From assembly GCA_017499595.2 (NCBI GenBank), contig CM039002.1, positions 1,860,001-1,924,000 on the forward strand: a DNA stretch of 64,000 bases. Direction: 5' to 3'. The position numbers were made by a program, and so were the translations under genes. Below, in pieces: positions 1-64,000 of the stretch. The stretch is from Psilocybe cubensis. Its lineage: Eukaryota. The notes under the pieces are model-generated. The model was not told where the DNA came from. It saw nothing but the letters and a program-made list of their open reading frames with translations, and made no database searches. Every line of letters starts with the position of its first letter. Positions within the stretch are counted from its first letter, which is position 1.

Positions 1-25
1 CAAACCAATGAGAACAAGCAGCGTT

Positions 26-344
26 TGTTGAACAACTATTATTAATAAAGATCACGTTTGACCGTGTGACTCTCAGAGTCATATGATAAGCCATGTGAGT
101 AGATTATTAAGTAGATAGATGACTAAGTACTATACAGTAGTTACTGTTACTAGTAACATGTAACACACTCTAGGTGTATATAAGGACAACGCTAGTGCCC
201 TCTAATAACAAGCGGTTTTCACAACTCACTCGAGTAGCTACAACTCAAGTAATACGACCCAAAAGGTAAGTATTAAGTCAAGTCCTTAGCCACTGCGTAC
301 ATAGACTGTGTAGAGTAGTCTTGGGCACATCTTGCTGCTCAACA
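26..344 (+). mobile_element. Solo LTR (319 bp)
   Basis: Termini TGTTGAACAAC...GCTGCTCAACA form an imperfect inverted repeat. Flanks GCGTT (21-25) and GCTTT (345-349) are a 5-bp TSD with one mismatch. Internal TATATAAG at ~177 and AG|GTAAGT donor at ~265. Removing it rejoins the hairpin-array unit ACAAGCAGC...AAAGCTGC. Confidence 0.7.
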
Positions 345-3300
345 GCTTTAAAGCTGCACTAGTAGCTGCCACCTATTTCATTATATTATAGGTAACTGCC
401 TGCAAGGTGATATGTAATTTTGCTTAGAACTTTTAATGATGTATTTCATAGAATGTCCAAGGCATTTTATTCTCTGTATAGAGGTGTATTTCATTGCACA
501 TTAACATGTATTTTATTTGATTCTTGTATGGATTTTATAGAATATTTCATTGCATATAGAATATGTTTTCATTCTAATTTTATTCTACTTTCTGATCATT
601 TTATTACATTTTTCATTTGATTTTATTACTTGTTGGCTTGATTTCAATTCAATTAAAGGCTATTCCATTCTACTGTTCTCAACAATTTTATTGTGATTTC
701 ATTTCTATCTTAAAGTATTTTATTAGCTGTAGGGAATGATTTTATTATAATTTTATATCTAATCTTATGATTATTTAGACTTGATAATCCTATACTAGAT
801 TGATTAGTGCATGCTATTTTTGGCCCAGGAACTCGGACTAAATATATTAGAATTAGGGCTAATAGCCATTACATCAGAGCCCTATTCCTGCCCCTTCCCT
901 TAGCTGCTGGCTCTATAAATAACACTCATCCTATGCTACTTTTGTGCATTGCTGGCAATAGATTGGGCACTTTTGGGGGCATTTCTGGACCGTTTCCCTT
1001 GGTTTTTTTAGTAGTCCTATAGTTTTAAAGTGTCCTAATCCAAATCTGAAATCAGAATTGCAATATTTTTACTCATTATTGTGCAATTAAGCATACAATA
1101 TTTTTGTCAAAAAGCGCACCTTTAATAGCACCCTCCAGAGGTTAGTATGCATTATTTTGACTATGCCATTATTTTTTATTTATGTTAGACGGAGTACATG
1201 CCAAGTTTCAGCTTAATTGGAGCAGTGGAACCTATTCAATTAGAATATATATCCTACCCCTCCTTCTACCCCTTGTATGAATGGCTTCCTGATTAGATAA
1301 ATTTAGATCCAGCTAGGGCTGAGTAGGTGCCTATTATACTAATTTTTAGAGCCCTTAATCTTGCTCAAATTCCAAGATTAAAGGATACCATCCCTTATCC
1401 ACCCCAGATCTTGTATATTTTATTGTGGCCCAGATTAATCATTTCTAGCACATATAGGTATATAAATCTGCTCTAAACCATGGCATATACACATTAAATA
1501 TCTTTGAAATAATCTACATAAAGGGGAACACCTTGGTTATGAGGCTAATAAGAAGGTATTAGATATGCAACATAATATGACCATATCACCGCTTATACTT
1601 TACCAAAATGCACATACCTTACATTCACAGATAGCTATCAAGGTCCTCTACATATTATATTAATGCTGCTAAATGGCTAGAACGCTTAACAAGATAGTAC
1701 AAAAAGAATAAGCAATATTGTCCAAAAATAACAAAAAAGCAAGATATAATGAGCAAAAAAACATCTAAAAAATAATAAAACAGTATATCTGTGTAGCCCC
1801 AAATGACACCTATCTGTGGTATATGGAATCATAGAAATCCAATGAGTCTGAGCTGAGATATGTCAAAATGTATCTTGGAAAAAGGCCAAAGAGGTGACCA
1901 CAAACAAAGCATAAATAAAGGCCAATATCCATCCAGGTCTTTAATGGGTTCTTTAACACCTTTCTTTCCATATCTCAGCAACCACTGGTCCAATGCACAG
2001 CATTCTTGATGCTCTGGAAAGCTACATTTTGTGGCTATACTATCCTGCTTTTATATTTCCTGATCTTGAATATTTATATATGGTAAATGCGAAAATACTG
2101 TGCATTTTGATAAAGAATGGTATTCTCTCTGCAGTATTTCATCTAATGGATGGATCTTTTTAAGCACTGAGAATAATATTTAGGAGGTATCTATAGGTAT
2201 CTGTAAATGTCAAGAATATGATTTATGACAAAGTATTTGTAGAAATATGGCCTGATCAATAATCTACCATACCTCTCCCCATACCCTCTCTTAAATCAGT
2301 ATGTTTCCTTGTTGCAGAGGAAATTCAAGAGTAAATTTTGGACTCTATGTACTATTAGTAGTAGATTTACATGTTTTTAATGATATGAAAGCCCATCCTA
2401 TGGCATAAAAAATACACAAGTTCTAGAGGGAATGGGGATGGTACTCCTCAATCTTAGAATTTAAGCAGGATTAAGGGCTCTAAAAATTAGTATAATAGGC
2501 GCCTACTCAGCCCTAGCTGGGCCTAAATTTATCTAATCAGGAAGCCATTCATACAAGGGGTAGAAAGAGGGATAGGATGCATATTCTAATTGAATAGGTT
2601 CCACTGCTCCAATTAAGCTGAAACTTGGCATGTACTCCGTCTAACATAAATAAAAAATAATGGCATAGTCAAAATGATGCATACTAACCCCTGGAGGGTG
2701 CTATTAAAGGTGCGCTTTTTGACAAAAATATTGTATGCTTAATTGCACAATAATGAGTAAAAATATTGCAATTCTGATTTCAGATTTGGATTAGGACACT
2801 TTAAAACTATAGGACTACTAAAAAAACCAAGGGAAACGGTCCAGAAATGCCCCCAAAAGTGCCCAATCTATTGCCAGCAATGCACAAAAGTAGCATAGGA
2901 TGAGTGTTATTTATAGAGCCAGCAGCTAAGGGAAGGGGCAGGAATAGGGCTCTGATGTAATGGCTATTAGCCCTAATTCTAATATATTTAGTTCGAGTTC
3001 CTGGGCCAAAAATAGCATGCACTAATCAATCTAGTATAGGATTATCAAGTCTAAATAATCATAAGATTAGATATAAAATTATAATAAAATCACTCCCTAC
3101 AGCTAATAAAATACTTTAAGATAGAAATGAAATCACAATGAAATTGTTGAGAACAGTAGAATGGAATAGCCTTTAATTGAATTGAAATCAAGCCAACAAG
3201 TAATAAAATCAAATGAAAAATGTAATGAAATGTTCAGAAAGTAGAATAAAATTAGAATGAAAGCATATTCTATATGCAATGAAATATTCTATAAAATCCA

Positions 3301-3437
3301 TACATGAATCAAATAGAACATATGTTAATGTGCAATGAAATACACCTCTATACAGAGAATAAAATGCCTTGGACATTCTATGAAATACATCATTAAAAGT
3401 TCTAGGCAAAATTGCATATCACCTTGCAGGTAGTTAC

Positions 3438-3883
3438 TGTCAGGGCAACACTATAATTAGTATGACAAGGCCACCAACAAAGATCAAGCAAGAGAGAGAG
3501 AGAGCAGAAGAAGAGTAAGAGAGTAGAGAGAAAACAAGAGAGTGAGTGAGACTCAATAATTCTAAGAGATCAGACCAATGATAGTGGATATCCTAAGAGA
3601 TTGAAGCTGAAGCTACAGCTACCTACAAGTCCAGTATTTATACTCTATAGCTATTCTAGAATATTCCCTACATTACATCATAAAGGAAGGTTAAAGAATA
3701 AAAGTGACATCATATAGAAAAAGGATGAGTAAGACTAGGAATCATATAGAATTTACTAGAAAGAAGTGGAGCAAGAAGGCTGTGATGAAAGAAATAAACT
3801 ATCTAATCAGATAATTGATAAGATAATGAAAGGATAAGATAATTCTGTGAAGATAAAGAGGGGAAACTGGAGAAACCCTGACA
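3438..3883 (-). repeat. Gypsy 3' LTR
   Basis: Direct repeat of 9359-9804, TG...CA termini, adjacent to the PPT. Confidence 0.96.
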
Positions 3884-6800
3884 TCACCCCCTCTCTAAGG
3901 CACATTTTTCACAATGTGCACATGGATGGGTTAGTTTAGAGGGTTTAAGAAGAGGAAGAGGTTCATTAAAGTTAATAATAGGAGTGAAAGAAAGTCTATC
4001 AAAGGTCATAGCAGAAATCCTTCTAGGTGCTAAAGGATGTTTGGCATGGAAGTCCTTGATAGCCTTAGAAGCATTTTTCAAATGCTTTGCAGGCTCCCAA
4101 GTGCATTCTTCATTAGGATAGTTCTTCCACTTGACCAAATATTGAAGTTTGTTTCTAAAAAGTCTGCTGTCCTTGATAAATTCAACTTCCCACTCAGGAT
4201 TTTCTCCTTGAATGACAGGAGGTGGTCTAGAAGGAGGCTTTCTTCCTACAATATCTGGGTGATAAGGTAGAAGTTTAACCACATTGAACACTGGATGGAT
4301 TTTCATGGTAGATGGCAGCTTAAGCTCATAGGCATTAGGGCTAATAACTTTGGTAATTTTGTAAGGCCCATATCTTTTATCATCCAATTTCTTGGAGGGC
4401 CTATCAGTTTTGAGGTCCTTGCCATCCAACCATACCAAATCCCCAACTTTGTACTGAGTTGGAGTACCTCTGTGTCTATTATAGAATTTAGCCATATCAT
4501 CAGCAGCTTTTCTAAGTGCAGACTCTGCTTCTTTCCTGGCTTCTTCCATATTTTTCACAAAGGTATCCACAGTGTCCATTTTACTATCTCTAAGGGGTTC
4601 AGTGCCCATTCTGGGATGTCTGCCATTATTAAGCATGAATGGTGTCTGCCTGGTTGAAGCCTGAACTCTGTTGTTATAAGAGAATTCAGCTAGAGCTAAC
4701 CATTCAACCCAATCATCTTGTCTATGGTTTATAAAGAGTCTAAGATACTGCTCAATTTCTTGGTTAATTCTTTCAGTCTGACCATCAGTTTGGGGATGGT
4801 AGGCTGTAGATGAGGCTGTCTGGATACTAAGTATTGAGTTGAGTTCTTTCATAAACCTTGAGACAAACTGTGGACCTCTATCACACAGAATTTTAATGGG
4901 TAAGCCATGGTGTTTCCAGACATAATCTCTGTATAGTCTGGCTGTCCCTTCAGAAGTGACTTCATCTGTAGTAGGGATAATGTGGATCATTTTACTAAGT
5001 CTATCCACAACCACCATAATGGCATTATACCCTTGACATTCTGGTAACCCCATAATAAAGTCCACAGAGATGCATTGCCAGACATCAGAGGGAATCTCAG
5101 TAGGAATTAAAAGGCCAAGAGGTTTGGCTGGAAATGTTTTGGTTCTGTTGCATCTATCACAACCTCTGGTATAGGCTGCAATAAAATGTGACATTCCTGG
5201 CCACCAATAATTCCTAGAGACTAGCTCAATTGTCTTCCATTTCCCTGGATGTCCAGCAATGAAGGCATCATGGTGCAGTTCCACAATCTTTCTTCTAAGA
5301 TCTTTGTCCTTGAGAACATACACCTTCCCCCTGTAGAGAATAAGGCCTTGTTCTTCTGACCATTCCTGTCCTTCAATCTTCTTGGTAGAAGATTTCTTGA
5401 GCTCCTGAACTGCCTTGACCACCTTTTCATCCATCTCCTTAGCTTCTCTAATCTTTTTAAGAAGATCATTTTCTGCACCAGTAATGGTAGCATGACCCTG
5501 CTTGAGAGCCTGGATTTTAAAGTAGGAAGGTTTGAGGAGAACTACATTTTGATTATCATTCTCTCCCTTTTTATGATCTGGTCTCCTAGACAAAGCATCT
5601 GGCTTAAGAGATCTTTTACCAGGCCTATGATGAAGAGTAAAATCAAATCTGGACAGGAAAAGTGACCATCTGGCTTGCCTTCTGCTGAGCTTTTGGGCAA
5701 CCATAAAGTACTCTAAGTTTTTGTGGTCTGTCCAAATCTCAAAGGAATGTTGGGTTCCTTCAAGATAATGTCTCCATTCATCTAGTGCTCTGATAATAGC
5801 CAGCATCTCTTTATCATGGATCTCATAATTCCTTTCTACTTCAGATAGACTCTTAGACATAAAGGCTACAGGATGCCATTTCCCATCTGATCCTTCCTGA
5901 GATAAAACAGCCCCAGTAGCATAATCTGAACTGTCTGCTTCAACTTTATATGGCTTGTTATCATCAGGGAAAATCAAGACAGGTGAAGAAGTGACTTTCT
6001 TCTTTAACTGGTCAAAGGCTTCCTGCTGTCTAAGACTCCATCTCCAGACTGTTCCTTTCTTTGTCAATTCATGAAGGGGCTTAGCAATGTCTGCAAAATC
6101 CTCTATGAACCTTCTATAAAAATTAACAAATCCCAAAAATGATTGGACATCCTTGATATTTTTAGGTTCAGGCCATTTAGAAACTCCCTCTACCTTGACA
6201 GGATCCATCTCAATCCTGCCTTGTGAAATGATTAGTCCAAGATATTCAATCTTTTCCTTTTCAAATTCACATTTCTCTGCTTTAAGGTAGAGTTTGTTCT
6301 GTTCTAAGATTTGCAGAACTTGCTTGACTACCTCTCTATGATGATCAAGAGTCTCAGTGAAAATTAAAATGTCATCCATGTAGACAATGACAAGATTTCC
6401 ATCAATGAGCTCAATAAAGATATCATTCATCATAGTTTGGAAGGTAGCAGGACTATTGGTTAAACCAAAGAACATGACCAATGGTTCAAACAGCCCTCTA
6501 TTGGTTCTAAAGGCTGCTTTTCATTCATCTCCCTTTTTGATTCTGACATTGTTAAATCCCCACCTAACATCAAGTTTGGTAAAGTATTTGGCTTTGCTGA
6601 GTTTGGTGATGATGTCAGAAATCAATGGAAGGGGGTAGGAGTTCTTGATGGTCATTTCATTCAGTTTCCTATAGTCCTGGACAAGCCTAAGAGATCCATC
6701 CTTCTTCTTGACAAAGAATACAGGGGAGGCTATAGGTGACTTGGAGGGTCTAATCCTGCCAGACTTCAGATTTTCCTCTAAAAAGGCATCAAGTTCCTTT

Positions 6801-7764
6801 TGTTCATTGGGAGAAAGAGGATAAATCTTGGATCTGTAAGGTTCAGAACCAGGTTTCAGCTCAATAGCATGATCCCAAGGCTTTCTGTCTGGTAGCCTAT
6901 CAAAAGATTCCTTTGAAAAAACACCTTTAAACTGATGATAGTGCTTAGGAACAGTTTCTTCAAAGGTTTTCTTAGGGGAATCAGCTTGCTGATGAGACTC
7001 TTCTGCTAATCTTTGAGACATAGTAGAAGTAGCATTAATAGACTGCTTCTGAGGATGAAGGTATGAGATAAAAATTCTATCCTCAGGCTCAATCTCAGAA
7101 TCAGAAGAATCTTCAATAGAATCATCTTCTTCTTCATCAAATTGAGGGAGTTTCCTCCTTTTGACTGCAGCTATTCTCTGTCTCTTTCTTCTGGCTCTTT
7201 TGGCTTCCATTTGGCAGTCAGAGGGACATCTAATAAACTGGACATCCCCTGTCTTCCAATCAACATCTGGATTATGGTGCCAAAGCCAAGTATGTCCAAT
7301 GATAGCAGATTTGTCTCCCAAGTCACAAACAGCAAAGATGGCCCTTTCTGTATGGTTTTTGTGTACCATAATTAAGTCTACTTCCTCATGGATAGAGCCA
7401 CTCTTGTTGAGAGTACCATCAACATTATAGACTGGAATGGCTCTAGGAAGTTTCCTTGTGTTGAGATTATGATACTTCACAAAACCAGAATGCAGAAAGA
7501 GGCCAGTAGCTCCAGAATCAAGCAAAGCATCAACAGATAACCTTTTCTCTGTGTCCATTGTCTTTAAGATGACAGACAAATGGGTAGAGGTTTTAGGATT
7601 ATGGTTGAAGATGTAGATCTTTTCAGGGAAGGTAGAAAGAGAGGAAGAAGAAGACATGATTTCTGCACCAGAATCTGAAGACTGAGGATCAAGTCTGTCA
7701 ATTTCATTTTCTAGTACATTAAATCTATTCCACTGGGACATGTCTTTCACCAATGGTGCTTCTA
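3884..7764 (-). pseudogene. pol: Gypsy pol (protease, RT, RNase H, integrase, chromodomain) with one premature stop
   Basis: Protease ALLDSGAT; RT LRLVQDYRKLN and VYMDDILI; RNase H EADSSDYATGAVL and WTDHKNL; integrase HHCC and HPQTDGQTER; GPY; chromodomain WEVEFI...YLVKWKNY...TWEP. ORFs 6521..7753 and 3884..6481 share a frame and are separated only by TGA at 6521-6523, where the conserved W of DEWKAAF is expected. Confidence 0.95.
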
Positions 7765-8865
7765 AAAATTTTTCTTTTCCTCATCTTTCTGCTCCTTGCC
7801 TTCCAAGATTAATTTCCCAAAGTAGTCAGCCAGTTCTTCATGGGTCATAGCATTGATATTAACTGATGATCTGCAGTTTACAGCCTTATGACCAGGCTTT
7901 CTGCACTTAAAGCAAACAATTGGCCTAACTGACTTCCATCCAGAGTCAACCTCCATGGGAACTACATCTGGTTGCTTTACCTGAGCACCAAAGGTCCTTG
8001 AGCTGCTGTTGGAAAAGACTGGATGATTTGGAGTAGGCTTAGGAACAGCCTTGGGAGTTGGGGCTTTAAGGAAGGGAGAAGAAGAGGAGGAGGAAAGAGA
8101 CTTGGTAAAGGCCTCACTCTGTCTCCACTGCCTATCTAGCCTAGTACTCCATTTAATCCATCCATCCAAGGTTTTGGGCATGTCAGGAACATAGTAGACT
8201 GCATTCCTGAGATTTTCATTGAGCCCAGCCTTGAATTGGTCTACCAAAGCAGCATCATTATACCTAGTATCTGAGATCAGAGCCCTGAAGCTAGCAACAT
8301 ACTCATCAGCAGTCTGTCTGCCTTGCTTGAGCATGTGCATTTTATGCTTAGCTGTGTTGGAGGGGTCTGGATCTGCAAACACTTCCCTAAATTCATAAAC
8401 AAAGTCAGCCCAAAGACCTTCTTGGGACTGAGCATTGTCTATTACTTTAGTCTTCTCATATGCCCACTTCCCAGCAGTACCTCCTTTCATATGAGATAGA
8501 GCACAAATAACTTTCTGAAAGTCATCTGTAATCCCTTTCCCATAGAAATATAATTTAAGCTGACTGAGGAAGTTTTCTGCCTTCTCCATAGAACTATCAA
8601 ATGGATCTGGAGGTGAGACTTTAATGGCAGAGTGTGAACAGGAAGGGGCAACATGAGGGGTAGGGAAAGAGTGAATATCTAGAGCAGCAGGTGGTGGTGG
8701 TGGTGGTGATGATGGTGACTGACTGACTGGTTGCTGAGGGTGTGGTGGAGTGGATAATGACTGCTGCTGCTGTCTAAGAAAATTCAACTCTTGGGTAAGG
8801 AGCTGGACCTGATGCATGAGCTCTTCCACAGAAGGAGAGATGGGAGGCAATTGGGAGGGGTCCAT
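7762..8865 (-). CDS. gag: Gypsy gag (capsid plus CCHC zinc knuckle), 367 aa
   Basis: LKQGRQTADEYVASF and FKAGLN capsid motifs, VVPMEVD, CFKCRKPGHKAVNC knuckle. Ends at slippery A-AAT-TTT-TAG. Confidence 0.93.
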   Translation of the reverse strand: MDPSQLPPISPSVEELMHQVQLLTQELNFLRQQQQSLSTPPHPQQPVSQSPSSPPPPPPAALDIHSFPTPHVAPSCSHSAIKVSPPDPFDSSMEKAENFLSQLKLYFYGKGITDDFQKVICALSHMKGGTAGKWAYEKTKVIDNAQSQEGLWADFVYEFREVFADPDPSNTAKHKMHMLKQGRQTADEYVASFRALISDTRYNDAALVDQFKAGLNENLRNAVYYVPDMPKTLDGWIKWSTRLDRQWRQSEAFTKSLSSSSSSPFLKAPTPKAVPKPTPNHPVFSNSSSRTFGAQVKQPDVVPMEVDSGWKSVRPIVCFKCRKPGHKAVNCRSSVNINAMTHEELADYFGKLILEGKEQKDEEKKNF

Positions 8866-9345
8866 GTCTATGGGTAGGGGTAGGCTCTCTGATGTGTGTG
8901 TGGGAGAAGCTATCTACTGAAAGTGCCCTTGAAACTATACTAAGTACTCTAAAAAAATATCTATCTACTGGATACCCAGTTGTCACACCACTCAGGGCTC
9001 TAAACCTAGGATCACAGGGTTACTGGATATTTCCTAGACCACCAAAAACAGAACACTAGTAGGACTGTGTCTGCCCCAACAGTTGGTATCCCTATCTACT
9101 AAGTTCACACACAGCACACAACAGAGAGTAGGAAAGACGATGAGCCCAAGGTCTTGAGGAAAGGTCTTGAGAAAGATGTTGAAGGTTAGTGGAGAAGTAG
9201 AGGTTGGTAAAGAGATTGGTGAAGAGGTTGGTGAAGGGGTTGGTAGATTGGAAGTGGAGGAAGAAGGTTGAGGTAATGGTGTTGAAGAGGTTGAAGAGGT
9301 GAAGAGTTTGGTGTTGAAAGAGAGATGGTGGAGTTGTCTTGAGAG

Positions 9346-9356
9346 AGCTTCAATCT
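9346..9356 (-). promoter_or_regulatory. Self-priming primer binding site (Tf1-type)
   Basis: AGATTGAAGCT lies 2 nt inside the 5' LTR and is complementary to AGCTTCAATCT (9529-9519) in the LTR, ~30 nt downstream of TATAAATA (9563-9556). Confidence 0.8.
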
Positions 9357-9358
9357 TC

Positions 9359-9804
9359 TGTCAGGGCAACACTATAATTAGTGTGACAAGGCCACCAACA
9401 AAGATCAAGCAAGAGAGAGAGAGAGCAGAGGAAGAGTAAGAGAGTAGAGAGAAAACAAGAGAGTGAGAGAGACTCAATGATTCTAAGAGATCACACCAAT
9501 GATAGTGGATATCCTAAGAGATTGAAGCTGAAGCTACAGCTACCTACAAGTCCAGTATTTATACTCTACAGCTATTCTAGAATATTCCCTACATTACATC
9601 ATAAAGGAAGGTTAAAGAATAAAAGTGACATCATATAGAAAAAGGATGAGTAAGACTAGGAATCATATAGAATTTACTAGAAAGAAGTGGAGCAAGAAGG
9701 CTGTGATGAAAGAAATAAACTATCTAATCAGATAATTGATAAGATAATGAAAGGATAAGATAATTCTGTGAAGATAAAGAGGGGAAACTGGAGAAACCCT
9801 GACA
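9359..9804 (-). repeat. Gypsy 5' LTR
   Basis: Direct repeat of 3438-3883, contains TATAAATA. Confidence 0.96.
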
Positions 9805-9842
9805 GTTACCTTGTGAAAATGAAATAAGTAGAAGCTACCAGT

Positions 9843-12800
9843 CAAAGCTATTTTTTTTGTTGCCTCCATCTTTGTTTTTACACAATGAGCAGCTTTAATG
9901 CAGCTTGTCTTTGCCTCCGCCTTTGCCAGATGTGCAGCATTAAAGCTGCTTGTATGTTTGCCTTTGTCTTTGCACAACAAGCAGCTTTAATGCTACTTAT
10001 AGACTTTTCCTTGTCTTGCCACCACCACACCCTTCCTTGTCTCCCTTGTCTTGGATTCATCCAACAACAACAAACAGCAAACAATTTGCTGTTTGCAATT
10101 TGCTATTTGTCTTGCCACTCCATCTCCCTTGCCGCCTTCATTTCCCTTGTCCCGCTGAAGATCGAAGTTTGTGATTGGTTATAAACTATATGTAATCCAA
10201 CAAACATAAACCATAGGGAAAGAGTAGTCCAGACTGGATAGGACGAAACCTTCTCCTAAGTTTCTTAAGGGAGGACGCTGCCTAGGATTTAAGTAGATTA
10301 GGATGGTGTGGATTGTGAAGGGTAACGAAAGTGAAATGGTAAGAAGAGGATAACCGGGCCGTCTGGGTACAATGGTAAATAAGCCTTCCAAAAATGGGAT
10401 GGAATCGTGAAATTGGATGGCGGGTGTATATGGAAAGCATGAAGAAGATGTATAAAATGCGTATGAGAAATCAATAAATGTGAATCTTAGAGGGGTGGTC
10501 GGAAGTGAGTGGGGAATATTTCAAGGGGAAATGAGGAGATGATTGGGAGTTGGAACATCGTTAAAGGGCTGAATTTTGGGGATGGTGAAGGTGTCCTTAA
10601 ATTGACAATCTTTCTGATGCTTGGAATGAAGCTATACGTTGCAGGAGTATTTGACTGAATCAAGGATGAAAGACTAAGTCTGTCTCAAATAAAATCGCTC
10701 CAGATGAGTTGACGGAGGGAAAGGATGTCTTGGATCCACTTCTAACGGCAATGGTTGGAAGGTGTAGAAAGAGTAGGAGCGGTGATAAATTGGATGGGGG
10801 AGAGGAAGTAGGGAGTACTGGATGTCTGGATAGAAGTTGGATATTCAAAGCTGGGAAGAAAAGGTGTTGGAGGAAAAGGAAGACTGGTCTCGGATAAAAT
10901 CCTCTGTCAATAGAAAGCGAGATGACTTCGGATGAATGGAAGTAAACTTGGTCTTGACGGAGGGTGGAACTGATGACTGAATTGGACTTGGGTTTGGGCT
11001 TGGCTTGAACTTGAGCTTGGAATTGAAATGAATCGATGTGGATTGACTTAAAATTGACTTGACTTGGATGAAAATTGACTTGCTTTGAAGAAAATGGGGA
11101 CTGGGTGTAACTTTCCTGTCATTTCATGTAATTCTACTATAGCTTTTATACTAAAAGCTACGTGAATGAAATACCAATCTGAGCTACTGAAAACCGAGTC
11201 ATATACTGTACAAAGTGTTAAAAATGAGGCTATGCAAGTGTAACAATAAGCAAGAACAATAAGACATGTCAATATTGACACGACAACAGATAAGAAATGA
11301 ATAGGATGAGTAAGAAAGAAGTGTACGACGAAGGTGAATGGTAATACAGATTAGATAAAAGAAGCAAGGATGAGTCAGAAAGCATAGAAGATTGATAAGA
11401 CAAAGACAATAAAAGCGCAACAGACAATAGAAAAGATATAAATAAATACAAAAGGATGAGTAAGACAAACCAAAAATAAGTTGGAATGAGTAATCCGCAG
11501 TCTGACGCTGAGTAAGACCATTGAGTTGATAAAAATAGAGTTGACAGTCTGGCTGTGCAAGGCAGTATAGAAAGCTGTGCAGTTTGATGGTTGACTGATC
11601 CGTTGCATAGCCTTGATGATCCGATGAAGTGACATGATCCGGAATAACATGGCTCCCATGTAATGAGTGTTGATAAGATAAGATGAGTGGATGACTTATG
11701 GAAAGAATGACTGCTTGGGTTGAGGGCGTCGTATGTAGATCCAAAATGAACATCTTATCTCCAATCAGGATTGGAGTATGATACCGCAGCACTTTGAACA
11801 CATAGTGTCTTATTGCCTTTTGTCCCGTAGCAGGCTTCAAAGGCTTGCTACCCCACCCAGACTTGTCTCCCTAACCAATAATGACAAACAGCAATTGGTG
11901 CTGCTTGTCTTGTCAGGCCATCCCTTTCTTGTCTCCCTTGTCTTGGTCACCGCCCCACCCACCCTTGTCTTGGGTCCAGCCAAAGATGACAAGCAGCATT
12001 ATTACTATTTGTCTGTCTTGCCACACCCACCCTTCCTCATCTCTGGTCTAGCCAAAGACAATGAGCAGCATTATTGCTGCTCGTCCATCTCACTGCACCT
12101 TGTTTCCCTTGTCTCGCCACCCACCGCCCCTACCCTTTCTCGTCTCAGATCCAACTAATAACAATGAGCAGTATTGTGCTGCTTGTCGTTATCGGTGCAC
12201 TAGACCCTCCACCTTTGCCAAGATGAGCAGCATTAAATGCTGCTTGTCTTGTTGCCTCCACTCTCCGTCTTTGCCAGACAAGCAGTCAATGCTGCAATGC
12301 TACTCGTCTTGGCTGCTCATTATTGCCTGCAACCTCTGCCTTTGCTAGACAAATAGCTAGGCCTGCTGCTTTGCCTTGTTGCACCTCGCCTTGTTGCTAT
12401 GGTTACCTCCCCCTCGTCTGTCTACCACTACCTTGTCTTGTTGCTACCACCACTTCATCTCTTTGCCGCCTGATCTGTTGAGAAGACAAGCAGTTAAAAC
12501 TGCTTATACCCCATCCTTCCTTGTCTTGGGTTCAATCAACAACAACAAGCAGCAACAATTGCTGCTTGTCTCGCTACCCCAAACCTCCCTTGTCTTCCTC
12601 ATCTTGGGTTTAAAAGACAAAAACAAGCAGCAATTGTTGCTGCTTGTTTTGCCACCCTCTCTCATCTCGCCACCCCACCTCTCTTGTTTCCCTTGTTCTG
12701 CGGCACTTCAAATGCTCAGCCGCCTCCACCTCAAACCAATGGAGATAAGCAGCTGCTTGTCTTCTTGCCTCTAACCCTCCACCACCGTCTTATTTTTGTC

Positions 12801-12948
12801 TGGCCACTTCTTGCCTCTTCCCTTGTCCACTGCCTCTACTCCGCCTCCACCTTTATCCATATTGCTTTGGTGTTGGTTGGCTGGGTTAGACAGCAGCAAA
12901 CCAATGACAACAAGCAAGCCTGGCCTGCCATATTGTACTCTGGTACCC
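9843..12948. repeat. Array of palindromic hairpin units (inferred consensus GACGAGCAGC-N0-8-GCTGCTCGTC) with C/T-rich spacers, interrupted at 10156-11839
   Basis: Units near 9885, 9929, 9977, 10070, 11883, 11988, 12061, 12164, 12222, 12277, 12348, 12485, 12545, 12623 and 12744. Most variants are CpG-decay products of the consensus. A split unit is also at 13-25/350-357. Confidence 0.8.
10156..11839 (-). mobile_element. Putative long solo LTR (1.68 kb)
   Basis: TGAAG...CTTCA inverted termini sit where the hairpin array stops and resumes. TATAAAAG on the minus strand at ~11150. No recognisable protein domain. Flanks CCCGC/AAGGC do not match, so no TSD. Confidence 0.5.
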
Positions 12949-13121
12949 TTAAATAGCATATTTGAATAGTTACATATTTTGCAATGAAATTATTAATAAT
13001 TTTATTACTTCAACATTTGGACTGCATGTATTATGTCAACACCCACTTGGCCCATGACTATTCAAACTCAAATTGAAAGCCAAGTTCAAACAACCTACTT
13101 TGTTTAAAATTATGAAAATAT

Positions 13122-13297
13122 TTGTGTTAAAAGTTTGGTTTGAACCCAGTTCTCACTGGGAGGCTCCATGGCCAAACCAAGAACCAAACCAACAGAAATG
13201 TTGGCCAAACTAGAACTGGACTAAACCCAAACCGTTGGTTTGGTTTGGCCGGTTCTCAGTTTTTGCATCTGTTCAGAACCAAACTTTGGCATCCCTA
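13122..13297. mobile_element. Decayed MITE, hAT-like
   Basis: Right end reads TAGGGATGCCAAAGTTTGGTTCTGAAC on the minus strand; left end TTGTGTTAAAAGTTTGGTTTGAAC is a degraded counterpart. Many internal AACC/GGTT subterminal motifs. No TSD seen. Confidence 0.5.
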
Positions 13298-16200
13298 AAA
13301 GAGCTTATATACAAATTAAATGTCGTAACCTATTAGTTTGAACAAAATCTGGACTCTGGAATTATGTTATAGCATTATGGCTGTATTACTGGTTACTTGA
13401 CTGTAATATCTAATAAGTGGATGGGCATAAAGTCTAAAAAATGCCTTGGTTTGCTTTCTCCTATTCCTATCTTGTTTGACTTGGAAATCAACAAAATTTT
13501 GGTGATTTTTTAAATGGTTCAACACTGGGTTCAATTATGAAAAAAATAAAAATATCTGAATTTTCCGTCCAGCCATGCTCTGGCCTCTAGAGGACAGTCT
13601 AATCCTTTGTCTGTATTGTATATAATTGACTGTCTTTTATATTCCTCTTTGACTTTTTGATGTCTTTTCTGATATGTTTTGATATTACAAATATAAATAT
13701 TTCAATCCTTTGATTACTTCTAGACCTTATGATGCAGAAGCTTAACACAAAGCAGTCCAATGTTTTATGACCTACTCATCACTATTTTATCATGTTTAAT
13801 ACAATAAAATTAATTCACCCCAGTCTTTGTCCACAGTGTTAACAAGCATATTACTCAGTTTTGAATTATATAAATGCATATATATACCAGTATATTATTT
13901 TACCTCAACATTCTATTTAAAACAATTGCATAATCAGGCAAAACTAATAAAAAATAGCAAATTTGATGGGTACATCTCAATTTGGAAATTATTGCCATTT
14001 GTAGACTCAAAATTTAAACTCCAATCAATATTATCAGCTCAATAGCAGTGTTTATGGGCCAAAAAAGAAAAAAAAAAAGAAAAAGAAAAAGAGGAAAAAG
14101 GAAGGAGAGGGAGAGTGACTTGTACGGTCCACATCTACTACTCTTCTTTGCTAACCAACGCTAATTCACCAAAAAGTGTCCAGCATGTCTCTGAACTAAT
14201 ATAACATTTCAGATACTCACTTAAATGGTTCATCTAAATCTGAACCAGCCCATCAAATATAGCTAGTTGTTTCTTTTTCTTCTATTTATTAGCTAGATAC
14301 CCGCTTAAATCAAACCTGCTCTAGGATTCAAGAAGTTGACATTTGTGCATGTAGATTACATTTGTGCATGTAGATTAGATTAGAACTACTACACATTTTA
14401 TTTGACTCCAGACCATCCTTCCTAGCACGGCTTGCTTGGATGCTTTGTGTTTCTTTCCTTTGTAGGACATTCAACCTTACTATAATCCTAAGACAGATTT
14501 TTGCAGTTGTTGACTGTTTGGCTGCCAGTGCAATCACTTAATCCACATTTGCGGCACATCCTTTCCTTGCGCAGGTATTTGACCAGCTTTAGACGCTGAA
14601 TTGATTTGAGTACATGTTGGCGTGCCAACATTTCAATCTGATTTTGTTTGTCTTTGTAGCTGTGGTTAACTGCTACAGTGTGATGAGATGCAGTATCTAA
14701 TAGCTGTGACTCAGAGTTAGATGGCATGGTTAAATTTGAACTTGATTCAGCAATTTCCGTGTCATTATGAGCATTATCAATAGTGCTGTATGAGTGGTTC
14801 AATTTGATAAGGCCTTTTGTGGACAGAATAGAAGGTTGAAGTAGCCTTTGAAGTATGGCAGGCGCCTATTTGGAACAATTTGGATCATAGATTAGTGTAA
14901 ATATTGGGTGTCAAATATCAGCCAAAAGGGAAAGGATTTCTGAAACATGCAATAGAGACTTCCATTTTGAATAGTAAGCTTTCAGATGTTTAGAAAGCTA
15001 TAAACATGATGAATAAGTAGAACAAACAATGAATTAAATAGATTATATGCACACCTTGTACCAAATGTCTGCCTTCACTTCAGCATGTGCATTCTATTCC
15101 TGGACAGCTTGGGACCATTGAGGTTTGCCTAATATTGGGCTGAATGCAGAGTTTTGAGAGGTTATCAAATCACGAAAAAGCTTTTTCTCATCAGCAGTAT
15201 AAACAGGAAGGATAGTTTGGCGCGTATTTTGAATGTGTGCCAAAAATAGATGTTTTTGTGTTGGCTCCAACTTTACTTCAGTAACTTTCTTATTGAAGGG
15301 AAGAATGCCGCTATTTTGCCGTATATCTTCTGGAATGAGAAAAATTCCAATTGCTTCCTTGGTTGGTATATAGAGATTGCTGTTTACCCATCTCCTAATA
15401 TGTGTTAGACTAATAAGCATGTCATTTAACGTGATAAGCAGTTCTTGAAGATGATTGGTAATCCATATTGAAAAGTAACCTCTATAATGGCATCCTATTG
15501 AATTAAATGTTCCGGTCTAAGAATTGAATGTGAGTAAACAAATAGGCATTTAGAGATTAATAAAATATACCAGAAGATTGTGTTGCAAAACAAAATCCTT
15601 CAATGATGCTTGAATATGACATATGGATATACCAAACTTGGGAAGCCGGGAGCAAATGTGGGTATGCACATCTCCTTCTGTTGTGTTTGTTTCACATGCG
15701 CATCGGTATATAGAAAATCCACCTGCATTTTCATCAATACCTATGAATAGAAATAGTACAACTTCTGGAGAATTTGATAGATAGCCTTTTTCAATTAGCT
15801 CAAGAATATGTTTTGCAACCTTTCAGTTTTCAGCAGAAAATAGCGGCTTCTTGGTGACAGGATCCTTGATAGATCCATATGTAAGAAAGATCTATGCCAC
15901 AAGCTTGTATAAACATTGTGGAGGAGGTATACTGTACTTGCATTGACGGCGTAACCAATCTGGGTTTGAATTTCTAAAATCTTCATAAGTATGGGGAGGA
16001 TTTAGCCAGGCACCATAAGCATTGATCCTTGCTTTGTCTTCTTTATTGGGAATAAAAATAGCATCATGTAGCTCTCGGATGAATTGTTTTTGCAATCCAT
16101 GAGTTGCAGAAATATATAGCATATGAAATACATGCCATACATTTTTGAGAACACAGCTGTAAACTATATTGTCCCAAATCTCAGAATCATCTCCCAATAT

Positions 16201-16305
16201 TTCTAATCCAAGTTTGGCACTAGTAACATCAATATCTGGTGCCAAAGTCATAGTTTTGGGGCCATCTGAGAGGTCTTGGGAAAGCAAATCATTCCCAATA
16301 GGTAA

Positions 16306-16506
16306 GGCCCCATTCAGTAACTCTGTTAGAGTTGGTTAGGTTAGGTTTTTCCCTGCCAAATTTTGCGCCAAGCCGAGCCAAGTTGGTTACCTCTGGTTAC
16401 GCCTGTTATGCTATGTCACTTTTTGGCAGGCAAAACCATGACAAATCGTGACAAAACCTGACAAAACCTAACCTAACCAACTTTAACAGGGTTACCAAAT
16501 GGGGCC
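16306..16506. mobile_element. PIF/Harbinger (Tourist-like) MITE, 201 bp
   Basis: ~40-bp TIR GGCCCCATTCAGTAACTCTGTTAGAGTTGGTTAGGTTAGG with its reverse complement at the right end; TAA TSD at 16303-16305 and 16507-16509. Confidence 0.88.
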
Positions 16507-17747
16507 TAAGAGATCATCTTGGATAGCATTGTCAATCAATCCCAATTTTTCAGACCCAGATAGAACAGTTTGTGAGTCACAGTTAGAATTTAGCAAATTG
16601 GACTCATTTGTTCCAATAGAAAGGCCGGGATTATGCATCAAATCACAGTTGCTAGTTGTAGAATCTGATGATTGAGATGCAGAAATTGCATTATAAAGGC
16701 GGCAATGGTTGCAAAGGCAAACAAGGGAGAATGGTATTGCTCCAAAGCTGTTTAGTGATTGTTTGCAGTGACTAGCAACAAGAGCACCCGGGACAATGAC
16801 TTTTGTTACATCAATAAGGATGCAAGTTGGTAATATATTGATATCATTGTACTTCTTAAGGCCATGTAATTAAGATATCTTGCCTTTAGCAATAATTGTT
16901 GTGTTATCCTGACTATAAAAAAAGATACACATCAATGGATCAAGCAAAGATGGTAGGGAAGTTGGAATTTGAAGCTTATGGAGCTCTTGGTAGATGCAAA
17001 GTGATGCATAGCCATCAGTAGCAGCATATTGAATCTGCTCCAGGGACAAAATTAAACTCTTTCAAGCAGTTTTGACATGTTTAACGAGTCGTTTCTTGAG
17101 TAAAATAGCACAAAGGTTGGTGAGACTGGCTTTAGAAATATTTGATATAACATTCCATTCTTTGGCGTATTTTGCAAGATCAAGCACTCCAACAAAGGCA
17201 AGTGGCAAGTGGCATGACTCTTGTAAATGTGTGAGATCAGAAGCAACCATTTGTCCCAATTTTAAAATGCGTAGGTGTGCAAAAAAAAGCTTCAGCTGAT
17301 AAGACGGTTCTCCTTTTGCTACCATCTACTGATCTATTAAAATATCATATTAGCATAGTGTCTGCGGTTTAGAAAATTTAATATTTACATATCTGGAATA
17401 GGTAGATACAATTGCAATGTGCAATCTGAATAATTGCTGTTTTACTGTGCTGCTCAACTTGCCTGTAATTGGATACTTCAAAGTTCCATTCTGTTTTAAA
17501 CCCAATAACTATGATGCCGGTGTCCTGGGGCACATTGTTCATGATAGAACGAGCTGCATTGTCAATTGATTGAGCAGTGTCTTTTGGAAGAATAATTACT
17601 TCCGGAGGGAATTCAAAAAGATCCAAGTTGCTATATTTTTCTGTAATGCCTTCTTGCAGAGACGGGAAGCAGCGCTCTAGATAGTTTTTGTTGCTGATAT
17701 TATCAGTGTAAAATACACAAGGTGGAGTGTTTCCATAGAGGGCAAGA

Positions 17748-18039
17748 TAATGGAAAAGTAATCTCAGTACGATAGAAACGAACTTATATATTTAGTAGAT
17801 ACTACCTAATGGAAAAGTAATCTACGTTAAGAGTAAGTAAGATTGAACAGAACACAAGTAAGTTAGCTGGCACACACCTCAGTACGATAGAAACGAACTG
17901 AAGTGGTGCCATTTCGTCAAAACGAATATAAGTAAAATTGTCTTGAATGTAACAAATAACCGAAGATGAATGTAACACAAATTGTCCATAGTCCAGACCG
18001 CCGTCACGAGGACGCGCCGGTCAGTTTGCCAATCCAACA
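17748..18039 (-). repeat. Copia 3' LTR
   Basis: Direct repeat of 22714-23005, next to PPT at 18040-18049. Confidence 0.95.
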
Positions 18040-18046
18040 CTCCCCC

Positions 18047-21000
18047 TCAAACTGCGGCGCGTAAACCCATTGCGTTCGCAAAGTGCTTTGCTTTCGCGCT
18101 CGGAAGAGCCTTCGTGAGAGTGTCAGCAGTTTGGTCATCGGTAGGGCAGTAAATCAACTTGATAGAGCCGGAGTCGATAATGTATTGAATAAAGTGGTAA
18201 CGAATATTGATGTGCTTTGTGTGTGCGTGATATTGATCTCCGTGAGCGAGAGCGATGGCCGATTGATTGTCGCCGTAGAGTGTGGTGGGGTGTACTATCT
18301 TGATATTGAGTGCGCTAAAAATATTGTTAACAAGGCTGCGTAACCACATGGCTTCCTTTGAGGCGTGGGTAGCGGCTACGTATTCGGCCTCGGCTGTCGA
18401 CAGGGTGACCAATTCCTGCTTTTTCGACGACCACAACACAGCTCCTCCATCCACCACAAACACGTACCCCGAAATCGCCCTCCTGTGGTCTTGCGACGCC
18501 CCATCTGCATCCACGAAACCCACCATGTCCCTTTTCTCACCGCCATACGTCAATGCCAAGTCTTGGGTGCCCTTGAGGTACCGAAAAATCTTCTTCACCG
18601 CCTCCCAGTGAACCCACGCTGGGTTGTCAACGAATTGCGCCACGGTATTTGTCGCAAACATGATGTCGGGTCGCGTTCCCATTGACGCGTACATGAGCAA
18701 GCCCACTGCTTCACAATATGGTACGTTTTTCATCCGTGCAATGTCTGCAAGAGCGGTCGGGCATTGTGACCTGGCAAGTGGCTGACACGGATCCATAGGG
18801 ATAGCACTTGGTTTCAGATCGTCGAAATTGAAGCGTGTCAAGATGGTGTCGATATACGCATTCTGGGAGATGGAAATGGTCTTGTTGGTAGTGTTGCGAG
18901 TGATCTTGAATCCGAAAAGCCATTTGCATTCACCCAGGTCCGTAATCTTATATTTCTTGTTGATTTTGACCTTAAATTGCGCAATTAGTGGCATTGAGCT
19001 CCCCGTTACCAGACAATTGTCAACGTGTACCCCCACAATGACGATTTTGCCGTTCACCATCTTCACGAATACACCCGGATCCGCCTCCAACACCCTAAAC
19101 CCCAACTCCCCCATTGCCTTTTTCAGCGCCTCGTACCAATTCCTCGCATCCTGCTTCAATCCGTAGAGTGCCTTGTGAAGGCAATACACGTAGCGACATG
19201 AATCCGTTGCAAATCCGCGTGGCTGCTCGAGGTAAATGACCTCGTCTTCTTCCAGGTTCGAGTTCAGGAACGCGCTATCAAAGTCGATGCTTTCGAGTGG
19301 CCATCCGTTGCGGTTAGCGAGTGCAATCAGGTATCGGAAGGTGGGCAGGCGTGCAACGGGTGCGAAGGTCTCGGTGTAGTCCACGCCATGGATTTGGGTA
19401 AATCTGCGTGCGACGAGACGAGCCTTGTACTTGTCAATCTCGCCTGCGGCATTCTTCTTGATGCGTAGGACCCATTTGCTGCTGACGACGTTAGCGTTTG
19501 GTGGGCGTTCAACCATCTTCCATGTCCCGTTCGCCTCGAGTGATGCAAGCTCGGCTTTGATCGCGGCCTCCCATTTTGGCCAGTCGGATCTCCTTCTCGC
19601 TTCGTCGTATGTCGGGTTCAGCCCCTCAGCTGCATCCATTGCAGTTGCCATCGCAAAATCCATCGCCTCAACAATGTCCCATGCATCCGCCAACAGCCCT
19701 TTATTACCTGCACCCTCAACACTGGCCTCGCCTTCCTCGTCCTTCTCGGAAACCTCTGGGACAACCTGGAGACTGCGCGGGAACTGGCTTGCTGCAGGTA
19801 AGTTGCTAACTTTTGCAACTCCCTGCCAAATGTCTCTGACGTACGCGCTCTCCTTTCGCAGCCGTGTACTTCGACGTAGCTCGGATTCTGCTGTAGTAGG
19901 AGTGTTGGTGTTGGGTTTGGGAATGTTTGGGGACATGTAGCGCTTGGAATCATCCTCACGCTCGTTGTCTGACTCCCCCTCAAGCGGTGTGTGTTCCAGT
20001 ACTACCTCATCTGGCATAAATCTGACACTTCGCTCAACTAACACAGATCTCTTTTCTGTATAGTACACCCGGTGGCCGTGGCTTTCTTCATCAAACCCGA
20101 CCCACTTTCCTTGCTTTGCTCGACCATCCAGCTTCGAAGCGCTAGTATCATGCACCCACACGTCACAGCCCCATGGTGGAATGTTCGAAATGTCTGGCTT
20201 TTCACCCGTCAACACCTTGTATGGTGTTGCTTCCCCAAGCGCCTTTGTTGAGGTGCGGTTCTTCAGATAGACCGCATGATGCATTGCCTCACCCCACAAA
20301 AACTTTGGTAGGCCACTGTTGTGTCGCATTGCACGCACCTTGTCGAGGAGTATGCGGTTGAGGCGTTCCGCAACGCCGTTGTATTCAGGGGTGTCATGTA
20401 TGGTGAGTCTTCGAGTGGTGCCGGCCGCCTTGAGATGGGCTGAGAATTCATTACTTAGATATTCTCCCCCTCGGTCACTGTGGAGTTTCTTAATGGGGGC
20501 GTCAAACTGGGTCTTCAGCCAGGCTTCAAACTCGCAGTAGTGCTGGAAGACCTCGTCCTTGGTGTGCATCAGGTAAATCTTTGTGAACCGAGTGTAGTCG
20601 TCTGTGAAGCTGACAAAGTAAGACTTATGGTTAATAGTCTCCACAGGTGCATCACCCCACACATCCGAATGGATCTCCTGGCCAAGTTCCGTGGCCTGCT
20701 CCTCCACCCGCTCTCTTGCTATTGGCTTACGATGGGCCTTCCCCCACTCGCACAATGGGCAAAACGACGGCTTGCTGTCCTCATCAAGCTCGACTCCAGT
20801 CACCAGGCCCTTCTTGACGAGCTTCCGCGCTGCATCATGGCTGATGTGCCCCATCCGGCGGTGCAATTCATCAATGGTCAACACCTCAATAATGCGCCCA
20901 GCGTATCCTGCCACTTCTGGACGTGCTGTGAACACACGGTAAAGTCCGTTCTGCACCTCAATTTTCCCCAGCATCTCACGCGATCTGTTGTAGATCCGAC

Positions 21001-22608
21001 AGAGTGCTCCTGAAAATACGATGGTGCCGCCTGCCTGTGCAATTCGGCTGATGGAGACCAGGGTAACCCCCATCTTTGGGGCATAAATGACATCACGGAG
21101 CAACTGCTTTGTTGCAGGCCCGTCACCGTTAGGTATGTCAACATATATATCTCCCTTGCCAGTCGCAAAGAACTGACGCTTATCGGCAGCTGTGATAGGC
21201 TTCGGGTCGGTCTCAACAAATTTAACGAAGCAATGTCGGTGTCCGGACATGTGGCGTGTAGCACCCGAGTCATACAAATCCATATCGACGAGGGTCTGCT
21301 TTTGGGTAAGGGTGGCAGAGGTGAATGTGCTGTGGGCTTCATCTGTAGCAGTGAGGGACAGGACTGCTCAGGAGGTAGGTGCATAAATTTTCTCCCATTC
21401 ATCATCAGAGTCATCGGAGTCTGACACAGATTGCAGACCTGGAATCTCTTCATCATTGTCCTCATCACTGGAGTCACTAACTGACTGGAGGGCTGGCATG
21501 CCATCCAAGTCAGCATCAGAGATGGGATCATACTCGGAGCAGCTGGAAATGAGCTCGAGAATGTTGGCGTCGGAGAGGGAGAATTCGGATGAGGAAGAAC
21601 AGGTGAGTTCCTCAGACAAAGCATCAAATTCATCATCTGACGTGGTCATGGCCATCCAACCTTCCTCGTCCCCATCATCCTTTGCACTAGCCGCTGTCTC
21701 CTTCCCTTTCCCCTTGTCGCCTCCGCCTCCACTGCTCTCCTTGCCCTTTCCCTTGGGCTTTGAGCCACTCAGGCCTTGCCCTGCTCTACCGCCGCCCTCC
21801 GCCCAGCACTCGGACTTGAAGTGCCCACGCTTCTTGCAGTTGTAGCACTCAACATTCTTCTTCCATCCACCCTTCCTCTCACGTGAACCTCCCGCATCTC
21901 CATGAAAGGCCGAGTTTTCTTCTCGTCTGCTGGTACCCTTCTGGCCCAGTGCACGACGGTCATACTCTTCGGTCACCATGTGCATCAACTCGTCAGCGGA
22001 TAAAGTTGTGCCAATGACGCTTGACGTGGCGTTTACGGCTGATATGTAGGGGTCGTAGGAAGGTGGGAGAGATCCATGATGATTGCGTAAAAGTCGTCAT
22101 CCGTTGGCGGCTGTCCCATGGCTGCCAAATCTTCGCGCATCAAGCGCAACTTGTTGAAATGTGCTTGCACATCTCTACGCTCGGGGCAGCGTTCCTGCTG
22201 TAGCTGGCGTCGCAAATCCACGGAGACCATCCGTGATTTGTTCTCGAAGTCTCTTGCGAGAGCATCCCAAATATCGAAGGCAGATCCCTTGCCTTGAATC
22301 TTCATAAAATGTGAGTCCGAAATCGTTGCCGCAATCTGTTGCTTAACGATTGCCTCTCCTTGGTTCCAGGCCTTTAGCTCCTTTCGCCATTCCGCATCAA
22401 GAACTGCCTGCTTGTTAGTGAGCGGCTGATTTGGGACATGAGTGATGGGGTCCGGCGGAGCTACTGCAGTGCCGTCGACGTGCTCGAGTTTGCCGCGCGC
22501 GTCGATAGACCATAAAAAGCGTTGCTTGTAAATGACCCAGTTCTTGCCCGCCTCGTCAAGCTTGGGGATCTTCATGAAGTCATTGCTTAGTTTAAAAATA
22601 GAAGACAT
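18047..22608 (-). pseudogene. Copia gag-pol polyprotein with a frameshift (~22075) and a premature TGA (21368-21370)
   Basis: CYNCKKRGHFKSEC knuckle; protease YDSGATRHM; GAG-pre-integrase LHRRMGHIS; integrase HSDVWG, LHSDRGGEY, NGVAERLN; RT KYKARLVA, LHKALYGLKQ, HVDN (decayed YVDD); RNase H FVDAD, STAEAEY, ADTLTK. Confidence 0.93.
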
Positions 22609-22700
22609 GGTTGACAGTAATAAGTGGAGAGTTTTGCTGAGGGTAAATAGGTCACTGGTTGGTTGAGTAGAATGAATGCTGGATTGATTCAGTGTCTCTT

Positions 22701-22713
22701 GGGGCCCATAACC
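22701..22713 (-). promoter_or_regulatory. Copia primer binding site (internal half of initiator tRNA-Met type)
   Basis: GGTTATGGGCCCC directly after the 5' LTR, resembling the Drosophila copia/Ty5-type PBS. Confidence 0.85.
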
Positions 22714-23005
22714 TAATGGAAAAATAATCTCAGTACGATAGAAACGAACTTATATATTTAGTAGATACTACCTAATGGAAAAGTAATCTACGTTAAGAGT
22801 AAGTAAGATTGAACAGAACACAAGTAAGCTAGCTGGCACACACCTCAGTACGATAGAAACAAACTGAGGTGGTGCCATTTTGTCGAAACGAATATAAGTA
22901 AAATTGTCTTGAATGTAACAAATAACCGAAGATGAATGTAACACAAGTTGTCCATAGTCCAGACCGCCGTCACAAGGACGCGCCGGTCAGTTTGCCAATC
23001 CAACA
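22714..23005 (-). repeat. Copia 5' LTR
   Basis: Direct repeat of 17748-18039, followed by the PBS. Confidence 0.95.
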
Positions 23006-26000
23006 CAAGAGATTCAGCCATAGCATTCAGAGCAAGTTGTGACTGTGATTGGGTTTTAGTGGCAACCAAATTGCAGGTACATATTTCACCCTTTTCATTT
23101 GTTACTGTCAATAATCCAGAAAAGACTTGCTTGCCATTAACATGAATAATGTGTTTTGTTATCTAAAGTCATGTATAATATTAGTATTGAAGACAGAGCA
23201 AATAAAATATATGTACCTTATGGCTATAGTCAAGTACACATATTTTATCAGTAAGCATGCTTGTATGTTGGTTGAAATCATGTTCGTGCTTCTTAATAAA
23301 GTTATTGTACATGTTGCAAAGCCATTTGAAGCTTGGAATGAAGCCATGACAACCATTTGGACTTGTGTCGTGAAATGGTAGAAATGCTTTGTGCCTCTCA
23401 CCCTTTCAGGCTTTTAACAAGTGGCAATGAATATTGAGATGCTTGAGGTATTGGAGATGTAATTGATCATATTTTAACAAGTGTTGAACATAAAGCGCAT
23501 TGGCAAATTGTTTGCTACCAATACCATTTTGGAAAAACAACCTCATCCATTCAAATAGAGTCTTCAATACTGCATTTTGATGGCTTAATTGTGCTGGAAA
23601 CTCAGCTGCAAGAGCAGGCGGAAGAATTTCTAGGATACAAAGATCCCAGCTTCAAAAAGTAATTGTATTTTTGTAAGATTTAGGGTGAATACATGAACTA
23701 CAACAGTAACAATAACCAATTATCCAAAATATTGAGTCTATGTCTATGTATCTTTGGGGGGTCAAAATTTCACTATGACATTGAAGTGGTTTATAGCAAT
23801 TTGGACAAGGAATGCCCGCCAAGCATAATGAATGAGGATCCCAAAGATAAAAGCAAGGGAGATAGAGTTTGCTAGGAGATAGACCACGTTCTTGGAAAGT
23901 AAAGAACACCAATCTTTGTGGAAACCAGAAAGTGCTGTGGTCAGCATATAGTGGAGGAAGATTTTTGGTATCACAGTAATGTGAATTTTCAAGATGCATT
24001 TTGAAAGGCTTAGCTAGCCACGGTGCAAGCAGACAGCATTGCTGGGTTTTTCTTTTGTCTTTTTTAAAATTATTTCCCTTGCCATCACAATTTTGATCAG
24101 CATCTTTTTGTCCGAGTCCATCCCCAATACCATCTACACCTTTATCATCTTCATCCGTAAAATCCACAATCCGGTAAGAGTCTTGATTCGGAATAACTTT
24201 GCTAGCCAATAGTGGAATGTTTTCATCAGTATGTTGAATAGTATGCAATGTATATAAGCTGCTTGATAAGAGCTGAAGAAAGGGCGCAGGTAGAAATAAC
24301 AGGGTAGGCTGTGTTTGTAACGTCGACACAATTAAAGATTGAGATAAGGAGGATGCACAAGGTAGAATGTGCAGTTGACAATAACTCGATCCAGTGGATG
24401 ATGTTTGTGCTGATGCAAAAACAGTAGCCCATGCTCTGGAAGAATTTTTACGGGCTTTAGTGTCCTCCAGTTGTTGAGTTGATAGAGTCTGACATGCACT
24501 GTATAAGCAAGAAGTATATACACGAATGCAGAATTACTCACTTTGGATGTGAACTCTACTGACACAGCAACCTGTGGTACCTTTTGTGGCCTACTGCAAG
24601 GCCTTTTCTCTACAACCTCTCTGGACAGCTACCTCTCCTTTTGTTTATAGCCTGTTCCGGGGGGGGCGACCCAGTTGACAACAAGGGCCATAAACCACGG
24701 CCTTAACAATTTGGACTTGAGCGCTGTTGGACTCATTCCTACTAGAGGGCGCATTTCTGGTTGCACAAGACTCTGTATCCTCAGATAGATTTGAGTCTTA
24801 GTAGATAATTGTTAATGTCAAGTAATAACCAAAATAGAAACCACATATTTAGTACATACCGTTTTTTATGCATATTGTGACATTGTACAAAGAACCACTA
24901 TCAGAGACATGATCATTAAGTAAAAGAAACTGAGAAAGATCAAACAAGACTAAACAGACCTTACTGAACCAGTTTGTATGTCACTCATAATGACATTTTC
25001 CCACTTGGAGTCTAGATCTATCTGAGTTGACTCTCTGACATATTCTGTAGGGTCTCTGAAGGAAATATCTATTGATTAGATAAAAGAAGGCAAGGGGGGT
25101 ATGTATGCGGATTTGTTATACAAGTAGTGACAAGGCAGAGAGTTAAGAGTGAGACACAACTACTGGCGTTCTAACTTTGCATGCGCGGTTTCACTTCCCA
25201 ATGGTCCATGGTCCATACACATGGGATTACATAACATTATTGATTGTTTTTTTTCAAATTCAGAATTGGTATCGCTATCCGACATAGACATGGATAGCAA
25301 GCCATATTATCAATGGGGATGTATTTGGACCTGTTTTATAGGATTGTGATTGTTTTTTAAGGTTTTAACTTTGTCAATGTTATTTGTTTAATATATCAAA
25401 TGTATATACACAATTAAAAGACATAAAACCACTGTGAAACAATAAAAACAACTATTTATTTAGTAGATGGCCAGAACTAGCTCAATTTAGTATCTGGCTG
25501 GCTTAGTAAGTGCACATAACCAGGCATAGAAATTTTGGCCAATACTGGCATGTTAAACAGGACAAAAGCTAGCAGAAAGGCAGGGATAAAAAAAAGACTT
25601 GTTTCTCTTTTTGGTTGAACCTTGTAACCTACACTACTAATCTACATATTGATTTGATTTTTAATTGTTAGGTAAGTATTCATTGACAAGGAAATAAATT
25701 TCTAAAGTGGTTATGTTCTTATGCTCTAACCATTATTATTTACCTAGCCAGAGTGCCAGCATATCAATTCCAGTGCTGGGTACATAGTGCTAATGCTCAC
25801 CAAAAAGTATTCTAACACCATCTGAGAGCAACAACTCAAAGTCTATATAGACTAAAAAGTTACCTCACATGAAACATCTCATTAAAAAGGCAGGACACAA
25901 TAAAATGTACCTGTGGAAAAAATCCCATAGCAACCCACTGATGCTTTATCCACTGCTTTAGGCCCCTTGAATACTCTGCTAGACAATTTATACCTCCCAT

Positions 26001-26538
26001 CTACATTGCCAATGTCAGTCTCCTACCTGGATATTGTTGTCAAACAGGTTGTTGCCTTGAGGCTTTGCTAGACTTGGTTTTGGCAATAGTTGTGATTATT
26101 TAGAGCATTTTCTACAATACTATCACACTCAATAACTAAACAAAGTATGCTGACATGTTATTCCATTTGACTCTGTTTCCTAGAGAGCCTGAACAAGTCA
26201 AACCATGCCCCTTTCATGAAACTGCAAGAGGAACACTAGCCAAATCCTATGCAGATGTCATCAGATCCTCACCTAAGGCCACATTATCATTGCTGAAAAC
26301 ACCTCCAACTGCCGGAGGTCAAAACGTCAAGACCCAGCCCTTTACTACTACTTGCAATACTTGCCACCAGCCTACTACTAATCATTTCATTGCCTTCTAG
26401 AAGGATTTATTAGTTTTCCAAGCTACAGGACTACTATCTGATTTTTTCAACAGCCTCAACAGTGAGCTTACACCAGTATCTTGAAACCTACTGTATCATG
26501 TTCTTGGAGCTAATGTCTCAAAATCTGGAAGGCTCATA

Positions 26539-27705
26539 CACGATGGGCACCTAACTGTCATGTGGCTATCTAACATGTTAGCTAGGTTGTTGCCATAATA
26601 TTGTACTATGTTAATTGTCATGTAATTGTCATGTTAACTGTCATGTTTTTTGAGTCACACTCTTCCTTGTCACTCAAGACCATGGGGTCCAGCAGATACA
26701 TATCCGGTTGACTTGGGGGAAAAATGAAAGGAAATGTAGAGTGTATACATTAACACTACACAACCTGGCCAATATTAAATACTAGGGGCATTGGCTTAAG
26801 AAAACAGTAATTTGTCTAAATTTCATTGATTGATCAAATTGCAATTAAATTTCAAGATTTATTGACAATAAAATTCAGGTGGTGCACATCATGGCGGTAT
26901 TTGAATCCATCAATACCCATGCCGAACGGCCGATCAGTAATCATGCTCGCTGGAATCCCCCTATTCATATCAATTTCAACCAATATGGCGTGTACTCGCG
27001 TATTAGAGAGACAGCATGCACCTAGATATCAGCAAAATAAGGACAAGAATCTCACTTCCGGGGAAAGAATGGCAATTTTCCTCATTAATGATGCAAAAAC
27101 GGTTGATGAGCAAATAGTCGCAATCATATTCTCACATCATGCAAACTAAGATTGGAAATCACATCGATTACAGGCTGAAAGGCTTGCTCTAGATGGGTGT
27201 GATCGTTGACAGAATGCGCACCTTGCCAGGCATTGGGAAACATAGCTGAAAACGCGCGCAAAGAGGAGACACGCTGCAAAATAAAGACGCCTTTTGACGC
27301 GTCAAAGCTTCTTGACCATGCCGTTGCTGCGGTCGGCATGTTGGCTGCTTTCAAGCTCATTCAAACTCAGAAAGGCACACCAACAGTATACACCCATTGG
27401 CTAAACTGTTCCACATGATTTTAAAAATTAAACAACATTGTAAAAAAGAGAATTGAGTAACACCATTGCCCCCAAGTCAACCGGTTATGTAACTGCCAGA
27501 CACCATGTTTGATTGCTAGCTTTAGGAGTTGAAGACTATTCACGGTTCACAGAAACTTACTGGGTCTTGAGTGACAAGGTAGAGTGTGACCCAAAAAACA
27601 TGACAGCTAACATGACAATTACATGACAATTAACATAGTACAATATTATGGCAACAACCTAGCTAACATGTTAGATAGCCACATGACAGTTAGGTGCCCA
27701 TTGTA
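26539..27705. mobile_element. Non-autonomous CACTA/CMC-like DNA transposon, 1167 bp
   Basis: ~143-bp TIRs (26539-26681, 27563-27705) starting CACGATGGGCACC, with repeated TGTCATGT subterminal motifs. 3-bp TSD ATA (26536-26538, 27706-27708). Excision restores the host reading frame. Confidence 0.85.
26681..27507. mobile_element. Inner TIR element nested in the CACTA-like element
   Basis: ~40-bp imperfect TIR CATGGGGTCCAGCAGATACATATCCGGTTGACTTGGGGG vs CCCCCAAGTCAACCGGTTATGTAACTGCCAGACACCATG; no TSD seen. Confidence 0.65.
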
Positions 27706-30066
27706 ATAGTCCATATAGTGAACAACACCATTACTGCTAAACTGAAAGTGCATCCTGGACTAATTCATGAAGCAGTTCTAACTAGCAACTGCTTTCCAGG
27801 TTTTGAGCCAAAGGATCCTCCAGTTGTATATTCAGATACTCTATGGTTTGAGGTGGTAATTCATGACCTCCTAGCCAATTCTCTTCACACTCCTTCAATT
27901 CAGCTATACTACAGAAAAGCATTTGGTCACTACTAGAAAATAAGGCTGGGGTATCAAGGTGGAATGTGCATGGACAGGTAAGGCTACTTTGTTAAGACAA
28001 AGAGGAGTTTGAGAGAAAGAGGCTTTCCATATTGGTCAAGTTTAAAGATCAGCATATTAGTAAACATCTCTGTTACACAGGTATATTTCTTTTTGGTTCT
28101 TGGTATCAGGTCTCCTGGTATTACAATAGAAAAAAAGATCCACCACCTCAACTTTGGCACCTACCACATAGTAAAATGTCAACAGCAAATTCAATACCCA
28201 GAAACCAATCATCTGCAGATCAGATCTTAATATGTATTCAACCAATATGTGATTTTTTGTGTTGAAGCATAGTGCAGTTAATTATGTATTAGATTTGTAT
28301 GCACTTTTGTTATAAAGTCATAAGTTTGACTCTGGGTTGCAACTTTCAAAGGGATTATTTTGTGCCAGCTTTGTTAAGTTATTAGAAATACTATTAATAT
28401 TTTTCAACTTTATGCCAAATACATCTTTAAGTTATATTGCAATAAGTAGTTGTGGTAAACTAAGGCCTAGTAGAAATAGATGTCCTATATAAGAAACATT
28501 TTTAAAAAACAAATAAATTGATTTAAAAAAAGTGAAAAAGAAAACTAAAGCCTTATATATGCCATGCATAAGCATTAGTCCACCTTACAAGTGCAGTTAT
28601 TATCTTTATTTTTGATTATGCTCATACCTGGCATTGTTCAGCTAGTCAATATGCATATGTGCAAGGAAAAAAAGAAGCTAGAGCATAAAACAGAAAAATA
28701 GCAACAAGGAAGAGAAATTAGTTGGCAGTGGTTGAAAAGTAATAAGAAGAAAAATGATATTAGTAAGGCAGATAGTCATATAGTTATCTACAGGAAGGAG
28801 TTTTAAAAAATGATGGGCATCCAGAAATGGATACCAAATTGAGAAATATATTAAAATTCAGTATGAACAAACAAAATGTATTTTATAAACAATAGAAGGC
28901 TAATTTATGGGATAAAGTATTGAGTGATAAGTAATTAGCAACATTTAATATTAAAAGTAACAAAAATGGCGTAAAAAAGTAAAAAATGTATGAAATAATG
29001 TGGACAAAGGTTCAAGCCAAACATGCTAAGAAAAAAGTCAATTGGAGCTGGCTTAACAAGCACTGCAACAAATGGGTGACAACAGGAGTCATAAAGAACA
29101 AATCCTTCCTTTTAGTCAGGACTTGTAAAAAAGCAAAACAAGTAAATAGCTATTCAGACCCAAAGATAAATCAGGTGATATCTAAAAATAGAAGAATTAA
29201 CCAACATTTCATCATTGAATCCACTAATAATTATTGCTCTAAAACTAGTATAGCTCATTGAATTCTGTAAATTTTTTCTAATTTGGGCTCTCTCAAATTT
29301 TACCAATGGATAGAACTACACATTGCACCTTCTATTGTCACATTTCACATTTCCAAGTCTAACTATCAAGTAAAGCTCTTAGCCCGGCATTTAGCAAACT
29401 CCTGTATTTGCTACTGGATCTGACAAAAATGCTTTATGCATTGGATAGCATAGATTATTTGTGTTCCATATGAATATGGCTTTATTTTTCTTGAAAAGCA
29501 TATTCTTACTTCACAGGAACAATCAGACATTGTCTTGATTTATCTAATTTCTGCCCAAGTCCAGCTCCTAATTAATTTACTACTAGACAAGTTGCATAGG
29601 GGGAGTATAGTAGCCAAAGGTCAATTGCACACACAGAACTTGGTATCACATTGTTTTTTGCAAATTACAAAACCTGGTCAAAACCTGGTCGTCGTAAAGA
29701 TGATTTGGTGGCACACTTTCACTGATCGGGTTTGTGATTGCCAATGGAGAAACATCCGATCCCTCCCCCGGGAACCTTACGGCTCATTATCAGGACCAGC
29801 AATATTGCCGTTAGATCATCGATCCTGGATTTGTTGAATTTAAGACGGCACGTTAAAATTGACCGATTAACCAGACTTTTGGCGGTTTTTGCGATGTAAC
29901 ACCTTAACATGCCTTGAGAATCTTTTTAATTCACAAATGACTCCTCAAAGATTAAAAATCTAGGATAATGTATTATTCTAAGATATAAAAAGTTGAAAAC
30001 ATAGACTATGTATGATGCTGATCCGACTAGGAAAATAAAAGAAAGCTTAAGCTCAAATTAAAAAGC

Positions 30067-31961
30067 TTAGGCCTTGTCGGCGAACATCTTTTTGATGGCA
30101 GCGGTGGAGTAGGACTTGGGACGCTCGAGAGCTGTAAGTTGGAGAAAGCAGGTGATTAATCACAAGGAGTCATTAGAAAAAAAGGGGGGGAAGACGTACG
30201 AGCACCGAGAGCACGATCCCAGATTAGCTGAGCAGCAACACCGAAGGCACGGGAGACACCAAAGAGAACAGTGTAGAATTGCATCTGGTCCATTCCGTAG
30301 TGGGTGAGGAGGACACCAGAGTGGGCATCAACATTGGGCCAGGGGTTCTTGGCCTTGCCAGCCTGTGAAGAAACACTTTAAATAAGAGATATCCAAGGCA
30401 CAAGTGACAAGTACAAACCTCGAGGAGAATATCGGGAACGAGGTTGTAGATCTGTCCGACGAGCTTGAAGAGCTTGTCATTGGGCAGGTGCTTGAGGGCA
30501 AACTCGCGCTGGGCGGTGTAGCGGGGGTCAGTCTTCCTGAGCACGGCGTGGCCATATCCGGGAACGACCTGTCCGCCCTTGAGGGTGGACCAGATATATT
30601 CCTTGACGGCTTCGTCAGAGGCATCTTCACCGATCTTATCCTGCATCTTGCGCAACCAGATGAGGACCTCCTGGTTGGCAAGACCGTGAAGGGGACCAGC
30701 GAGACCGTTCAAAGCAGCGGCGTATGCAAGGAAGGGGTCGGAGAGGGCGGAGCCGACGAGCTTGCCAGTGTGAGCAGAAACATTTCCTCCCTCGTGATCA
30801 CTATAAAAAGAATTACTACATGGAGCAATGACGGAGATTAGATTAAAAAAAACTAACCTGTGGATGGTGATGTAAAGGCGGAGGAGCTCAACAAAGGCCT
30901 CGTTGTCGCCAAAGCCAAGGAGGGCGGCAAGGTTGTGGGAGTAGTCCTTGTTGGCATCGATGGCGGGGAGCTTGCCCTGTCCAAAGACATTGCGGTAAAT
31001 TCGGCCAGCGATGTTGGGGAGCTTGGCGATCCTATAAAAAAGCAATGAATGGATGTGCTGGCATGGAGGGTATAAATACGAACAAGTCCATGGAATCCTC
31101 AAAGGTGGGTCCCCAGTACTCCTTTTTGGAAATACCGCTCTGGTAAGCCTTGGCAAAGGCCGAGTTGTGGTTCAACTATAGCAAAGTAAGAAGAGGTCCC
31201 ATGTGGAAAAAGAAGACGACATACAGCGGTGACAGCCAAACTGAACTGACTCATGGGGTGGAGAGTGGGAGGGCATCGGTCGAGGATTTCCTCAACGAAT
31301 TGGGGGATCTCGGAGCGAGCGGCCCAGTCGCGAGAGAGCTCGGCAACCTGCTCAGCGGTGGGGATTTCACCAGTGACCAAAAGCCAAAAGAGACCTTCGG
31401 GAAGAGGCTCTGAACCACCAGGAGCCTTGGGAAGGAGTTCCTGGCACTCTGGGATGGTCTTGCCACGGAAGCGAATACCCTCCTCTGGAGGAGGAGGTTA
31501 GGGATGTCAACGACAACAGAGAAAGAAAAACAACACACCAGCATCGAGAACGGAGCCATCCCAGATGAGAGCGGGAAGACCACGCATGCCGCTATGAAAA
31601 AGACATGAGCGGGAACAAGTGACGTAGCGAGAAAGAGAATATACCCGTAGAGCTGGTCAACGAGGACAGGTCCAAAGGACTTTTTGCCATGCTCGAGACG
31701 AGCGGCCTTGACCTAGACTGGGATGAGCAAAGGTTATAGAACGCGGAAAAGGACTAGACGGACATTCTCGATTTCCTTGGGGATGAGCTCGGCCAAGCGC
31801 TCCTTGAGGGTGACTGGCTTCGCGGAGGAGGAGGAGAAGCGCGCTGCGGGGAAGGCAGAGCGGAGCAGCGAAGGGCGCGTCTGGAAAGAAAGATGAGCTA
31901 TGTTTTTCACGGAAGACAAAAGACTGACTGTTTTGAGGAGGGACCGGGCGGGAGCGGACAT
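30067..31961 (-). CDS. CIT1: Mitochondrial citrate synthase (multi-exon)
   Basis: Presequence-like [77 protein letters not shown]. Confidence 0.97.
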
Positions 31962-32087
31962 ACTGACTGGTGGTTTGGAGGAGAACAGTGCAATATTTCG
32001 AATTTATACCAACTCCGAATTCCTCCACTGCAGGGTCACCTGACCGTTACATAATGTTACTCGTCCTCTGCTCTTTCCTTGACATCA

Positions 32088-32970
<883 letters not shown>

Positions 32971-33037
32971 AAAAATCCACTTGCCTGTAATATACGCATC
33001 CAAAATTGTATTCTTCATGTTCTGAGATGACATTTCA

Positions 33038-33940
33038 TCAATTGAAACCAGTCATTCCATCGTCGTCCACGTCTCCCCCGCGATTAGCGTTGCTACCCAT
33101 GTCTAACGAACTGATCAGCTCCTTTGCCCTCCCCAGCACAGCGCTCTTCATCTCTTCGTGCAGCACCAAGCCCGCCTCCGTCGCCAGCCTAAACACCTCC
33201 TCAAATCTGTCTACATGCAGCCGCGTCTCCATCGTGACCAGCGAAACTTTTTGAGTCTTGGGCATCACCGCGATCGTCACGTTCGGCACATCGTTTTCCT
33301 CGAGGAGTGTCAAGTCGAGCAATGGATGCGTCGAATGTACGCCCCCGCTGACGGCGCATATGAAATCAATCATTGGTACGCCGGCGTTCATCAGCGCAAG
33401 CGTTGTTCCGTTGATACACGCCTGGAGCAGCCCGCCGTCCTGCTGTATCACCTGGATAAATACATCAATCTGAGACCGCGGATATAGCGACGTCTGGATG
33501 GCCGGCTCGAATGTAGATTTTATCGCAGCGGCGTATTCTAATATCCGTCTGTACAAGTCATTTAGTGTGTCTGTCTGTTTAAGAAAAAAAAAGTAAATCC
33601 GTACTTGTCTCCCCGCGACCGTTTTCTGCGATCGCCAGTGCTAAAAGGCGCGATTGAAATTTCAACGTTGATGTTGGCGCGGTCATGTATCGTCTGTGAG
33701 CGCATCTTTGCCTCCCTGGGCCCAAAAACCGATACCTGAACCTGCGTAAGTCCGTGGGTGATCACAGCCGAACCGTCTGCATGACCCTGTTGGGACATAT
33801 CCATCTCGATGGACCTCAACTCAAATTGCCTGCGTCCATCGGAGCGAAAGCCGCCTTCATTCAGGATCTCCACCCTAGAAGCCTACCAAGACCCGATCAG
33901 AAAACAGACGACAAGACGCGAAATGAAGAGACTGCACCAT
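33038..33940 (-). CDS. RRP41: Exosome RNase PH-like subunit Rrp41/Ski6
   Basis: RSDGRRQFELR; ADGSA; VFGPRE; YPRSQIDVFIQVIQQDGG; LDLTLLEE. The ATG at 33940 is inferred as a one-codon first exon. Confidence 0.95.
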
Positions 33941-34108
33941 CGTGGTTGTATGAAAAGGAAAAAGCGTGCGTGACTGTTATCCATGCCTAAAGCGCTAAGC
34001 GCGCGAACTTAAATACAGGGTCGCACCACCGCTGATCATGGACAACCCAAACTCCCTTTTCGCCTCTTTCTCTCCGCAGTCACCACATCCACCACATCCA
34101 CCACAGCA

Positions 34109-35371
34109 ATGTCCGCGTCCCTCACTGACCTAGCCATTCCCCAGTCTATTTTGGACACCGATCTCTACAAGGTACGCTACATATCCGATACTGTAGCCCA
34201 CAGAAATCACCGTTGAACGGGAACGGCCCGCGCAGTTGACTATGCAGCAGGCGGTGCTGCACCACTTCCCAGACACGGAGGGCACATACCGCTTCACGAA
34301 CCGCAACAAAGGCGTCCTGTTTTCGCGCCAGTGCATCGAACGTTTCCGCACCGCCGTATCTCGTACGTCGTTATCCCGTCCTGCGTTCCCACCAGCAAAG
34401 CAACTCTCCTGGTGCTAACATGTCGCCTTTGCAGACTTTACAATCCTCTTTCTGACCCACACCGAGCGTGAATGGCTCGCAAGGACATGCCCTTATCTCA
34501 CCCCCGAATACCTCTCATATCTCTCTTCATACCGCTTCAAACCCGAACAAGTCAAGATCAAGTACACCCCCGTCACAAGCGATAACCTGAAAGGAACTGT
34601 AGACATTGATGTATCCGGTCCATGGGTCGAGACGATCCTATGGGAGGTCCCTCTCATGGCCTGTCTTAGCGAATGCTACTTTCAAGAAGTCGACACGGAC
34701 TGGAATTACGATAATCAAGACGGTACATACCCTTCACCTCCGCTCCACCTAATTCTGTTGATTGATCACTATTCTTTGTCGAATCAGAGCTCGCTTATTC
34801 GAAAGGCAAGACGCTCCTCGAGAATAACTGCGCCTTCAGCGAGTTCGGCACGCGTAGACGACGCTCTTTCCAGACCCAGGTGATAGTTATCGAAGGTCTT
34901 CTGCGGGCATCAAAGGATCTCCCTGGGTCTGGTAAATTTACTGGCACTAGTAATGTGGGGCAACACAAAATTGCAATGTTTACACCTCTAAGCAACGTTT
35001 AGGTTCACCTCGCTCATTTGTATGGACTTTCACCGATAGGCACGATCGCACAGTTAGTCTTTCTCAAGAGCTCTCACGAATGGCCAATTGATTCTCCGCA
35101 ATCCACAGTGAATGGTTTATGGGTGTAGGTTTATTTATTCCTCCTTCAAAGCTCGAACCAAGAATATCGTCTAGGTCGGAGCTCTGAAAGGTTACGAACA
35201 CGCCAACACAAAGGCCCTGCGGCTCTGGGAAGAAGTGTATGCAGGTGGACAGGCACCTCTGATCTCTCTGACAGACACGTTCACAACCGAATCTTTCATC
35301 AAGGTGGGCACCACTTGCACTGTCTACGTCATCGCTCCCCCATCATGCTTTGGATTCTGAATTACATTCGT

Positions 35372-35402
<31 letters not shown>

Positions 35403-35989
35403 TCCTACACGCATGGCAGCCTCTGATTAATTGACTATTACAGGACATGCTCGCAGACCCCGAGCTGGCTCAGCGCTGGGCGTGCCTGCGCCAGGACTCG
35501 GGTGACCCATTTGCCTTTGGACCGCGCGTGCAAAAGATGTACCGTGCCCTCGGGATACCCACCAACTCCAGAGGCCTCATCTACTCAGACGCGCTCACGA
35601 TCGACAAGTGCGTCGATCTCAAAAAGGCTTCCGACGAGTTAGATTTCGGATACGGTGAGTATAAGCTTGACTTTTCCCGACCTCGACCAACCGCATGTGC
35701 TCTTGAGAAACTTTTGATCCGAGGCTGATTTATGCTCAGTGTCCTTTGGGATTGGAACGTTCCTTACGAACGACTTCCGTAGCCCCACGACAGGTGAGAA
35801 GAGCAAAGCTCTAAACATCGTCATCAAACTCTCCTCTGTGGCCGGCAAGCCGTGTGTCAAGCTCAGTGATGATCTAAACAAGGTAAACAAACTCCCCGTT
35901 CTACGTGTACAATAGACTTATGCGAAAAAATTAAGACAACGGGAGACCTCGAAACTGTTAATCTCGTGAAGAAAATATACGACTTGTAG
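34109..35989 (+). CDS. NPT1: Nicotinate phosphoribosyltransferase (multi-exon)
   Basis: [85 protein letters not shown]. Confidence 0.96.
35377..35401 (+). repeat. (AC)n microsatellite in an NPT1 intron
   Basis: About 12 AC units. Confidence 0.9.
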
Positions 35990-36356
35990 GTTTATTCCTA
36001 GCTCGAGGACTCGAACATCAGAGGCTGGAAGACTATTTCAACAATATCTCAAGTGGCCTCATCATTTCGCTCATCGGTTATTCATTGCTTTAACGCTATC
36101 TTTGTTATATTAGAGTCATGTACATTTGTAAATCGCTGTATCTGAAGTAATATATATTTTTCTCGAAGTTCAATTCAAGATTCGAGTTCTGTTTCCAAAA
36201 AGCGGCAATTATTTATGACGTTATATGTGTGGAAAAATATTTGATAATGAAACTAATATTGGCAGTTGCATCTTTCCACCTTCACATTCCAAGTTCGATT
36301 CAACTTTCCACCTTATTCTTCAACGCCATACCTCAGAAGCTTTATATTCGACAATC

Positions 36357-37214
36357 ATGGCTGATGTTCGGGCTCTCTTGAAAGCCAAACGGCAAGAAGC
36401 ACGTATCACGCATCCGTATGCCGCCTACAACTCCTCCGGTCAACTAAAATGCACTGTCTGTAGCACCACAATCAAACACGCGTCTGCATGGGAAGGACAC
36501 CTAGGCAGCAAAGCACACAGAACCAACATCATACGTCTGAGAGAGGAGGAGAAGCGGCAACAACAGGCACGAGAGCAGGAGCAGCTCCCACATCGTGAAG
36601 AATCCCACTCCCCCGAACCGACGCGGAAACGAAAGCCAGATGACGACGAATCACAGTCGAGTAATGGCTCTGTAGAGAAAAAGAGAAAGGTGGAGGAACC
36701 TAGCAAACCACCGCAGGCGTCATCATCATCATTTCCTCAGGATTTCTTCTCGGATCCTTCGCGCGGCCCAGTGCCTTTGTCTTATTCCGACGACGAAGAC
36801 GAGGAGGAAGAACCTGCATCCGATAAACCTGCACCAGCCGCCGCTCCTGCTTCTGGTGTTGACGAGGAATACGAACGGTTCCAACGCGAACTACTTAGCA
36901 GTGCTGTTGACCCCACAGAAGCCTACAGCCGCGCCACTATAGCTGCAGAACCTGTGCTAGCACCCACACAGATCCAAGGATTCCCGCCTACCACTGTAGA
37001 CCAAGCTCCCGAGGAACCTCCCCAACTGACTGAAGAGGAGATCAGACAAAAGCGCGAACAGGAAGAGAGGGAGCTCATTATGGACAAACTATTGGCTGAG
37101 GAACGCGCGCAGGAAGACGCGGACACGCGTGTGCAACTTATGAAGACGAAACTAGAAAACCTTCGGAGAAAGCGAGAGGCTGCAAAAGCCAACAAGCAAA
37201 AGGACAGTCGTTGA
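36357..37214 (+). CDS. ZNF830/CCDC16-like C2H2 zinc-finger spliceosome-associated protein
   Basis: MADVRALLK; ITHPYAAYNSSGQLKCTVC...WEGHLGSKAH; FPQDFF; VDEEYERFQRE; C-terminal coiled coil; single exon. Confidence 0.8.
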   Translation: MADVRALLKAKRQEARITHPYAAYNSSGQLKCTVCSTTIKHASAWEGHLGSKAHRTNIIRLREEEKRQQQAREQEQLPHREESHSPEPTRKRKPDDDESQSSNGSVEKKRKVEEPSKPPQASSSSFPQDFFSDPSRGPVPLSYSDDEDEEEEPASDKPAPAAAPASGVDEEYERFQRELLSSAVDPTEAYSRATIAAEPVLAPTQIQGFPPTTVDQAPEEPPQLTEEEIRQKREQEERELIMDKLLAEERAQEDADTRVQLMKTKLENLRRKREAAKANKQKDSR

Positions 37215-37452
37215 ATACGAATATTTATTCATATCGGACACTCGGTATTATACCAGGATTGTTACTCCTGCGCAGAGTACCTGTCTTGACCTACTCTTGT
37301 ACTATCGCCCCGGGTCGATTCATAGCGCGTCAGGTTGATATATTATTAGTCAATTTGAATTACTAAGTAGTTAGCTATCAAAATTGAAGCGGAGCCGAAA
37401 AAGATTGTGAGTTGCCTAAGCCAGCGTTGAAAGCGTCTTTCCCATAGCCACA

Positions 37453-38902
37453 ATGCCGGGGACGCATCTTCTACCACCAAATCTTCTCAAACTCTTCGCA
37501 CCTCGTCCACCGCTCCCCTATGCTCGCCCTGTGGACCGGGACATTGACCGAATTCGCAAAAAAGATGTTACTGGTGTAGCCGCCATCCTTGCTCAGCTCA
37601 AGGAAGCCAATACGGATTCCTTGATAAATGCTGGAACATCCGAGGCAATGGAAGAAGGAGAAGAGCCCGTGTATACCCACGCCGAAGAGACCAAGCGCCA
37701 AATCAGACGCGAGGAACGCAAGGCCAAAAAAACGGAGGACTTCAAGATCGCGAAGGAAACTTGTGAGTTCATTATTTTTCGATTTGTATGCTAGGGCCAG
37801 CGTTTGAGCATTTCGACTTTAGACAAGCCTTCTGACGACCCAGAGGCTATTGGTGACCCTTACAAAACACTCTTCATCTCTCGATTGGTAATAATTGTAC
37901 TCCTTTTACTCACCAAGAAACAGCATCCTAACTTCCCTCTAGCACAAATCCGCCACCGAGACAGACCTTCGACGGGAATTTGAAGGTTATGGAACCATTG
38001 AACGCGTACGAATAGTTCGTGATAAAAAACAGCGTAGCAGAGGCTACGCATTTATTGTATACGAGCGGGAACGCGACATGAAAGGTATTGTTACTCTTCT
38101 CTATCTATCCACGCTCACTGGATTGCTCACCTTTACGTGTCTTAGCTGCTTACAAGGAATCCGACGGTTTGCAGATAATGGGTAAGAGAATTCTCGTGGA
38201 CGTGGAACGAGGTAGGACAGTTCGCGGTTGGAAACCTCGTCGTTTAGGCGGCGGTTTGGGTGGTCGTCCAAAACGGGTGGAACCCGCCCAGCTGCCCCCA
38301 CCAAGATCTGGAGGTATGAGAGGTGGGATGTCAGGAGGAGGCGGAAGAGGGTTTGGCGATCGAGGTGGTTTCAGAGGAGGTCGTGGTGGTTTCGGTGGAG
38401 GTCGTGGTGGAGGTGGAGGTTACGGTGGAGATCGCCCCAGTTTCGGTGGTGGGGACCGTGGATATGGGGATCGAGGAGGCGGAGGCGGAGGAGGCTATGG
38501 TGGTGATAGAGGAGGCCATGGCGGTGACCGAGGTGGTGGTGGGTTCCGTGGTGGATTCAACGGAGGTAACGACGGTGGATTCAGAGGGGGATTCCGCGGT
38601 GGACGGGACGGTGATTCTGGAGGTTTCAGGTATGCATTATGTTCTTTGCTCATCGTCTCGGTTGTAACATTTTCTCTTGCAGAGGTGGACGTCCTGGCGG
38701 CGGAATTGGGTTCCAAGGCGGAGGAGGATTCAGTGACAACCAACCCAATGGCTTCGGGCCTCCTCATGCAGGTCCAGGCGGATATGGTGGTCCTCCTTCA
38801 GGTGGTCCCCCAGGTGGAGGATATGGTTATCGTGGTGGTGAACTCAAGCGCGATGCTCCAGGCGGGTATGATGATCGGGATTCTAAGCGACCTCGGTACT
38901 AG
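37453..38902 (+). CDS. SNP1: U1 snRNP 70 kDa protein
   Basis: [30 protein letters not shown]1 [37 protein letters not shown]-rich tail ending DSKRPRY. Confidence 0.96.
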
Positions 38903-40505
38903 GTTTGTCACCGTGGAAGGTACACCTTCTTTGCTTTTCATTCGACCTGTCAAGCCAAAACGACTCCGATAGCTGGGTCGCGATGGTATAAGTATTCCCA
39001 AGGTTTTGTTTTAATATTTTCATTCTTGCTTTGTTTTCGTAAGTATATCGTTATGGGTCTTCCGGGGCCATTCGTCATTCTTCCCCAACAAGACTGTATT
39101 CCTTTGACGCCGAAAACCTTTTAGGAGACGTATCAGAATCTACTAATTAGGCTTCATCCAAACCGCGGTGGCTTGGTGGCAAACAAAGTTATTTTTTCCT
39201 CCAACGCAAAAACGATAGAGCTGCGTTGGAATACATAAATAGGGCTCACCTACTGATCGACGCCTTTTTAGGTGGTTTGTCGAGCGCGCTATTGACAGAA
39301 ATATATAAGTAAATCCAACAAGCGCCTATTTTTGTTCATTTCGAGAGTAGTTGAGCATGTACATGGTGATCTCTGCCGGAGCCGACGCGAGAGATTTGTT
39401 TTCAGGGTCTATTCAGGGTCTTCGCTGTTCGGAACGAAACGCCACGCGAGAGCGGTGGCATCAAGATGTACTTGTGTGGGTCCCGACCGTTAGTGGACCC
39501 GCACGATAGATATCTCGGCGTTACTTGTGCCCAATGGCGGGCACATTTTATCCAGATGGATTCTAGAAGACGAAACGGCTGCTCAGCGCTGCATATGACT
39601 GCTCAGTCGAAGACGGAGAGGATTCGCAAACGTGATTATGGAGGCTGCATAAGGAAGGCAATAAGAAGGTCAGGGCCATTTATCGAAAGATGGTGAGTCG
39701 CAGCAGCCCCATATGTCTTCCGTAGCAACCTCTTTCATCCGAGGATCTTTGCCCTTCTCACTCCCCGTCCGCCCTTCCAGCTAGCTTGCCTTTTGTCGGT
39801 TTGACTCGACTGTTAATGACGTCTCGGAATATCATACTTCGTCCAAACAAAGTTTGTCTTTCAGACTTGATCCTTCCATGATTTGCCCAATTCCGAAATT
39901 GCAAAACGCCAGGAGCGACGCCAAGCCCCAATCGCACCTGCTGCTCAAAAAAACCTCCATCCAGCCCCCCTCGCGATGAGAACAAACCCTGCTGTTCTGC
40001 AAACGTCTGGTCCAGAGCTTGTTGCTTGAACATGGTTCCGAGTCCTGCGTTTATAAATACTTGCGCTTACTTGATTCAGCAAACTAAGGCAAACTACTCC
40101 TGCAACAAACGCGGTTCGGACGCGATCTTCGGTAACATTGTTACCTTGCAACCAGGGTTCCACTAACCGTTCCTAGATCCGATCGAGGTTGCCCACAGAC
40201 CGTCATGGTCAGTGGAATCATGAAACTCGACTGCTTTTTAGGCCAGGCGCGTCAACGGCCCACAATTCCAACTCTGTCTTTTCTTCTTACCTCTCATTCC
40301 ACTTAATTTGTCTCCTTTGATATTACTATACTTTTATCATATTTTTACATCCGGGGACTAATTTTCGCCATTTGCCTCCACACCCCTTTCATCGTAACGG
40401 ATTCAAATCGGACTACCATATCCAGGTGCCACGATTACCTATAGGACGCGAGTATTTTTTTTCTGGACTCTTCGCCCCTTGCTCTGCTAACTTCAATACA
40501 TAGGA

Positions 40506-42259
40506 ATGGCACAATATGATGCTTCTGGAACATACAGCAGGAGAGGATCTCTCCGTATAGATTCTTTGAGTGCCCCAACGGACGATGAGTTGAGCAATGC
40601 ATCCCCAAGCTCCACAACTGCGACCAACTCTCCCAGCTCGGCTTTTCACTCCAATGCCGCAGGTCATCCAATTTCAGTCAAGTTAGAAGAAGACAAAGAG
40701 CCATCTTCTGGCCCTCATAGGCAGCGATCAACGTCGATCTCAAGGACCAAAGGCGAAAAAGAAAAGCGAAAAAGATCGCGTGTGACTCCAGAGCAGCTAG
40801 TACGTCTGGAACGATACTTTGCTATGGATCGGAGCCCCACTGCCGCAAAACGAAGGGAGATTAGCGAGGCCTTAGGGATGCAGGAACGTCAGACCCAAAT
40901 ATGGTTTCAGAATCGGTCTGTGTGCAACAATCTACACCACTATTTTGCCAGCTCAACTGTTGCAATTTAGGAGGGCAAAGGCCAAGCTGCAAGATGGAAA
41001 AGACGGACGCGTGGATGGTATGGAAATTGCCCCAGAATTAGCGCCTGAGCTCGGCTCGAAGTATGAAGTTGATCTTCGCGATCTTATTCATGAAGATGAA
41101 CGTGAGTAATTAACTTGCGCGCCTTTCTATTCTATTATTAATAGTTGGCATTTATTTATGAAAAGCCGTCACTATCATCCCATGCACAGATCTAGCTGTA
41201 GGAAACTGGCGTCGCATTGCCTCTGCCTCCAGTAAACACGATCTAGTGGCATATGTATCAGAGACGAAACGGTGTTTGACGTGGTTCATTCATTCAGATG
41301 GCTATGGATTTAAGATGGAAATACCGTTCGAAACAGTCATTGACACCCAGTTCCAGTCTGCTTCCCCGGGCCTAGCTCTCGCCGTTTTTGTGCTGTCTCA
41401 GCCCCCACTCTTTTATCTAGAAAATGCCTCCGCACCGCGACCTGATGGAACCGTGGCTCGTACATGGAAACGTTCTGCAGACTGGACAGAAGGTCACCAG
41501 GCGACTCAGGTTCTCCGCCATTCTTTGATGGGGTCGGCTGTCCCATTATCCCACCTTGTGCGCAGTTTGCCAGCGAACAATAACCCCTCAAAACCTCCAT
41601 TGCCAGCATACCGCTCGTCGGAGCCATCAGCATCTCGTCCCATGGAAATACCAGCGCCACCGCTGGCGAGTTTGAATAATCCAACATTCTCTTATACAGC
41701 GCCGGGGATGGGAAAGAGTTCCGACTTCCTTCATCTTGACCAGATGCAAAAGCGACTCTCATACGGTACGTTAGAACATCGGCATATGCCTGAACTCGAT
41801 CTGCGAGCGACACCGCATAGTGCACCTACTTTGAGCTTTGCGAAGCAGCAGCCTCCATATTTACCGCCCGTGAATCGGCCGACAGCAACCGGATTCCAAC
41901 AACCTTCCCCAGTCTTCAACGACTACCAGATAAATTCCCATCAAAATGCTGTGATGTCTGGTTACCCCGCGGCTCAGGCGGTTTCTCGCCCATACTCGGT
42001 ACAACCGCAGCGATTCTACGACAATAGTGGTCCCCGTGCCCTACAGAATTTCCATTCAGATTCCGATTCGCCCATGCTGTTTGACCCTCAGTCCCCGCGC
42101 CTATTAAATTCACCGTATCACCCGGCCAATGTCGATAATCGCTCTACAAGTACTCGACCACCTTCGTCTCACTCACAAACAGGACACTCTCAAGCGCCTT
42201 CAGACCGAGCTATCGTATACGAAATTGACGAAGATTTACGTGGTAGAAGACCACAATAA
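40506..42259 (+). CDS. Homeodomain transcription factor (Pho2-like family)
   Basis: RKRSRVTPEQLVRLE...ERQTQIWFQNR|RAKAKL; downstream IPCTDLAVGNWRRI and FKMEIPF..WKRSADWTEGHQA domain; two introns. Confidence 0.9.
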
Positions 42260-42677
42260 TAATAATATCCTCAAAATTAGTTGCCAAAATTACATTCATT
42301 TTAGTATACTATATGTCCCTTTCAAATCTTGTTAATGCACCAATAATCAATTTTCATTTGTATACACTTACTGTAGAACTTAAACACAGTTTCTTGTTCG
42401 TTCTCTCAGAATAATTGCTAGATACATAATCACGCGCATTAGCGCTACATAACCACACCTTACTATTAGTTGTATCCAACATAGTTTTTGCCCAGCTCTT
42501 GTATGCTCCACAAATATATTATAAAGCCTTTGCCACCCATAAGTTCAAGAACATAGATGGAATACACCATTGACGACGAAAAGGCGTAATGTGTAATTAG
42601 TACGTAGGATGAGAGGTAACTTTTGTCGCACAACATATGTTGTCCAGTATAATGCAGCTTGCATAAATTACAGAATC

Positions 42678-43244
42678 CTACAACGATGCGGATTGACCTT
42701 CCTGCCTTTCCCTGCTTACCCGTGCAGTGTATGTTCGGCTTACAATGTCGACTGTGACACACGTTAATCAGCTGCAGACAAAGCTATATTTCGCAAATAT
42801 GCCACAACTTACACGCCTCCATGTATCGGTCAAGGCATCTGGCCAGGCATGTCTGGATGCAGATGATCGATATCACATGGGTGTACAAGACATGCTGAAT
42901 CTCTCACCTGCTCCGAACTAGACAACGACTCTCCGGGCTTGGTGACACATTTGAGGAAGCACCGATCTCCTGCTTTCTATAGTGACCAAAGTGACAGAAA
43001 ACACGGTGAGCGACTTGGAAGAGGGAGTCACGAGCACGGTTATTCCATACGTTGATGAGCTCCTGTGCATTTGCAATCGCCAGTTCCTGACGAACGTTGT
43101 TCATCATGGCTTCTTTGCGAGCAGCCATGTCTAGTCAACAGCAGAAGTTAAGCAGGTTAAACAACGAGCGTATCGTTCCTCAGTAAAACCCAAACACGCA
43201 CCAGATGGAGATGAAGCCGAGGACCTAGAAAGAAAGTCAGACAT
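42678..43244 (-). CDS. TIM13: Mitochondrial small Tim chaperone Tim13
   Basis: VRQELAIANAQELIN; twin CX3C motifs CFLKC..KPGESLS and CLARCLDRYMEAF..VSRTY. Confidence 0.92.
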
Positions 43245-43414
43245 GGCGGACGAATGTTAGGGGAGTGTTCAAGTTTCAAGACGCGTTTGAACCGAATGCG
43301 TTCACAGTCGGTCACTTCGCGGAACAAATTTATGACATGCGCACGTGACAATGATTTATAGATTGCTTCAAGCGCAGAAGCCCTGACTCATCTACACACT
43401 TTCTTTGCTTTTCT

Positions 43415-45489
43415 ATGGGTGCCAGAGAATCCACGGGACGCCCACAGGGGAACGATGCTGAACAGCAAGAAAATACGCTTGACTACTATCAGATTTTGGA
43501 GGTATCCGAAGATGCTACTGCAGACGAAATCAAGGTGAATTACGCCGGTATAACATTTGTATTTCTTAAAACCAATAATCAGTTATCGTCTTTCTAGAAA
43601 TCTTTTCGACGTCTTGCTCTGATTCACCATCCGGACAAAAACCATGCAGATGTAGAAGAGGCAACGCGTAGATTCGCCACTTTACAACAGGCATATGAGG
43701 TCAGCTCAATCCTCCATCCCATCGGTTAAACTTAATGCAATAAGAAGGCAATGATTCCAGATCCTGAGCGATGATCAAGTGAGCGTCGAGACCATGCTTT
43801 CGCCTACACTTTGGTTTTAATGCTCAATAGGAACGAGCTTGGTACGACTCGCACCGTGCATCTCTTGTACCAGAAGCAGACGCGGATACCGTCTTCGAGG
43901 ATATCCGGAAGGGGACCACTACCTCAAGTCGTGTGAGGGATAGAGGACTCACAGTCAGACACCTCGCTAGATTTTTTGAGCCTACATCTTGGAAAACCTT
44001 TGACGACGGAGATAATGTACGCATGGCTCGTTCATTCGCCTATTCAGCAGATTACCTGATTTTTTTGACTCGCTCGCAGAGTTTTTTTACCATATACCGC
44101 AACCTATTCGCAAGACTGGCGGCAGAAGAGTTGTCATTTGGGCAAACCGAAACATTTCCCTCATTTGGATACTCGACATGGTCGTGGTCCTCATCTGGCC
44201 CAGAAGACCCAGATGACGCAAAGTCATTCTATAATGCATGGCTGTCATTTGTCACAGAGAAAGATTTCATGTGGATGGAGCAATGGAATACGGCAGAAGC
44301 ACCTGAGAGGCGTGTTCGACGGTAAGGCTGACATTGATTTAAAAAGATTGTGACTTGAATATCCCTAGGCTCATGGAGAAAGACAATAAAAAATTGCGTG
44401 ATGATGCTCGCAGAGAATATAACGAGACTGTTAGAGTGAGTGCTTTATCTTCTCTAGAAAAGGGTGTTCTTTATAAAAATGACAATATCAGTCGTTAGTC
44501 AAATTCGTTCGAAAGCGTGATCCCCGGTACAAAAAGCATCTCGAAGCCCAAGTAGCTGCCTCCTCCGCTCCAACCCCCACTCCCCAGAAAGTCACGCCAA
44601 GACCAAAGGAGAACATTGGTGCCCTTTACGTTGAACAGGAATGGCAAAAAGTCGAGACCAAAGGCCTGCATGCTGACCTCGACTGGGCGGAAGCAGAGGG
44701 AGACATGGAAGAATGGGAATGCGTCGCTTGCCGAAAGACGTTCCGCAGCGAGGCAGCGTGGAATAGTCACGAGCGCAGCAAAAAGCACATGAAAGAGGTG
44801 GAACGTCTGAAATGGGAAATGCAAGAAGAAGACGAGGCCCTGAATTTGGATGGTGAATTTGAGGCGGAAGGGGCAGAAACACCGCCCAAATCAGATGTAG
44901 ACGATGACAATGTCGATGATACCAAAGACCTGGCCACAGAACAAGTTCCCGCCCCCAAACCTTTGCCTAGCGAAGATGGTCAAGGAAAACCCCCAGTTGA
45001 CCCATCTACATCGACATCCGAATCGGCAACCAACCGCAAGAATAATATTCCGAAACATCGTGAGGAAGAAGACGAAATCCCATCCCGGCGCAGAAAGGGT
45101 CGGAGAAGAAACAACTTTGACATCCTAGACGACGAAACCCAAGAAAATCCGGATTCAACACTGTCTCCTGAAACACAGATTCCGGATCGAGGACAGTCAA
45201 CGCCCATCCCCGAGTTATCCAAGAAAGAAAAGCGGCGGGCCAAGCAACAAGCGAAACAGGAAGGACCCAAATCCGACAATGTCCTGGTGAGTAGATCGCC
45301 GTCCACTTTTTTTTGCACGGGTTCTAATCACCAAGCCGATATCATCATCAGGCGTGTAATGAATGCGGGGAAACTTTCCCTAGCAAGACAAAATTGTTCA
45401 ACCACATAGCAGAGTTTGGTCACGCTTCAGCCGTCGCTGTTGATGATCAAAAAACCAAGGGAGGAAAAGGCAAGAAGCAACGCCGATGA
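43415..45489 (+). CDS. JJJ1: J-domain/C2H2 co-chaperone Jjj1 (DNAJC21)
   Basis: [42 protein letters not shown]; zinc fingers [15 protein letters not shown] and [14 protein letters not shown]. Confidence 0.93.
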
Positions 45490-45662
45490 TTTGTTGGCAG
45501 GTTTTTTTGTATATTGCATAAGGATATCCAGGAGGTACTTAGATATAACACCAAGCCTGATGCAGGATTTCACACACACAGAATACACGCGATCGATAAT
45601 CCAAAGAATTAGCATAAGAGATACAAAGATCATCTGGGGAAGCATATTATACACGCAGAAGT

Positions 45663-47004
45663 CTATCCCATCAATTGGGATATGTCTGCCGGAGGATATT
45701 TGGTTTGCGAAAAGGTTAAGAGTCTATTGAAAGTTTGGTCAAAAGAGTGAATGTCAAAGTAACAGATTGATATTTTACCTTTTTAGACTCTGGATATACT
45801 TCCGACTGACCTCGTCGTTCAATACATGAGCAACTTGATCCGCAGAAATTTTTTCTCGTGCAGAACGTTCGTGAATACTGAATCACAGTTAGTAAAGTTG
45901 GTTATTAAATCACACAACAAATATTTACCCAACCATCGTCACACCAATTGGCCATGGCGCATTCCCAATGGAGAGACGAAGATACGAGTCATTGGCACGT
46001 TGATATTGTCGTTTTTGCATGTAATGCACAATTTCAGCCATTCGGGCCAACATGTCGGATGGCAGAGACTGATAAACGAGTCAGTTTCAGCAATGGATCA
46101 GTGGTTAATGTGCGTACTCGTGAGCGAAGGGTTTTGAATAAAGGCTTCAAGTTCTCTGCTGACTGTACTTGGGTCGCGGCAGCTAATTTGCCTTGAGTCG
46201 TCCGCTTAACATGTTCTATACAAGATGGCTAAGTGATATACTTTGACAACAACCAGTAGAATGGCGTACCTGGGCGTTCATCCATGGCCTCTTCCCATTC
46301 CTTTAGAGTCCTCTTCAATGCATAGTAAATCAATGGATACAATTTGTCCGGATCGGTTTTGAGGAGTCCAAGGTCAAGAATGCTATTAGCACCTGGATCG
46401 TCCTCCCTTTTCTTGCCCTTCGTGGACTTGTTGCGCAGTTCCCTTTCACTATTTTCTACATCTTCGAGAGCCTTTTTGAAGTCATTTTGACCTCCTTGCC
46501 TGTCATGGCCTTTCTCTTCTATGAGTTCAAGTGCGCGAAGCCTAAGGCGGCGATCCTTATCGAGCTCTCCGAAGAGGCGAATCGGTTGGCCTTTTGCACG
46601 TAGCCTGCGAATTGTCTCTTCATTTGACAGGGTGAATCCTGTCGACTCTGTCGCGTTGGAAGATTCTGCTTCAGGTTGAACATCTGGGGTAGCGCCTTTC
46701 GAGCTGGAAGGGGTCACGGAGCGCTGTTCTCCAGCTATGCATCAGGACATCAAAGTACCAGCTTGAAAGAATGAGATCTCACTTTACTTTGTTTCTTCGC
46801 TTTCGCAGCAGCAGCAGCCTCCTCTTCAGCTTTTCGTGCAGCTTCAGCGGCCCTCTTTTGTTCTTCTCGTTCTTTCTGTTCTCGTTCTTCGCGGAGGCGC
46901 TCTATGTCTCCTCGTCGCATGTACTTGGAAGGACGATCTCCCAAGACAGGGTCTTCTTGAAGAGCCTTGCGTTTGTTGGCTATTTCAGCTTTGAGCAGAT
47001 CCAT
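45663..47004 (-). CDS. PRP18: Pre-mRNA splicing factor Prp18
   Basis: [68 protein letters not shown]. Confidence 0.95.
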
Positions 47005-47134
47005 TTGGTTCTAGTCAGAGAGTGATGGTGTGCCAGGCTCAGCTCTAGGCTGTATTAGGTAAGCGTACCTATTGGGCGAGTATGTTTTGTCGTTCCGCCG
47101 TAACCCGACCTTCAACCACCACAACGACTTGACC

Positions 47135-47679
47135 ATGTCTGACGCTTCTGAACTTTCTAGGTATTGACTCAATTTTAACTTCCTCGAAAATGGCTAACAG
47201 CGTTTTCACAGCAAATACGTCCTCCAGACCGTTGGTTTCGACGGTGCGTCACAGGTCTTTTCGAATCGTTACCTCGGACCTAATTTGAACTCCCTTCTGT
47301 AGCTCGTTTCCCTAACACCAACCAGACCAGGAACTGGTACGAAAACGCTCAAAAATTACTGAGATGAGGAAAAACGCGCTTATCACATGTGTTTCAGCTT
47401 CCAGAACTACACCGATTACTTCAAGTGCATCGCGGCCAAGGGTGACGATTTTGCGCCATGCAAGCAGTTCAAAAAGGCGTACAACTCGCTCTGCCCCAGT
47501 GCGTTTGCCTATTGATGATAGCTTTTGTTCCAATGACTGACTGTTCTCCTTTTCTTTAGATGAATGGGTATGCCGCCGTGTTTTATCTTCATGCCCACTT
47601 ATTACTGACCCAAGTCTAGATCTCCAAGTTCGATGAACAACGCGAGAACGGCACATTCCCCGCTTCTCTGGAGCCCTGA
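47135..47679 (+). CDS. COX12: Cytochrome c oxidase subunit VIb
   Basis: LQTVGFD|ARFPNTNQT; CFQNYTDYFKC..KGDDFAPCKQFKKAYNSLCP; micro-exon ATGAATGG; FDEQRENGTFP. Confidence 0.92.
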
Positions 47680-47941
47680 TTATACCCACTCAGCTAGAGT
47701 TGGAATAGATGGTGGTACTTTATGCATCACGTGGGAGAGCTATTATGATAGATTCAGAAATGAGAAATAACATATTCTGTATTCTTTACTCTGACCATGA
47801 GTCCTTATCCTGCAAATTCAGAAATGTGCCGCCCTATCTCGCTAGGGAAAATCGCCGAAAACATGCTGTTTTCATAAACAATTTAGCTCCGCCCGTGCCC
47901 ACCACACACCGCTACATTCTTCTTGTCCACTTCCGTTTACC

Positions 47942-49202
47942 ATGGATTACAGTTCTGAGCCCCAGCATTCTACCCTTCTCAATATCCAAGAAACGCAGCC
48001 TTTCAATGCCGAGCCGTCTGCTGCTGCTCTCGTAGAATTCCCAATTACGCCTGAAGACCTCGTATATTGTCGAAACCACGGTCCTGTGCGTGAGTTTGAC
48101 GAGAATGCCTATTCAATCATTATCAAGGGAGGCAACAAAGGAGAAGCCATGTTCTCCTTAGCTGAACTTAAGGCGCTCTCCAAAGCCACCGTCGTCGCAG
48201 CTCTCCAGGTAAGTATGCTGGTAGACATCTACATACCCCTATCTAAAATCCATGCCTAGTGCGCAGGCATCAGGCGCAAGGAAATGGGAGCAATTAGGCC
48301 AGTGCATGGCGTTCCTTGGTCCGACGGTGTCATTGCCAACTGCAAATGGGGAGGCGTCCTGCTTCCCGACCTCCTCCAGCTGGTAGGCATCGACACGCAG
48401 AATCCTAATGTGCACATCTGCTTCGAATCCCATGCTACGCTTTGCCAGGACGACACGTCCTACGGAGCATCTATCCCGCTAGCAAAGGCCATGGAGAACG
48501 ATGTTCTACTCGCATACGAGGTATGTGCATATGGACAACAGTTGTATACGCCGCACAAAGGCCTTACAAGTGTCCAATCTGTAGATGAACGACGACCCTC
48601 TGACTGCCGATCACGGAGGCCCACTGCGAGTGGTTGTCCCCGGTTACCTTGGTGCACGATGGGTGAAATGGGTAGATACAATTGTCATCTCTTCTGAAGA
48701 ATCCCCAAATTTCTATCAACAACGGGACTACAAAATACTTCCCCCATCTGTAGGTTTCTCCTTGCAAAATCTCGAACAATTGGTTGAATAACACATGTTT
48801 TTCAAGGTGCAAACAAAGGAAATGGCAAAGCCCATGTGGGATAAGTATCCGTCTATGACTGCCTTGCCTCTGAATTCTGTGGTGGCTACCGTCGGCTGTG
48901 AAGACGACGAAAAGCTATTTGTCAAAGGCTACGCTATCTCAGGTGCGACAGGACAAGTACACGCCGTTGAGATATCTGTAGACCATGGCAAAACTTGGCA
49001 CCAAGCTCGCATAACTTACCAGGAAGGTAAATGGAGCTGGACGCTCTGGGAGGTTGAAATTGCATGCAAAGAGGCGGAAGGAAAGGTATACAGCCGCGCC
49101 ATAGACACTGAAGGCAATATTCAGCCCGAGGAAGGTATTTGGAATCTGCGAGGAGTAGCATACAACGGGTGGGGAGTTGGGCAATGGAGTCGGCTCGATT
49201 AG
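47942..49202 (+). CDS. Sulfite oxidase-family molybdopterin oxidoreductase (no cytochrome b5 domain)
   Basis: [73 protein letters not shown]. Confidence 0.93.
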
Positions 49203-49297
49203 GAAATGCCGAGTGGACGCGTCGTGTCCCATGTTTAGAATCAATATTAGAGCTTGACAATACACTCTCACCATCTACATAGTATCTATCTCGAACC

Positions 49298-49579
49298 ATG
49301 CTCGGAAGACTCGTTCACTATACAGTCGATGCTGTACTTCTATCTACCGTTGTAGCGGGTGTGCGCCGCTCAAGCGGTCTCTCGTCAGTATCATGAATAT
49401 CATCATAAAGACACGTCGAACCTCATCCATATGTCACTAGCCCCGACGCATCTGCGATTCCAGATCCCACTGTCCGTTCAGTAGCGGAAAAGTTTTTGGG
49501 TGTCGGAGAGACAGTGTTCGACGTGATACAAGCCACAGCTGTAAACAGTTCTTACTTCAAGAAGTCGAGTTCCAGTTAG
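49298..49579 (+). CDS. Small DUF1748-like conserved fungal protein
   Basis: MLGRLVHYTVDAVLLSTVVAGVRRSSG|...FLGVGETVFD...SSYFKK, read by hand across one intron. Confidence 0.8.
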
Positions 49580-50123
49580 AGGAACAACACGGGATTGGTC
49601 AATATGTATGATTATTCCCTTACCACTCGATTTCAGTTTCGTCGCTGACTACATTCTTTTCAGAAAGACCTAATGATATATTATTTATCAGACGATACTC
49701 TTATGAAGTGTTACACCAGTTGTCCTCTTGATTTAGGACACCGAGCTCCTATCTGAGACATCGTTGCTCGCCTTTGCCGCAGTGGGTTGTCACTGTTGAC
49801 CTTTTTGGGTTCATATGGATCTGTACAACAGAATTACCACACATCCCTCGAATGCCCCTTCTATTGTTTTATCTGGCTTGTGAATGAGCGCGGACATAAG
49901 CTTCAAACTCCTCGACGGAGGTCCGAATCCGAGTGAGGAAGTCATACACACCCACGTCAGTCTCCGAATGAACCTGGCCTTCAGATTATTGAAAGTTAAG
50001 CATCAAGAGAATTATATCACTATCAAATTTAAGCACGTCCGAAACAAATGTTTTTGCACAATGTCAAATCTAATCATTATGATACACTATAATACATGAC
50101 AAAGGTATGCGAGAGAACGAGGG

Positions 50124-51371
50124 TTATGGGAGGACTGAGCTGGATGGAATTGACCGTATGGCTGATGAGTTTTTGGCGGTATTCCGCAGAATCTTGCTCC
50201 TTAGCAAACTAAGCGCATCCGAGCCAGAGCCAGAACCAGAACCAGAACCAGATGCTGGAATTTTCAAGCTTTTGGCCAGCGACCGCGAGCTGGAGCCAGA
50301 CGACGAAAGTGAAGTAATATCGAGCGTCGTCTTCCTCCTTTTCGCCTCTCTCTCATCATGGTCTTGTTTCGCCTTCAACCACTCCGATTTGGCAGCTTCT
50401 ACCGCCTTATCGTCGTCCTCCAACAGACTCATTGTGGCAGGCAACCCGTACCTCTCTTTGATATTATCATCCACTTGCTTCTTTTTCAATTCAATTTTCT
50501 TATTCTCGCGGAATCGCTTCCTGACTTTCAACGAAAGCGAGTATGGATCAGAGTTGTAGTGCTCCGAAACGTTCTGTAGGGACTCGATGCGGGGTTTTTG
50601 CACCTTTTCCATGTGCGTTTTGGCATCTGTGATCTTTTCAAGAGCAGCAAGAGGGTCCACGGGTGCCCCTTCTTTCTCAGTATCTAGAAACTAGTGAACC
50701 CGAATCCCAGAATGATAAAATTATCAAGGTTTGACGAACCGTGTACCGCAAACCCTCCATTCTCTTCAGGGTTCCAATCCTCGTCCTTTTGCCTTGCTCC
50801 GGACGTCACAACATAGCGCGTGTTCTATTCCAAACAAAATAGTATAGTGTCAGCGATGAAGATGACTAGAATCCTGGTAGACACTCGCCTTCGGGTCTGT
50901 CTGTATCTCAAACCACCCATCGCACAAATGACATTTGCACCGGAACGAGTAAATAGGTGTCGAGTAGTACGCCCCAATCTTCTTCTTCTCCGCATTGTAG
51001 CGCACACCCATTCCAATATGGTTGTTACATGTGCCACTAGCAATCAAGAAACGTTGATTCCACATGGACAGTTGAGGATGTGAACGAGTTACTCACCACC
51101 AGATGTTGAATGGCAACTCGAATCGGGTTATTAGAATCCCTTGATCTAGTTTCCGAGCACGGTCTCCTAGCGCATGCTTTCCTGTACGACCACGGAGAAC
51201 TCGACATTAGCCGAGTACCTTCAGCTCTGGCGCATGAACTTGCGTTACCTCGAACTTTGTTCAGACTTCCTTGTGAAGGATCATAGTCGGGCGGATAGTA
51301 TCTAGCGAGCACAATTATCAGTAGATTAATTCTGGCATAATTCCAAATTCTTACTTATTGAATCCTTGCAT
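50124..51371 (-). CDS. CWC16-family splicing factor (CCDC130/Saf4-like)
   Basis: MQGFN; YYPPDYDP; HALGDRARK..GILITRFELPFNIW; HIGMGVRYNAEKKK; YSTPIYSFRCKCHLC; TDPK; DPYSLS..RKRFR. Confidence 0.92.
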
Positions 51372-51751
51372 CGCGGATGACGGAGGTGTTGGAGGCTCGA
51401 GTCAAAGTTTCTAAACGCGTTTAATGCCTTGCCCAAAGCAGCGTCATCCCAGAAGACCTTAACAAACACATGTCAACTTTCCACGCAGAACTTGGCTTGG
51501 GCTGATTTCATCCACAAGTAATCCATTGAAGTAGACCACAAATAAATAACAGATATACTTGGTACAACTCGCGTTATGAGTACGTATGTAGATAATTAGT
51601 CAAAAACATGTGCTAAGGTCTATGACGGATTAGTTGCCGAATATATGATAGGCTGTGAGTGGTATATACAAGTCCAAAGATATGTAGTAGTAACTGTACG
51701 ACAAGACAATGGAAGACAAAAACAGAGAAACAACCCAGGACAGCAGAGGTA

Positions 51752-54700
51752 TTAGACATAGAGAGCGTAGCTCCCAATCACCGGTCTGTGGTCGCTTCGC
51801 CCTTCCAGACGGCGCATCCCCCGATCATCGAGGGTATCATATGTCAAGCACACAACGTCACCTTTGCGCGGCAGAGGAGCAGAAGGTGGCAAATTAGGGG
51901 AAGCCTCAGGCGCTTGAGCACCTTGATTGGCATGAGTAGGAGATAAGAAAGAGGGTAGGAAACGCCATATTGAAGGAGTGGCAGAGTGCGGGCGGTCAGC
52001 AGATGAAGGACTCTCTAGTCCGTCAAGTGTGTTGAATCGCCGCGATGGATGTTCATAAGCAGGCGCAGTGGGAGGAGGGGATGCCGCTGTGTTGGCTCGA
52101 CGTGGTTTTGATTCGGCATGGACATGTATGCCTGTCGTTGTCCATCAATAAAGTAGAAAGAGCAATACGTGTGAAACATCTCTTACCAGTAGGCGAACGC
52201 AAGTCGATCGGTGGTATAGGAGAACCAAACCGTACACGCGATATCGCTGGAGAGATGATTGCATCAGTAGGGGTCTTTCCCGCATCTCCAGAGAAGAGCC
52301 CAGTGCCTTGCGGTGTATTAGAGTCCCATGCTGTACGAGCAGAAGGTGGCCGAAAAGCATTAGCAAGAAAGTGACCGACGCGACTACGAGAACGTTGAGC
52401 CGATTCCGGGGAATAAATGTCCTCCGAAACAGGATCGGGCTGAACAGTTGTCTTCCAAAGAATGCGATCACACCTTTTGGAATATGAGCATGAATACGAA
52501 AGTTCATGAAACAATTACATACCAGCTTGGAACACGTTTTTTGTGGGAAGAGTCATACACACCCTTTTCCTCCACACCCGCATCGTCGGTGGGGGTAACC
52601 TGAGACCCAGAGGAGTTGACGAGGATCATTGGTGGCGGCCGTAGGAAACGACGTTTGCCGGCCTCCGGAGTAGTGACTCGTAAGGGTGACTGTGGCACCG
52701 AACGAGTGGCAGTGGTAGGTGTCGGAGGAAGAACATGCCGGTCAGAATTCCTGGACTTCGACAATTTACCAGGAAAGGCCGTTAAAGAGGGTGATAATAT
52801 AGAGAGCCATTTAACTTTTGCTTTAGTTAGTTTAGGAGAAGCGACAGATTCCTTCTCGCTCGGGACAGATGTGGGGGAAGATGCTGAGGTGTAGAAATAA
52901 GCCTCATCCTCTTGCCCGTTTTCGGTCGCCGGTCGAGAGACAGTTGAAGTTACAGCAGAGGATGCAAGAGATGCGCCTTCTACGTCTTCATCTTCTGTTT
53001 CCTCCGTTTCGCGTTCATCAACCTCTGCAACATGCCCTGACCGCTCTCCGAGGAGGGAGAGTTTAGAACGAGAGCTCGTCTTTGAACGTTTGAGGGTACG
53101 CAAGACGTCATATTTGAAAGTTGGAGGAAAGTTGATTGGAGCTTCAGAGAACCCCTTGAAATAATCTCCTTTCTTCATTAGAGCGTGGAGCTGATCGAAT
53201 TCGAATGCTTGCTTATATTCTGAAACATATATTTAATAGAATAAAACAATGTCAAGTAAACTGCAATACCTTGCCGAGAAATAAGCCAGTCAGCATGAAG
53301 GCGTGAAATATCCAGTCTAAAGTTGAGGTCTCCACAAAGGAATGTAAAATCAAAGCGGTCCGTTAAATCTGTCGGGATTGTAAGTATTCAAGATAATTAC
53401 TATTCCGCAGGATACAGCCTACCTTCAGCAACGGTGCGGTGATCATCAGCAGATAGAAAGTCTTCCACAGACAATTCGGCCTGTGCATGTAAAACGTGTC
53501 ATAATCCAAAGCAGTATACATAAATTGGGAAAGTACCTTGATCTTGGAAAGATTTGCTAGGCGATGATGACTTCTTCCCTCATGTGCTGTTATTGACAGC
53601 TCGAAGATAGTTCGATAGGTACGGAATTTTAGTGGACTTACCAGCTAGATGTGCATTCAAAAACAAAAAAGTGGTCCCGTCAATATTGAGACTGATCCCA
53701 ACACCTCCCTTATTGCCCACTCGTCCGCCAATCAGACCAGCTGTAACGGCAGATTTAGACATGCCTACAAAACATTTCAGCACAGTATTTCACCATATAA
53801 TACCGCCAGACGAACCTCGAACGAAAGGTTTGAGATCACGGTAAATGTATACAGCCATATAGATCCCCATAAGACGTTCCTTGATGAGCAGCTGGTACGG
53901 TCCTTTCCGCGTTTCCTTTGACGACTTTTGTCTCATGAGCGGTCGGGGAAATCCAACATCTGAAGTTGAAGGAGAACCGGTGCGACTCGTCACTCCACCG
54001 CAGTGACACAGGTAATCCTCAACCATCGAGGTCCATCCAACAGGCGGGTATTCAGCGTCTTCGTCCAGTTTAGGATCATCATTCCGTTCCTTTTCCCTTG
54101 GCCGTTCAGTCTCCCTGTCGAACTCTTTTGATTTGTCTCTATCTTTGTCCAAGATCTTGAAACTAGCAGCAAGTCCCATAGGTATGCCTGTTGGAGAATA
54201 AACGCGTCATGAATATAACAATGAGGTGCTATAAATATAAGATTGACCCACCCGATGGCGTAGGACATTCTTGGCCAGCACTAATGATCAGTTCGCAACA
54301 GCCCACAAAACCGAAACTACAAGAACGGGGGGGACGCACACAACGACCAGATGGTATGGATGATTCGCATCGTTAGGGAGTTGGGGAAACGTGCCAGATT
54401 TCGTAGCTGCAGTGTTGTACAGAGGCACCTTGCCAAACAACTCTTCTAGTTCTCCCTTTGCAAAGAAAAAATGGACAGAGTTGTTGGAGGAAGACTTCTT
54501 TGCCGAACGAGACGACGCACCTTTGGGAGAGAGTCATGCATATTCCATGTCAGTATTCTAACTTTGAAGCACTTGGGGTCGTAGTGATGTGGTGTATATC
54601 GCAATGCAGCGTCTCCAGGACGCGCAAATGTAGTCGAAGGGACGGCGGATCTGGGCGCGGGGGGTATTTCATGTGGGCGAATCGATGGAGAGTGGAGTTG

Positions 54701-54819
54701 ACCTTGATAATATTTTAAATAAGCGCTAGGCATACCAAGCGAATCGCAGGCAGGCAATCACCATGCTGTTGCTTGATCAACCCTGGCTGCAAGTGTGGGG
54801 GATTAGTTGTATTGGACAT
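51752..54819 (-). CDS. Inositol polyphosphate 5-phosphatase family protein
   Basis: ILTWNM; AGQEC; GNKGGVGISL; FLFLNAHLA; FLCGDLNFRL; DQL; EAPINFPPTFKYD; VPSW|CDRIL; SDHRPV. Start codon inferred. Confidence 0.93.
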
Positions 54820-55311
54820 AGCTGTAGTGTGTGTTATGAGATAGGGTGTGTTATGGTCGGGACATAGAGCAGCATGAGTTGGACATGAGCCTTGCAAGTG
54901 ACAATTCGTGTTCAAACTAATTTCGCCCGACTGACGCCAATACATCCGTTACGTAATCCACTTTTCACAAACACATTCATTGTTGACACAAGAAAAGCGA
55001 TAGCAGTAAAACAACAGTAACGATACACACACACAGACACACACAGTAGTAACCGGGTCAGAGGAGAGAGTAGTAGTAACAACATCAATATATGAAGATG
55101 GAGCAAGGGGAGAGAGACGGTCAGGAACAAAACATTGTGTTGATTCCAGGGGAGAAAAAGGCCGTTGAATAAGATAAACCACAGATAAAAGGGAAGATTA
55201 GGGTGCATCAGGGAATGTAGAGAAGAAGAAAAAGAAAACTAAACGGAGGAAAAGGAAACAAAAGAAACGAGAGAGAGAGAGAGAGACTGCAGATAAATAG
55301 GTCAAATGCAA

Positions 55312-58300
55312 TTACGGATTATATATCGCCCAGGGTTGTTCTGAGGTAGGCATCGGGCTTTCCCATTTCCATTCGTTCGGCTGGTAATACGCGCCCTCCC
55401 CTCCGTCTATATCCTTCCATAGACCTAATCGCGTAGGATCCGAGGGAGGCTCTTCCTTTTTGACCTCGCTAGAGGTTGATGAGAAAATATGGTTCACATC
55501 TGCCTCGTGGTTGGACTCTGGGCTAGGGTTTGTCGAGGACGACGATACCAAGTCGGGAGTCAACGCCTTCACATCATCATCCGCGCCAAAGGAGAAATCA
55601 AAGAATTCCTCAAAGTCAGCTGGCACAGGTTCCTCCGAAGGGACTTGCCCGTAGCCTTTCAGAATCATATCCAAGGTATCTGAAATATCCGTCGTCAACT
55701 CGGTCTGACTTTGACTCTTGATAAAGTCTGCCATCTGTTCAAAGAACGCGGTAGCTTCTTCTTCAGTCTTGATGTTTTCGACCGCCTCCTTCTCTTTCAA
55801 CATCTCCTCACTTGGCTGCTGCTCCCACTCTGTCTTGGCGCGTTTTGGTGGAGAAGGCTCATCTACAACAACAGAAGAAGACGAAGGTAGCCCATTATCC
55901 CCCGTGGCAAATTCATCTTCTTCGCGAGCACGTTTGACATTGCCACTGCTTGTCGATGCCACAGGTTGAGACGACTCAGTCGTTGACAGAGGGACAACAG
56001 GTGGCACTCCCTGCGCCTTTGATGTTTTCCGCTTGGGTTGAGGTGGCGCTTTAGATTTCTGAGGCGCCGCACGTGTTTTAGGAGATTTCCCAGCTGGGGG
56101 AGACGAAGCGACTGCAGTCGGCGTTTGCGCGCTCGAAACCGGAGTTGAGACGGTTGGTACGGGAGCGGGAGAAGGCGTCGAAGCAGCAGCCACACCAGGT
56201 GCTTGTGGTGGTTTGGGTACCCTCTTGGCCGGGGGTTGTTGGAGGATAGGGGGAGGGCGAAGGGCAGAGGTCATCTGCTGTGGTGACGGGCCGAGATTGG
56301 GAGGTTGCTGAGGTATAGGCATGCGGTTCTGCATCTCGGGTGTACCCATCATGTTCTGCTGGGGGATGGCAGGATTCAACATGGGAGGCTGTTGAGAAAT
56401 TTGCTGCTGCTGCTGTTGCTGTTGCTGTTGTGCTTGAGCTTGAGCTTGAGCCTGCTGCTGCTGTTGTTGTTGTTGTTGCAATTGTTGCAAGTGCATTTGC
56501 ATATGTGGATTAGAGTTTGGCAAACGCTGCCGGATGTTGTTGAACCAATTGGCAATAATATCACAAATGCGTTGCAACTCTTGAGACATGTTGCGCAGAG
56601 TGTCAAAAGTGACGATAAAGCGAGGGTTGGAAGTCGATAACATGGACCGTTGTTGTTGAACAATAGCGACCTTTTTTTATGTTATTCAAAAGGTTGAAAG
56701 AAAGATAGCAATATACAACTTACAATGGACACCAACTTCTTGATAAGTTCATCGTTCTTTATCAAAGTTACAATCATTTGGATTTTCTGTTCTGCATCCT
56801 GGCACTGGCGGAACATGGTCTCTAAAAGTTCATTAAACTCGTGACGCTGTTCCCCAGGATTGTCTAAAGTGGGCAGTTTAGGGATATCTGCAAAAGAAAA
56901 ATAATAAGCAATGACATTAACAAAGAAAAAAAATAAAAAGATTTACGCATTGTAAGATAATCATTCTTCATCCTCTGGTAAATATTATCAGGTCCAATGC
57001 GATTGGGACCAGGCACTCGCGACTGATTCAACCCTTGAGCCTGCGCACCGGCATTCAACAACTGCTGTTGCATCTGTTGCTGTTGCATCTGCTGTTGCTG
57101 TTGTTGCTGATGTTGTTGCTGCTGTTGCTGTTGCGCGAGTTGCTGCTGCTGCAAGAAATGCTGTTGGCGGGCGGCAGCCGCCATCGCCGGATTAAGCGAA
57201 GCACCGAGCATCTGTCCTCCAGGAGCTCCAGGGTTCTGCCCAAACGACGGCGACTGACCAATACCCGGCGCGCGTGGGATCTGCTGCGCACCGTTCTGGT
57301 CTGGCACCTGTGGTGGCATACCCCCGGGCGCATGGAGAGCCTGGTTGACATTGCGTAGCCGCGCTTGGAACGACTTTTGCTCCTGGGCCGCGCGTTGCAG
57401 ATGCGCACGGTTAGTTTCCACAAACTGGATCGTCTTCTCATCGATGCCTTGCGCGTGCAGGTCTGCAACGGATACGTGTGCCATCTGGATCATGTTTTGC
57501 ATCTGCTGCGGGCCCAGGCGCGCCAACATCTGACTCTGGAAGTTGTTCGAGGACATCATCTGTATCTTTTTGGAGGTTTCAAACGCCTGTGTAGTGTACC
57601 ATTGCTCGAACGCGGTCAGATATTCTTTGTAGACATGAGCTAGCTGTTGCGCGATGGCCGGGCCTGATTTGGCCGGTTCTGCTTCAGTGCCAGGGAATTG
57701 CACAAACCCAAGCCGAGCACCAATAACGCTCCACCAGTTGTCCTTCTGGTCAACCTTGATTGCGAATTAGATAAAGGAGATACTCCTGCACCAAGAATAC
57801 ACACCTTATTAACTCCGCCCTCTTTAATCACCTCTACATGCAGGCGATATAAATCGAGTGGGCGATTGTCAACTACAAGTAACCTCGGCTCAATCTTGAT
57901 ATTGCGCTTTGCACAAAACGCCTTGTACGCCGCGTCAAACCGAGGCTTGTCGAACGGCATGAGAGTTCCCATATTGGAAGGAACCACACCCATAACATTT
58001 GGCTGAGACGGTCCCGCTACGGGCGGTTGGGCACTTGACGGCATGGCAAACTGGCCAACACCACCGACGCTTATCGCCGGCTGCAGCGGATTGAAAGGGC
58101 TTCCGGCCTGTTGTGGCCCCGGCTGTCCAGGATGCTGTGGGGTCGGACCAGACCGAGGCGGCACAAAACCCGGGTTGCCCCCCTGTGGTTGCTGTTGCGG
58201 AAGAGATGGCGTTGGCTGCATCGCTCCCGCCTGAAGTTGTTGCTGGTTCAACGGGTTGCGGACCATCGGAGGGCCATCAAATGATGGCGTCGGGTTGTGA

Positions 58301-59755
58301 TGCGGGCCCATCCAAGACTGCTGGCCTGGGGCAGGACCACCAGCGCTGGGGTTCGCATTGGCGTTCACCTGCGACATCTGAGCTTGTTTGTTCCTGTAGA
58401 AGGAGGGAGGGAAAAAGTCAAATCAAAACCAGAACGAATGAAAAATATAGCGACTGACTGCAGTTGCATCTGCGTGTATCCATTGATCATTCGCGCAAGG
58501 ATTTCTTTCCTCTTTACCAGGTCGTTTGTAAACTCCCTATGTTTTGTTGCGATTGCCAACTCTTGAGGGGTGCCCCGGACAGCGTTCAGCTGCTGAGTGG
58601 CATTTTGAAGCACAAGTTCCATTTGTGCGATCGCGTTGCGGGCTTGAGTGATGCGATTACCAGCTTCAGCGAGACCAATCCGATTAGGCATATTAGCGGG
58701 GTTCATCATCGGCCCCGGCTGCGGTTGCACGCCGGTAGGGGGCTGGGGCATGTTAGCGGGATGAGGCGATGGACGGCGGAGCGCCTCGTTGCTCATCCCA
58801 GGCGACGAAAATATATCACCTGAAGATGAATGGTTCATCCCATTAGCAAACTGTTGTTGTTGTTGATGTTGCGCTTGTTGCGCTTGTTGTTGCTGTTGTT
58901 GCTGTTGCTGTTGTTGCTGGGCATGCTGAGCCTGTTGTTGAGCCTGTTGTTGAGCCTGTTGCTGCACTGCTTGCTGCTGCTCACGCAGCTGGTTGAGGTG
59001 CTGTTGTTGCTGCAGCTGTTGCTGGGTAATCTTGACCGGACCGTTCTGAGGCTGCTGGTTCTGTGCCATGTTGATCAGCTCAAGCTGGCGGCTGACGCTG
59101 GGATTTTGAAAAGGCATGCGAGGTTGATTGGCGTTTCCCGAAGACATTGCGCCCATATTCGGAAAGCCAGCCTGGACATGATTGGGTTGAGGGTGGACGG
59201 AGGAGGCATCGTGGAAGGAAGGTTGGTTGGCGGCGGATCCACCGAGAACAGCGCCTGCTGGATTCATCTGTGGCATCCCGAATTGCTGTTGCTGCTGCTG
59301 CTGGTATTGCTGTTGCTGTTGTGCTCGGGCAGCATGATTCTGCTGAGAGATGGACTGGGAGCGTTTCATAATCTCGGCGAACTATGGGACGAGCAAAGAG
59401 ATAAAAAGATAGGAGGAACGATCCCGGGTAAGAAAAGGGGAGAGAGAGAGAGAGAAAGAAAAAGAGTACGAACCTGGGGAGAGTTGATGTCGGGGGGCGC
59501 ACCTGAGGTCCTGTTGTTGAATTGCTGGTTCATCTGCTGGATCTGCTGCCAGACACGGGTCTGGTCCATGATAGACTGGGGGCCACCTTGAGAGTTGTCC
59601 TGCATTTGCTGTTGGGCCTGGTGTTGGATCTGCTGTTGCTGCTGTTGCTGCTGCTGTTGGGCCTGTTGCTGCTGTTGTTGGGCCTGTTGCTGCTGCTGCT
59701 GCTGCTGGAGGAGGTTGCCGTTAAACATGGGATACTGGGGCAGACGATCTGCCAT
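55312..59755 (-). CDS. Large Q-rich ARID-domain protein (coactivator/chromatin factor)
   Basis: Several polyQ tracts; ARID-like RPLDLYRLHVEVIKEGGVNK|VDQKDNWWSVIGARLGF..LAHVYKEYLTAFE; helical middle region; acidic/aromatic C-terminus. Confidence 0.85.
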
Positions 59756-59930
59756 GGCGTGGCCTCCAACTCGTAGCGCACTGGATGTAGCGGGAGAGGG
59801 CTGAGGGAGAGCGGAGATGTGGTGGTGGTGGGAAGGCAAGACTCGCAGGGCTGTGGCTGACAAGTCGGCATGTTTGCGGGAGTTGACACCACAAAAATGT
59901 TTATTTCTATCCGTCCTCACGATTATAATA

Positions 59931-61159
59931 TTACAATCTACTGCTACTACTGCTCGCATTATTATCTTTTACGACTATGATATTCGGGCCAGCCTCGAGA
60001 ATCAGATCAGAGTCCGAGTCTGAATCAGACGAGTCGCTACTATGCTTATTTACGGACGCTATGGCCTCTGGGATCAGGTGAGATGTTTCCGCCTCAGATT
60101 CTTCTTGTTCATCCTGCTCCTCTTCGACTACGCTCTCTACCTCGCGGCGGAACCAGTAACGCAGGCCGACGGGAATCATCACTCCGACGACGACGGCTGC
60201 GAGACCTAGGAAATTGCGCAGGCTGATAAGATGAAAGTCATCTGCGCTCGTCATCTCGTCGAGTCCACTGCCGATGGTTGTGTGTATGACAGAGACACCG
60301 AGGATTCCTAGCGCAGTAGAAAACCAAAAGGGCAACAGGCCTATACCGACGTGTGGACAGACTACATTGACGACCCAATGCGGGGGCAGAGGGGCTATAC
60401 GAAGGACGATCAAAAATGAAATCATGTTTTCCTTGTTTTCGCGAATCTTGTGTGCCCACTTGTCTAGGACAGCTTTCCATTTAGGCAAAGTAAGGAGAGC
60501 GGGGCCTAGGGCAGCGGAGATGAGGTAACAGAGCGTAGCTCCTGTTGCAACACAACAACACGCGAGTGGCAATGCACGGGGGACACCCCATACAGCACCT
60601 CCTAGGATGGACATGTACATGGAACCTGGAAGCGAAAAGGCCTGTAGACTAGAACAGAGACATGAAATATGACAAGACATGGACGGTAGAGAAAGACATA
60701 CAAGAGATATGTAACGACATAGCAGATGAATATGCGGTATGGAAAGATGTCTCTGTACTTTTTGAGGAGACCATTCAGCTGCTGGAGCTGGACAAAGGAC
60801 TTTGGTATGCGCAGCAGAGGGCGGTCGGCCCTGAGTAGCAAGACTGATGTCAGTGGGATGGCAAGAAAGAAAGAGAAAGCAGCCTACTCTTCGAGGGTGG
60901 GTAGAGCAAGCCAAAGGGTGCCGCCGAGGACGAGAGAGCTGAGAGCAAAGATGAGGCCCATCTTGAGGGTGGCATTAAAGATGATCTTTGCGGAGGAGGG
61001 AGGCGCTGGAGAACGGGGAAAAGTAGCGCCATAGGAGGGAGTTGCGGGGGAAAGAAGAGGGTTTCTGTCGTCGTCGTCGTCTGGATAGGTGTCGAGGGTG
61101 TAGAGGGAGGCGTTGCCGGGGGCAGGCGGGGCGATGGGCGGGGGTCTGTTCAGGATCAT
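59931..61159 (-). CDS. VTT/SNARE-associated (TMEM41/DedA-family) membrane protein
   Basis: LQAFSLPGSMYMSILGGAVWG; ATGATLCYLIS; FLIVLRIAPLPPHWVVN; hydrophobic helices. Confidence 0.9.
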
Positions 61160-61300
61160 TATTGGAAAACAGAGACAGCGGCCGGGCTGAGAGGAGGGAT
61201 AAGCAAATAAATAAATAATTATTATTAATTAATTTTCGGGGCAAAATACAGACAAACGGCCGGGCGTTGCTCGTCGTCTGCGACGAGCAGAGAGTTGACC

Positions 61301-64000
61301 ATGCTGCCCACCCCAGCCAGCCCGCTCCCTCCACCCTCGTCCCTCCAGTCCGTTCTACAGATGGATCCCAACCAGCATCTCCAGCTCCAGCAGCAGCAGC
61401 AGCAGCAACAACAACAGCAACAGCAACAACAAGGCAGCCAGCAGACCGCCCCGGCCGCAGCGTCTAAGCGCAGAAAGAGAGCAGAGGGCGGGGAGGACGA
61501 GGCGGCGGCAGCAGCAGCAGCAGCGTCTGAACCGCGGCGACTGCGACGGTCGCACGAAGCATGCGCAAGATGCAGGAGCAAGAAAATAAAGGCAAGTCCC
61601 GACGGCAATTTCCAGAGAGAAAGAGTGTCGCTGATCGCTGTCTAGTGCGACTCGAAGCACCCCCGCTGCACCGCCTGCGCGACGGCGGGCACGCCCTGCA
61701 ACCAGGAGGACCGCCATCGCCGCACACTCACTCCCAGGGGTTACACTGAGCGCCTCGAGCTCCAGCTCGCACAGTGCGATGCCCTCCTCAAGCGCCAGTT
61801 CCCGGGCTTCTCTCTCGACTCCCTCGACGAGCTCATCGCTCGCGAGGGCATCGAGATACCAGGCATACCCCCGCCCCCGAGCCCCAGTTTCCAGCTCGAT
61901 CCCGCCATCCGTTCCTTCCGCCCCCACGACCACCCCCCGCCCCAGCCAAACCCAAAGGCATACCAGCAGCCCATCTTCGCCCCCATCATGCACCCCTCCT
62001 ACGGCCCACACCCCATCATGGGCCCCTATGGACCAGCCCCTCCGTACCACCACCAGCTCATCCAGGGCCCCCCGCCCGCCCCGTACAACCCACATATCCA
62101 CCCCGCATTCCAGCCGTATCCACAGGGCCCGCCCCCGCCTATGCATCAGCACCCTCCTCCCCCAGACCCAGTCCATCCGCACCCACACCAACCACTTTCT
62201 CCTGTCATGCGCGCTACCAGGGGCACAGATCCAAACGGCCACGACATGTCCAGCGCAAGGGCACTTGCTACAAACTTTGGCGTATCTCCCGCCATCACCT
62301 CAGGCCTCAAGCTCGATGCTGGCAGCGAGGAGATCCCCGTCGACACAAATGCCTTGCCCAAGCTCGCCCTCCACGGCCCCCGCGAGGCAGAGCACTGGAT
62401 CTCCGTCTCCGTCCCCAGAGACAAGACCGGCGGTGGTCCCAACGTTCTTTCTCTCTACGGCCCCATCACAAAGTCGCCCCAGGTCGACATCTGGCTCCCC
62501 AAGGACCGCGCTTTCGCAAGCCACATCGTCGAAATCTACTTTAAGCATCTCAACATACATCGTCCCGTCTTTGCTCGCAAAGACTTTGAGAAAATTCTCG
62601 ACGATCTCTACGACGGTGTCACTCCCGTCTATGACCCCGGTCATGTCTGCAGCATTTACCTGATTTTTGCTCTCGGTACACTTTGCGAACTGAATCATCG
62701 CGCTGTTGCAAAATCTCCAGAGGCTGACCAGTTCTTGGGCTCTGCCGTCTCCAAGAAGCTCATGCCCCCCAACTGGCCTGAGCACGTTGAATTCTTTGAA
62801 AGAGCTCTTGCCACCAAACCCGACCTCTATGTCGCAATTTCTAGCTTGCAGGCACTTATCCTGCTCTACTGGTATCTCTACATCGAGGTGATTACCCTCT
62901 TATCCTTCCTGTCTTATTTTTTGCCAACTCCTTTCCTTTTAGCGTCAAGGCCGCACCCTATGGCGTCTTGTCGGAAATCTAGTTAGACTGTCTATCGAGC
63001 TCGGTCTCCATCACGATCCGACCATCCAAATGGCAGCTGGCACCAACCAGCACATCTTCACCGAAGAAGAAAGCCAGCTGCGCATCCGCCTATGGTCCAT
63101 CGTCCTGGCCCAAGACCGGGGGACGTCCATCCTTCTCGGGAGACCCCTCGCTATCGCCCCCTCTGACACCAACACTCCACAGCCCACGCGTGCAAAGAAC
63201 AAAAACTTTGTCGAGTTTTCAGAGCACTTTGAGCTGTCTCCCGCCGTCGCCGATATCCAGGCTGACATCATCAACTCCATGTATGCCCCCAGCATGCAGT
63301 CCGGGGACACCATCATGCGCAACGCCACCAGGATCATCAAGAGCATGGCCGCGTTTAGGAATAATTTGCCAGAGAAATATCAATACTACTTTACTGGTAC
63401 TGACAACTGGTCGACAGAGAAGAAGGCCAAGCTGGTCCATGATATCAGCGAGGATCTCGGTCTCACCCTGCTCAAGATTGGTATCGCCCGCATCCTGATG
63501 CTCCGCGCCTTGTTCAACAGCAATGAACTGTCCTACGATCAAAAGCACAAGGCTCTCGTCGATGGTACGCATGCTTTTTTCATTCACTCTTATCTTGAAC
63601 CCCTTCTCAATCCCATATTCAGCTATCATTACGTCGCACAACATCATCATCCTCCATAATCAGCTGATCCAATTCCCCAATATCGCCTTCTTCACCTCTC
63701 CTATCCCACTGCATATCGCCGCCATGGTCATTCTCTACGGCCACATTTCCGAGGTCCAGTGCCTGCCACCGACGACCGCCGTTAACGATGTCTTCCTCGC
63801 GCTTGACATGATCCCCAAGTTCCGGTGGCGCTGGGAGCGCAAAGACGCGAACGGCGGGCATCCACTCATCGCCAAGCTCGTCGAGCACGTCATGAAAGTG
63901 AACCTCCACAGCTTCGTCCCCGAGCAGAAGCCACCGTACCTCATCCCCGAGCTCGACTGGGACGAGACAAAGTCGCCCGCGATCAAGTCGCAGCACGGTA
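61301..64000 (+). CDS. Zn(II)2Cys6 fungal transcription factor (runs off the window end)
   Basis: RRSHEACARCRSKKIK|CDSKHPRCTACATAGTPC; fungal TF middle region YFKHLNIHRPVF, LQALILL, ELGLHHD, RIRLWSIV..DR..SILLGRPLAI. Start may be 61301 or 61361. Confidence 0.93.

Follow-up and report, generated by a model that had tools for sequence, protein, structure and literature searches.

Transposases that carry a second nuclease within the catalytic core have been in print since Kojima and Jurka (2013; PMC3706591) reported an exonuclease at this position in Dada-1_LB and Dada-2_LB of Laccaria bicolor and in Dada-1_ES of Ectocarpus. The layout examined here, which a preliminary description of the locus had treated as new, is therefore not new. 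The DxxH motif is common to Dada, hAT, P, Kolobok and MuDR (PMC3706591), and the accessible part of PMC10045372 gives target site duplications (TSDs) of 4-10 bp across the wider clan. An RNase_H_Dada profile has been published in the supplement of PMC5751038.

The stretch analysed (the window) comprises 64,000 nucleotides of Psilocybe cubensis. The element within it is very probably a dead, CpG-eroded copy of a fungal cut-and-paste transposon of the Dada lineage. The best explanation as a whole, which joins this identity to the domain layout and to trimming of donor-side DNA by the exonuclease, is given a probability of roughly 0.85.

Structure of the element in the window

All motifs named in the preliminary description were found in place on the minus strand of the window. 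The range it proposed (14390-24860) was too short. In the direction of the gene, the features are as follows.

14036..25303 (-): whole decayed Dada-lineage DNA transposon; 11,268 bp gross, 5,801 bp without Copia, MITE and their duplications (net length computed with the Copia end set at 23005)
25304..25311 (-): TSD, 5' side (GATAATAT), single copy at empty sites
25274..25303 (-): 5' terminus GGCTTGCTATCC, derived by decay from GGCTCGCTATCC, the end seen in the 7.3-kb family
24536..24664 (-): AT-hook motif remnants (TBLASTN to residues 102-150 of the intact paralogue P0001, E 0.006)
23217..24197 (-): CCCC zinc finger, DUF6729 region and first catalytic Asp; two in-frame stops
23229-23231 (-): first catalytic Asp (LDYSH)
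23163..23216 (-): GT-AG intron after D-x-S-H-K, same position in the intact paralogue
23006..23162 (-): transposase core strands (…VTNEKGE…) between first and second Asp
17748..23005 (-): nested Copia LTR retrotransposon; 5-bp TSD TCTTG; gag-pol with frame breaks
17748-18039 and 22714-23005: Copia LTRs, 292 bp; 8 differences in 291 positions compared
17393..17747 (-): exon with second catalytic Asp and exonuclease motif I in one open frame
17702-17704 (-): second catalytic Asp (FYTDN)
17495-17497 (-): Exo I GF[K]TEW, Asp replaced by Lys; its Glu at 17489-17491
17334-17392 (-): intron before exonuclease motifs II-III, splice donor decayed
17000..17333 (-): remainder of the WRN-type DEDDy exonuclease; one stop
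17236-17238 (-): Exo II Asp
17026-17028 and 17014-17016 (-): Exo III Tyr and Asp, respectively
16306..16506 (.): nested MITE, 201 bp; inverted repeats of about 45 bp; TTA TSD
15570..16302 (-): DxxH motif, helical insertion domain and catalytic Glu; two stops
16141-16143 (-): K[N]VWH (DxxH), Asp replaced by Asn; its His at 16132-16134
15676-15678 (-): catalytic Glu in RC-x-x-TNTTEG
14410..15516 (-): C-terminal exons closing in a Cys cluster; five stops
about 14410-14560 (-): C-terminal Cys cluster
14036..14130 (-): 3' terminus, pyrimidine tract, then ...TATTGAGCT, decayed form of ...TATCGGGCC
14028..14035 (-): TSD, 3' side (GATAATAT), 8 bp

Two copies of the target repeat that lack the insertion (L035 and L036) set the boundaries, which are supported as well by the resemblance of both termini to those of intact paralogues. 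An uninserted version of the target is thus present elsewhere in the genome, where it holds GATAATAT once. A 9-bp duplication was considered and rejected because GCC closes the paralogues, for which the count is 8 bp; the best explanation of the ninth matching base is a C-to-T change at the last base of the element. The inverted repeat of this copy has eroded to about 6 bp.

The Copia and MITE insertions, already recognised in the preliminary description, are real: each is bordered by its own duplication, and the frames flanking them are collinear with those of the intact paralogue, to which TBLASTN gives 45-52% identity with E values between 1e-94 and 1e-155. The Copia is younger than its host element, and its CpG observed/expected ratio is 0.89 versus 0.31-0.34 in the host. 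The MITE is presumably Tourist/PIF-like, a label taken from its TTA duplication. CpG erosion is seen in old copies of the element, which suggests that silencing acts on these elements.

With 12 in-exon stops and two key aspartates gone, the window copy is dead. The suspected likeness to DUF6729 falls below the cut-off in the window (E 0.0044), but two intact paralogues match this domain firmly, with E 1e-14 and 2e-19. The exonuclease profile PF01612 scores E 0.025 in the window and 1e-11 and 2e-12 in the paralogues. Likewise, the AT-hook-like motifs are mere remnants here, while P0001 has proper GRP hooks. A paper search found no literature description of DUF6729. No nucleotide copy of this element's own family exceeds 68% identity inside the element.

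Intact paralogues and recent mobility

Working copies carry one spliced gene encoding a protein of about 1,500-1,600 aa. By sequence and model, AT-hooks, a zinc finger and DUF6729 precede an RNase H-type DDE core that belongs to the IS256/Mutator/hAT/P clan, and a complete WRN-type DEDDy exonuclease interrupts this core between the second Asp and DxxH. In P0001 (1,585 aa) the transposase residues are D532, D602, D1030xxH1033 and E1184, and the exonuclease occupies residues 673-818, between D602 and D1030. The order is the same in the window copy. The catalytic residues are retained in 37-43 of 43 protein-search matches; the intact paralogues have all four DEDD residues, as do 38-40 of those 43. 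The earlier proposal of a single polypeptide with two nuclease centres, the second placed between the second Asp and DxxH, is thereby supported, with both catalytic sets conserved across fungal homologues.

Nor is the exonuclease a separate insertion. One exon holds both the second Asp and Exo I, and another encodes Exo II-III, DxxH and Glu. Exonuclease distances covary with transposase distances across 46 chosen proteins (Spearman 0.83; highest of 999 shuffles 0.38).

Nine dispersed loci of this lineage were found in the genome. Exact 8-bp duplications are present at eight of them (one inferred across an assembly gap) and represent seven distinct 8-mers; at the ninth, C4, no 5' end was located up to about 11 kb upstream. 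The paralogues end in short GG...CC inverted repeats, which form a 22-bp imperfect repeat in the C12/C3 family and a 26-bp repeat in the C1/C8 family; for the C11 family and the window element their length is no more than about 6-8 bp. The preliminary description had called for intact homologues with terminal inverted repeats and 9-10 bp TSDs; the repeats exist, in short form, and the duplication is 8 bp. An automatic end scan returned no ends for C4 and C8, and the termini of C8, which are different, were recovered by pairwise alignment with C1.

The sister families moved recently. The C12 copy is missing, and its target is single, in DNA contigs X3 and X4 from two runs of another study, where the joint skips 5,723 bp (5,715 + 8). 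At C11 two copies lie adjacent around one duplication. The termini of young copies are kept to the base. No RNA record was found among the element-bearing sequence records listed. Contig depth is higher at the 5' end of the gene, although contigs cannot rank gene parts, and none of the contigs examined bridges the second Asp to Glu.

Insertion sites are unrelated and mostly AT-rich. A tRNA scan of 27 loci and of the window found no tRNA gene in any of them, and at relaxed Rfam thresholds no tRNA, snRNA or rRNA matched in 18 loci or the window; the matches on the loci were all sub-threshold and hairpin-like, and one of the Rfam scans gave none at all. The Rfam scan took in intact empty sites for two insertions, and a gene split by an insertion could escape either scan where no empty site was scanned.

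Predicted structure and proposed role of the exonuclease

In the predicted paralogue model (pLDDT 85.8) a WRN-type exonuclease is nested within an IS256-type transposase fold. Over 185 residues the exonuclease superposes on that of WRN with Z 26.7, 30% identity and an rmsd of 1.9 A, in agreement with the WRN-type assignment of the preliminary description. The best transposase match is ISCth4 of the IS256 family (Z 12.7, model residues 1-728), which aligns on both sides of the exonuclease. When the exonuclease was removed from the model, no Foldseek match reached E <= 0.001, and ISCth4 again came first (1.1e-3).

The N-terminal modules would bind the element ends. The core would excise and integrate the element in a manner similar to that of Muta1 and hAT enzymes, so that the flanking DNA is left broken. 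Insertion itself takes place with an 8-bp staggered cut. Tethered in the transpososome, the exonuclease would trim the 3' ends of flanking donor DNA or of residual cleavage products, and would spare the transferred ends and the target. Nibbling of transferred ends or target is argued against by the intact termini and exact duplications. The accessible part of PMC5499845 places MULE hairpins on flanking DNA. No biochemical or functional test of the exonuclease was found in the literature searched. Trimming of donor-side 3' ends is our best guess, and we put its chances at about even. The domain appears dispensable for transposition as such, because three Apophysomyces gene models lack the exonuclease (at the level of annotation) and the D-to-E spacing of Dada-U6_DR leaves it out.

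The exonuclease might instead act on the transposon itself. In an IS256-like copy-out reaction it would strip the excised or circularised ends of a 3' overhang or of spacer bases before integration. This is the less likely course, though it gains from ISCth4 being the nearest solved transposase (Z 14.2 in a further comparison, versus 9.0 for Hermes and 8.5 for P), from the placement of the exonuclease inside the catalytic core, and from its closeness to the proposal of Kojima and Jurka (PMC3706591) that cleaved 3' ends are processed. Such trimming would, however, need a precise stop to yield the base-exact termini of young copies, and the joints listed, which come from contigs only, include no circle junction.

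It is rather improbable that the substrate is RNA, the exonuclease degrading or trimming small RNAs and so countering silencing of the element. Nibbler/Mut-7, RNase D, EXD1 and Egalitarian do share the fold (Z 17-18.6), and the CpG erosion described above indicates active silencing, but WRN, a DNA exonuclease, is far ahead in structure and also in profile comparison (E 3e-30 versus 6e-15 for Nibbler). The position within the transposase core would moreover tie the domain to a DNA complex rather than let it diffuse freely.

Assignment to the Dada lineage

The elements have the DDE triad and DxxH with a Dada-type core by which the superfamily was delimited in 2013. A comparison by eye of the exonuclease of P0001 with the published rows of Dada-1_LB and Dada-2_LB (Fig. 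S1) shows near-identical motifs, with G-x-D-x-EW-x-V, KTA, ILKVGR, FVGG-x-DL-x-x-LAK and YAA-x-DA-x-AS in common. From DxxH to Glu, a protein of Laccaria shows 71% identity. The first two Asp have a spacing of 70 here, against 68 in Dada-U6_DR (PMC3706591) and, by eye, 69 in a fish Dada family, in which an intron after D-G-T-K-K matches, also by eye, the one after the first Asp here. P0001 has an N-terminal C-x2-C-x31-C-x2-C, with a spacing unlike that of Dada-U6_DR. Its C-terminal Cys cluster contains no His (CCCC-type, not CCHC), and the tail is short in the C8 family.

Animal names were absent from the protein-search rows (43 of 43, 26 of 26 and 120 of 581 matches listed). In another protein search, the 10 proteins looked up by name from the 150 of 931 matches listed were fungal or without a name. 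A lead that a 'Sagan' group owns the same layout gained no support from a literature search and was dropped.

The preliminary description called the element Mutator-like. This holds at the level of the clan, given the match to ISCth4, and not for Mutator proper. A true MuDR-type element that gained a WRN exonuclease independently of Dada is quite implausible. The IS256-type fold with C/DxxH, the inverted repeats and the long duplication would suit it, as would an Atlas cluster auto-named 'MULE transposase domain' (score 0.93) and a weak match to PF10551 MULE in one of nine single-exon paralogue frames (16.8 bits, E 0.0096, cut-off 27.6). Yet the fold and DxxH are common across the clan, the exonuclease matches the published Dada-LB rows, and the duplication, at 8 bp, falls short of 9-10. 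Taken without its exonuclease, the core of a Mucoromycota relative reaches TM 0.85 to a chordate DUF6729 cluster and 0.57 to a MULE cluster, which together with DUF6729 itself points away from MULE; the chordate Atlas clusters carry no Dada label. The precomputed Pfam columns of the protein-search rows listed include no MULE or Transposase_mut.

That the sequence is a host WRN-like exonuclease gene, as the database names of the paralogues ('3'-5' exonuclease', 'Werner Syndrome-like exonuclease') would have it, or an exonuclease gene nested in a transposon by chance, is refuted by the empty sites and has practically no probability left, since the loci are dispersed, with exact duplications and presence/absence polymorphism, and the two nucleases share exons and covarying distances; the earlier view of a mobile element stands.

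Comparison with known systems

Transposases with two nucleases do exist and occur widely among fungi, and the window copy is a fossil of this kind. Intact, recently mobile copies with defined ends and 8-bp duplications in the same genome make the role of the exonuclease testable. Databases misname such proteins as host WRN-like exonucleases, so gene counts can mislead.

Dada-1_LB, Dada-2_LB and Dada-1_ES share with the elements described here a DEDDy exonuclease between the second Asp and DxxH, with its four acidic residues retained, and the presence of introns (PMC3706591). The fungal representatives published are 7,773 and 5,652 bp long, against 7,324 and 5,715 bp for the families in this genome. 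The accessible part of PMC3706591 gives no termini, duplication or target for them; the ends are defined here. No description of the ends and insertion behaviour of exonuclease-bearing fungal Dada was found in the literature searched.

Animal and Perkinsus Dada (Dada-U6, -U1, -tRNA and -5S; PMC3706591, PMC8869645) have in common with these elements DDE and DxxH, a spacing of 68-70 between the first two Asp and an N-terminal CCCC finger, and one fish family shows motif-level likeness by eye. Dada-U1 tandems resemble the C11 twin, two copies around one duplication. However, animal and Perkinsus Dada make 6-7-bp duplications in small-RNA genes, lack terminal inverted repeats and have no reported exonuclease, whereas the elements here duplicate 8 bp at sites unrelated to each other, end in short GG...CC inverted repeats, carry an exonuclease and have a tail of CCCC type instead of CCHC. 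Three hallmarks of the 2013 definition (duplication length, small-RNA gene targets and absence of terminal inverted repeats) are thus not seen here, and the definition may need widening.

IS256/Mutator elements (ISCth4, PDB 6XG8; Muta1, PMC5499845 as far as its accessible part goes) share the closest solved transposase fold, DxxH, inverted ends and a long duplication, but differ in about 10% identity in structural alignments, in the lack of a curated MULE/Transposase_mut match here and in having no exonuclease. WRN exonuclease (PDB 2E6L, 2FBX) shares the fold and the DEDDy motifs; here the domain is embedded in a transposase, with no helicase. KolobokD and KolobokE are also DxxH-clan transposons with an exonuclease thought to act on DNA intermediates; according to the accessible part of PMC9587614 their nucleases belong to the DEDDh or PD-D/ExK types, and TTAA is the duplication that Kolobok makes.

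Tentatively, and somewhat short of an even chance, the exonuclease-bearing elements of Basidiomycota and Mucoromycota may form a distinct active branch with GG...CC ends, 8-bp TSDs and no RNA-gene targeting, in which double insertion at one target is possible and an own WRN-type enzyme cleans the donor break. Such a branch would keep the unspecialised, ancestor-like state of the target-specific, repeat-less animal Dada and would link Dada to IS256/Mutator.

The decayed copy and its surroundings

All the motifs named in the preliminary description, which had proposed a Mutator-like transposase with a WRN-type exonuclease inside its core, were found on the minus strand where that description had located them. 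The limits of the transposon are set by empty sites: its flanks are joined at two other genomic places, both belonging to a host repeat. The features of the window are as follows.

Features of the window
392-3437: 1-kb inverted arms (392-1394 and 2435-3437)
3437-9804: LTR pair (3437-3736 and 9358-9657)
13834-14027 and 25312-25628: unclassified dispersed repeat that hosts the transposon, at least 0.5 kb long; four further copies observed (L035-L038), the empty site being spanned in two
14036-25303, minus strand: decayed transposon, 5,801 bp net of both insertions, duplication GATAATAT
16306-16506: nested MITE, 201 bp, TTA duplication
17748-23005: nested Copia element, 292-bp LTRs, TCTTG duplication
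26540-27704: 1.16-kb element with 142-bp inverted repeats, 97% complementary, inside another repeat
56390-61444, both strands: long CAG/CAA (polyglutamine-like) tracts in GC-rich genes

The interrupted gene is collinear with P0001, the protein of an intact paralogue used here for residue numbering, at 45-52% identity. Twelve stops lie opposite P0001 exon residues, a count that omits one further stop and the intronic stops opposite gaps. One splice donor has decayed, the Exo I Asp is replaced by Lys, and the DxxH Asp by Asn. The window copy is dead. Its CpG observed/expected ratio is 0.31-0.34; two young copies reach 0.85-0.89, and the nested Copia element 0.89. The decay thus well preceded the arrival of the Copia; methylation is probably the cause.

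Genome-wide, the Copia family has five copies with both LTRs and one additional LTR match. Its LTRs terminate in TA, not CA, and those of the nested copy differ from each other at 8 positions, all transitions.

Ends and target duplications

Protein searches of the genome (46.6 Mb, 21 contigs) found nine loci. The paralogous copies with defined ends are grouped below by contig.

Paralogous copies
C12 and C3: 5.7 kb, 99.5% identical; 22-bp imperfect inverted repeats; duplications AAAAAATG and GGTTTTCG
C11 family: 7,324 bp, 99.9% identical; duplications CAATGATG and TAACAGTA
C1 and C8: about 6.2 kb, 79% identical; 26-bp repeats; duplications GTATTTGG and CTGCTAGT

An exact 8-bp duplication is present at eight of the nine loci, in one case across an assembly gap; by chance, a given place would show one exact 8-mer with a probability of about 2e-5. 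The gap case is the third C11 copy, which is split exactly and has the same 8-mer as its neighbour. For the C4 copy a 3' end is present, and a search for the 5' end did not find one; this copy is interrupted by the LTR family of window 3437-9804. Intact homologues had been expected to carry terminal inverted repeats and 9-10-bp duplications: the repeats are there, at 22 bp in C12/C3 and 26 bp in C1/C8, and the duplications are of 8 bp instead.

On C11 (2083232-2092808 and 1962614-1967708; L015-L018, L044) one 8-bp target is present three times, with two copies of the 7,324-bp family placed head to head around it; the second copy is divided exactly by a 100-N gap (2,237 + 5,087 = 7,324). This looks like a double insertion at a single site, though it may be an assembly artefact. 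As judged by eye, an S14-like ribosomal protein gene lies downstream of one flank. A lone C11-type 3' end at C10:1213459 (L072), with no matching coding region nearby, is possibly a non-autonomous remnant.

Mobility and target choice

DNA contigs from sequencing runs X3 and X4, both from one other study, skip 5,723 bases at C12, which correspond to the element plus one duplication. They still contain the element, joined to the C3 flank. The absence at C12 indicates recent movement of the sister families. ARAGORN found no tRNA at targets in 27 loci and the window, and Rfam found no tRNA, snRNA or rRNA genes in 18 loci and the window.

Two nuclease centres in one protein

The exons of the intact paralogue match P0001, a database entry labelled Psilocybe cubensis, one by one at 94-100% identity. 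This protein of 1,585 aa begins with AT-hooks, followed by a CCCC finger with DUF6729, the domain to which the preliminary description had likened the Cys-rich part; 931 cluster representatives match this N-terminal portion. Next come D532, D602, the exonuclease (D673/E675/D740/Y814/D818), D1030xxH1033, E1184 and a Cys-rich tail. One exon encodes D602 and Exo I, the next Exo II-III, DxxH and E1184, and in a contig from run X1 (presumed RNA) the intervening intron has been spliced out.

Homologues were found in Agaricomycetes, Pucciniomycotina and Mucoromycota. Both catalytic sets are conserved: the ten key residues are retained in 37, 40, 38, 39, 38, 40, 40, 43, 43 and 42 of 43 homologues, more than half of the misses being gaps in partial models. 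They are likewise kept in 44-46 of 46 long proteins, a set picked by hand with the exonuclease required. Across these 46, pairwise distances of the exonuclease and transposase parts covary (Spearman 0.83; maximum of 999 shuffles 0.38). Shared descent alone accounts for this, and it counts against a late, separate insertion of the exonuclease.

The predicted structure agrees with the proposed combination of folds. In an AlphaFold model of P0001 501-1300 (pLDDT 85.8), model residues 129-333 match the exonuclease of WRN at Z 26.7 (rmsd 1.9 A) and residues 1-728 match ISCth4, an IS256-family transposase (Z 12.7, 234 residues). ISCth4 was again the top match (Z 14.2; Hermes 9.0, P 8.5) when P0196, which lacks the exonuclease, was modelled (pLDDT 70.1).

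P0196 is one of three Apophysomyces gene models (with P0181 and P0202) that have the same transposase core and no exonuclease, only about 15-50 residues separating the second Asp from the DxxH position. These could represent relatives that naturally lack the domain, or gene models spliced wrongly. Judging from such sequences, the exonuclease may be dispensable in some lineages.

Possible role of the exonuclease

These elements are mobile, have defined ends, insert with an 8-bp stagger, and encode both centres, each conserved, in one reading frame. Enzymes of the hAT type excise via hairpins on flanking DNA. Hairpins on flanking DNA are also described for MULE excision in the accessible part of PMC5499845. 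Since the young copies keep their termini and duplications to the base, the exonuclease would leave the transferred ends and the target untouched and would act on donor-side 3' ends or by-products, a reading to which we assign a probability of about one half. Processing of a transposon intermediate is a distinctly less probable role for the enzyme. An anti-silencing action on RNA is improbable.

Relation to published Dada elements

According to PMC3706591, the Dada elements of Laccaria bicolor and of Ectocarpus have a DEDDy exonuclease placed after the second Asp and before DxxH. It keeps its four catalytic residues and likely processes cleaved 3' ends. By eye, the exonuclease rows of the Laccaria families Dada-1_LB and Dada-2_LB in its Fig S1 agree with P0001 motif by motif. 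The first family in the supplement of PMC8869645, a degenerate fish Dada compared visually, reads ILCIDGTKK then an intron, VLNEWGQ, IYADN and PPGIQLY; the counterparts here are ICAIDHSHK then an intron, VTNEKGE, FFTDN and PPGIPLY, with 69 residues between the Asps in the fish family and 70 here. In the protein-cluster resource Atlas, whose matches are leads without alignments, the core is nearest to mostly chordate clusters that carry no Dada label (feature score 0.97), with TM 0.85 to a DUF6729 cluster versus 0.57 to a MULE cluster.

Fungal Dada comprise 1,023 elements in four phyla, according to the portion of PMC5751038 seen. In the literature searched, most of it at the level of listings and outside Repbase entries, subscription journals, figures, preprint supplements and Dataset S1 of PMC3706591, neither a description of fungal Dada ends or duplications nor a test of the fungal Dada exonuclease was found; the accessible parts of related papers, including PMC9587614, PMC12477816, PMC6431247, PMC10045372, PMC4455052 and PMC12730594, likewise describe no such ends.

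Published Dada, as far as the available text of PMC3706591 and PMC13565253 goes, insert into small-RNA genes, duplicate 6-7 bp of target and lack terminal inverted repeats; the present elements share none of these three traits. On protein sequence they are filed in the exonuclease-bearing Dada-LB lineage and not with canonical target-specific Dada, since the known features of that lineage are protein features and these are present here. The window element is a dead copy of a design in print since 2013; what is possibly new is the definition of the ends and the absence of target specificity.

Follow-up and report, generated by a model that had tools for sequence, protein, structure and literature searches.

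This study revealed that the long terminal repeats (LTRs) of a Ty1/copia retrotransposon of Psilocybe cubensis end in a joined copy of two short sequences that also lie apart further upstream in the same LTR, separated by a GT..AG segment. We refer to the split sequences as A and B and to the terminal copy as A'B'. In a fungal Ty1/copia clade, whose members are probably Agaricomycete elements, we consider it likely that A'B' represents the terminal repeat R, or R together with a short U5, and that it is rewritten from spliced leader RNA. The start site, the splicing events, the poly(A) site, the target of strand transfer and the share of replication cycles that follow this route are what we infer from the DNA sequences described below.

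The window, a stretch of 64,000 nucleotides, carries the element on its minus strand at positions 17743-23010 including the target duplication, and all features of the element given below lie on that strand. The 5' LTR (22714..23005) is 292 nt long, starts with TG, ends with TA and is delimited by the primer binding site (PBS) on one side and by the target duplication on the other. The 3' LTR (17748..18039), defined by LTR alignment, is also 292 nt long. The two are identical at 284 of 292 positions (97.3%), and the 8 differences are all transitions, the pattern expected of cytosine deamination or methylation-linked decay. The 5-bp target-site duplication TCTTG is found upstream at 23006..23010, where it is confirmed by an empty site in sequencing run X11, and downstream at 17743..17747. 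The copia-type PBS GGTTATGGGCCCC (22701..22713) abuts the 5' LTR and recurs in relatives as the same word or a one-base variant. We take it to match the anticodon arm of initiator tRNA-Met; tRNA genes were found neither in the 64-kb window nor in 23 related loci. The polypurine tract GAGGGGGAG (18040..18048) stands directly before the 3' LTR, as it does in related loci, and is overlapped by the pol stop codon (18047-18049).

The gag-pol coding region (18047..22608), delimited by open reading frames and Pfam matches, is split into at least four reading-frame pieces (22608-22033, 21988-21368, 21636-20878 and 21283-18047). Its Pfam domains occur in the order Retrotran_gag_2, zf-CCHC, Pol_BBD, gag_pre-integrs, rve, SH3_retrovirus and RVT_2. 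The integrase precedes the reverse transcriptase (rve at residues 203-295, RVT_2 at residues 585-830), and the element has two direct LTRs and a short target duplication, all of which identify it as Ty1/copia. The rve integrase and the copia-type RVT_2 exclude a Penelope-like identity, and the rve-type integrase together with the absence of recombinase families among the Pfam matches excludes a DIRS-like one. The nearest named relatives of Pol come from Agaricomycetes (Hypsizygus, Pleurotus, Gymnopilus, Trametes, Mycena and Hermanssonia), and a comparison of Pol with a viral contig collection gave no match. The proteins of this element are those of an ordinary Copia. No further copy was found within the window by blastn or tblastn, and an Rfam scan returned a single match at chance level (E = 0.26). 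Elsewhere in the window, CAG/CAA-type triplet runs at about 58900-59710 (minus strand) and about 57090-57130 appeared as noise in the repeat scan and may belong to a glutamine-rich coding region.

With regard to the layout of the LTRs, both copies carry the TATA-like word TTATATT (22891..22897 in the 5' LTR, 17925-17931 in the 3' LTR) 32 nt before A. The 22-nt A, the proposed exon 1 and transcript start (22844..22865 and 17878-17899), is followed by intron 1, a 56-nt segment of the form GTGTGT...TAG (22788..22843 and 17822-17877), which is the segment missing from A'B'. Next comes B, a proposed micro-exon 2 of 16 nt that is pyrimidine-rich and ends in AG (22772..22787 and 17806-17821), and then an A/T-rich spacer of 21 nt (22751-22771 and 17785-17805). 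The 37-nt A'B' closes the LTR. In the 5' LTR (22714..22750) it is the proposed R(-U5), and in the 3' LTR (17748..17784) it is the proposed acceptor of minus-strand strong-stop DNA. Within the 3' LTR, A' occupies 17784-17763 and B' occupies 17762-17748; A and A' are identical at 22/22 positions and B and B' at 15/15, and the last 37 nt of the LTR equal A (17899-17878) plus B (17821-17807) once the intervening 56 nt are taken out. An offset of +4966 converts these positions to those of the 5' LTR, whose layout is identical and in which A (22861) and B' (22724) each carry a single transition. The order of A, GT..AG segment, B and A'B' reported in the first-pass annotation proved correct to the base in both LTRs, and the second GT..AG segment that it had described, 59 nt long and ending at the first G of the PBS (22771-22713), is also present. 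This proposed intron 2 (22713..22771), delimited by sequence and by comparison with relatives, runs from a GT through the spacer and A'B' to an AG, which is formed in the window 5' LTR by the last base of the LTR and the first base of the PBS.

The cut point between A and B is ambiguous by 2 nt, AG closing both A and the skipped segment, and only one of the three possible registers gives GT..AG. The A word occurs four times in the window with up to 3 mismatches, compared with 0.00 occurrences expected (0/100 shuffles), and the B word occurs four times with up to 2 mismatches, compared with 0.20 expected, a count reached in none of 100 shuffles. A chance origin of the A and B repeats is excluded.

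A Pol alignment search of metagenome contigs gave 562 matched stretches, 538 of which were confirmed, and the best 80 loci were taken. These 80 loci and the window were scanned in two ways. An exact scan looked for uninterrupted words of the kind that two upstream words would form if 35-100 nt between them were left out, and a junction probe joined the 12 nt before a GT to the 10 nt after an AG lying 40-80 nt further on, allowing up to 2 mismatches. Across the 81 sequences, the probe yielded 32 GT..AG matches on the Pol strand and none on the opposite strand. Seven of the 32 were dropped as tandem repeats outside LTRs (L022, L043 and L052), and the remaining 25, with L031 added by hand from the exact scan, make up the set of 26 LTRs used below: 24 LTRs in 22 of the best 80 loci (44-67% Pol identity to the window element), plus the two of the window. 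Thirteen other dinucleotide pairs produced 0-11 matches each, some of which are the same events 1-2 bases off register. A survey of relatives for terminal joined copies had been suggested beforehand, along with the prediction that A/A' and B/B' would co-vary between families; the boundaries of A and B coincide with GT..AG in 26/26 LTRs from 23 elements, and the co-variation was found.

Some of these loci are composite. In L017, the end of a split-type element (2505-2877) is inserted in the RNase H region of another Copia, whose Pol similarity resumes at 2873-3097. L019 holds two split-type LTR families about 600 nt apart (3967-4110 and 4680-4830): one element ends with its 3' LTR, and after it a different one opens with its 5' LTR and PBS, here the variant GGTTATGAGCC. 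The idea that contig ends might mark RNA ends was discarded, nine contigs having terminal overlaps of 55-127 nt that are typical of assembly cycles.

The LTRs of this set share a common anatomy. A TATA-like word lies 29-36 nt upstream of A, matching the pattern in 11 of the 25 LTRs that have upstream sequence and recognisable by eye as near-variants in others. The identity of A with A' begins with AGT or CAGT in 24/25 LTRs, after a CCTC-like run. This sharp onset at an initiator-like (C)AGT, about 30 nt past the TATA-like word, lends indirect support to the earlier proposal that transcription starts at A. A measures 17-33 nt (17 only where the contig starts inside A) and ends in CTGAG in 25/26 LTRs. 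Intron 1 is 49-61 nt long (median 52, n = 26 LTRs) and always lies on the Pol strand; its donor has G at +5 in 25/26 LTRs and reads GTGAG in 16/26. In its GT..AG ends, donor consensus and size, intron 1 has the form of a spliceosomal intron, and we take the size to be typical of the host group. The joined copy A'B' would be indirect evidence of its removal from RNA. B is 12-25 nt long, pyrimidine-rich and ends in AG, with GT as the next two bases in 26/26 LTRs. The spacer that follows has 8-21 nt, mostly with a word such as TAATATATA or TAAATA, and this A/T-rich word sits 0-3 nt before A'.

Measured from the GT that follows B to the AG that closes B', the proposed intron 2 spans 50-70 nt (median 56.5, n = 26). 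AG ends B' in 21/26 LTRs, and the five exceptions are all 3' LTRs that end at B' and are followed by flanking DNA. The spacer becomes shorter as A+B becomes longer (r = -0.62, 26 LTRs). The second intron put forward in the first-pass annotation gains support from the invariant GT, the AG, the size range and this length compensation. Its donor lacks G at +5 in 25/26 LTRs, and no clear branch word was found in it, the candidates being the CTGAG that ends A' and CTAAT/CTAAA in the spacer.

The distance from B' to the end of the LTR differs between families. The PBS follows B' directly in the window element, L001, L003, the second element of L019, L031 and L053. A further 8-11 nt of LTR are present in L010, as judged by the PBS, and in L017 and L072, as judged by the point at which two insertions diverge; about 51-59 nt are present in L009 (by PBS) and in L007 and L061 (by divergence). 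An acceptor AG that exists only in the 5' LTR, its G being supplied by the PBS, is a feature of the window family and some others, but many families have the AG of B' inside the LTR, followed by 8 to about 59 nt more of LTR. As a general way of sparing the poly(A) signal of the 3' LTR, the PBS-supplied acceptor consequently fails. U5 need not be absent in the model proposed here, in which A'B' may itself contain the poly(A) site.

The comparison between families carries most of the argument. Inside the 26 LTRs, A+B and A'B' are identical at 1060/1084 bases (97.8%). Between elements, the median identity of A+B is 57.7% over 276 pairs, a figure inflated by short global alignments. L002 differs from the window element at 9/40 positions in A+B and at 9/40 in A'B', with no difference between the two copies within either element, and the two introns 1 differ at 21/58 positions. 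Similarly, L001 and L003 differ at 10/37 positions in A+B and at 10/37 in A'B', again with none within either element. Given that A'B' tracks A+B across families, the copy must be renewed from A and B, and the only ready route of renewal would be reverse transcription of RNA lacking the GT..AG segment. To judge from these LTRs, homogenisation of A'B' is not perfect. L009 has one A/A' mismatch that is common to both of its LTRs, and L061 (2685-2870) has 4 mismatches in A and 1 in B. All four A mismatches of L061 are C/T or G/A, with T or A in the upstream copy, which looks like deamination-type decay of one copy.

We also identified processed derivatives of the layout. In L075 (1190-1300), A is joined to B and followed by a GT-led spacer and A'B', intron 1 being lost. 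In both LTRs of L043 (2780-2868 and about 9440-9500) and in L008 (1-129), A is joined to B and followed by U5/PBS only, both introns and the copy being lost. The form of L075 would be expected if intron 1 were spliced in the 3' LTR part of the template, and that of L043 and L008 if strong-stop DNA had annealed to the upstream A rather than to A'. These forms indicate that spliced RNAs of such elements do get reverse transcribed. L043 and L008 also indicate that the architecture can be lost and is not indispensable, their lineages transposing without it.

The three derivatives nest among split-type relatives in a tree of 81 RT-RNase H rows, which was built with a quick IQ-TREE run and carries SH-aLRT as its sole support measure. 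All 23 split-type rows fall in one clade of 49 rows (100% SH-aLRT), within groups that total 33 rows. The other ten of the 33 are the three processed derivatives, three LTRs without a clear layout (L034, L042 and L056) and four contigs without an LTR part. The layout was matched neither in another group of 16 rows nor among the 32 outer rows. The simplest reading of this distribution would be an old origin of the layout followed by later losses.

Parts of the window element were found in nine DNA sequencing runs, from three studies and under three organism labels, and among 14 runs looked at none on record as RNA contains it. Reads from DNA runs X1, X3 and X11 were mapped over window positions 22500-23100; X13, a possible RNA run, gave no mapped reads there, a result that has no bearing on expression. 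Presence of the insertion is polymorphic. In X11, 30 reads run from flank to flank across one copy of the 5-bp target (loose end 23006), and in X1 and X3 the junction of the 3' LTR with the flank is present. X11 also contains a diverged full-length relative elsewhere, at about single-copy depth. Several LTR variants of the family of the window element occur in the three runs, and no DNA copy without intron 1 was detected in them, no joint skipping 22788-22843. In the majority variants, B (22782-22784) and B' (22723) shift together, yet they differ at two positions, and the majority change in A (22858) has no counterpart in A' among the variants listed, which are unphased. These family variants are mild evidence that renewal of A'B' is not perfect. 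In addition, nine reads of X11 connect 22822, at 22 nt within intron 1, directly with 22750, where A' starts, and leave out 71 nt; this joint may stem from an LTR deletion variant or a diverged copy.

These features can be accommodated by the following scheme. Transcription would begin in the 5' LTR with the opening base of A, and the leader would lose two short spliceosomal introns. Intron 1 would lie between A and B; intron 2 would open with the GT that follows B, take in the spacer and A'B', and close with the AG at which B' ends. Along with the introns, the leader would lose its A/T-rich, poly(A)-like word. The 5' end of the RNA would then read A-B-(U5)-PBS, and a tRNA-fragment primer at the PBS would give a short minus-strand strong-stop DNA, anti-(A-B). 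This DNA would pair with the unspliced A'B' near the 3' end of the RNA, just past the A/T-rich poly(A)-like signal, and be extended through the spacer, B, intron 1, A and U3. Both new LTRs would receive their introns from the 3' LTR region and a fresh A'B' from the spliced 5' exons.

The scheme has a cost, in that the splice sites of intron 1 are identical in the 3' LTR copy of the RNA and must stay unspliced there. The first-pass annotation had held that an LTR could keep its introns through reverse transcription; the scheme provides for their passage to both new LTRs, and by itself gives no account of how intron 1 escapes splicing in the RNA of the 3' LTR. Too little time before cleavage is our guess, and L075 indicates that retention sometimes fails. 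A low rate of cycles on spliced templates would be enough to hold A'B' equal to A+B, and for this reason the data do not make the spliced route the main one. A role of splicing in freeing the PBS from secondary structure was rejected, the predicted accessibility of the PBS being the same in spliced and unspliced RNA for 7/7 elements.

These limits give room to an alternative that we regard as unlikely, namely conventional replication with a long R. Unspliced genomic RNA would be copied, with an R that begins at A and reaches as far as a poly(A) site within or beyond A', and spliced RNAs would serve only as messengers; A'B' would have arisen once by aberrant strand transfer and been kept by occasional spliced templates or by recombination of co-packaged RNAs. 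The textbook route replicates such an LTR from unspliced RNA, which explains the retention of intron 1 at once. The weak donor of intron 2 also fits, as do the mismatches between the copies in L009, in L061 and among the family variants, and by-products such as L075, L043 and L008 are equally expected. Nevertheless, spliced-leader templates would be needed often enough to sustain 97.8% identity in 26 LTRs of families that have diverged to about 58%, and the A/T-rich poly(A)-like word in the leader would have to be ignored whenever full-length unspliced RNA is made. The GT after B and the intron-sized second unit in 26/26 LTRs also go unexplained unless splicing matters.

Far more doubtful is a start of transcription at A' without any splicing, the upstream A..B being duplicated protein-binding sites in U3 under selection, or the 49-61 nt having been skipped by template jumping of the reverse transcriptase. 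The A/T-rich, TATA-like word just before A' and the 2-nt AG microhomology at the cut could be cited for such an origin, but at 0-3 nt from A' the word is too close for a TATA-directed start. The skipped segment is strand-specific, with canonical donor hexamers, G at +5 in 25/26, an AG end in 26/26 and a narrow, intron-typical size, and selection on binding sites would not call for arbitrary, family-specific sequences that meet precisely at the edge of an intron. A spliced leader retro-duplicated just once in the distant past, without function and not part of any ongoing process, would be a permissible reading of the window copy taken alone, but it is scarcely credible and is ruled out because A'B' evolves in concert with A+B: A and B have diverged almost completely across 23 elements with A'B' tracking them in each, independent decay would have parted the copies, conservation extends to the splice signals of both units, and the shared layout and common clade argue against 22 recent independent duplications.

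The reading preferred here, in which the LTR end is a reverse-transcribed spliced leader that acts as a splicing-generated R, was the central proposal of the first-pass annotation and is supported by the comparative test. A more far-reaching version holds that reverse transcription is licensed by splicing in a large basidiomycete Copia clade: only RNAs spliced at their 5' end would gain terminal redundancy, the same intron would persist at the 3' end, splicing would also clear the leader of the poly(A) signal that the element carries, and R would be an exon-exon junction renewed in every cycle. We consider the case for this version to be evenly balanced.

Conventional LTR elements and retroviruses of the U3-R-U5 type have a short R with a poly(A) signal upstream of it. 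The elements described here resemble them in having LTRs, a putative PBS at the 5' LTR, a polypurine tract, a proposed first-strand transfer through terminal redundancy and a poly(A)-like signal just before a short R. In contrast, about 115 nt of DNA separate the proposed start from the R downstream of it, which would become the 5' end of the RNA only after the removal of two LTR-internal introns; the two proposed exons joined in this R are also present, apart from each other, in the U3-like part. Drosophila copia and yeast Ty5 are primed by an internal fragment of initiator tRNA-Met; they share with the window element what looks like the same kind of PBS right after the LTR and the Ty1/copia order of Pfam domains, and to our knowledge neither LTR introns nor a spliced terminal copy have been reported for them. 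In DIRS1-type elements, an internal complementary region equals the junction of two separate sequences and is thought to guide the rebuilding of the ends. The internal stretch that equals a junction of sequences lying apart elsewhere is thus common to both systems, but DIRS1-type elements use a tyrosine recombinase, have inverted or split repeats and do not make the junction by splicing.

Introns in retroelements have been described in other settings. Penelope-like elements, according to the account in PMC2377424 (citing Arkhipova et al. 2003), keep a 75-bp intron located 46 bp past the start site; transcripts occur with and without the intron, which seems to be important for expression. The likeness lies in a short intron kept through retrotransposition (PMC2377424), whereas Penelope-like elements have a reverse transcriptase with a GIY-YIG endonuclease and neither an integrase, nor a PBS, nor a joined exon copy in the DNA. 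Maize LTRs give rise to spliced transcripts with long introns (mean 1303 bp) and non-coding RNAs, and the authors state that this is, to their knowledge, the first evidence of LTR introns that bear on the biology of the elements (bioRxiv 10.64898/2026.05.08.723830). Introns within LTRs are the common feature (bioRxiv 10.64898/2026.05.08.723830); the maize LTRs are long plant LTRs, and that account of them proposes no role in strand transfer and describes no joined exon copy. In plant and Drosophila Ty1/copia elements, alternative splicing gives a gag-only RNA, likewise bringing the host spliceosome into the expression strategy (PMC5580714). That intron lies in the coding region, not in the LTR, sets the protein ratio and is not tied to R. 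The main text of a survey of fungal Copia elements contains no occurrence of introns or splicing. Our search of the full-text literature, which covered main texts, found no description of a spliced joined copy at an LTR end, one in an older subscription journal being possible. Judged by its sequence, the LTR of the window element appears to be a new form.

Passage of the genome through RNA is expected to strip retroelements of their introns, and R is taught as one contiguous stretch between the start site and the poly(A) site. If the reading preferred here is true, both rules would be broken: introns inside the LTR would be inherited, and R would be an exon junction that exists in the DNA only as a copy of the spliced product. 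A retroelement could then carry introns indefinitely, and the removal of the poly(A) signal from the leader by splicing would be a new way in which the 5' LTR is distinguished from the 3' LTR. The LTR would be a gene-like unit consisting of promoter, exon, intron, exon and intron, and genomic DNA itself would record start and splice sites, which would be useful for the annotation of fungal LTRs and for the dating of replication cycles. The transposon would also depend directly on the host spliceosome. In the basidiomycete Cryptococcus, stalled spliceosomes on transposon RNAs feed RNA interference, and such a dependence could, if true, bear on genome defence there.
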